DNA from: a virus
DNA length: 34,864 nt
Strand: one strand, 5' to 3'
Virus record (IMG/VR): IMGVR_UViG_3300045988_013397
Coordinates: 1 to 34,864 of that record
The notes below the pieces were generated by a model. That model ran no database searches and was not told the origin of the DNA. It was given only the letters and a program-made list of their open reading frames with translations. Position numbers and translations under genes: made by a program. Of the stretch, positions 1 through 34,864 are shown in pieces. Within the stretch, counting starts at the first letter, position 1, and every line of letters starts with the position of its first letter.

Positions 1-85
1 CCTAAATTTTTATCAAGCTTTACCACGCTTTATTCAAGTTTATCAACGGTTTTCAGCACGTTATCGAGGGTTTTTCCAAAAAAAC
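1..85. repeat. Terminal direct repeat, left copy (identical to 34780-34864): circular-assembly overlap or terminal redundancy
   Basis: All 85 bases (cctaaatttttatcaagc...ttccaaaaaaac) read identically at 34780-34864. Unique genome length is 34,779 bp. Confidence 0.9.
10..67. promoter_or_regulatory. Array of four helically phased TTATCAA-like repeats in the HNH / ParB-methylase intergenic region (candidate terminase or ParB-domain binding sites)
   Basis: TTATCAA at 10-16 and 40-46, TTATTCAA at 30-37, TTATCGA at 61-67. Spacings are 20, 10 and 21 bp. Two longer related units lie at 9-28 (TTTATCAAGCTTTACCACGC) and 39-60 (TTTATCAACGGTTTTCAGCACG). Confidence 0.4.
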
Positions 86-172
86 AACGTAAAACAGATA
101 TTTTGTACTCAGAGGTGGCGTGGTGGTGTTGGTCGGGTCGAGTTTAATTGGTGGTCTGACCCGGGGGGGATG

Positions 173-541
173 TTAGTTTTTGGTGTGTCGTTTTTGCGCG
201 AGTTGCTTGAGGTAGGTTGGGTCTATCTCTCCGTTGTCTGCCTGCTTGTGATGTGGGATGCATAGGCAGATGAGGTTATCATCGTCGGTTAGCAGGTCTG
301 GATTCGTGTTGAGCTTGACTATATGGTGTACTTCCAGTCCCTTGGTGGTGATGATGCCTTTAGCCTTGCACACCTCGCACATGTAGTGCGCATCCTGCCT
401 GACCTGTTCGCGTTTGCGTTGCCACCGATACGTGTTGCGTAGCTTGTCTATGTCGGTCTTACGGTAGTGTCTTGCTGGTCTGTTCGGACATGTGGCGTTG
501 ATGTCGTGCATCCTGCCGCAGTATCCACATGCTTTAAGCAT
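173..541 (-). CDS. HNH endonuclease, terminase/cos-associated type
   Basis: Track ORF 173-571 trimmed to the ATG at 541, which has AAGGAGGTGA 8 nt upstream. Contains CGYCG and CEVC cysteine pairs plus EVHHIVKLN ... CIPHHKQ (HNH motif). Lies upstream of the packaging genes, as in cos phages. Confidence 0.85.
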   Translation of the reverse strand: MLKACGYCGRMHDINATCPNRPARHYRKTDIDKLRNTYRWQRKREQVRQDAHYMCEVCKAKGIITTKGLEVHHIVKLNTNPDLLTDDDNLICLCIPHHKQADNGEIDPTYLKQLAQKRHTKN

Positions 542-948
542 TCCAGTCACCTCCTTGTCTATCACTATCATAGTGTGTTTCTTGAGGGAGTGAGTGAGCT
601 TGGTGGAGAGAGTAAGCCTTAAGAGCTACAGGCAAATTGCTTGTAGGTTAAGGCTTATTGACGGTTTCCGTCGGTCGGTCGTTCGCCAGGCTTCGGTCAT
701 AAGAGTGTTGCATTGCTAACACTGGTGCGGCATACCCCAGCAGGTCGCATTTACATCTTTGATGTGATGGTGTCGGCACCCCGGTTATTCCACCATCGCC
801 TGTTGGGTCGGTTGGACTAGCACCTCTAACGTGTGTATCGGTGAGTGTTAGTCACCGTCCCGTTGACCGAGCTTGGGATATTGCTAGGGAGTTTTCATGC
901 CTCCGCATCCAGTATGTGTGATATACTGGCTTTGTTTGTTACGTATAA

Positions 949-990
949 CCCCATCATAGCACATTGTGTTGTGATGGGGCTTTTTCTTGT
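949..990 (+). terminator. Intrinsic-terminator-like hairpin oriented on the plus strand, convergent with the holin gene
   Basis: 13-bp stem 949-961 / 967-979 with a 5-nt loop, followed by TTTTTCTTGTTT on the plus strand. Two stem pairs are G-U and become A-C mismatches in minus-strand RNA, where only the 8-bp core CCCCATCA/TGATGGGG pairs and no U-tract follows. Confidence 0.5.
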
Positions 991-1000
991 TTCGACGTAT

Positions 1001-1228
1001 CTACTTTGCCGTGTCTTCGGTTTTGGCTGTTGCGTGGCTAATACCTATGAGCGATCCGATTAGAACGCCGATGGCGTTGAGTGTTGTCACGATTGCGTCG
1101 GTATCATGCCAGCCCCAGACTGCGCCGATCACGCCGATGAAGGTGGCGATTGCCGGAAAGGCTATCAGTCCAGCCCACTTCAAGATCTCGTATGCTCTGT
1201 TGTTGAGCAGGTATGTTTTGTTATCCAT
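1001..1228 (-). CDS. Holin (LL-H / phi-LC3-like, two TM segments)
   Basis: 75 aa. N-terminal YEILKWAGLIAFPAIATFIGVIGAVWGW and a second hydrophobic helix AIGVLIGSLIGI with a charged C-terminus, typical of this holin family. RBS GAGGAGAA. Confidence 0.8.
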   Translation of the reverse strand: MDNKTYLLNNRAYEILKWAGLIAFPAIATFIGVIGAVWGWHDTDAIVTTLNAIGVLIGSLIGISHATAKTEDTAK

Positions 1229-1244
1229 TGTTTTCTCCTCGCTT

Positions 1245-1319
1245 TCAATGTTTGTTGAGTATTGTGATGATGGTCAGTGTCAAGCAGATGATTGTCGTGA
1301 TTGTGATCGCGGTATTCAT
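1245..1319 (-). CDS. 24-aa hydrophobic peptide ORF just upstream of the holin (tentative)
   Basis: MNTAITITTIICLTLTIITILNKH. AAAGGA lies 6 nt upstream of the ATG. Stop is 16 nt before the holin start. Below the ORF-track size cutoff. Confidence 0.35.
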   Translation of the reverse strand: MNTAITITTIICLTLTIITILNKH

Positions 1320-1345
1320 GGTTTATCCTTTCTGTTGGTTCTATT

Positions 1346-1720
1346 CTAGTCTGATAGATGCACTACGGCTTTGCGCTGTGCAACATCCATGTTGGCTTGG
1401 GCTTCATGCACTTTATCCCGCGCCGCCTCAACATTTCCGTTGAGTTTGCCGTGCTGCAAGGCGATTAAACAGATTTCGTTTGCCGCTAGGCTCGCGTCTA
1501 TGCCTTTGAGCATGGCCTCATAAAGGTATTGTCGCTCGTTGTGTTGTTGGTCTCTTTTCGCGTCGATTATCGCCTGTTGTGCGCGGTATTGTGCCTCCTG
1601 CTGGTCGCGTTGTTTCATCCGATTGTTGCCCACGCAGGTGATGATCGCGACAAAGATACTGGACACCGCCGCGCAACCGCTCGTGACTATTGCGACGATT
1701 ACTTCCGTGCTTAGCATCAT
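1346..1720 (-). CDS. Membrane-anchored coiled-coil protein (lysis-cluster associated, function unknown)
   Basis: Track ORF 1346-1864 trimmed to the tandem ATG ATG at 1720/1717 after GAAGGGGA. One N-terminal TM helix (VIVAIVTSGCAAVSSIFVAIITCV), then Q/R/A-rich helical sequence. Confidence 0.65.
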   Translation of the reverse strand: MMLSTEVIVAIVTSGCAAVSSIFVAIITCVGNNRMKQRDQQEAQYRAQQAIIDAKRDQQHNERQYLYEAMLKGIDASLAANEICLIALQHGKLNGNVEAARDKVHEAQANMDVAQRKAVVHLSD

Positions 1721-1844
1721 TCCCCTTCTAATCCTCGTTTTTCTATTGTGATTATAACGTGGCTGGAGTGGGATTTGCGGGAATTCGTGTGCTATTATGG
1801 GTACGTACTCATTTTTGAGTATTCCTTTCGATTGGTTGGTTGAT

Positions 1845-1868
1845 GGGCATGGCTTAACGGTCATGCCC
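1845..1868. terminator. GC-rich hairpin just downstream of the HNH gene at 1876 (orientation ambiguous)
   Basis: GGGCATG (1845-1851) pairs with CATGCCC (1862-1868) around a 10-nt loop. The T-rich run TTTCCTTTT is on the plus-strand side. The same stem sequence recurs at 25122-25150. Confidence 0.3.
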
Positions 1869-1875
1869 TTTCCTT

Positions 1876-2238
1876 TTACTCTTGGCCGGTTTCAGGCTCT
1901 GGAATAGTCATAGCTCCCCCATCGTCCCAAAGAAAACATTTCCCCCATTTCGAGTGCTCTACCGGTATCTTGCGTGGATCATCGTAGCTGTGGACTAAGT
2001 ACCCGTGTCCGTAGGCTTCAGCTGGATGCATGTGTATCCATCTATGGCAGTCTTCACACACGTCGATGATATTTGATGCAGTGTGTTTCTCGGCTTTAGT
2101 CGCTTGCGAGCGTAGTTTCCTGTGGTGTCGCGCACCATAGACGGTGTAAAGCGATTTTCCGCATCTTACGCAGCTTCTGCCGTCTCGTTGATCTACGATT
2201 TCGCATGTTTCGCTACTTGGCTGGTCTAGCTTTCTCAT
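1876..2238 (-). CDS. HNH-family nuclease / zinc-finger protein
   Basis: RDGRSCVRCG ... HHRKLRS ... NIIDVCEDCHRWIH is an HNH-type CxxC/H-N-H arrangement. ATGA overlap with the upstream gene. Confidence 0.7.
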   Translation of the reverse strand: MRKLDQPSSETCEIVDQRDGRSCVRCGKSLYTVYGARHHRKLRSQATKAEKHTASNIIDVCEDCHRWIHMHPAEAYGHGYLVHSYDDPRKIPVEHSKWGKCFLWDDGGAMTIPEPETGQE

Positions 2239-2414
2239 TGGTTCCCCCGCTTGATATCGTCTCGAATCAGCGCCTTGATGAAGCCTTGCTTGTTGTCCAC
2301 TGTTTCGAGTTTGCGGATGATGTCAGCGTCGTTTTCCTTGTGAAGTTCGAGATGGTACTGTTTTGAAGCTCTTTTGTGGTAGGCGTTCGCTGCTTTGGTG
2401 CGTCTGGTGCCCAT
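2235..2414 (-). CDS. Small basic protein, possibly ribbon-helix-helix-like DNA binding (tentative)
   Basis: Track ORF 2235-2462 trimmed to the ATG at 2414 behind GGGAGGTAAAA. 59 aa, MGTRRTKAANAYHKRASKQYHLELHKENDADIIRKLE... Confidence 0.55.
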   Translation of the reverse strand: MGTRRTKAANAYHKRASKQYHLELHKENDADIIRKLETVDNKQGFIKALIRDDIKRGNQ

Positions 2415-2477
2415 TTTTACCTCCCTAAGTAGCTGATCAGGATCGTCAAGGCGATCAGGCAAACTGCGATCATTGTC

Positions 2478-2621
2478 TCAAGCATTGCTGTCCTTTTCGT
2501 ATTGTCTGATGAGCATTTCGATTTCCATGCGTGGGACTTGTGGCACCAGTGGCGCGATCTCGTCCACACTGTAGCCTCGCTCATGCCATTTAATGATCAT
2601 TTCGGATAGCACCTTTTTCAT
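2478..2621 (-). CDS. 47-aa hypothetical protein with HTH-like segment
   Basis: ATG at 2621 behind GGGAGGAA. MKKVLSEMIIKWHERGYSVDEIAPLVPQVPRMEIEMLIRQYEKDSNA. Below the ORF-track cutoff. Confidence 0.5.
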   Translation of the reverse strand: MKKVLSEMIIKWHERGYSVDEIAPLVPQVPRMEIEMLIRQYEKDSNA

Positions 2622-2630
2622 GGTTCCTCC

Positions 2631-3320
2631 CTAGAATAGCGGAATGTTGTCCGGGTCATAGCATACGCGGTTGACTCGTTCTTTGAATTCTGCAGTGGGG
2701 TTATGCCGCACTGGTGGCGTGTCCGCTTTGACGTGATTCCAGAATTCGTCCACAGCGTCCTCGATCATCTCGATCAGCAGTTCGTCACGTTCGACGGAGC
2801 GTTCGATAATCCGGCTATTGCCGATCATGGCGATTAGTTGCGCTTGCCGGCATCCGCTCACCGCCATGTAGTGCATGACTTGGCAGACGTATGATATCGG
2901 CACTGTATCCGGCTCCCAGCATTTGGCGCTAGGTAAGCCTACCGTCTTTATTTCCAGCACTTCCTTCCTGCCGTCCTCGTAGGTCAGCACTCCGTCTAGT
3001 GAGGCTTGCCGCCACGGGTGTCTATCATCCTGAAGCATGTATTGTGGTTCCTCCACCTTCACGTCAGGGTGCCGATAGGCGTACTCTTTGCGTAGTGCAG
3101 ACTCCACGCAATTGCCGAGGATTACAGCCGGCTTGTGACTGATGTCTTCAGGCTTGACGCGCCCGGTCTTCTCACGCCATAATTGGCTGATGGTCTTCCA
3201 GTGATTGACTCCAATGATTACGCCCACGTCTGACCCGCCGACGCCCTTATCACGCTGTGCGTGCCATGCCTTGCTGATTTCCTCCGGCGTGCCGGTAAAT
3301 CGGATTTCCTTGGCGCTCAT
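2631..3320 (-). CDS. YqaJ-like (lambda Exo-type, PD-(D/E)XK) recombination exonuclease
   Basis: GGSDVGVIIG, LDGV, LEIKT and QVMHYMAVSG motifs in the order typical of YqaJ viral recombinases. 229 aa. Confidence 0.85.
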   Translation of the reverse strand: MSAKEIRFTGTPEEISKAWHAQRDKGVGGSDVGVIIGVNHWKTISQLWREKTGRVKPEDISHKPAVILGNCVESALRKEYAYRHPDVKVEEPQYMLQDDRHPWRQASLDGVLTYEDGRKEVLEIKTVGLPSAKCWEPDTVPISYVCQVMHYMAVSGCRQAQLIAMIGNSRIIERSVERDELLIEMIEDAVDEFWNHVKADTPPVRHNPTAEFKERVNRVCYDPDNIPLF

Positions 3321-3589
3321 TTCGTGTCCTCGCTTTGCTTGGTGGTTTCATCTTCAAATGGGGTTGCCAGCCTCACATGGCTATTCATGATCGCGATGCG
3401 ACCCGGATTTTCAAACCACGTAAGGCCTCCTGCGTAATACTCGCATCCGCTAGACGCGTGTCCGTAAGCAAGCCCATAGATCCCGTCACAGCGTTCTTTC
3501 CACCCGCTTTTCAGGTAATATGTTTCACCGTCATCAAGTTCCACGCGCAGACACATGTCATGCGGGAGGAGTTCTAACACACCGATCAT
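3317..3589 (-). CDS. Hypothetical protein
   Basis: Track ORF trimmed to the ATG at 3589 behind GAGGGAGGA. ATGA overlaps at both ends. C-terminus is ...QSEDTK. Confidence 0.6.
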   Translation of the reverse strand: MIGVLELLPHDMCLRVELDDGETYYLKSGWKERCDGIYGLAYGHASSGCEYYAGGLTWFENPGRIAIMNSHVRLATPFEDETTKQSEDTK

Positions 3590-3807
3590 TTCGTGTCCTC
3601 CCTCTTGTATTCGTCTACTAGTTGTTTCCACTTTCTGCTTGCGTCATCAGGGTAGCTGTACCAGCATGTAGAGATGTGTTTTCGGGGGCATTGTAGACGG
3701 TATATCGATTGGAGGTAAACACCGGCCCGTGTAACGCCCTTAATGATTTTGGGTAGCCTGCCGCACATGGGACATCCGTATTCGTTGTGTTTGCGTTTGA
3801 ACCACAT
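3586..3807 (-). CDS. Small zinc-ribbon protein, Lar-like restriction-alleviation candidate
   Basis: 73 aa with CPMCG ... CPRKH ... C spacing and a C-terminal ASRKWKQLV, resembling Lar-family proteins (CPFCGG ... C..C ... A...WN). By-eye similarity only. Confidence 0.45.
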   Translation of the reverse strand: MWFKRKHNEYGCPMCGRLPKIIKGVTRAGVYLQSIYRLQCPRKHISTCWYSYPDDASRKWKQLVDEYKREDTK

Positions 3808-3809
3808 GA

Positions 3810-4061
3810 TTATTCCTTCGTGTCCTCGCTTTGATTCGGCACATCGGACGGCATGGAGCCGCTGTGTCCGAGCATGGAACGGCAGTGGTCGGCTGTCTTT
3901 TTGTATGCGTTGATTTGTCCCTTCACGACACCGTATGCGTCTATTTCATGCTGCATCAGAAGAGCGTCCGCTAATCTCAGTCCTTCCACTTCTAGCTGTT
4001 CGCACCAGTCGATGACTTCTTGCAGGGTCTTGTCCTTTTCGGTGACGTTAGTCGCCATCAT
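3810..4061 (-). CDS. Hypothetical protein
   Basis: 83 aa. ATG ATG start behind AGAAAGGAAAGA. C-terminus is ...QSEDTKE. Confidence 0.6.
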   Translation of the reverse strand: MMATNVTEKDKTLQEVIDWCEQLEVEGLRLADALLMQHEIDAYGVVKGQINAYKKTADHCRSMLGHSGSMPSDVPNQSEDTKE

Positions 4062-4233
4062 TCTTTCCTTTCTGCGTGTACCACCATTTGATGATTTCTT
4101 CTTGTCGTGGCGTGGTCATAGGCAGCCCATAGTCTTCGGCTATGGCTTTGCCCCATGCTGAGCCGACGTGGGGATTGCCTAGGCTTCGATCGCTTCGGCA
4201 AGCCCCACAAGGTCGATATCCTGCTCGATCATT

Positions 4234-4434
4234 TCACATTCTGCTGTCTGCCATGATGCACATCAGGTCAAGCACTGGGATGTCATCGTAGCTGGTGAGG
4301 TTGAGGTCAACGGCGGTGTCGGCTAGGGATTCACAGGCCGTGTTTTGGTCGAATTGCTCCCAGATGCCGGGCACGCCAGCGTAGTGGTTCTCAAGCCATT
4401 CGTAGGCTGTGTCGTAGTTGATGTCGTCGTTCAT
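4234..4434 (-). CDS. Very acidic 66-aa protein (net charge about -13), first gene after promoter-like element A
   Basis: Track ORF 4234-4566 trimmed to the ATG at 4434 behind AAAGGAA. 14 D/E versus 1 R. Confidence 0.6.
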   Translation of the reverse strand: MNDDINYDTAYEWLENHYAGVPGIWEQFDQNTACESLADTAVDLNLTSYDDIPVLDLMCIMADSRM

Positions 4435-4452
4435 TTCTGGTTCCTTTCTCGT

Positions 4453-4508
4453 GTGTTTCCTTGTTTGTAACTCTGACTGTACACCTATATTAAGGCGACA
4501 TGCCGAAG
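4453..4508 (-). promoter_or_regulatory. Promoter-like conserved element A (paralog of 6302-6359)
   Basis: Minus-strand CTTCGGCATGTC-N9-TAGGTGTACAGT-N5-TTACAAACAAGGAAACAC aligns at roughly 75% with element B. TACAGT is the candidate -10; there is no TTGACA-like -35. Confidence 0.45.
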
Positions 4509-4513
4509 AATCG

Positions 4514-4690
4514 TCAAACACGACACCTTGATTCATACTCTTCGACACCACGCACATACTCCACACTCATGCCGACGATCTCAGCGACAGTCTCAGCCGG
4601 ACATCCAAGGTCGAGATAATGCACGGTAAGCCGGTATGTCCTCGACTTCGTATCGTGCGTCGTTTCACGTATCTCATGCTTCCTTGCCAT
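4514..4690 (-). CDS. Small HTH DNA-binding protein
   Basis: Track ORF trimmed to the ATG at 4690 (TAAAATG junction with the upstream gene). Contains the HTH-like segment GCPAETVAEIVGMSVEYVRGV. Confidence 0.55.
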   Translation of the reverse strand: MARKHEIRETTHDTKSRTYRLTVHYLDLGCPAETVAEIVGMSVEYVRGVEEYESRCRV

Positions 4691-4691
4691 T

Positions 4692-5066
4692 TTATTCCTT
4701 CGCGAAATAGATTTCGGTCTCATACTCGGCTCCCCTAGCCAGTCGCGCCGGGATATTGCCGATGTACATTTCCTTTGCTTTGGTCAGCCAGCATCGTTCG
4801 CGCTTTCCGTCTACCTTCGCCCAGACAATGCAGCCTTCCGAGAGGAAAAGCCGCGCTTCCTCCGGATCAAGCTTGACGATCATTGGCTTCGGTTTCCGAA
4901 GTTCTGCGATTTCACTCGCCATCTCGCTCATGATCAGGCTGGACATGCGCTTATCGTCCTTCGAGCGGGCGATTTCGCGTTTTCGTGCTTCGTCGCGTCG
5001 TTTCCAGTGGCTTCGGGTTCCTGTCTGTGTGTGTGCTGTGGTCACGCCTCTGAAATTCGCTTTCAT
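4692..5066 (-). CDS. Hypothetical protein
   Basis: 124-aa ORF. RBS AAAGGAGAAACC upstream of the ATG at 5066. Confidence 0.6.
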   Translation of the reverse strand: MKANFRGVTTAHTQTGTRSHWKRRDEARKREIARSKDDKRMSSLIMSEMASEIAELRKPKPMIVKLDPEEARLFLSEGCIVWAKVDGKRERCWLTKAKEMYIGNIPARLARGAEYETEIYFAKE

Positions 5067-5096
5067 GGTTTCTCCTTTAATGGGGGGTGGGAAGTC

Positions 5097-5321
5097 TTAG
5101 TCGCGTGGAGCGAACCTCACGATCAGCCACAATGCGGTGGCGATGTACACGCCTTCCACCATGAGCGCGGCGGTGGTGCTGCCGCCATGCCATGTGAGCA
5201 TGAGTGTGGATGTGACGATGAGGGCGACCACCGCGAGGGCGAATTTGATGCGGCGGAGCGTGTAGTTCGGTTTTCGCGTCTTCTCCCGCTGGTCTTCGAG
5301 CCAGTAGTCGTGGTCGGTCAT
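5097..5321 (-). CDS. Small membrane protein (two TM helices)
   Basis: ATG at 5321 behind GGAGGCAACCAA; the alternative ATG at 5345 makes an ATGA overlap with the upstream gene. Hydrophobic segments IKFALAVVALIVTSTLMLTW and VYIATALWLIV. Confidence 0.6.
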   Translation of the reverse strand: MTDHDYWLEDQREKTRKPNYTLRRIKFALAVVALIVTSTLMLTWHGGSTTAALMVEGVYIATALWLIVRFAPRD

Positions 5322-5341
5322 TTGGTTGCCTCCAGTCCTTT

Positions 5342-5554
5342 TCATCTTGTGTTTCCTGTCATTTCGTTGAGCGCGTATGCGATGCCTTCGATTTCCGCTG
5401 GCGTGAAGTCCGCGAGGGTGACGTCTTGGATGCCGTCAACGAGACTGGCGCTGCCGTCCTCATGGAGGCGCACGTAGAAGCCGCTTGATGCGAGCAGCAG
5501 ACATCCGGCCTCGTGGAGTGTCGGCGGTGCTGGCGGATTGAGTGTCGGGTTCAT
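5342..5554 (-). CDS. Hypothetical protein
   Basis: 70-aa ORF. ATGA overlap with the upstream gene; RBS AAGGAGAAAACAA. Confidence 0.55.
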   Translation of the reverse strand: MNPTLNPPAPPTLHEAGCLLLASSGFYVRLHEDGSASLVDGIQDVTLADFTPAEIEGIAYALNEMTGNTR

Positions 5555-5793
5555 TTGTTTTCTCCTTTCTTGGTGTTGACTTCGATGACATAGACGCGAT
5601 GATAACCAACTGGGATATCGTATGCGTCCATGTCGATATACAAGCGTGGCGTTGGTCGTATTTCGCCTTTTTCATCATCGTAGAATGACGCTCCAACGAT
5701 CTCGCCGGTAAAAGAACGGATTGGCTCATCGCCGAAAACCTGCATGTAGCTGGCAAGATTATTCAATTTTTTCTGGGTATCCGTCTTTCTCAT
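5551..5793 (-). CDS. Hypothetical protein
   Basis: Track ORF trimmed to the ATG at 5793 behind AAGGAGAAAACAA. ATGA overlap with the upstream gene. Confidence 0.55.
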   Translation of the reverse strand: MRKTDTQKKLNNLASYMQVFGDEPIRSFTGEIVGASFYDDEKGEIRPTPRLYIDMDAYDIPVGYHRVYVIEVNTKKGENK

Positions 5794-5960
5794 TTGTTTT
5801 CTCCTTTTGCTTTTACGATAGATTCCAGTACTTTGGCGAGGGTTTCGATGGTGTCTGCGCAAGCGTCGAGCAGGTCGTCCACTTCGTCGGTGTCGTAGCC
5901 TTCGCGGAATCGGTGTGTTGTGATCTTTGCTGCTCTGACTTCCTTGGGTGTGAGCATCAT
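5790..5960 (-). CDS. DivIVA/GpsB N-terminal-domain miniprotein (56 aa)
   Basis: Track ORF 5790-6179 trimmed to ATG ATG at 5960 behind AAAGGAA. LTPKEVRAAKITTHRFREGYDTDEVDDLLDACADTIETL matches the DivIVA N-domain consensus LTPxDIxxxxFxxxxRGYdxdEVDxFLD. Confidence 0.7.
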   Translation of the reverse strand: MMLTPKEVRAAKITTHRFREGYDTDEVDDLLDACADTIETLAKVLESIVKAKGENK

Positions 5961-6021
5961 GATGGTTCCTTTCGGTTGGAGTATATGGAGGGTTGCGCGG
6001 TTGCCCCCGCCGCTATGGTTG

Positions 6022-6273
6022 TCACCAAGTCTGGGCGAACTGTTCGACCTGCTCGGCGCTGAAGGTCTTGGCGGGGTCACGGTAGGCTTCGTCGGCTGTG
6101 GTGAAGGCGTAGGACGTGTAGTAGGCGTTGCCTTCGTCATCGACGGCCTGATCACGGTCGATGCTCTCCCAGCTGCCACCTTCCTCTTTGGCTTCGAGCG
6201 TATAGTCCTCGCTCATCCAGTAGTGGTAGAGATCGGCGTAGGTGCTGGTCTTGGTGAATTCGATGCTGGTCAT
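6022..6273 (-). CDS. Very acidic, aromatic-rich 83-aa protein (net charge about -13), first gene after promoter-like element B
   Basis: Track ORF 6022-6510 trimmed to the ATG at 6273 behind AAAGGA. 18 D/E versus 5 K/R, with 8 Y and 3 W. Confidence 0.6.
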   Translation of the reverse strand: MTSIEFTKTSTYADLYHYWMSEDYTLEAKEEGGSWESIDRDQAVDDEGNAYYTSYAFTTADEAYRDPAKTFSAEQVEQFAQTW

Positions 6274-6301
6274 TTTCTTTGTCCTTTCGTTTGGTTGGTT
6301 G

Positions 6302-6359
6302 GTGTTCCCTTGTTTTGTAATTATCACTATACACCTATCAACGTTTTGACACGCCGAAG
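6302..6359 (-). promoter_or_regulatory. Promoter-like conserved element B (paralog of 4453-4508)
   Basis: Minus-strand CTTCGGCGTGTC-N10-TAGGTGTATAGT-N5-TTACAAAACAAGGGAACAC. It lies immediately downstream of the terminator at 6365-6395. The GGTGTATAGTG core is shared with the Cro promoter -10 region at 11571-11581. Confidence 0.45.
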
Positions 6360-6364
6360 GCATG

Positions 6365-6395
6365 AAAAAAGGCGGCACGCCTAGAACATGCCGCC
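6365..6395 (-). terminator. Rho-independent terminator ending the early replication operon
   Basis: Minus-strand GGCGGCA-tgttctaggcg-TGCCGCC followed by TTTTTT (plus-strand A-run at 6365-6370). Confidence 0.7.
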
Positions 6396-6491
6396 AATTG
6401 CATTTTCGCCGGTGCCCCGGCACGGGTGATGCTACCGCTAGCAGAGGGTGGTGCGCATCCTTGGAGAGGCGTTCTGCTTTGTAAATACCGA

Positions 6492-6794
6492 TTATACACG
6501 CTTGAGCCACCTGCGCAGGATCTTCGCCGGAGACGTACGCTCATAATGCAGGTGCCTTGCTATCATCTCCCAGCTCTTACCCTCCAAGAACCGCATGATG
6601 CAGATTAACCGCACGCGATCATCAGGTATCGAAATTATCCACGCCATCAAGTCGAATCGTCTCTGCTCCACCTGCTCCAAGTGCTCAGCGAGCAGTCGGC
6701 GGCAGGACGGCTCAAGCTCCACAGCCAATAGCGAGCGCAGCCGCTCCGCTTCCGTCTTAAGCAGTCGAGCCTGAGCCAAGTCACGCTCCGTCAC
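6492..6794 (-). CDS. Sigma-70 region-4-like small regulator (candidate middle/late transcription activator)
   Basis: 100 aa. GTG start in a GTGA overlap with the DnaC-like gene. Helical N-terminus, then RVRLICIMRFLEGKSWEMIARHLHYERTSPAKILRRWLKRV, resembling sigma r4 / DUF1492-type phage regulators. Confidence 0.5.
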   Translation of the reverse strand: MTERDLAQARLLKTEAERLRSLLAVELEPSCRRLLAEHLEQVEQRRFDLMAWIISIPDDRVRLICIMRFLEGKSWEMIARHLHYERTSPAKILRRWLKRV

Positions 6795-7636
6795 AAGCCC
6801 AACAGGCCGCGAAGCTCGGCCACATCATCATGCGCCTTCACCCTGCGCCTGTCAGCCCCCTCGACGTGGAAGGGCAAGCACATCTCCAGCAGGCGACTAT
6901 ACACTCGCGCCTTACGCACATCCGAAGGGCTGGAAAGCTCCTGAGCAGTCAGATTCGTAGTCACGATAAGCGGCAGCCCGGCGCGATACCGGCTGTCTAC
7001 CACATTCATGACCTGCTCCCACATGTAATCCGTATCCCTCTCAGCCGCCAGATCATCGATCACCAGCAGCTTGAAGCAATTAAGCCGGTCGATATACCGT
7101 TGACGCCCCTCAAAGCTCTCAGACAGCTGATTAACGATCCTGCTGAAATTGGTCATCATGCACGGCACACCACGATTAATCAGCTCATTGGCGATGCACG
7201 CTGCCGCAAAGCTCTTGCCGCAGCCGACAGTACCAAAGAGCAGCAAGCCCTTGCCCTTAGCCTTGAAAGCCTCGAAATTATCGACATAATTCCGAGCCAC
7301 CATCATCGTCTTCTCGCTCATTCCATCATCAGCATCGAAAGTCCACTTGAGCATTTCAGCATCGGGGAAGCCCGTCCGTCTCATACCCTCCAATCGGTAC
7401 TTGCGCTCCTCTGCACGGCGTGCTTCCTCACGCTTCAGACGCGCTTCTCTAGCACACTTGCATTGGATCGGCAGCAGCCGTTCGCCACCACCAAGCCAAT
7501 GCTCTTCCCTGTGCTGCTTGACCGTGTGGCATTTGCCACAGTAGAGCAATCCGTCTTCTCCCCTGTAATCTCCTTCCTGCATTCCATTGATCGCACTCGC
7601 TGCTTTCACGATTCCCTCGATTCCACTCATGTCCAT
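6791..7636 (-). CDS. DnaC/IstB-like AAA+ helicase loader
   Basis: Walker A FGTVGCGKSF, Walker B LLVIDDLAAE, and IVTTNL. Cysteine-rich N-terminus (CGKCH ... CKC). RBS AAAGGAG. Confidence 0.9.
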   Translation of the reverse strand: MDMSGIEGIVKAASAINGMQEGDYRGEDGLLYCGKCHTVKQHREEHWLGGGERLLPIQCKCAREARLKREEARRAEERKYRLEGMRRTGFPDAEMLKWTFDADDGMSEKTMMVARNYVDNFEAFKAKGKGLLLFGTVGCGKSFAAACIANELINRGVPCMMTNFSRIVNQLSESFEGRQRYIDRLNCFKLLVIDDLAAERDTDYMWEQVMNVVDSRYRAGLPLIVTTNLTAQELSSPSDVRKARVYSRLLEMCLPFHVEGADRRRVKAHDDVAELRGLLGL

Positions 7637-7649
7637 TTCATCCGCTCCT

Positions 7650-8438
7650 TTACAGTGAGAATATTTCGTTGGTCAGTTTTTCGTCTTCGGCTTTTTGCTC
7701 TGGTGTGAATCCCCAGATTTCCGCTTGCGTTTTGCCTTGCTGCGCTCGCTGACCCCCGCCCTGATAGCTCTTGATCGGGTAGAAGGCAGTCCAGCCGCGA
7801 CGGACTACCTCTGCGAGGTAATCGTCCACGCTCATGCGGCTTTCTCGCGCATATTCGTCCAGCTTGTCGATATTGCGCTTGATCGCGTTATCTGTCATCG
7901 CTGCTCGCTTAGCCTTACGGTTTTGCAGCCACTCACCTAAAAGCTCTTTAGTGGTGGCATTGGAGGTGTAGGCATTGATAATCGCGTCGAAGCTATGACG
8001 CTTTCTTTCTTTCTTATGATCAGTATTTAATCCTTTAGTATTTGATTCTTTAGTATTTAATTGTGTGACATTTTGTAGCTCTACATTTTGTAGAGGTACA
8101 TTTTCAACAGCTACATTTTGTACCTCTTGACTGCGTGCCTCTTGTGGCCTCTCGAAAATGTCATACACGTATTCGATACGCTTGCGCTCGCCATTCGGAT
8201 ACAGCTTAGTCACCACAAGGTAGCCTTGCTCTTTAAGCTCAGCGAGCGCAGACTTGACCGCACGCACATCTTCCCTGCAAATCGCCACAAGCCCATTCAC
8301 GGAATAATCCCAATCTTCAGGCAATGCCAGCATCATCGACAGCAAGCCCTTAGCCTTGAGAGACAGTGCTTTATCCCGCAAGTGATGATTACTCATGACT
8401 GTGTAATCTTTTGTCTTGTTTACTCTGAAAACACTCAT
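7650..8438 (-). CDS. Replisome organiser / DnaD-domain replication initiation protein
   Basis: Track ORF trimmed to the ATG at 8438 behind AGGAGA. N-terminal winged-helix-like region (FRVNKTKDYTVMSNHHLRD ... LPEDWDYSVNGL) and a C-terminal DnaD-like region. The central part is encoded by the iteron array. Confidence 0.85.
   Translation of the reverse strand: MSVFRVNKTKDYTVMSNHHLRDKALSLKAKGLLSMMLALPEDWDYSVNGLVAICREDVRAVKSALAELKEQGYLVVTKLYPNGERKRIEYVYDIFERPQEARSQEVQNVAVENVPLQNVELQNVTQLNTKESNTKGLNTDHKKERKRHSFDAIINAYTSNATTKELLGEWLQNRKAKRAAMTDNAIKRNIDKLDEYARESRMSVDDYLAEVVRRGWTAFYPIKSYQGGGQRAQQGKTQAEIWGFTPEQKAEDEKLTNEIFSL
8022..8119. repeat. Seven 15-bp-phased iterons inside the organiser gene: candidate origin of replication
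   Basis: AGTATTT at 8022, 8037 and 8052. ACATTTT at 8068, 8083, 8098 and 8113. Spacings are 15, 15, 16, 15, 15 and 15 bp. Confidence 0.6.
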
Positions 8439-8511
8439 TCGTATTCTCCTAGGTAAAAAATTATCCCACTGACTATTACCGTTTGCCCCCGGTAACAATC
8501 AATGGGATATG

Positions 8512-8556
8512 CATGTTGAGTTATCACTCCACGTAAGTGGGGCAACACTCAACATG
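8512..8556. repeat. Perfect 10-bp inverted repeat upstream of the organiser gene (operator or RNA hairpin)
   Basis: CATGTTGAGT (8512-8521) and ACTCAACATG (8547-8556), with an inner CCAC-gtaa-GTGG. A minus-strand extended -10-like TGATATTAT lies just upstream. Confidence 0.4.
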
Positions 8557-8602
8557 GCGTATATCTATAATATCACGTCTCCAATATAGCCACGCCGACA
8601 TG

Positions 8603-8971
8603 TCACGTCTCCTTAATGATCTTATGATACCGGTACGCGACAAGTTTCCGCTTCAGCAAATATACCGGGGTTTTCATGCCTTTAACATCTTCCCAGACCT
8701 CACTGCCTTCTGAATCCGTATACGTGAAATCCACGACATAATATATTCCACGGAAGTGCTTACCGTCGCAATTGAACGGAGGAACCAGCTCTACTCTGAC
8801 CTGACGCTGCAAGTCTCGAATTTTCCCAGCCCGTTCCAAGAGCTTCAACTCACCGTATCGCGCCGCCTCTCGTTTACTGTCGAACGTGAACCCATCGACG
8901 GTAGTCTTTTTAGCGTGGAACTTGCTACCGCCCGGTCGAACCAAAGCCACCATCTCCCCTCTCACCGCCAT
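8603..8971 (-). CDS. DUF1064-family protein (putative endonuclease / resolvase-like)
   Basis: SKFHAKKTTVDGFTFDSKREAARYGELKLLERAGKI is the characteristic DUF1064 N-terminal signature. Start is uncertain: ATG at 8971 or 8953, or TTG at 8992. Confidence 0.75.
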   Translation of the reverse strand: MAVRGEMVALVRPGGSKFHAKKTTVDGFTFDSKREAARYGELKLLERAGKIRDLQRQVRVELVPPFNCDGKHFRGIYYVVDFTYTDSEGSEVWEDVKGMKTPVYLLKRKLVAYRYHKIIKET

Positions 8972-9335
8972 TGATACTATCCACCACTTCAAGCGGTTCG
9001 TATACCACTGGAATCACCACCAACTGCGTGATCTTGTCACCATCATGCACAGTGTAGGCAGAACGCCCATGATTATAGAGTTTTACGATCAGCTCGCCTG
9101 TGTAGCCTTCATCAACCAACCCAGTGGAGCAGATATTCTGCTTGATGTTTAGCCCGCTCTTGCTCACGAAAAGCCCACCATGGCCGTGCGGCAATTGCAC
9201 ATGCACGCCAGTCTTGATTACCCGCGATCCATGAGCCGGGATAACGTGTTCGCCAATGGCCTTGATGTCGATTCCCGCGTCAGTATCGTGGGCACGCTCC
9301 GGCATGTGAGCGCCTTTATCGAGTGTGATCTTCAT
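8925..9335 (-). CDS. dut: dUTP diphosphatase (trimeric dUTPase)
   Basis: Track ORF trimmed to the ATG at 9335 behind AAGGAG. Motifs DAGIDI, GLVDEGYTGEL and ERGDGGFGSTG. Confidence 0.9.
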   Translation of the reverse strand: MKITLDKGAHMPERAHDTDAGIDIKAIGEHVIPAHGSRVIKTGVHVQLPHGHGGLFVSKSGLNIKQNICSTGLVDEGYTGELIVKLYNHGRSAYTVHDGDKITQLVVIPVVYEPLEVVDSINGGERGDGGFGSTGR

Positions 9336-9373
9336 CTTGTATGCTCCTTGTATTAATGTATTTGATTTGGCAG

Positions 9374-9413
9374 ATGGCGGGGAACGGCTTTGAGCAGTCA
9401 CCGTCCCCGCCAT
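9374..9413. terminator. Strong GC-rich hairpin between the ssb and dut genes (attenuator or processing site; no U-tract)
   Basis: ATGGCGGGGAACGG pairs with CCGTCCCCGCCAT: 13 bp with a one-base bulge and a 13-nt loop. Confidence 0.35.
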
Positions 9414-9428
9414 TAATGCCGTCCACTA

Positions 9429-9830
9429 TCAGAATTCGGGTTCGCCCCACTGGTCATCAGCAGCACCATAGGTGGTGTTTTGAGCCTGTGTGGTCTGAGC
9501 CTGATTACCCTGATGCTTGCAACTGCCTGCGTTAAGCGGTAATTGGTCAACGACGAATTTCACACGACTGTGCTTCACTCCGTCCTTCTCCCACTGATCT
9601 ACAACGGCGTGAGCCGTCAAGCCAACAGTGTCACCCTTGTGACGATACCGCGCCAGCGTCTCCGCAGTCTTCCCCCAAGCTTCAAAATCGAGCCAATATG
9701 TCTCGTCCTTGTGGAACCCGTTGACTGCGAGCCGGAAGCGAGCCACGCTCTTACCGCCCTGCGTCTGCTTCAACTCCACGTCAGACCCCAAACGTCCCGT
9801 AAAAGTGCAAGTGTTAATATCAGCCATCAT
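9429..9830 (-). CDS. ssb: Single-stranded DNA-binding protein
   Basis: OB-fold N-terminus (FTGRLGSDVELK ... ARFRLAV ... WLDFEAWGKTAE), G/Q-rich tail and an acidic C-terminal tip DDQWGEPEF. Confidence 0.9.
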   Translation of the reverse strand: MMADINTCTFTGRLGSDVELKQTQGGKSVARFRLAVNGFHKDETYWLDFEAWGKTAETLARYRHKGDTVGLTAHAVVDQWEKDGVKHSRVKFVVDQLPLNAGSCKHQGNQAQTTQAQNTTYGAADDQWGEPEF

Positions 9831-10066
9831 TTATTCCTTTCATCCTTCAGCGCTTGGATAGTCGCGCTGTAGCCGTCTTTAAGCACATATTTGAGCAGTG
9901 TATCTGCCGTACCTTGATCGATAATCAGTCGCGTACCGTCAAGGCTAAGCACAGCAGATGCCTTAATCATGTCCTTCAGCATCGCATTATCAGCCTTAGC
10001 CTCAAGCAGTGCCACATACTCCTTCTGTTTTATCGTGATAAATTGTTCAAAAACTGATTCCTCCAT
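9827..10066 (-). CDS. Hypothetical protein
   Basis: 79-aa ORF, translationally coupled at both ends (TAATG and ATGATG/TGA overlaps). Confidence 0.6.
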   Translation of the reverse strand: MEESVFEQFITIKQKEYVALLEAKADNAMLKDMIKASAVLSLDGTRLIIDQGTADTLLKYVLKDGYSATIQALKDERNK

Positions 10067-10662
10067 TACTCTTTTCCTCCATTCTGTTGTTTCGCTTCAC
10101 GTTCACGGTAACAATCCCCGCACACGGCCATTCCAGTCTTTGCCCTAGTCCACTTGGCTACCGCTTCCGGCGACATTTCGCCACCGCCACGCTTAGCCAT
10201 CGACTTGATAGGCTTATGGCACAAGTCGCACATAATCGGTGCTGAAACCGATTCTTTGCCACCTCTACGCTGATAGGATTCCGTATCCGGGTCTTTACTA
10301 TCATCGATAGCAAAAAGCCCTTGGGCAGCATATTTTCTCGCGTATGAGCTACAAGCGCCGGTAATCTGCGGGTCACTCATACCCTTCTTGCTTTCGTCCT
10401 CCCGCGCATAAGCCGTGTTACTGATCGATACCTTGCCGTCTGAAATGGTCGCGGTAGCCTTCACGTAGACTTTGCCGCCGACTTCCACCATTTCATCGCT
10501 CAAGATGATCGACAGACCAGCTTCGGCAAGCAACGGCTTCACCGATTCCAAGATGTTTTCCAAGCTCCGGTAATTGTAGTTGCCGAAGCCGTTATGTTGG
10601 TCTTTCGGTGCCTTCAGCTCGTGCTGGATCTTTACCAGCTTGGCGTTTAATTCCTCACTCAT
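10066..10662 (-). CDS. ERF-family single-strand annealing protein with a C-terminal CxxC...CxxC zinc ribbon
   Basis: KIQHELKAPKDQHNGFGNYNYRSLENILESVKPLL ... GACSSYARKYAAQGLFAIDD is typical of ERF. The C-terminus has CDLC ... CGDC. Confidence 0.85.
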   Translation of the reverse strand: MSEELNAKLVKIQHELKAPKDQHNGFGNYNYRSLENILESVKPLLAEAGLSIILSDEMVEVGGKVYVKATATISDGKVSISNTAYAREDESKKGMSDPQITGACSSYARKYAAQGLFAIDDSKDPDTESYQRRGGKESVSAPIMCDLCHKPIKSMAKRGGGEMSPEAVAKWTRAKTGMAVCGDCYREREAKQQNGGKE

Positions 10663-10683
10663 TTTCTACTCCTTTTTCATCGC

Positions 10684-11166
10684 CTACTTGACTTGCATAT
10701 TCTGTTTTGTCTCGATAGTCGCGAACTTAATATCCCTGCCGCTATCTATCGCGTCACGTACCGCAGTCTTATTTACTTTTGGCTCAGAATAGGTCAAAAG
10801 GTCATCGGCATTGATCTCAGCCCATTCGATAAATTGCGGGTCGATATTGACAACACGAGACTTGCGGTAAGATACCTTGAGTTTCGGTGTTGAGAATTTC
10901 TCCCCATTTAACGCATATGCAAGCAGATTCTTGAGCCGTTCTACTTTGTTCTCTGCTGTTTTGCGTCTAGCTGAGAGTGCCTGTTCTTCTTCTTTGATTG
11001 CCTTGGCTTCGGCAACTGTATTCTTCAGCAGAAGCCCGATGTTCTCGACCTTCACATCACGCTCCATCTGGAGCGCATCGAAGGCTTCCTCGTCGGTCAC
11101 TTCCCCGGTTTCCGTATCGATCAGCGAGATGATAGCCGCATCGATATCATAAATGCTCATACTCAT
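10684..11166 (-). CDS. Siphovirus Gp157-family protein
   Basis: Layout matches Sfi11 Gp157-like proteins: acidic N-terminus, KAIKEEEQALSARRKTAENKVERLKNLL coiled coil, and a C-terminal KVNKTAVRDAIDSG. Confidence 0.75.
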   Translation of the reverse strand: MSMSIYDIDAAIISLIDTETGEVTDEEAFDALQMERDVKVENIGLLLKNTVAEAKAIKEEEQALSARRKTAENKVERLKNLLAYALNGEKFSTPKLKVSYRKSRVVNIDPQFIEWAEINADDLLTYSEPKVNKTAVRDAIDSGRDIKFATIETKQNMQVK

Positions 11167-11273
11167 AATAGTTCTGTTCCTTCCTTATTGGTCAGTTCAT
11201 TCAATTCTTCGTCAGTGTAATACACGTCTGAGTTCGGCAGCAGCTCGTTGATAAGGTCATAGAGTGCTGTCAA
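11163..11273 (-). CDS. 36-aa ORF with a TTG start (tentative)
   Basis: GAAGGAACAC precedes the TTG. The stop overlaps the Gp157 start (TTATGAGT). It fills an otherwise non-coding 123-nt gap. Confidence 0.3.
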   Translation of the reverse strand: MTALYDLINELLPNSDVYYTDEELNELTNKEGTELL

Positions 11274-11289
11274 GTGTTCCTTCGTTGGT

Positions 11290-11511
11290 TTATGTCGTTC
11301 CGTCTGAATCACCCCCGAAGAGATAGTCAAGACCGGCGTGTCCGTTTTTCATGGCGATTGTCTGCGACAGCTTGAGCATTTCGTCAAGCCTCCACTCGCT
11401 AGAGCCATTCAGCAGCCGGTAGAAAGTCCCAAGACTTACCCCTGCGGCTTCCGCACACTCGCAAGTGGTCATGCCTGTGCGAGCTATCTCAGCTTTCAGA
11501 TTCCGATACAT
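11290..11511 (-). CDS. Cro-like HTH regulator (first gene of the early leftward operon)
   Basis: Track ORF trimmed to the ATG at 11511 behind GAGGAGG. HTH segment MTTCECAEAAGVSLGTFYRLLNG. Divergent from the repressor gene. Confidence 0.75.
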   Translation of the reverse strand: MYRNLKAEIARTGMTTCECAEAAGVSLGTFYRLLNGSSEWRLDEMLKLSQTIAMKNGHAGLDYLFGGDSDGTT

Positions 11512-11572
11512 CCATTGCACCTCCTCATATGTGTTCACGATGCGCACATTCGTGTGCATCTCGTATGGCTCC

Positions 11573-11601
11573 ACTATACACCCATAAATTTCAAATTGCA
11601 A
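11573..11601 (-). promoter_or_regulatory. Early promoter for the Cro-like operon
   Basis: Minus strand TTGCAA (11596-11601), 17-nt spacer, TATAGT (11573-11578). Confidence 0.6.
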
Positions 11602-11653
11602 CACAATTTAGTCAGATTTGCAAAAATTGGCGTCAATTTTGCGCACGAATGTG

Positions 11654-11682
11654 TTTACAATGCAAATCGCACATGATATATT
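11654..11682 (+). promoter_or_regulatory. Promoter for the repressor-integrase operon
   Basis: TTTACA (11654-11659), 17-nt spacer, TATATT (11677-11682), preceded by TGA (extended -10). The leader hairpin CGAAACG-acga-CGTTTCG lies at 11699-11716. Confidence 0.6.
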
Positions 11683-11738
11683 AAAGAAGCGGGAGACACG
11701 AAACGACGACGTTTCGACAAGAAGGGAGGTGAATCGAC

Positions 11739-12038
11739 ATGGCATTTGTTGACAATTTGCGCGCACTAATGAGCGCAAAAGGGGTATCCCGTCGAAAAAT
11801 GGCGAGCGACTGCGGAATATCGCCAAGTGCGGTAAATTCATGGTTCAACAGGTCAGCCGAGAATATCAGCTTACCTACACTGCTTAAATTATCAGAATAT
11901 TTCGGGGTATCAATCGAGGAATTAGTGCATGGCACGCCGCAACGTGAGATAACTTTTTCAAACCGGATTTTCACTGATGAAGAACTTGAAGAAATACAGT
12001 TATTTGCACAATTTTTATTACACCGACGAAAGGACTAG
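11739..12038 (+). CDS. XRE/cI-type HTH repressor
   Basis: LRALMSAKGVSRRKMASDCGISPSAVNSWFN ... TLLKLSEYFGVSIEELV is a classic XRE HTH. RBS GGGAGGTG. Divergent from the Cro-like gene. Confidence 0.85.
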   Translation: MAFVDNLRALMSAKGVSRRKMASDCGISPSAVNSWFNRSAENISLPTLLKLSEYFGVSIEELVHGTPQREITFSNRIFTDEELEEIQLFAQFLLHRRKD

Positions 12039-12045
12039 ATGATGG

Positions 12046-13524
12046 ATGGCATACGCAATATACTTGAGGAAATCCCGCATAGATGAAGAAGCAGGGATAG
12101 AGAACACACTAAGCAAACACGAAACGATGCTGCGCGACATGGCCGCACGCATGGGCATACACATAGACGAAACGAACATCTACCGCGAAATAGTATCGGG
12201 AGAAAGCATAGACGCACGCCCGCAAATGCAGCGACTATTGAAAGCCGTCGAAATGGGACTATATACGGGCGTTCTGTGCGTCGAACTCGAACGCCTCAGC
12301 CGCGGAAACGGTGAGGATCAGGCGCGAATACTCCGCACGTTCCAGTTCAGCGGCACGAAAATACTAACGCTTAACAAGGTGTACGACCTTTCCAGTGATG
12401 ATGACTTCGACGAGGAATTTTTCGAGTTCGGGTTGTTCATGTCACGCCGCGAATACAAGACGATTAAACGCCGCCTGCTTCGCGGCAGACTCCAAGCGCA
12501 ACGCGACGGGTATTTCATCGGAAGCGTGCCACCATACGGGTACGGCAAACGCAAGGATGGAAAAGGGTGGACGCTATGCCCAGACCCACACGAGTCGCAC
12601 GTCGTGCGCCTCATATTCGACCGATACGCTCAAGGCGCAAAGATCAACGATATATTGCGCGAACTCCAAGCGTCCGGTGTCAAGCAACGCACGGGCAACG
12701 ACTTCACGCGCACACGAATAGGCGAAATACTGCGAAACCGAACATACCTCGGGGAACTGCAAACCAAGAGGAAAATAAAAAACCGCCGAATAATCGACGG
12801 TGAAATAAAAGAAACCTATATACGGAACAGCGGCATGGAGTACGTGCAAGGCAGACACGAGCCGATAGTCAGCGCAGACACGTTCGACCAATGCGCCGCA
12901 CGCCTGCGCACGATGGAAACACGCACACGCTACGCACACACAAACCGCAACCCGTTGGCCTCACTGGTCGTATGCGCTCAATGCGGCAAGACCATGCAGC
13001 GCACCAACGGCGCACAAGCGGAATATTTGATATGTAAGACGTTCGGCTGCACGACAAAGAGCACGAAACTTGACATAGTGGAAAGGCTTACGGTGGACGC
13101 CATACAGGCTGAATTGGAACGCCTGACCTACGTGTGGGCGGGATACGAGACAAAAGCGAATGACAACACCAACGAGCTGCAAGTCCTAGAGGCAGAGATA
13201 GACAGACGGCAGAAAATGCTCGAACGCGCCTGCGAAGCCTACGAAACGGGAATATACGATAGATCCACATATTTGCAAAGGGTGCAAAAGGTCAACGCGG
13301 AAAAGGCGGAACTGCTTGCACGGCTCGAAACTCTCCAAGACTCCGAACCGGAACACGACATGAAACGAATCCCGGTACTATCGAAGGCATTGGACGAATA
13401 CTGGACACTCGACAGTGAAAACCGCAACCGCCTGCTGAAAGGCATGGCGGAACGAATAGAATATGAAAAGACCGAGCGTGGCACGGGATTGAACCCCCGC
13501 CTGCGCGTAACTCTTAGAATCTAA
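12046..13524 (+). CDS. int: Large serine recombinase (integrase)
   Basis: N-terminal resolvase domain AIYLRKSR (catalytic Ser), recombinase domain, zinc ribbon CAQCGKTMQR ... YLICKTFGC, and a C-terminal coiled coil. 492 aa. Confidence 0.95.
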   Translation: MAYAIYLRKSRIDEEAGIENTLSKHETMLRDMAARMGIHIDETNIYREIVSGESIDARPQMQRLLKAVEMGLYTGVLCVELERLSRGNGEDQARILRTFQFSGTKILTLNKVYDLSSDDDFDEEFFEFGLFMSRREYKTIKRRLLRGRLQAQRDGYFIGSVPPYGYGKRKDGKGWTLCPDPHESHVVRLIFDRYAQGAKINDILRELQASGVKQRTGNDFTRTRIGEILRNRTYLGELQTKRKIKNRRIIDGEIKETYIRNSGMEYVQGRHEPIVSADTFDQCAARLRTMETRTRYAHTNRNPLASLVVCAQCGKTMQRTNGAQAEYLICKTFGCTTKSTKLDIVERLTVDAIQAELERLTYVWAGYETKANDNTNELQVLEAEIDRRQKMLERACEAYETGIYDRSTYLQRVQKVNAEKAELLARLETLQDSEPEHDMKRIPVLSKALDEYWTLDSENRNRLLKGMAERIEYEKTERGTGLNPRLRVTLRI

Positions 13525-13525
13525 A

Positions 13526-13571
13526 TGTTTATCATCGCGTGCCCGATTTATAGGGCACGCGATGATAAACA
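13526..13571. repeat. Perfect 19-bp inverted repeat with an 8-bp spacer: candidate attP core (or U-tract-less terminator)
   Basis: TGTTTATCATCGCGTGCCC-gatttata-GGGCACGCGATGATAAACA, starting 2 nt after the integrase stop. Confidence 0.45.
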
Positions 13572-13602
13572 GACTTACAAAACTTATAAATGGTATAAAA
13601 CG

Positions 13603-13634
13603 GGGAACCTGCAAGACAGCGGGTTCCCTTTTTT
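13603..13634. terminator. Bidirectional rho-independent terminator between the convergent int and tail-fibre genes
   Basis: GGGAACC-N12-GGTTCCC followed by TTTTTT on the plus strand, preceded by AAAAC (giving GUUUUAU on the minus strand). Confidence 0.75.
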
Positions 13635-13638
13635 GTGT

Positions 13639-15456
13639 TCAGCTTACCCGCTGCCACATGTAGCAGACCAAATACGGTGGCATATTATTGTGTGGCTTGC
13701 CTCCACCAGTCGATCCAGTCACACTCCCTTGATCCACGAGGGCATGGGAGCCAGCGCCAATGCCTGTGAGCCCCCATCCCTCAGGGTTACTCCACTCAAG
13801 CCTCACGGGGTGAGTGTGCGACGGCATCTCGGCCACGGTGAGAGTATGCTCCACTTCGCCGCCCATTTCCCCTGCTGGGAAATTCTCTTTACCGGCAGGA
13901 TACGCACCCCAGTAGTCGGTGCTGTTCGCCGCATTGGACCCTGCGCCTAACAGGAACCGGCCTTGCGATATTCGCTTCCAAGTGCCGCCGAAAAGCGTAG
14001 CCGGATTAGTGTCATTTACGCTGAGGTAGATCGAGCCGACCGGGTATGCTCCCTGAGCCGTGAGAAAAGCATTCTCGCCAAGCTGGAGCACGCCATTGGA
14101 ATCGGGGAAGCAATTCACGCCGACGCTAGACTTGGCCGTGTCAATGAAGAAGGTAGGGATACCACGCCCCAATGTAAGCGACTGTGTAGTACTGTCGAGC
14201 TTATCCGCCGTCGTGACTTCCCACTCATACGCATAATCCCTCTCGCACGTAACAGTAGATTCCACACCATTAGCGAGCGTTATGGTAGACCATGCGTCAC
14301 TGCTCCCAGCCTTGCGATATTTCGCGCTGATCGACACATCATTATTGCCATCAAGCGCCGCATACCAAGCGGTAGCCGTGATATGCGTCTCAGGCTCGAA
14401 GTTATTCTTTCGCGCCAGTGCGACGGTTGATGTCGGCTCCCACCACGATTCAACCTTGACATTGAGCATGGTGGACGTTTTAAGGCCACGCGAATCGGTG
14501 ACGCTGAATGTCAGCGGCATGTCCGATGAAACATCTACCTTGCCTAAGTCGAGTGTCCCGACGCTAGATGCCGTCTTGGTCACTCCCGCGAAAGTCGCGG
14601 CATACTCCGCGATAGTCGCGCCCTTCTGCCCGGTAGCCGCGCCGAAAGACACTTGCAAGTCAGATTGACGCTGGACAATCACCTGATTATCACCAGTCAC
14701 CGCCACCGTGGCCGCGTTAGCGTCCTTGTAGGTGACTGAGCCAAGAATTGGCGCGGCATCGCTCATGCTCATGGTACGATCAAGCGTGCTGTAGTACTCT
14801 TTGCCGCCGATAAAGGTACGCAACGCATACCGCACCGGCATTGACGCGCCGGTACACGCAGCTCTCAGCGTCTCACGCTCGGCATCCGTAAGGACAAACG
14901 TATACGTGCCGCTCTTGCCTGTGATCGCGCCCTTGCGCATGATCTGAGTACCCGAGCCGACCGGAGCGAACTCCAGATATGCGTCAGCCGTGAAGCCACC
15001 GGCATTGCTGTATGCAAGAGATGGCGTCCCAGTATCCGTGAAATCGGTGGCGCTGGTGATTGTCGCCTGTCGCGGGATATTGTCAAGCGTGATGCTGCCG
15101 TTTGCCGTAATGCTGGATACCTGCGAGCCATCAATCGCCGCATTGACATTAAACACGTCAGTGACGGTGCATGTCTTGCTACCGTCTGCATTGTGATTGA
15201 CACGGTGTGTAGTCGTGCCGAGAGCGACGCTCCCGCCCTCCTGATTGATTGCCGGTGACGTGTAATTTTGAGCCGCACCGTCAACCGTACAAGTGTTAGA
15301 GCGGCTGGAAATGTGCAGCGAATAAGCAGAGCCGATTACGAGCACATGCCGGATCGTAATATCGGAATAATTGCCGCTAATATCCTGCACGGCTGTCCAA
15401 TTAGCCTGCAGAGTATACCCGCGATAAACACCTGTGATAGTGCCAGATAACGCCAT
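13639..15456 (-). CDS. Tail fibre / receptor-binding protein with a C-terminal phage tail-collar domain
   Basis: The N-terminus (YRGYTLQANWTAVQDISGNYSDITI ... TVDG) resembles DUF859 / Gp37-like siphovirus fibre proteins. The C-terminus (GSIYLSVNDTNPATLFGGTWKRI ... GGEVEHTLTVAEMPSHTHP) is a tail-collar signature. Confidence 0.8.
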   Translation of the reverse strand: MALSGTITGVYRGYTLQANWTAVQDISGNYSDITIRHVLVIGSAYSLHISSRSNTCTVDGAAQNYTSPAINQEGGSVALGTTTHRVNHNADGSKTCTVTDVFNVNAAIDGSQVSSITANGSITLDNIPRQATITSATDFTDTGTPSLAYSNAGGFTADAYLEFAPVGSGTQIMRKGAITGKSGTYTFVLTDAERETLRAACTGASMPVRYALRTFIGGKEYYSTLDRTMSMSDAAPILGSVTYKDANAATVAVTGDNQVIVQRQSDLQVSFGAATGQKGATIAEYAATFAGVTKTASSVGTLDLGKVDVSSDMPLTFSVTDSRGLKTSTMLNVKVESWWEPTSTVALARKNNFEPETHITATAWYAALDGNNDVSISAKYRKAGSSDAWSTITLANGVESTVTCERDYAYEWEVTTADKLDSTTQSLTLGRGIPTFFIDTAKSSVGVNCFPDSNGVLQLGENAFLTAQGAYPVGSIYLSVNDTNPATLFGGTWKRISQGRFLLGAGSNAANSTDYWGAYPAGKENFPAGEMGGEVEHTLTVAEMPSHTHPVRLEWSNPEGWGLTGIGAGSHALVDQGSVTGSTGGGKPHNNMPPYLVCYMWQRVS

Positions 15457-15468
15457 AATGCTACCTCC

Positions 15469-17142
15469 TTAGCTCAGCGCGACGAATGCCACGCCGTTAT
15501 TATCGCCTGAAGCGACTGGTACGATTTTCAGTTTGCCACCGACAGCAAGCCCCTCTTCGACGTAACCATTGCGCATGGAGAAAACGCCATTTCTAGCAGT
15601 GTACGTGATACGATTGGCGGAATCATATCCGGTAAGACCATTAGCCGCGCTCACGACAATATGCGAGCCATCTGTAGCCCACATGGTCAGACCGCCATTA
15701 TCCATGCGCCCTAGCGGCGCTCCAGCCGCCGACTTGACAAGCATCACACCATTGCCATTATCCTGACCGCCAAGCGTCAAAGTACCACCCTTGATAAGGT
15801 CAGCGACTAAATTAATGACATTAATATCCTGCATATTAAGAGTGCCGTCAATCGTCCAAGCGCTCGTAAAACTGCCGCTAATCCCGCTACTGCTGAAGCC
15901 GATACCCGCGCTATTGATTCGCAGGACATTATGCGCCGATTCCTTCGGCAGTGAATCCACGACCAGAATCTGCTCGCCATCGTAAATGGCGTATGATCCT
16001 CCGGTCAGATTGGTTATCTTGCTCTCCGACTCTTTGATCCGGTCGTTGACCGTGGTGACGATCGAGGAATTAACCGCATGAGCGGCATCGGTAGCCGTCT
16101 GCTGGACAGTGCCCATCAAGCCACTTAGAGTCTGCTTGAAAGTGCCAAATTCGATGGACGTGTAGCGCTGTTGGATACAATCGAACTCGAATGATATGAC
16201 GTTGGTCATCATGTCCAAGCCCATGCGCTCGTCAATCACTTCGATAGTGTCGCCAATATCCGTGATTTTCTCAAGATTAGCCGACATCTTGTAATTGACT
16301 TTTGGCACGCAATTCTCGTTCAAATACTTTTGCGCCTGTTGGCGTAGATCGGCAAGGCACGCACGCTTGTATGCCGTCTCGTCGTTGTGTTTGCCGTCTG
16401 GTGTCTTATAGTCTTCCTGCTTGATATCAGACTGCGAAAATTGCACCGTCTTGCAATAGGGGATATCGTACTGCGTCGATGATTCCATATAGATCGACTG
16501 CTTGCCATCCAAAGCGTTCAGCAGCAGCCCATTAGCGCCTTCCGGGAGGATCTTCGTGCAAACATCACTCCAGTCATACGACGCTTCGATGCTCTTGAGA
16601 TTCTTGCCGTACCTCACCACAACGCCATTATCCGCGCCGATAGACTGCCGGATGCCGATAGTCCAACCGTCGCGTACCAAGTGCCCGCCCCACCGCTCCA
16701 AGACGGTAGTAATGGCTTCGTAGAGCGACTTTCTGACGCAACGGAACGAGCTAATCGTGTTAATGTCCGAAATTGTTTTGAATGGTGATTTTGGCTCCGT
16801 AGCGGTATTGAGATGATCAAGCGCCTGATTGCACGTCGAATCAACCACGTATGAATCTGCAATCAAATAATTGGCCGAATCATAGAAAATATGGTTGCAT
16901 TTGCACGTGATCTTAGTATGTGTAATCTCGGGATTAAGTATACGGAAAGGCTGGGCACCCTGTGGCGTATCCGCTACGATGATGTTGCCTGATTTGATCC
17001 ACGGCAAGTATTCCGTGCCGCACGTCAAATCCAAATAATAAGCGTCGTTGTCTTCCTTCCTTACTGTCGCTTTTAACGGCTGGATAACCTTATCCCCGTT
17101 AGTGGTATAAGTCTTGTCTGTTGGGCTGAAGATTCTGAGCAT
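15469..17142 (-). CDS. Tal-type tail-associated protein (phage minor structural protein, N-terminal region family)
   Basis: Track ORF trimmed to the ATG at 17142 behind GGAGGTG. MLRIFSPTDKTYTTNGDKVIQPLKATVRKEDNDAYYLDLTC matches the conserved N-terminus of siphovirus Tal / prophage-tail proteins. Confidence 0.8.
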   Translation of the reverse strand: MLRIFSPTDKTYTTNGDKVIQPLKATVRKEDNDAYYLDLTCGTEYLPWIKSGNIIVADTPQGAQPFRILNPEITHTKITCKCNHIFYDSANYLIADSYVVDSTCNQALDHLNTATEPKSPFKTISDINTISSFRCVRKSLYEAITTVLERWGGHLVRDGWTIGIRQSIGADNGVVVRYGKNLKSIEASYDWSDVCTKILPEGANGLLLNALDGKQSIYMESSTQYDIPYCKTVQFSQSDIKQEDYKTPDGKHNDETAYKRACLADLRQQAQKYLNENCVPKVNYKMSANLEKITDIGDTIEVIDERMGLDMMTNVISFEFDCIQQRYTSIEFGTFKQTLSGLMGTVQQTATDAAHAVNSSIVTTVNDRIKESESKITNLTGGSYAIYDGEQILVVDSLPKESAHNVLRINSAGIGFSSSGISGSFTSAWTIDGTLNMQDINVINLVADLIKGGTLTLGGQDNGNGVMLVKSAAGAPLGRMDNGGLTMWATDGSHIVVSAANGLTGYDSANRITYTARNGVFSMRNGYVEEGLAVGGKLKIVPVASGDNNGVAFVALS

Positions 17143-17231
17143 TATTGCACCTCCTGTGTTCAATGATATGTGGTCGGCAGGGGCGCATGATACAGTGTGC
17201 ATGTCGGGAAAGCCCCGACTTGTATTGACAA

Positions 17232-17266
17232 GTGGCGCGAGTAGCCAACTAGGATACCCGCGCCAC
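17232..17266 (-). terminator. GC-rich hairpin after the endolysin gene, within a 136-nt gap before Tal
   Basis: GTGGCGCG pairs with CGCGCCAC (8 bp, 19-nt loop). On the minus strand it is followed only by the weak U-tract TTGTCAATAC. Confidence 0.35.
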
Positions 17267-17278
17267 TATCACACTCGA

Positions 17279-18379
17279 TCAGTCAATCCGCAACACCTGA
17301 CCTGCAAAAATCAAGTTCGCATTCTTGATGCCGTTAATCTGCTGGAGGTGTTGCCAAGTCGTGCCATACTTGGCCGCGATGCCGCTGAGAGTATCTCCAG
17401 AGCGTACAGTGTACGTCTTGGCAGCTGGAGCCGCAGCAGAGCCAGTAACCCTCAACACCTGCCCCGGATAGATTTTGTTAGCGTCAGCGATACCGTTGAT
17501 CTGCTGGAGAGCCTGCCACGTAGTCCCATACTTCGCCGCGATACCTGAGAGAGTGTCCCCGCTCTTGACAGTGTACGTCTGAGCGGCAGGTGTGCCGGAA
17601 GCGCCGAGCTTCTGATTCACGATAGCTTGCACAGCGGCATAGTGATTGCCGAGCGCACGCTTGCGATTATCACCATCACCGAATTTACCGGCGATAACCT
17701 CGTCGGCAAGCTGAGCATCACTCTTGCCAGCGAGCGGGTCAACCGGAGCCGGAGCCGGAGCGGGAGTGCCGGAAGCGCCAGCGTACTTCTGCCAAGCGGT
17801 AGCGTCGCCGTAGAACTTGTTAAGGTCGAGATTGCCGCCCCAGCCGGGGAGTCGCCCAGCGCTTGAATACTGCCGAATCGCACAGCTATACGCACCCTCA
17901 TTCCAAGGGGTAGCCTGATACCCCGTGGCGTTCATGTCGGCATATTGGGCGATCCACAGGCCGCAATCATGACGCTTGGCAACCGCAGCAGTCGGAGCAT
18001 ACGCGGAAGCCTGCACATAAATCAACGGCTTGATGCCGGTACGCTCGATCACGCGAGACACAAGCGTCTCAAGGTAGGCGTAGTTACCCCACGCCCTATT
18101 GGAACCGCCCTCCCAGTCGATGCACAGGATACCCTTGCCAAGATAACCCTTGATATTGTCCACGTAGTAATCGGCTTCCGCTACAGCGCCGGAGCCGTCC
18201 ACGTAATGATACGTGCCCCAACACTTACCCAGCTTAATGCACTGCTGGATTACGCGGTCACAATCAGGATTCACGTAGGTCACGCCTTGCGAGACTTTTT
18301 CAATCACAAAGTCGCAAGGCACTTTGCTTACATCGATTCCAGCTTGCCAAGAACTCACGTCGATTCCTTGAAGCGCCAT
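17279..18379 (-). CDS. Endolysin: GH25 muramidase plus two LysM repeats
   Basis: [16 protein letters not shown] ... FVIEKVSQG ... YHYV is a GH25 N-terminus. A PAPAPAP linker follows. There are two LysM copies, TYTV(K/R)[24 protein letters not shown]. No signal peptide. Confidence 0.95.
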
Positions 18380-18381
18380 GA

Positions 18382-18984
18382 TTATTCCTCCTTGTATATT
18401 CTGAACCTATGCCCATTGCACAGATGTGTTTCGCCTTTAATGTTAGCTTGGATTGTGTGCAAAGACCGCCCGTTTTGCCTAGCTGCTTCGCTCATTGAGC
18501 GGTATATAACCCCATCGTCTCTGATCACTTTCACGCAGCAAGCGTCACTCCAATGTTTCCGGGCTTTATCTGTATACATGTCCTTCACTGATTCGACCAC
18601 GTTGATAAGACCAAGCTCGATAGCATATACAGTGTTCTGCGAACGAGTACACCACCTGAGATTTGAAGCGTTGTTGTTGAGCTTATTCCCGTCTATGTGG
18701 TCTACTACATCGTATTTATTCGGGTTGTCACAGAACGCTGTTGCTACCAGTCTATGGACTCGAAACGTCCTAGTCTTACCGTCTTTGCATAGTACGACTT
18801 GCATGTATCCTTTGATGCCATTAGGATACTGCTTCAGCGTGCGTTCACTACGGTGCTGTTCTTCGATAAAGCCGTATTTATTTAGGTGTTTGACTGTTCT
18901 TTTGCAACTCTTGACGTTGCCCATGTTGCTGACTTGATACAAGCCTTCATAGCCTTGCACGTCACGCCATACTTCATTACTCAT
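18382..18984 (-). CDS. Free-standing HNH homing endonuclease (NUMOD4 + HNH_3, I-HmuI-like)
   Basis: [21 protein letters not shown] (NUMOD4). [36 protein letters not shown] (HNH). ATG at 18984 behind GGAAGGTGA; the track uses the GTG at 18993. Confidence 0.9.
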
Positions 18985-19023
18985 GTTAATCACCTTCCCA
19001 AGTGACTGATTCCCGATAGTGTG

Positions 19024-19083
19024 TAAGTACCGGCTTAGCGTGGGAATTAACGCTTTTTCGGGAGCTACCCTAGCCGGTACTTA
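19024..19083. repeat. 12-bp perfect inverted repeat enclosing a small hairpin, between the BppU-like and HNH genes
   Basis: TAAGTACCGGCT (19024-19035) pairs with AGCCGGTACTTA (19072-19083). The inner hairpin is AGCGT-N8-ACGCT. Confidence 0.45.
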
Positions 19084-19113
19084 TACAATTCTAGCACTAC
19101 CTATAGATTGTGG

Positions 19114-20622
19114 TCACTTTGCCTCGAGCGCCTCGACCTTGGTCTCAAGCGCATTAATCCTATTCAACAGTGCTTGCACGTCGATGGTGCCGTCAGCCGA
19201 CACGTTGATTCCAGCGCCAATCTTGACACCACCCACAGTGGATGTGGATGCCGGTTTAAGCATGAGCATGTAGCTCGATGAGCTATCAATGGTTTGCTTT
19301 GTGAATGACGTAGCGTCGATTGCCAAGCACAGCAGACCCGATGCACCGCCAATACCGATTGGAATATTCGCGGTACCGCCCTTGATAGGGCCGGTTGTGC
19401 GTACCTGAACGAGGCCATTAGGGTCGATTGACAAGCCTGCGCCGACCTTGACACCATTTTCTCCCTTGTCCCCCTTCGGGATAGTGAAGTCAAGCACGAC
19501 ATCCTTAGCAGTACTCGAATTCACCACACTAGCCTGCGTACCCGGCGCACCCGTCGTGACCTTGCCAATCGACACCGTATTCCCGCCAGTACCGATTGGT
19601 GTGACATCAAGATACTTGCCGCCGCGTGCATACCACGAAACGGTAAAATCAGGGTGATACCCAACATCCTGCTGGGGCGTCGTGTAATAAGCCATCGAAA
19701 AAGACACAGCACCGGCAGGATGGCCTCCGACAGCCTCTAGACTGATACCAGCCGACACGTCCGCATTATTCATCGAATCATTGCAGAATCGGTAAATGTG
19801 AGTCCCTGCACTGTCGATGAAATCGAAAAGCTCGGCCTTCGGCAGATACTTGTCAGCGATAGCGCCAAGAATAAGATTATACGATCCATGCCCAGCTTTC
19901 TGGATCAAAGCCGAATCGCAGCTTACGCGGCAGGTCACAAGAGCCGTGACCGGATCATACGTGGCACGGCAGTAAAGACGCCCCGAAAGAGACGAGACGA
20001 GCTTGCTCACGTCCAATGCCACGTTTAAGACTTCAGTGGTGTTAGCGTCTACGACAAGCCCTCTGATATCCTTGGCAGTCCGGTTCATCGTGTCAGCCTT
20101 GGAAGACATGGACTTTGTGAAATCAGCATACTTCGTGTCCATCTGCGCGGTTTTGTCAGCAACCGCCTTCGACACGCTCGCTATTTTGTCATCAACCCTC
20201 TTCGACACGCTATCGGTGTATTGATCATAGAGCGTCCTGTCATCAGCGCTTGCCGCCGAATCACGACGCATACTGGCCGCTTCAACCTCGATGAGGAAAT
20301 TCTGCGTGCCGATAGGATTACCGTCCGCATCGAAAATCACCAATTCCGCCGCGTGCTTGCCCGAGACCTTGGTCATCTCCTGATTGATCGTGAAGCTCAC
20401 CTTGCCGCCGGTACCCACAGTGCAAGTGCGGGAGAACTCCACGCCATCAGCCCGAGTACCATCGACACGAGCCACCATGCCGTCAATCTGTGCCAATTCG
20501 CGCCCATCATAGACCGTGAACACGATAGTGCGTGAGCCAGTATCGAACTGAGACATTTTAACTACCGGATACTCGCCGGTAGCCTTCAAATCGATATCGT
20601 AATTTTGGGTAATTACAGCCAT
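19114..20622 (-). CDS. BppU-N-domain baseplate / tail-fibre protein with a C-terminal coiled coil
   Basis: Track ORF trimmed to the ATG at 20622 behind GGAGGA. ITQNYDIDLKATGEYPVVKMSQFDTGSRTIVFTVYDG matches the BppU_N (DUF2479) pattern. The C-terminus is LLNRINALETKVEALEAK. Confidence 0.7.
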   Translation of the reverse strand: MAVITQNYDIDLKATGEYPVVKMSQFDTGSRTIVFTVYDGRELAQIDGMVARVDGTRADGVEFSRTCTVGTGGKVSFTINQEMTKVSGKHAAELVIFDADGNPIGTQNFLIEVEAASMRRDSAASADDRTLYDQYTDSVSKRVDDKIASVSKAVADKTAQMDTKYADFTKSMSSKADTMNRTAKDIRGLVVDANTTEVLNVALDVSKLVSSLSGRLYCRATYDPVTALVTCRVSCDSALIQKAGHGSYNLILGAIADKYLPKAELFDFIDSAGTHIYRFCNDSMNNADVSAGISLEAVGGHPAGAVSFSMAYYTTPQQDVGYHPDFTVSWYARGGKYLDVTPIGTGGNTVSIGKVTTGAPGTQASVVNSSTAKDVVLDFTIPKGDKGENGVKVGAGLSIDPNGLVQVRTTGPIKGGTANIPIGIGGASGLLCLAIDATSFTKQTIDSSSSYMLMLKPASTSTVGGVKIGAGINVSADGTIDVQALLNRINALETKVEALEAK

Positions 20623-20633
20623 AATCAATCCTC

Positions 20634-21356
20634 CTAGATCCATCGTGAATAATCTTCGATGGTGAGACTACTAACCGTCCCACTCCATTTTATCGAATGT
20701 TTGCCCGGCGAAAGCGTCAGCCTCTGATAGTCTCCGGTAATATGCCGGTTCATTAACGCGCCTTCCGGCGTGGACGCTTCAAGATTGGCAACATCGATCA
20801 CAAGCGTGTAATCGCCCGTGTTGGCGACCTGCAAGACCTGCGAGCCATCAAGATACAAGCCGATATTACCGCTAGCCTTGATGGTGATTTTCGGTGCCGC
20901 CGACACATTCCCCGCATTCGTCACCACCGCCTGAGCGTCCGCATTCGTAAAGACTTTCGGCCGCTGGAGCCTGCCAGTCTTATACGGCTGGACGTGGAGC
21001 TTCACGTCAGCCGTCCGATACCGCACTAATCGCTCGAAATCAATGTTTTCAAGCTGCTGGAATCGGTACGCTTTATCAGGCTCATTGCTGAATGTGATCG
21101 TGCCACTAGTGGCGAAGAATTCCACCACCTTGTCAATGTCGAATCCGCCATGCAGACCGATGCTTAGCGTTTTGTCGTAAGCCTGATATCCAAGCGTGGT
21201 GATGATATCACCGTCCCTGCCGTCGATTTCCTCCGCGTTATAACGCATCTTAGGCTTCGTGATCGGCGGAAGCGAAGTCACAATAAGGCCAGTCACGCCA
21301 TATGACGGCTTGTCATTGATAAGCACCCAAGGACGGGTATACGCAAAACCTTCCAT
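20634..21356 (-). CDS. Distal tail protein (Dit, siphovirus tail component)
   Basis: 240 aa immediately downstream of the TMP gene. The EIDGRDGDI motif and size are typical of the Sipho_tail family. Confidence 0.8.
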   Translation of the reverse strand: MEGFAYTRPWVLINDKPSYGVTGLIVTSLPPITKPKMRYNAEEIDGRDGDIITTLGYQAYDKTLSIGLHGGFDIDKVVEFFATSGTITFSNEPDKAYRFQQLENIDFERLVRYRTADVKLHVQPYKTGRLQRPKVFTNADAQAVVTNAGNVSAAPKITIKASGNIGLYLDGSQVLQVANTGDYTLVIDVANLEASTPEGALMNRHITGDYQRLTLSPGKHSIKWSGTVSSLTIEDYSRWI

Positions 21357-21369
21357 ACTTCAATCCTCC

Positions 21370-23925
21370 TTATCCGTAGATGGCGGTTGCAACCGTCTTC
21401 TTGACGAAACGCCCAGCCACCTCGTCATCCAACACCACGCGCACATCCTGCAAGGCTTCAACCAAAGCATTAATCAGGTTAGACTGTGAGCCGTAGCCGT
21501 TGGACGCTTGCTGTGCCGCCGACACGCCACCAAGATCATACGTCTGTGCGAAAGCATCAGAGCTAGGCATTGCATCAATCATCTGCTTCGACACATTGCC
21601 CATCTCGTCCTCGAAGCCGACACCAATACCCTCAGCCAAATACTTTCCGACTTCATCACGCATCAACCGCGAAGGCGAGTGAATACCGAAGAAACCCTTG
21701 ATATCCTGCATAATCCCGTGAACCCAACCGCTGACCTTGTCACGAAGCCAGCCAATCGAATTGCTGATGCCTTCCCACACGCCCCTGACGATATTCGCGC
21801 CGACATCAAGCACCATACCCGGAGCCTGCCTGAGCGCCCCGACAATCGCACTCACGACATTTCTCGCGCCACTCACAGCATTGCCGATACCCCTCACGAT
21901 ACCCGCCGCAAGCTGCACCATCATCTGCAAGCCCGTACTAAGAATCTCAGGCAAATGCGCGCTGAGCGTCCTCACAATCTTCACCACGATCTGCGGGAGC
22001 ATGGCGACCAATTGCGGGATAGCCTGAGTAATACCTTGAATCAGTGCAATCAGGATCTGGATACCGGCAGTGATAATCAAAGGCAGATTATTTAGCAGCA
22101 CGTCGGTGATCTGCATGACGATACCGGGCAGCATCTGGATAAGCTGCGGCAAGGCTTCGACAATGCCATTGACCAGCGCGAGCAGCAGCTGCACGCCCGC
22201 TTGAATAATCAACGGAAGATTAGTCAGCACCACTGATGCCACTTGTTGCACAATCGTCGGCAGCATCGCGATTAATGTTGGCAGTGCTTCGGTGATGCCC
22301 TGAATCAGGCTGGTCAGCATCTGCATACCCGCATCAATCAGCTGTGGTAGAAGCGTGAGCAGGGCTTGCACGATCTGCGGCAAGGCGGCAGTCAGCGCAC
22401 TCATAATCTGCGGCAATGCTGCGACAATCGCCTGCACCACCTGCGACAAGCCACTCACAATACTTGGTATTTGAGCCGTGATAAGCGGCAGCAGCTGTGA
22501 CGTAAGCATGTTCACCGCTTGCGGAAGCAGCTGGACAGCCGCAGTAACCATGCCGTTAATCAAAGGCGCGATACGCGGCATGATATTCCCAGCGAAAGTG
22601 TTGACTGAATCAACAAGATTGGCGATCAGCCCGTCCATATTCGCGCCACTATCGGACATGCCAGCAAGGAGATTCTGCCAGCTAGCCTTCATGGCGTTCA
22701 TCGAGCCTTCAATGGTCGTGGACGCTTCCTTAGCCGTCGTGCCCGTGATACCCATTTGAGTCTGCACGGCATGAATGGCCTTCACCGTATCGCCAAAGTC
22801 ACCTATCGTGTAGTGTTCACCAGTCAGCTTCTCAGCGTCCGACATAAGGCGTTCCATCTCGGCCTTCGTGCCACCATAGCCGAGCTTCAAATTATCGAGC
22901 ATGGCATAATTCCCACGAGCCAAGCTCTGGTATGTCTGCTGGATAGAGTCGATATCAGTGCCCATTTTGTTCGCGTTATCGCTCATGTCCTGCACGGCTG
23001 TATTGCCCAGTTCAGCCGCCGCCTTCGTGTCACCACCAAGCGACTGGATAAGCGACGCGCTGAAACTGGTAACGGTGTTCATGTATTCGTTCGCAGACAT
23101 GCCAGCCGCCTTATACGCATTATTAGCGTAATCCTGCACGATGCCAGCGGAATCTTTGAAAAGCGTCTGTACGCCGCCCACAAGCTGCTCATTCTCAGAG
23201 TAGGCTTCGATAGCCTGCTTGCCGACATTAAGCACAGCGGCACCAAGATTCTTAAGGCCATTGACAGCCGCACCAATGGCACTGGACGCAAGATTAGCCA
23301 GCACATTCTTGAAGACGGTATACCCGCCGCTAGCTTCCTGCGCCTGCCTCCCACTCTTCGCGGCTTCCTCGCCAAGCTCACTAGCAGACTTGCCAGCCTT
23401 ATCCATATCAGGCGACAAGCTCTTAATCTCAGCGTCAGTCTTGTTGATATCCGCCTGAGCATTATTCATCTGCGTGCGCATCTTGCTCATGGCGATCTCA
23501 TTGGCATTGACAGCAGCCGAAGACTTATCCACATCACGCGCTAGATTCGCCACGACTTTCGCCTGAGCCTGATACTCCGGTGACGTTTTGCCAAGCGTCG
23601 CCTCGATCTGCGCCAGCTTCTGCTTCTCAGCATCATACGACGCGACAAGCTCCTTATGCTTCGTGTTGTTCGCCGTGTACTGTGCGCTCATGGCGCGATA
23701 CTGTGCATTAAGGACGCTCAGTTTTTCCTTCTGCGCAGTCATCTTGTTATTCAGCGCTTCAGTCCTCGCAGTGAGCGCCGCCTGAGACGTGTCGCTCTTT
23801 GCATACTGGGAGCTGACGACTTTCATTTCAGATCCGACTTCACGCAGATTCTGCGAGATACGTGCAAGCGCCTGACGATAGGCGCTCTCACCTTGTAACT
23901 TAATCGCGCCGCCGAAACCACTCAT
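21370..23925 (-). CDS. Tail tape measure protein
   Basis: 851 aa with a coiled-coil N-terminus, hydrophobic tandem repeats and a C-terminal GIHSPSRLMRDEVGKYLAEGIGVGF (TP901-type core). It occupies the position after the G/GT chaperone. Confidence 0.95.
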   Translation of the reverse strand: MSGFGGAIKLQGESAYRQALARISQNLREVGSEMKVVSSQYAKSDTSQAALTARTEALNNKMTAQKEKLSVLNAQYRAMSAQYTANNTKHKELVASYDAEKQKLAQIEATLGKTSPEYQAQAKVVANLARDVDKSSAAVNANEIAMSKMRTQMNNAQADINKTDAEIKSLSPDMDKAGKSASELGEEAAKSGRQAQEASGGYTVFKNVLANLASSAIGAAVNGLKNLGAAVLNVGKQAIEAYSENEQLVGGVQTLFKDSAGIVQDYANNAYKAAGMSANEYMNTVTSFSASLIQSLGGDTKAAAELGNTAVQDMSDNANKMGTDIDSIQQTYQSLARGNYAMLDNLKLGYGGTKAEMERLMSDAEKLTGEHYTIGDFGDTVKAIHAVQTQMGITGTTAKEASTTIEGSMNAMKASWQNLLAGMSDSGANMDGLIANLVDSVNTFAGNIMPRIAPLINGMVTAAVQLLPQAVNMLTSQLLPLITAQIPSIVSGLSQVVQAIVAALPQIMSALTAALPQIVQALLTLLPQLIDAGMQMLTSLIQGITEALPTLIAMLPTIVQQVASVVLTNLPLIIQAGVQLLLALVNGIVEALPQLIQMLPGIVMQITDVLLNNLPLIITAGIQILIALIQGITQAIPQLVAMLPQIVVKIVRTLSAHLPEILSTGLQMMVQLAAGIVRGIGNAVSGARNVVSAIVGALRQAPGMVLDVGANIVRGVWEGISNSIGWLRDKVSGWVHGIMQDIKGFFGIHSPSRLMRDEVGKYLAEGIGVGFEDEMGNVSKQMIDAMPSSDAFAQTYDLGGVSAAQQASNGYGSQSNLINALVEALQDVRVVLDDEVAGRFVKKTVATAIYG
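21883..22350 (-). repeat. About 3.5 tandem copies of a 132-nt (44-aa) unit inside the tape measure gene
   Basis: Units begin LPQLIDAGMQMLTSLIQGITEALPTLIAMLP..., LPLIIQAGVQLLLALVNGIVEALPQLIQMLP..., LPLIITAGIQILIALIQGITQAIPQLVAMLP... and LPEILSTGLQMMVQLAAGIV... Confidence 0.8.
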
Positions 23926-24494
23926 CGCGACACCTCACTTTCGTACTTCCAATGGTATCCACCTGCCGTGTGGCTTTTGCCCTTGCAACACTTGATTATC
24001 TCAGAATGACCAATACCTGTAGCTCGTTCAGCATTTCTAGTGCTTGAGAACACGTCCCCAGTCTCAATGCAGACTACTTTTTTCTTCGGCTTCCTAGATT
24101 CCATGAGATGCTTTGTCTCGGCACTATGGTGTTTCCCAAAGAATGGATTGCGATTGCCTGAATTATGCTCAGAAAGCTTCACTCTTGCCGATTCACTTGT
24201 CTCGACAATTTTTCCACCTTGGAGAGCATTGTATCCGACTTCAGGATTAGTCAAATCCCATTTATCAATCAATCTTTTTTCTTGATATGATGCTTCTTCC
24301 TTTGATAATCCAGTGAAGAGGATTTCGTGGGTGAAGTCCTCCCACCCATAGCGTTCAATGTCAGCCCAGAAGCGACTATGCCGCTTGTAGTGTTTCCCGT
24401 TTTGCCACCTGTCATAGGGGCTTTGCTTTGTCACACCGACATATTTCTTACCGTTGTGTTTGTTCGTATGGCAATATACGGTATATCCAGACAC
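23922..24494 (-). CDS. Free-standing GIY-YIG homing endonuclease (I-TevI-like, with NUMOD3-type repeats)
   Basis: GYTVYCHTNKHNGKKYVGVT ... R ... E is the GIY-YIG core. HNSGNRNPFFGKHHSAETKHLM is NUMOD3-like. GTG start behind GGGGGTG. ATGA overlap with the TMP start. Confidence 0.9.
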   Translation of the reverse strand: MSGYTVYCHTNKHNGKKYVGVTKQSPYDRWQNGKHYKRHSRFWADIERYGWEDFTHEILFTGLSKEEASYQEKRLIDKWDLTNPEVGYNALQGGKIVETSESARVKLSEHNSGNRNPFFGKHHSAETKHLMESRKPKKKVVCIETGDVFSSTRNAERATGIGHSEIIKCCKGKSHTAGGYHWKYESEVSR

Positions 24495-24507
24495 TTATTA
24501 GCACCCC

Positions 24508-25103
24508 CTAGAACCATTCTTCTTCTTGCTCTTGCTTGCGTTTCACAGCTTCATACGTAGTATTGTTGGCCCTCAACATGTTCTCCGTGTCGAAAACCTG
24601 CTGATAAGCGCTGTACCGTGCCATGAAGTCCTTTAGCGTCAAGCGCATAACCTCACGGTCAGACGATAAGCCCAACCGCGCCCGACCAATAAAAAGTATC
24701 CACGCGAAATTAATTGCCGGGTCAACGTCAAAATAAACGTCATCGTCGTGGATTACTCGTTTTTTGAGCCGTCCTCAGTGGACGCGACCACAATATCCTG
24801 CATCTGCGCAGTGATAGCGTCCATACCGACAGCGCCGATCAATCGCCCGACCTGCTTCAACGACAACGGCTTGATATCCGCGCCGGTGTCCTCATTATCG
24901 ATGTCAATGCCTTCATTGAGCATTGCCGCGAACCCGAAAATGACAGCCTTTGCATTCGGCTCGCCGTTCTCGCCCTCCGTCTGCTTGCCCCACTCGTCCA
25001 ACGAACCGTACTCTTCCTGAATCGCCTGCATCACATTCAGATTGAAAGCAAGGTGATATTCCTGCCCCTTGTAGACAATCGCATCATTCGTTTTCTTAGT
25101 CAT
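24508..25103 (-). CDS. Tail assembly chaperone G-T fusion made by programmed -1 frameshift
   Basis: The zero frame ends at the TAA at 24753-24755. The slippery heptamer A-AAA-AAC (24759-24765) is correctly phased 2 codons before that stop. The -1 frame then stays open for 83 codons to the TAG at 24508-24510. Confidence 0.75.
24753..25103 (-). CDS. Tail assembly chaperone (gpG-like)
   Basis: 116-aa acidic protein between the major tail protein and TMP genes. RBS AGGAGGAA. Confidence 0.85.
   Translation of the reverse strand: MTKKTNDAIVYKGQEYHLAFNLNVMQAIQEEYGSLDEWGKQTEGENGEPNAKAVIFGFAAMLNEGIDIDNEDTGADIKPLSLKQVGRLIGAVGMDAITAQMQDIVVASTEDGSKNE
24759..24765 (-). other. Slippery heptamer AAAAAAC for the -1 frameshift
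   Basis: Plus strand gtttttt. Minus-strand codons are TCA AAA AAC GAG TAA. Confidence 0.75.
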
Positions 25104-25121
25104 AAGTTCCTCCTAAAAGTA

Positions 25122-25150
25122 AGGGCATGACACTTATCATGCCATGCCCT
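25122..25150 (-). terminator. Hairpin / partial terminator after the major tail protein gene
   Basis: Minus strand AGGGCATG-N13-CATGCCCT followed by TACTTTTAGGAGG. Confidence 0.5.
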
Positions 25151-25173
25151 ATTATCTCACGAAAAGGTCAGCC

Positions 25174-25740
25174 TTATTTGCCTTTGGAAGCCGTCAGCTT
25201 ACCCTTGACCCACGTGACGGCCGCAGTCTTCGTGTCGAATACCTGCGCAGCCGACCACTGGCCATTAGCCAACGTCGCGGCAGTACCCTCGATCTCAGGC
25301 GTGGAAAAGTCCACGGATTCGCCCTTGGTATTGTCCTCCTGAGACGGCTCCGCAAACCTCACCTTATAAAGGAACTCGCCCTTATACACGTACTTGCCGT
25401 TGACCATCTTGGTCACGACACGGCCAAGACCAACCCAAGGCGCGGCATCATCAGCGGAACGCACCATCTCCCCGCCACTCTCAGCCACCTTATGACCAAG
25501 AATCTCCGCGAAGATAGTCATATCATCGTCGGCGACACCCAATGTCACCTTCGCATTCTGGAAACTCTTATCGGATTCCACAAGGACATCGTCAGCGTAC
25601 AATGTCGCGTCATTAGTGGACACGTCCACCTTAGCCGAGACGGCCTTGCCGAAAGACTTAGCACCAGCATAAGAGGGTGTACCGTCCTCGGCTTCCGTCA
25701 GCAGACCATACCAAAGATTCGTAAGTCCAATCTGCGCCAT
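25174..25740 (-). CDS. Major tail protein (phi13 / TP901-1-like)
   Basis: Track ORF trimmed to the ATG at 25740 behind AAAGGAG. The N-terminus MAQIGLTNLWYGLLTEAEDGTPSYAGAKSFGKAVSAKV is typical of this family. Confidence 0.85.
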   Translation of the reverse strand: MAQIGLTNLWYGLLTEAEDGTPSYAGAKSFGKAVSAKVDVSTNDATLYADDVLVESDKSFQNAKVTLGVADDDMTIFAEILGHKVAESGGEMVRSADDAAPWVGLGRVVTKMVNGKYVYKGEFLYKVRFAEPSQEDNTKGESVDFSTPEIEGTAATLANGQWSAAQVFDTKTAAVTWVKGKLTASKGK

Positions 25741-25741
25741 T

Positions 25742-26098
25742 TCAATAGCTCCTTTCCATAGCAAAACTCAGCGTCGTGTGATAGTAGCCCGTCTCCGTCT
25801 CGTACTGATCCGGGCTACTCCGTGACGGTTGCCACGTCCACCCCGCTTCTTCAAGTTTATCGCGTACCGCGTCGCATATCGCGATATAATCCGACTTCGT
25901 GTAAACGTCGAAGTCATAATATGTGACCCACGCTTGAATTCTATCGTCCGCACTGTATGAGCCGGAATCATCCTCACGCATAAACGTCACATAAGGCTCA
26001 CCATGCCCATCATAATAGGCGAAAGCCACAGGGATACTCTTACCGCCTACTTCAAAGTCCTTGAAAAGATCAAGAATAGTCTCATTCACACCACTCAC
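25742..26098 (-). CDS. Tail terminator / tail completion protein (assigned by position)
   Basis: 118 aa. GTG start in a GTGA overlap. Lies immediately upstream of the major tail protein gene. Confidence 0.6.
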   Translation of the reverse strand: MSGVNETILDLFKDFEVGGKSIPVAFAYYDGHGEPYVTFMREDDSGSYSADDRIQAWVTYYDFDVYTKSDYIAICDAVRDKLEEAGWTWQPSRSSPDQYETETGYYHTTLSFAMERSY

Positions 26099-26514
26099 CC
26101 CTTCGGGATATACTTATCCTGCACCTTCTGCATCGCCGCTTCAATCTCACTCTTCCGGAAGCTCTTACGCATGAACGGGTGCTTCTTGAACTTGCTAGTG
26201 CTACGTCCATATTCCATGACATTGCACACCAATGGAGCTGGAACCGTCTCACCTTTCTCATTCGTGAAATATCCATAGAAAGCGACCTTGGTATTCACAC
26301 CATCATCGCTAGGCGTTCGGTATACTCGCGTTATCCGCAGGCAATTCATGATATCAGAGCCACGGAAGCTAGCAGGCACATTCGCCTTAACGTTTGCGAG
26401 CACCACTTCCGCGCCAGCTTGCGTCATCTCGCCAAGCATCTTATGCGCATCGGCACCCAATTCGTCGAACAGTTTAAGTAGCTCGGTGGGCATTTCCGCA
26501 TCGAATCTAGCCAT
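26095..26514 (-). CDS. HK97 gp10-family neck / tail component
   Basis: 139 aa. N-terminus ...ELLKLFDELGADAHKMLGEMTQAGAEVVLANVKANVP plus synteny. Confidence 0.65.
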   Translation of the reverse strand: MARFDAEMPTELLKLFDELGADAHKMLGEMTQAGAEVVLANVKANVPASFRGSDIMNCLRITRVYRTPSDDGVNTKVAFYGYFTNEKGETVPAPLVCNVMEYGRSTSKFKKHPFMRKSFRKSEIEAAMQKVQDKYIPKG

Positions 26515-26846
26515 CAGTGCTTCACCAGCCTTGCTTGTATCTCAAGCGTGGTATTAGCTTCGTCCACGTTGTTCAAGTACTCAATCGTGTACGTCTTCCC
26601 AGCGTACTCAATAAGCATATCCCTGTCGATAATGACCTTGCCGGGATACCGAATCGTGAAGTTGGTCGTAGCCGCTTCAAAATCCGAATTATTGGCGATA
26701 AGCGTCCAGCCCTTAGTGGTCTTAACGCTCGCGTAAGATTCCAAGACAGTCACACGGCTGCCAATCTGGAGCCCATCCTTGTCATAGGTTTTCACAGCCT
26801 TGACTATCCTGATCCGATGGTCAAAACGTCCAGCGTTCATCATCAT
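26514..26846 (-). CDS. Head closure / head-tail joining protein (SPP1 gp16-like)
   Basis: 110 aa. GRFDHRIRIVK ... ASVKT ... F.IRY is the pattern typical of the Phage_H_T_join family. Confidence 0.7.
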   Translation of the reverse strand: MMMNAGRFDHRIRIVKAVKTYDKDGLQIGSRVTVLESYASVKTTKGWTLIANNSDFEAATTNFTIRYPGKVIIDRDMLIEYAGKTYTIEYLNNVDEANTTLEIQARLVKH

Positions 26847-27175
26847 TGATCACCGTCAGACGGGAGAAGATTAACACTGTGCATGTCAAGAATCGACTGC
26901 ACGGTAAGATTCGGCTTATTCGTGTCCGCATAAATACTGCGGTTATCGTACATGTCCTGAGCCAAGCAGAGCGCGGCAATGACGAAGTCCGGAGACTTGT
27001 CCAAGTCAGCCGCGCCAAGCCCAGTGTACTTGCCCATATAAGCAGGAACAGCCTTGATGATGGCGGCAAGCAGAGTCCTATCATCGTCGGACGGGTCAGC
27101 GATACGCAGATAATCCGCGAGCGCCTGCACCGTAATATCCGAGACTTTGCTAATGTCCATCGTTGCCACCACCAT
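26843..27175 (-). CDS. Head-tail connector / adaptor (gp6-like, Phage_connect_1)
   Basis: 110 aa. ITVQALADYLRIADPSDDDRTLLAAIIKAVPAYMGKYTG is the typical signature. Confidence 0.75.
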   Translation of the reverse strand: MVVATMDISKVSDITVQALADYLRIADPSDDDRTLLAAIIKAVPAYMGKYTGLGAADLDKSPDFVIAALCLAQDMYDNRSIYADTNKPNLTVQSILDMHSVNLLPSDGDQ

Positions 27176-27180
27176 TCAGA

Positions 27181-27312
27181 CTATTCTTCAGCGTTCGTTG
27201 CGGTTTTCTTAGTCCTGCCCTTCTGAGGCTTGACTTCCTCCACGTAACCGGCACGCAACAAGTCGGCTACGATAGCGGCATCATCAATCTCGCGGGTCTC
27301 ACCCTCGCACAT
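27181..27312 (-). CDS. Small ORF after the capsid gene with a SAP/Rho-N-like motif (tentative)
   Basis: MCEGETREIDDAAIVADLLRAGYVEEVKPQKGRTKKTATNAEE. The alternative GTG start at 27351 has GGTGA upstream. Below the track cutoff. Confidence 0.35.
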   Translation of the reverse strand: MCEGETREIDDAAIVADLLRAGYVEEVKPQKGRTKKTATNAEE

Positions 27313-27343
27313 GCTGACGATGCCGCTAAAGGACGTGAGAGCC

Positions 27344-28504
27344 TTAAGCACTAGCCATCACCAGCTTAGCCAGCTTCTGCGCGTCCTGCACCTTGCTGTC
27401 GAACTCGAACCATGCCACGATACCGGTAGCGTGCTCGTCAGCGTACTTTTCGCGCAGAATCTGAGTGCTGATATCCTCGGAGAATTTGACGGCAAGACCA
27501 GTCATGTCGCCGTAGTAGATGGCGGTCTTATCGCCAGCCATGTCGGCCATGTTATCGGACACGTAGACAGGCTTGCCAAGCAGTGTAGACCCGAACGGGG
27601 CAGTGATATCATCCTGAAGCAGGTAGTGACCATCATTGCCCTTCAGCAAGCGGAGAGCAGTGCGGGTAGCCGGGGACATGATGAAGATGGCGTTCTGCTG
27701 GTACACGTCCTTGACGGAATCCTTCAGGCGCACCACTTCGTCGGCAGTGATCGCAGTCGCCGCAGCTGCAGTGATCTTATTGTCAAGAGTGGACAGGCCA
27801 GTGACCTTGGACACCGTACCGTTCAACAGCTCACCCTCAATGAATCGTGCGATATCCTCGCCCATCTGAGTGGTGACGAAGGACACGATATCAAACTGAG
27901 CGTTGTTAATCAGCGAATTGCTGATCTTGGAGAGAGCGCCAGCGAGGAAGCCACCAAGCTCGATGTTCTTAAACTTGCCATTGCTGGATGCAATCGGGCT
28001 GAATTCGGTCTGATAGGCGACCTTGATGGAAGAAGTGGAAGTGTCGTAGTACGGCAGCTGGAGCTTGCCCTTGGTGTTGTAGCGCTGCGCCTTCGCCAGC
28101 ACCGGGGACACGTCATAGACCTTCTTGATGATGTTGTTGGCGATGGAAGTGGGAATCACCGCGCCATTATCGGTAAGCGTCAGCTCACCGGCACGCTCCT
28201 GCATCACCTTATCGCCACGCAGATACGCTTCGAAGGCACGCAGTTCTCGTGCTTCGGTATCCTGCGGCTTACCACCGTTGTCGCCCATCGGCTTCGCCTC
28301 CTCCTTCGGCTGCTTATCAGCAGCACCCAACTCGTCGTTGATCTTCAACGCGGCCTTGATTTTGCGCACATCATCACGGATTTCAGCCAGTTCCGCGGCT
28401 TCATCATCGGTCAGCTCGCGCTTCTCAGCTTCCGCGCCCTTAAGAATCTCTTCGGCACGGGTAATGCGCTCATTTTTGCGCTCAATCATGTTTTTAAGCT
28501 GCAT
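27344..28504 (-). CDS. Major capsid protein, HK97 family (with N-terminal delta/scaffold region)
   Basis: 386 aa. Coiled-coil N-terminus, then ELRAFEAYLRG ... typical of the HK97 fold. Follows the prohead protease gene. RBS AAGGAGGAG. Confidence 0.95.
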   Translation of the reverse strand: MQLKNMIERKNERITRAEEILKGAEAEKRELTDDEAAELAEIRDDVRKIKAALKINDELGAADKQPKEEAKPMGDNGGKPQDTEARELRAFEAYLRGDKVMQERAGELTLTDNGAVIPTSIANNIIKKVYDVSPVLAKAQRYNTKGKLQLPYYDTSTSSIKVAYQTEFSPIASSNGKFKNIELGGFLAGALSKISNSLINNAQFDIVSFVTTQMGEDIARFIEGELLNGTVSKVTGLSTLDNKITAAAATAITADEVVRLKDSVKDVYQQNAIFIMSPATRTALRLLKGNDGHYLLQDDITAPFGSTLLGKPVYVSDNMADMAGDKTAIYYGDMTGLAVKFSEDISTQILREKYADEHATGIVAWFEFDSKVQDAQKLAKLVMASA

Positions 28505-28508
28505 GATT

Positions 28509-29174
28509 TTACTCCTCCTTCATTTCGGCAATGAGCTTTTCCCATTTGCCGTAATCAATTGTACTATTTTTTTCTTCGGAATTATCGCGCGTATTCTGCG
28601 GTTCTTCCTCAGTCTTATCAGCCGGTTTTTCAGCCGGTTTTTCTTCTGTGATTTCCGGCTTATCGTCGGCCATCACCTCACCGGTATTCAAATGCACTTC
28701 GCCCCCGTTAGCGTCTCGCGCTTGGATGATCGTGCCGTCGTATGCCGGTACTTTCGAGCGGTCAAGGATGCTAACCTCGTACAGGTCAAGGTCTTTCACG
28801 TCACGTGTCATCATGCCGTTCTCGTCGTGCGTATCCACGTCCCTGTCAGTAAAGCCGAAACTCCATCCTACAAGGTCACCATGCTTAGCCTTCTCGATCA
28901 CATCAGCATCGGTGATAGTCGCTTTCGCTCGAAGCCCGATATTATCTTCATGCAATCTGAGATTGCCCTGCTTTGTAGAGCCAAGGTCACGATTAGCGTC
29001 ATGATTCAGCAGCACATGGATATCGTCGTTGCGGTCGATGGCACGCTGGAAAGCCCCAGCCTTGATACGCTCACGGAATTTACCGATACGCGAATTCAAC
29101 GGCCTCGATAATCTTTCGCAACTGTTGACATACCCTTCGATTTCGACACTATCCTCACGAATATTTATCTTCAT
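28509..29174 (-). CDS. Prohead maturation protease (HK97 family, S78)
   Basis: 221 aa. The N-terminus IEGYVNSCERLSRPL ... ERIKAGAFQRAI ... LLNHD matches the HK97 protease pattern. ATGA overlap with the portal gene. Confidence 0.9.
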   Translation of the reverse strand: MKINIREDSVEIEGYVNSCERLSRPLNSRIGKFRERIKAGAFQRAIDRNDDIHVLLNHDANRDLGSTKQGNLRLHEDNIGLRAKATITDADVIEKAKHGDLVGWSFGFTDRDVDTHDENGMMTRDVKDLDLYEVSILDRSKVPAYDGTIIQARDANGGEVHLNTGEVMADDKPEITEEKPAEKPADKTEEEPQNTRDNSEEKNSTIDYGKWEKLIAEMKEE

Positions 29175-30631
29175 TCTGTGACACCTCCTGCACTAATATT
29201 ACCGCTGTTATTCGCCTGTCCCGCAGTCTCCTGCTGGATATCAAGCACCTTGTCGGTTTCCTCGGCACTCAAGCCGACATCGGTCATGAGCATGTTCTTG
29301 GCCTGAGCTGCCGAGTAAGTGCCATTGGTCACTCCAGCGATAATCTGCTCCATAGACTGCACCTGCCCCACCAATAGCGGCGTATGTACAACTTCCTGTG
29401 CCTTGTCCATCGTCTCAGCCACGACATCATCAGACTTGGAAGTGTCGGGGAATTCAAGGCTATTGTCAGCTTGCGCACTCTTAGTGGAATCGGTGTTAGG
29501 CGTGTAAATCTCGCCAGTCTTCGTGTCGTAAAGCACCGAATCAAGACCAAGATTAATGTAGTCCATACCATCAATGGCGTTCATGTTCTCGGCTTGCCTC
29601 ATTTCATTAATGGTCATCAAACCGCACTGCTTGGCAAGCTCATACACCTCGAAGCGTTCCTTGATATTCGCCTTGATAATCTCCTTGGTGTCAAACGCGA
29701 AATAATACCTTTTCTTCTCAGATTCAAGCAATAGATCACGGTTAAGAGCAGTCTCAAAAGCGCGAATAATCGGATAAATCGCGAATTTGAAAGTCTCCTC
29801 GAAATTATCCTTGATATGGAAGATATTATTAATTTCATCTTCCAGTGTTTTCTTGCTTTCATTCAACTGCATTTCAACGCTTGAATTTGATGCTTCTTGG
29901 AATTCCAAGCCGTTGTTAAGCACCACGACATTCTCGGAATTGTTGGCATAGAGGTTGCGCCAAGCATTCTTCAGGATGTCGATTTCCTCCTGACCGAGCT
30001 TGCGGGTGGCCTTGAGGAAGCCTTTCTTGTTACCGCCACTCTTGACAAGGTAAAGCTGATAGAGCAACGTCTGATAAGCTGTTTCCAGCGCCTTGGACAC
30101 TTCAGCCGTCAAGCCCACACCGCTTGCGCCGTCCTTCGTATTCCGGAGCAGCTTGACAAATTCAAAAGGCTTGTAGATGTCCGAACCCACAAGGATGTCA
30201 TAGTCCTTGTGGATCGGGTCTGAATTGATGTTGATCGATACATTATTCGTCGCCACATAGTAGAGTCCGGTCACGTCATTACGGCTCCGCTCGATGTAGC
30301 AATAGCCGCCTTTATCCAAGAGATAATCTTCGACCATCGCCTTCTTAAGCTGGAAGCCGTCCAGCGTGTCGCCGGTATCGCCATTGAGCATAGTCGCGCG
30401 AGCATCGTCCACCCGCTCCACATTGCCCTTCTTGATGCGGTAAAGATACACTGGCATTGATGCGATAGCGCCGGAAATGAAGTCCACAGCGCCGCTCACA
30501 GCCGGGAGCGTCATCGCCTTCTGCCGATCAATCGTGTCACCAGCCAGCAATGCTCTAAGCAATACATCACTCACCTGCGGCTCGACCACCGGTTCAACAT
30601 CTCTTTTATGCCAATTGAAAAAACCCATCAT
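29171..30631 (-). CDS. Portal protein (HK97 family)
   Basis: 486 aa between the TerL and protease genes. Typical portal N-terminus (TLPAVSGAVDFISGAIASMPVYLY). Confidence 0.9.
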   Translation of the reverse strand: MMGFFNWHKRDVEPVVEPQVSDVLLRALLAGDTIDRQKAMTLPAVSGAVDFISGAIASMPVYLYRIKKGNVERVDDARATMLNGDTGDTLDGFQLKKAMVEDYLLDKGGYCYIERSRNDVTGLYYVATNNVSININSDPIHKDYDILVGSDIYKPFEFVKLLRNTKDGASGVGLTAEVSKALETAYQTLLYQLYLVKSGGNKKGFLKATRKLGQEEIDILKNAWRNLYANNSENVVVLNNGLEFQEASNSSVEMQLNESKKTLEDEINNIFHIKDNFEETFKFAIYPIIRAFETALNRDLLLESEKKRYYFAFDTKEIIKANIKERFEVYELAKQCGLMTINEMRQAENMNAIDGMDYINLGLDSVLYDTKTGEIYTPNTDSTKSAQADNSLEFPDTSKSDDVVAETMDKAQEVVHTPLLVGQVQSMEQIIAGVTNGTYSAAQAKNMLMTDVGLSAEETDKVLDIQQETAGQANNSGNISAGGVTE

Positions 30632-30660
30632 ATCACCTGCCTTATATGACTAATTCTAAA

Positions 30661-32340
30661 CTAGATTACTTGGATGCCAACACCGCCATCACCTAGCACA
30701 TAATCCTGCTGGAGTAAGTACATGGCGTTTATAAGGCTGACTACCATATCGACTTTGCCCTTCGATTTCTTCTTGTGGACATAAAGATTCATGTTTGAAT
30801 CGTAAGTGCATCGGGCATTCTGAAAGTTAATCTCAAGCAAGCGGTTCGGCGCATACGCGAATTCTCCCTTGAGTATCTTCTCCTTGAGCCATTTGGTAGG
30901 CGGATGAAGCACCGAGCTATGCTGTCGAATCTCGACAGTGTTGTATCCCGCTTCATCCAGCTTCTGCGCTGTAGACATGGCATTCCACCGGTCATAGCCG
31001 ATGGCTTGGATATGCACGCCGTACTTGTCCTCAATGCCGAGTATCCAATCCTCCACGGCTTTATAATCGATGATCTTGTCGCCACAAGCAATGCACTTCC
31101 CGGCATGGATATACTCACGGTAGTCGATTTTCTCATAAGCGTTCTTTTCATCGATACGATCAGCAGGGATAAAAGCCACAGAATCAGCCAATACCGTCCC
31201 GTCATCGTCCACGCTCACCATCGACACCGAAGTGTTATCGTTGGTCATGGACAAGTCAAGCCCCAGATACACCGTGCGCCCCTGCCAGTCGATATGGCTG
31301 ACCTTGCACGCTTGCACATCAGCCACGTCCACGTAAGTCTCCGTGCCCTGCCCTTGGTAAATAATATTACAGTGCTTGGTCAGGAAATTCTCACGCGCCG
31401 ATTCGACAGCGATAGCATACGCACGCTTCTTCTTCAAGTCCTCCCAGATCTCCGGAATCTCTAGAGATACCGGGTTAGCTTGGCGCAGCACAAGGTCATC
31501 ATCCATCCAGTTCTTCGTCTCGTCAGGCTCATAAAGCAGCGAGAATCGCGTCTCGTCCTCAATCAAGCCATCAAGCACCTTCTTACAATATCCGACTTCA
31601 TCCTCAAAAGGATTGTCAATAGTCGGGTACTTGGTGCTGATGATAAATCCGAGCTTGTTGAGGATGTTGAGCTGTCCAGATCTCATGGCTTCGATAGCAT
31701 ATGATGTCGGCAGTGCCCCCACCTCGTCGGCACAGAAGGCGTTAGGCAAGCGCCCATCCATACGGCTAGTCGAATAACTCAAAGGAATGTACGTAGTGCT
31801 CAATGGCTTGAACGTGATTGAATCGCGTAGAATCTTCCACCTAGCCACGTCCTTGAACGCATACACGTCTGGCGAGCTTTTAAGCGTCTCCGAGATAGCC
31901 TCACGCACCTCACGGCTAAGAGTACCGTCAGGGGCTACACTGTAGAATTTCGAGAATCGCGGCTCCGTGAGAAACAGCAGAATGAAAATCGTAGCGATAG
32001 TATACGTCTTGAAATTTTTACGCGCGATCTCAAGCACACACGTCTCGTACTTCCGCTTCGCCGGATTATCACGCCGCACAGTGCAAAGAGTGGCGATATA
32101 GAAAAGCCATTGATATCCGGTAGTGCAATCGTACAATGATTGCCCGGCACGCAAGCCCTTCGGCATACGCAACACCTTGAGAATCGCGTACAATTGCTTC
32201 ACCTTGCGTCGGCTCACGAAATAAGTCTCGTCCTTGCCATCGCAAATATCAATCCACGCTTGCATCTGCTTACGAACATACTTCGGCGTGGTCGGCTTAT
32301 CGATGCACTCAATGCAGAACTCGTATCCCTTATTCTTCAT
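30661..32340 (-). CDS. terL: Terminase large subunit (Terminase_1 family)
   Basis: Track ORF 30661-32364. The ATG at 32340 has GAGGA 8 nt upstream; ATGs at 32346, 32349 and 32364 are alternatives. The position after TerS and overall sequence resemble the Terminase_1 family by eye; no ATPase or nuclease motif was individually located. Confidence 0.95.
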   Translation of the reverse strand: MKNKGYEFCIECIDKPTTPKYVRKQMQAWIDICDGKDETYFVSRRKVKQLYAILKVLRMPKGLRAGQSLYDCTTGYQWLFYIATLCTVRRDNPAKRKYETCVLEIARKNFKTYTIATIFILLFLTEPRFSKFYSVAPDGTLSREVREAISETLKSSPDVYAFKDVARWKILRDSITFKPLSTTYIPLSYSTSRMDGRLPNAFCADEVGALPTSYAIEAMRSGQLNILNKLGFIISTKYPTIDNPFEDEVGYCKKVLDGLIEDETRFSLLYEPDETKNWMDDDLVLRQANPVSLEIPEIWEDLKKKRAYAIAVESARENFLTKHCNIIYQGQGTETYVDVADVQACKVSHIDWQGRTVYLGLDLSMTNDNTSVSMVSVDDDGTVLADSVAFIPADRIDEKNAYEKIDYREYIHAGKCIACGDKIIDYKAVEDWILGIEDKYGVHIQAIGYDRWNAMSTAQKLDEAGYNTVEIRQHSSVLHPPTKWLKEKILKGEFAYAPNRLLEINFQNARCTYDSNMNLYVHKKKSKGKVDMVVSLINAMYLLQQDYVLGDGGVGIQVI

Positions 32341-32713
32341 CGTCATCATCCTCGGTTTCGCCATTAATCAACGCAAGCAGCGGGTCAACATCCCCGCCAT
32401 CACGCTCAGCGTCAGACTTGCCGAAACCTTGAATGATCTTCATAAGGGTTGTGACAGTGCGGTTGGCGCTGTCAGTGGTCGTATTGTATTCACGAACAGC
32501 CGGGTTAGTGTAAAGGTTCTTGCGTCCTTTCACATACTCCTTCTTCACCAGCATACCGTCTTGCTCAATCGACTTTTCCAAGTCGTTGAGAATCTTGATT
32601 TGCACTTGATAGCGTTTAAAGGTGGTGACAAAGAAGAAATTAGTCTGGACACCTGTTTCCTCGGCTATTTGCAGAATCTCGACAGCCTGTTCCTGAAGAT
32701 TCTTGACACCCAT
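32330..32713 (-). CDS. terS: Terminase small subunit (P27 family)
   Basis: Track ORF trimmed to the ATG at 32713, which overlaps the MetK-like stop as TGATG; the ATG at 32728 is an alternative. YTNPAVREYNTTTDSANRTVTTLMKI and an acidic C-terminus are typical of P27 TerS. Confidence 0.8.
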   Translation of the reverse strand: MGVKNLQEQAVEILQIAEETGVQTNFFFVTTFKRYQVQIKILNDLEKSIEQDGMLVKKEYVKGRKNLYTNPAVREYNTTTDSANRTVTTLMKIIQGFGKSDAERDGGDVDPLLALINGETEDDDDEE

Positions 32714-33543
32714 CAGAACAACCCCCATTCCGCAAGCTTCTCGAAACCGCCGACAGTATCGAAAACATAGTCCCGCGCGATCCGCACGATATCGGCATAG
32801 GGTACGCCGTCCACCTCGCGATCGCCAATGGCACAGCATAGTGAGACAACCTCACCCGTCTTCTGTGCGAGAAGATGCGCATAGATATTCACCGAAACGT
32901 CCGCCTTGCTCAGGTCTTTTCCGTGCAAGCCGCCACCAGTCACAGCGTCACCCATGTCGGAACCGAGCTTGCGATTCGTCGCGCCCGTGTCCACATCTGT
33001 GCCACCAGTCCACGAGCCAAGAGGATTCACGATGACCTGATATCCGGAAGGATTACGCCCGCAAACCTCAAGCCCCTTTGCAATGCGCCCGGTGAGCTCC
33101 TTGTCATCGGCGCATGACTGACAGGCGATGAACTTCCCGTCAGTCATGACGAACTTCCCATCGGTCGGATACTCCTCGTAAAGCGACCGCACGATCCGGG
33201 AAATGTCCTTCTGCTCGCGAGTTAGCGGCACGCCCTTGAAAATGCCATTGTCGCCGCACTTGATGCCGTCCGACTGGTTATCGGCAAGGTGCGGGTCTTG
33301 AGGCACTTCCTTGTAATCAATCTCGATGCCATCAACTCCAGTGATGCGACTCACAACACTTCTGATGACAGCGTCCGGAATCGGCACACTAGTCTCCGCG
33401 ATTACATGGCACACGCCATGCCCGATAAGCACCTCGACAGCGATACGAGGTGACATATCAAGTTCATACGCATAATCTACGAGAGCACCAGCAATCCTGT
33501 CAGCCACCTTGTCAGGATGACTTGGATTAACTTTTTCAATCAT
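32713..33543 (-). CDS. metK: Truncated methionine adenosyltransferase (MetK-like SAM synthetase), 276 aa
   Basis: Track ORF 32713-33666 trimmed to the ATG at 33543 behind GGAGGATTGATAAGA. Motifs [39 protein letters not shown] and [16 protein letters not shown] are colinear with E. coli MetK motifs. Confidence 0.8.
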   Translation of the reverse strand: [276 protein letters not shown]

Positions 33544-33548
33544 TCTTA

Positions 33549-34745
33549 TCAATCCTCCACTTTCACAGCTTCCATGCCAGTAAGCGTCTCCCACCTGTCG
33601 ACAATCACGTCGGCATACTTCGGATCGTACTCCATAACTCGCGCCCTGCGCCCATTCTGCTCGCACGCGATAATAGTCGTGCCACTGCCACCGAACAGGT
33701 CTAAAACGACATCGTTCTTCGCGCTGCTGTTGCGAATCTGATAGTCGAACAATCCGACCGGCTTCATCGTCGGATGCAGGTCGGCCTTTGTCGGCCTATC
33801 CAAATCAATGACAGTAGTCTGCTTCCTGTCACCGTACCAGTTATGAGAGCCAGTCCCCTTCCAACCGTAAAGACACGGCTCATGCTTCCACTGGTAATCC
33901 TGCCACCCACATGACGGGCGGTTCTTATTCCAAATCAGCTCCTGCTTGACTGTAAGCCCCGCATCCTCGATGGTAGTTACGAAATTCACGACCTCCTTGC
34001 TCGCATACCAGACATAGAACGCCGCCCCGTCAGCCATCACATCGTAGGCATTGCCAAACGCTGCGAGAAGGAAATCATGGAAGACACCGGAATCCATGCT
34101 ATCATTCTCGATTTTCATAGCCTTGGCGCTCTTGCCAGTGTAATCGACATTGTAAGGCGGATCAGTGATAAGAAGCGCAGCGCTCTCACCACCTCCTGCC
34201 TGCATGAGCTTGCGAACATCATCCGATTTCGTACTGTCACCGCACATCAAGATATGGTTGCCGAGCCTGTACACATCGCCCAGCTTCGTCACCGGTTCAG
34301 CTGGCGGCTCGGGAACATCCTCGTCAGCATCACTACCAGCCAAATCACTGCCAATGCCAAGATCGCCAAGGTCTACATCGTCGAAACCGAAATCACTCAT
34401 GTCAATGTCATCTATGCCGTTAAGCTCGATATCCAACTTGCCCAAATCCCACTCGGCAAGCTCAGCCGTCTTGTTATCCGCAAGACGAAACGCCTTCACC
34501 TGCTCGGGCGTGAGATCATCAGCGACGATGACAGGCACCTTATCCAAGCCCAGTTTCTTCGCAGCCTTCAACCTCGTGTGACCTGTGACGATAACACCGT
34601 CAGCATCAACGACAATGGGCACCTTGAAACCGAATTCCTTGATGGAAGCCGCCACAGCGTCCACCGCACCATCATTAATACGAGGATTATTAGCATACGG
34701 GTTCAAATCCGCTGCATTCCTGTATTCCACTTTCAGGTTGTCCAT
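33549..34745 (-). CDS. ParB-N-domain / DNA methyltransferase fusion (N6-adenine or N4-cytosine, DPPY type)
   Basis: ATG at 34745 behind AAAGGA; the track uses the TTG at 34754. N-terminal ParB-like box (NPRINDGAVDAVAASIKEFGF ... VTGHTRLKAAKKLG). Motif IV ITDPPYN. Motif I LDLFGGSGTT near the C-terminus. Confidence 0.9.
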   Translation of the reverse strand: MDNLKVEYRNAADLNPYANNPRINDGAVDAVAASIKEFGFKVPIVVDADGVIVTGHTRLKAAKKLGLDKVPVIVADDLTPEQVKAFRLADNKTAELAEWDLGKLDIELNGIDDIDMSDFGFDDVDLGDLGIGSDLAGSDADEDVPEPPAEPVTKLGDVYRLGNHILMCGDSTKSDDVRKLMQAGGGESAALLITDPPYNVDYTGKSAKAMKIENDSMDSGVFHDFLLAAFGNAYDVMADGAAFYVWYASKEVVNFVTTIEDAGLTVKQELIWNKNRPSCGWQDYQWKHEPCLYGWKGTGSHNWYGDRKQTTVIDLDRPTKADLHPTMKPVGLFDYQIRNSSAKNDVVLDLFGGSGTTIIACEQNGRRARVMEYDPKYADVIVDRWETLTGMEAVKVED

Positions 34746-34779
34746 GAATATCAATCCTTTCTATATCGTTTGCTTGGCA

Positions 34780-34864
34780 CCTAAATTTTTATCAAGCTTT
34801 ACCACGCTTTATTCAAGTTTATCAACGGTTTTCAGCACGTTATCGAGGGTTTTTCCAAAAAAAC
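34780..34864. repeat. Terminal direct repeat, right copy (identical to 1-85)
   Basis: See the left copy at 1-85. Confidence 0.9.

Follow-up and report, generated by a model that had tools for sequence, protein, structure and literature searches.

A temperate siphovirus of the human gut carries a compact homologue of the bacterial methionine adenosyltransferase (MAT) MetK that is tightly linked to, and probably co-translated with, a ParB_N-domain DNA methyltransferase whose gene opens the packaging operon. The pairing of the two genes is real, already described and widespread among temperate phages that infect gut Bacillota; it is not new, and the cassette in the window (the whole stretch of DNA analysed, 34.8 kb) is an ordinary example of a known module rather than a discovery. 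The explanation towards which we lean is that the MAT provides a phage-controlled supply of S-adenosylmethionine (SAM) for the methylation of progeny DNA.

The window is circular, as judged from an 85-nt terminal repeat (1–85 = 34780–34864), and the phage is read as temperate because of a large serine recombinase gene at 12046–13524. All features described in the following are on the minus strand. The cassette is preceded, across the circular junction and with a gap of 206 nt, by an HNH endonuclease-like open reading frame (ORF) of 132 aa (173..571; PADLOC ZorE HNH models, 2e-7), to which a 122-aa gene predicted ahead of the methylase in loci L166 and L167 corresponds; an HNH gene also stands before the small terminase subunit gene (terS) in L001, L003 and L004. 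The intergenic leader of the methylase gene occupies 34746..34864 and, since the window is circular, continues at 86–172; it contains an AAAGGA ribosome-binding site (RBS) about 9 nt before the ATG, and a sigma-70 consensus scan of 34746..34864 returned no promoter. The methylase gene itself (33549..34745; 398 aa plus stop) codes for a β-class N6/N4 DNA methyltransferase, in which the ParB N-terminal domain (aa 15–85; 34491..34703) is fused to the N6_N4_Mtase catalytic domain (aa 191–382; 33600..34175). Downstream are the MAT gene (32713..33543; 276 aa plus stop), terS (32330..32713; 127 or 132 aa) and the gene of the large terminase subunit TerL (30661..32364), which shares 35 nt with the end of terS; hence, the MAT gene directly adjoins both the ParB-methylase gene and a terminase gene. 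TerS is matched by phrog_13845 (4e-47), by the TerS profile phrog_5110 (3.7e-4) and weakly by PF05119 Terminase_4 (19.8 bits), and TerL by TerL_nuclease (131.6 bits), TerL_ATPase (30.7 bits) and phrog_9 (1e-105).

The gene boundaries within the cassette are compatible with coupled translation. From its ATG (33543–33541) to its TGA stop (32715–32713), the MAT ORF encodes 276 aa, and a GGAGGA RBS (33558–33553) lies 9 nt ahead of the ATG, within the last methylase codons (junction sequence GTGGAGGATTGATAAGAATG), in agreement with a preliminary description of this DNA that had assigned the ORF an RBS of its own. That description had also trimmed a 41-codon extension beginning with GTG. The trimming is justified because the extension lies within the methylase gene and because all 29 homologues in a 30-sequence family alignment (query plus 29 homologues; A1) start at the trimmed position, with M1, E3, K4 and V5 being invariant; independent gene calls on identical contigs again gave 276 aa. 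The methylase gene runs from the ATG at 34745 to a stop at 33551–33549, which leaves a spacer of 5 nt to the MAT ATG, one less than previously stated. On the other side, the MAT and terS genes overlap as had been described; the exact terS start is ambiguous, being either the ATG at 32713 (the TGATG overlap proposed earlier) or the ATG at 32728, which the gene caller used in L166 and which gives a 16-nt overlap.

That ORF 32713–33543 encodes a MetK-type MAT homologue is, as judged from profiles, alignments and predicted fold, far above chance. Among the Pfam MAT domains, the N-terminal one (PF00438, S-AdoMet_synt_N) matches residues 3–68 at 41.5 bits (gathering cut-off 33.1), the middle one (PF02772, S-AdoMet_synt_M) gives no match at E ≤ 0.1, and the C-terminal one (PF02773, S-AdoMet_synt_C) scores 15 bits (cut-off 25), with positions 2–53 of the 138 profile positions alone being matched. 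The metK equivalog profile TIGR01034 scores 46.8 bits, far under its cut-off of 309.4, and the protein is therefore better regarded as a member of a distinct subfamily than as a canonical MetK orthologue. Searches against MetK of known structure (phmmer versus PDB) gave an E-value of 7.5e-12 over two stretches spanning the motifs quoted earlier, hhalign aligned the protein to Escherichia coli MetK with a probability of 97%, and the profile phrog_1569, which PHROGs lists as function unknown, matches residues 1–276 at 9e-69. The AF2 monomer model has a pLDDT of 80 and a pTM of 0.81, with the active-site loops (residues 178–212) below a pLDDT of 50; in MetK-type enzymes, the active site is built at the interface of a homodimer. 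All of the top 50 Foldseek matches of this model in the PDB are MATs (E down to 9e-13; TMq 0.58–0.70, 0.67 for the best match), while the viral structures of BFVD returned nothing significant.

In comparison with bacterial MetK (E. coli, PDB 1fug/7loo; Ureaplasma MAT, 6rkc), the fold, the order of the motifs and the aligned catalytic residues are shared, whereas the window MAT is shorter—by ~108 aa relative to the E. coli enzyme, close to the ~100 aa estimated before. The loss is spread over many loops and the C-terminal tail; the last ~44 residues of E. coli MetK are absent, about half of the residues of the C-terminal domain are lost, and the central domain is present structurally, although shorter by about 34 aligned residues. 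The protein is not a MetK lacking one whole subdomain, all three domains being kept with trimmed loops.

The 276-aa protein retains, at 17 aligned positions, the catalytic or ligand-binding residues of E. coli MetK. We take their roles to be those generally assigned in the MetK literature. H9, D11, K12, E37, E50, Q82 and D98 align with E. coli H14, D16, K17, E42, E55, Q98 and D118; W178, D185, R191, K192 and D196 align with F230, D238, R244, K245 and D249; and K209, D210, K213 and D215 align with K265, D266, K269 and D271. The replacement of F230 by W178 is the sole difference at these positions. For an eighteenth position, the correspondence of E. coli K165 to K130 is tentative, the alignment being ambiguous there; K130 is invariant in A1. 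The HPDK motif (aa 9–12; 33508..33519), whose counterparts in E. coli are H14, D16 and K17 (catalytic acid and Mg/phosphate ligands), and the active-site loop region (aa 183–215; 32899..32997) could both be mapped by alignment to E. coli MetK and to A1. All aligned catalytic positions and the HPDK motif are invariant in A1, and the catalytic positions are kept in 29–35 of 35 representatives sharing 37–57% identity with the query. The motif order given in the preliminary description is supported, and the compact MAT is probably catalytically active, although the score under the metK equivalog threshold, the weak or missing matches to the central and C-terminal domain models, the reduced C-terminal domain and the low confidence of the active-site loops speak against it.

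This conservation bears on the idea that the protein is a non-catalytic MetK mimic which binds host MetK, SAM or ATP and thereby modulates host SAM synthesis. Such a mimic would fit the heavily reduced C-terminal domain as well as a few divergent family members (P0192, P0193, P0196), which are without 7–9 of the 18 catalytic positions, and a precedent exists in the SAM lyase (SAMase) of phage T3, which targets MetK via hetero-oligomers (PMC8406200). Against this stand the 17 intact aligned positions, invariant in the close family, and the chromosomal members described below, whose riboswitch control in housekeeping contexts fits a synthetase and not an inhibitor. We consider a mimic very improbable.

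The short MATs predicted here form a family of about 260–276 aa that occurs commonly among the temperate phages infecting gut Bacillota. It comprises at least 8000 clusters at 90% identity, with homologues at 61–99% identity and the best 120 clusters being 260–293 aa long; with clustering at 50% identity, 198 clusters reach E ≤ 1e-30. A pseudogene or an assembly truncation was rejected, since length and motifs are conserved over thousands of clusters and, regarding the assembly, since identical contigs arise from independent samples. Among longer family members (P0122 and others), no MAT-methylase fusions were found; their extra length contains no Pfam domain or reflects a chimeric call (P0202). 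Four relatives (L119, L121, L125, L149) are located in chromosomal, non-phage loci with mutL/rplU-rpmA, nrdD-nrdG or an FGGY kinase as neighbours, and a SAM-I riboswitch (RF00162; 54–61 bits, cut-off 44.4) is found 60–75 nt upstream of the short MAT gene in each of them. No SAM riboswitch was found in the window or in the 14 phage loci scanned, and an Rfam scan of the window found neither a riboswitch nor any other RNA family. The riboswitches on the chromosomal copies are a new point and indirectly support real SAM synthesis by the family. Given a conserved short form that also occurs chromosomally under a SAM riboswitch, the word “truncated”, as used in the preliminary description, is misleading.

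A more far-reaching reading, which we hold to be possible though rather unlikely, is that the 260–276-aa MATs constitute a separate, minimal class of SAM synthetase that serves as the riboswitch-controlled housekeeping MetK in some Bacillota—for example Erysipelotrichaceae and uncultured Clostridia—and was captured by phages without its riboswitch. The phage copy would then act as an unregulated SAM source and work with the ParB-methylase during packaging, possibly in physical contact with it. If this were true, no smaller MAT scaffold would be known, and the family would amount to an anti-restriction device of the “bring your own cofactor” type that is widespread in the human gut virome. Biochemical, structural or methylome work on short or phage MATs was not found in the literature.

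The methylase exceeds the Pfam cut-offs for both ParB_N (PF02195; 29.8 bits, cut-off 26.3) and N6_N4_Mtase (PF01555; 83.1 bits), carries a DPPY motif (LLITDPPYN) ahead of an FGGSGTT SAM-binding motif, and is matched by phrog_498 (DNA methyltransferase; 1.4e-157) and by the PADLOC Type II MTase model PDLC03229 (2e-122; residues 5–395). No restriction enzyme was identified beside its gene.

The preliminary description had viewed the MAT as chained to this methylase within the packaging operon and had suggested surveying how often the two co-occur. The tight linkage is sustained: a ParB-methylase homologue directly adjoins the MAT in 109 of 160 related loci (60 of 80 viral and 49 of 80 genome loci), and, after dereplication, in 83 of 128 loci at a 95% threshold and 47 of 84 at 85%. 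In about a third of the related loci, there is no ParB-methylase within 5 kb; where it is missing, genes for C5 and D12 methylases and for radical-SAM enzymes are among those next to the MAT. The pair is found in either order; when the methylase follows the MAT, TerS is encoded just upstream of the MAT in 86 of 88 loci. The order of the window, methylase→MAT→TerS, is common to 16 of the 160 loci; the gene following the MAT matches terminase families in eight of these 16, either non-homologous TerS or TerL, and phrog_2412 (function unknown) in seven more. Because it resides next to non-homologous terminase families, the pair behaves as a unit; its conserved adjacency argues for a functional link. 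The earlier view of the pairing as no standard phage module does not stand: the cassette ranks among the most recurrent ones known from temperate gut Bacillota phages, as seen from the 86/88 TerS-MAT junctions and published examples (PMC4260502, PMC3485107).

An alternative is that the MAT is a host-directed auxiliary metabolic or lysogenic-conversion gene providing the lysogen or infected cell with more SAM for host processes such as polyamines, AI-2 and general methylation, with the methylase adjacency reflecting a shared insertion hot-spot. A precedent, and the one truncated prophage MetK studied experimentally, is that of Streptococcus agalactiae prophage 12/111phiA, which lacks 135 aa versus E. 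coli MetK and retains the activity domain; deletion and complementation of this truncated metK changed aggregation, chain length and glycocalyx of the host, with a link to biofilm, and not anti-restriction (PMC8223999). Its likeness to the window MAT as a shortened prophage MetK is drawn from the published description, and it differs in host and phage as well as in setting, its gene being located in a relB-yafQ-endonuclease-metK region tied to host aggregation and biofilm. The temperate nature of the phage, the 51 of 160 loci where the ParB-methylase is not adjacent, and the treatment of metK as a general auxiliary metabolic gene (AMG) in virome papers (PMC12180181, PMC11938785) would likewise suit a host-directed role. 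However, the MAT gene lacks both a promoter-like site and a terminator for itself alone (in a scan of 32000–34864, site counts were no higher than in shuffled sequence) and is translationally coupled inside a packaging operon that is normally silent in the lysogen, and adjacency in both orders together with non-homologous terminases exceeds what a hot-spot would predict. A host-directed function is, thus, unlikely, even if it is the most serious of the competing explanations for this gene.

In the explanation favoured here, the MAT would convert ATP and L-methionine to SAM, PPi and Pi. Its gene and that of the methylase form a two-gene cassette flanked by the HNH gene on one side and the terminase genes on the other. 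On the basis of this location, the packaging operon is probably the source of both proteins, with co-expression presumably late in infection. SAM supplied by the phage would escape the riboswitch feedback of the host, so that progeny DNA may be fully methylated before packaging and shielded from restriction in the next host.

A different use of the same enzyme, raised in the preliminary description, would be counter-defence, with the phage refilling SAM depleted by a defence system or swamping the sensing of low SAM or of a SAM-derived signal. Indirect evidence comes from work on the T3 SAM lyase, according to which BREX and type I restriction-modification are sensitive to the SAM level (10.1101/2023.02.27.530186, PMC8406200), and from the phage MAT copies scanned, which are devoid of the SAM riboswitch of the chromosomal ones; beyond this, nothing in favour of the idea was found. 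Like the MAT, the T3-type SAMase is a phage enzyme acting on the host SAM economy in a restriction-modification/BREX context; its strategy is the opposite one, namely to destroy SAM, inhibit MetK and block methyl-dependent host defence, and the two proteins have no relationship in sequence or fold. Extra SAM would favour SAM-dependent BREX and type I restriction-modification, a late-operon position would be poor timing for early counter-defence, a PADLOC defence-system search gave no match for the MAT, and a SAM-depleting defence system was not found in the literature. Counter-defence is accordingly regarded as improbable.

The proximity to the terminase genes raises the question of a role in packaging itself, in which MAT and ParB-domain methylase would act with TerS or HNH, for instance in marking or recognising pac/cos. 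ParB_N domains are DNA-binding or DNA-nicking, and the MAT gene is in contact with terS whichever the arrangement, with terS upstream in the 86 of 88 loci counted above and its start overlapped by the MAT stop in the window. On the other hand, accessory genes are commonly inserted in the stretch from HNH/TerS to TerL, the chromosomal copies work without any terminase, and many related phages are without the cassette (41% of Heliusvirales, PMC11283538). We give this possibility only a slight chance.

Phage metK is among the most frequent gut-virome AMGs, accounting for 8.6% of all gut-phage AMGs (PMC12180181), and K00789 is found in 58.9% of Ca. Heliusvirales genomes (PMC11283538), yet it has been counted by KEGG label only. 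What is added here is that the aligned catalytic residues of MATs are conserved in the predicted short form, that it travels with a ParB-domain methylase beside terminase genes, and that chromosomal relatives reside behind SAM riboswitches; together, these three points lead to a concrete reading that can be tested, namely self-methylation fed by SAM whose supply the phage controls. As a naturally minimised MAT scaffold, the protein may also be of interest to enzymologists and makers of SAM analogues.

Several published loci resemble the cassette of the window. Streptococcus pyogenes Phi1207.3 encodes a SAM synthetase (orf29), a ParB-like/DNA methylase (orf32) and a C5 methylase (orf33), and its authors suggested in 2014 that the synthetase supplies the methyl donor, the same reading as reached here (PMC4260502). 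Shared with the window are the pairing of a phage SAM synthetase with a ParB_N-N6/N4 methylase and its location upstream of the terminase genes; the order and spacing of the genes are different, synthetase and methylase being separated by an HNH gene, and orf29 is a longer form (353 aa) in which each of the three Pfam MAT domains was detected. Module B of Tn6164, a Thermoanaerobacter-type prophage, has the arrangement HNH-TerS-SAM synthetase-DNA methylase (PMC3485107). The loci of this module, of Ca. Heliusvirales, of Javan prophages and of Gardnerella phage vB_Gva_AB1 display the same terminase/MAT/ParB-methylase neighbourhood in the HNH/terminase packaging module as the window, with MATs 58–64% identical, whereas their order is TerS-MAT-methylase and that of the window is reversed, methylase-MAT-TerS. 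The window TerL is 23–26% identical to TerL of those loci, and the genome measures 34.8 kb versus about 50–60 kb; membership in Ca. Heliusvirales was rejected as unsupported on account of the low TerL identity and the small genome. A megablast search of 50,697 phage records with the cassette returned no match; relatives among these records exist at the protein level only. Javan-like prophages are said to resemble 12/111phiA (PMC8223999), and the window MAT is 57–61% identical to proteins of streptococcal Javan prophages.

The 276-aa ORF on the minus strand of the window (33543 to the stop codon at 32715–32713) is a homologue of MetK-type methionine adenosyltransferases (MATs) by every available test. 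It scores 41.5 bits against PF00438 (Pfam; cut-off, 33.1), matches 45 distinct MAT sequences in a phmmer search of the PDB sequences (best E-value, 7.5e-12) and aligns with E. coli MetK across residues 3–241 in a profile comparison (97% probability). The top 50 PDB neighbours of its AlphaFold2 monomer model (pLDDT 80, pTM 0.81) are exclusively MATs (E-values down to 9e-13, TMq about 0.67). These Pfam, phmmer, profile and model-based tests agree with the preliminary description, which had recognised MetK-like motifs in their correct order; the phmmer matches fall in two stretches spanning those motifs.

In the alignment, H9, D11, K12, E37, E50, Q82 and D98 correspond to E. coli H14, D16, K17, E42, E55, Q98 and D118, W178, D185, R191, K192 and D196 to F230, D238, R244, K245 and D249, and K209, D210, K213 and D215 to K265, D266, K269 and D271 (E. 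coli numbering leaving out the initiator Met), residues which we take from the MetK literature to have catalytic or ligand-binding roles. All 16 aligned positions are invariant across a 30-sequence family alignment, and the aligned catalytic positions are retained in 29–35 of 35 representatives with 37–57% identity to the window protein. The likewise invariant D128-G129-K130 is probably the counterpart of E. coli D163/K165, the alignment being ambiguous there. These intact active-site residues contradict a reading as a non-catalytic MetK mimic, which is considered very improbable.

Nevertheless, the protein lies far below the curated MetK equivalog threshold (46.8 vs 309.4 bits), has no Pfam match to PF02772 and only a sub-threshold one to PF02773. 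With the domain boundaries that Takusagawa et al. reportedly gave for E. coli MetK in 1996, 110 of 124 aligned positions are kept in the central domain, 78 of 117 in the N-terminal domain and 73 of 136 in the C-terminal domain. Instead of a single missing subdomain, as had been expected, the losses are thus spread across all three domains: loops are trimmed, helices are shortened, and the last ~44 residues are gone. In the predicted secondary structure, two of the beta-alpha-beta-beta-alpha-beta units are complete and the third is reduced, and the active-site loops 178–212 are the sole low-confidence stretch of the monomer model. The protein is best described as a member of a separate, short-form MAT subfamily.

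The exact 85-nt direct repeat at the termini of the window (1–85 = 34780–34864), together with contigs of 34,834 and 34,906 bases from independent human-gut assemblies that carry the same protein and are opened at different points, identifies the window as a complete, circular phage genome of 34,779 bp. Its gene content, including a GH25-CW_7-LysM lysin, ERF, SSB, dUTPase and siphovirus tail proteins, is consistent with a temperate siphovirus that infects a Gram-positive bacterium of the gut. The large serine recombinase at 12046–13524 on the plus strand (Resolvase, Recombinase and Zn_ribbon_recom domain matches) is likely the integrase and, with one ORF downstream, is oriented opposite to almost all other genes. 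An 851-aa ORF, presumably the tape-measure gene, is directly preceded by a 190-aa ORF (23922–24494, minus strand) whose copy on the identical contig L166 is marked as NUMOD3 and, weakly, as GIY-YIG, and which resembles an inserted homing endonuclease.

All genes of the cassette and the terminase region lie on the minus strand in the order HNH, [methylase, MAT], TerS, TerL, followed by the portal, S78 protease and major capsid genes. The 398-aa methylase (ATG 34745, stop 33551–33549) combines a ParB N-terminal domain (29.8 bits; Pfam cut-off, 26.3) with an N6_N4 DNA methylase domain (83.1 bits), and contains DPPY followed by FGGSGTT. It matches phrog_498, "DNA methyltransferase" (PHROGs, 1.4e-157), and is covered over its full length by a PADLOC Type II methyltransferase model (2e-122). 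The MAT gene was correctly placed directly behind it in the preliminary description, with the spacing now corrected to 5 nt; a GGAGGA lies within the last methylase codons, 9 nt before the MAT start. The 41-codon GTG extension had rightly been trimmed, being located inside the methylase gene, and all aligned homologues begin at [12 protein letters not shown]. Two starts are conceivable for TerS within 32711–32728, both overlapping the MAT end and neither preceded by a strong Shine-Dalgarno sequence: ATG 32713 yields 127 aa and a TGATG overlap with the MAT stop, and ATG 32728, 15 nt upstream, yields 132 aa and a 16-nt overlap and is picked by gene callers on the identical contigs. TerS and TerL overlap by 35 nt. 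A direct role of MAT in packaging, for which gene adjacency is the sole basis, appears highly improbable. Beyond the circular junction, a 132-aa ORF (173–571, minus strand) located 206 nt upstream of the methylase gene matches PADLOC ZorE HNH models (2e-7) and resembles HNH genes accompanying terminases in related phages.

The pairing of MAT and methylase is conserved. A homologue of the ParB-methylase adjoins MAT in 60 of the 80 closest viral loci (downstream in 52; upstream, as in the window, in 8) and in 49 of the 80 closest genome loci; after dereplication of MAT at 95% and 85%, adjacency is found in 83/128 and 47/84, respectively. Where MAT comes first, TerS (phrog_83) precedes it in 86 of 88 loci, and the annotated order in the related loci L001–L004 is HNH, TerS, MAT, DNA methylase. 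In the reversed order, eight of the 16 genes that follow MAT match terminase families and seven others match phrog_2412, of unknown function. Since those eight matches are distributed over several TerS or TerL families without relation to one another, the methylase-MAT pair behaves as a mobile two-gene unit settling beside terminase genes. In loci without a nearby ParB-methylase, other users of SAM are among the neighbours of MAT, such as C5 and D12 methylases and radical-SAM enzymes. A search for MAT-methylase fusion proteins found none.

The window pair is, hence, an instance of a known and widespread module, and of the initial reading the real MAT homologue and its conserved methylase link hold, but not the claim of an unusual phage module. 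In S. pyogenes Phi1207.3, the terminase genes are preceded by genes for a SAM synthetase of 353 aa, a ParB-like/DNA methylase and a C5 methylase, and its authors had already proposed that the synthetase provides the methyl donor (PMC4260502). HNH, TerS, SAM synthetase and N4/N6 methylase genes originating from a Thermoanaerobacter-type prophage are present in Tn6164 (PMC3485107). K00789 is present in 58.9% of Ca. Heliusvirales genomes (PMC11283538), and metK ranks second among auxiliary metabolic genes in a gut phageome study (PMC12180181). Affiliation of the window phage with the Heliusvirales was rejected in view of its 34.8-kb genome and a TerL only 23–26% identical to theirs. Biochemical characterisation of the module was not found in the literature. 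A host-directed metabolic or lysogenic-conversion role is the only one for which work on a truncated prophage MetK has given experimental support, in a genetic study of an S. agalactiae prophage MetK lacking 135 aa (PMC8223999); the operon position in the window speaks against such a role, which we regard as unlikely here.

Homology, fold, catalytic inventory and synteny are established, as is the association of relatives with riboswitches; activity, timing and benefit of the window MAT are what we infer, as follows. The cassette would be transcribed along with the packaging genes, with coupled translation; MAT would supply SAM free of riboswitch feedback, while the ParB-domain methylase would modify newly replicated DNA ahead of packaging, so that methylated progeny would be protected from restriction in the next host. 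Counter-defence against SAM depletion is a quite improbable alternative. The strategy of the T3 SAM lyase is opposite to that of a phage MAT.

In Firmicutes, metK is classically regulated by SAM riboswitches. SAM-I riboswitches (RF00162; 54–61 bits vs a gathering score of 44.4) precede 260–266-aa mini-MATs by 60–75 nt in L119 (4843–4926), L121 (4855–4938), L125 (1793–1877) and L149 (4252–4342), among ordinary chromosomal genes (mutL and rplU-rpmA, nrdD-nrdG, FGGY kinase). To these cells, therefore, the short protein counts as a product of SAM-synthesis genes, which further contradicts a MetK mimic, and some Bacillota may use the short form as their cellular SAM synthetase. No SAM riboswitch was detected in the window or in 14 phage loci; phage copies would, thus, not be subject to SAM feedback acting on the RNA. 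The family and its riboswitch-controlled members merit enzymological attention, the single window instance being of modest interest.

Other mini-MATs lie right behind a tRNA gene (L106, 4882–10430; L100, L109, L111, L112, L138) and may be domesticated or remnant copies at tRNA integration sites; HrcA is the downstream neighbour in four such loci, and in L106 argS lies upstream and the hrcA-grpE-dnaK-dnaJ operon follows. In L093, L094 and L097 (around 3160–7250), from Christensenellales and Clostridiales MAGs, the mini-MAT is flanked by an MCRA-family (oleate hydratase-like) gene and a radical-SAM/SPASM enzyme, so that in this non-phage setting, too, it is paired with a consumer of SAM.

The short-form family comprises at least 8000 clusters in a word-indexed search, the best 120 of which measure 260–293 aa, are 62–99% identical and in several cases bear the JGI name "S-adenosylmethionine synthetase"; an exhaustive search of 50%-identity representatives gave 198 with E <= 1e-30. 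Members are named "S-adenosylmethionine synthetase" or "...N-terminal domain-containing protein" at NCBI, and "unknown function" in PHROGs (phrog_1569). Among GenBank phages, 29 records carry the short form, including streptococcal Javan prophages, Gardnerella vB_Gva_AB1, Terrisporobacter TPDSL_ph1 and many Ca. Heliusvirales. Close loci binned in Methanobrevibacter, Phocaeicola, Prevotella and Bacteroidaceae MAGs (L086, L088, L148, L154, L163, L165) are probably mis-binned phage contigs, because the distribution is otherwise Bacillota-wide. The divergent members P0192, P0193 and P0196 (261–267 aa, 39–41% identity to the window protein) have lost 7–9 of 18 checked catalytic positions and, judged by sequence, may form a pseudoenzyme branch.
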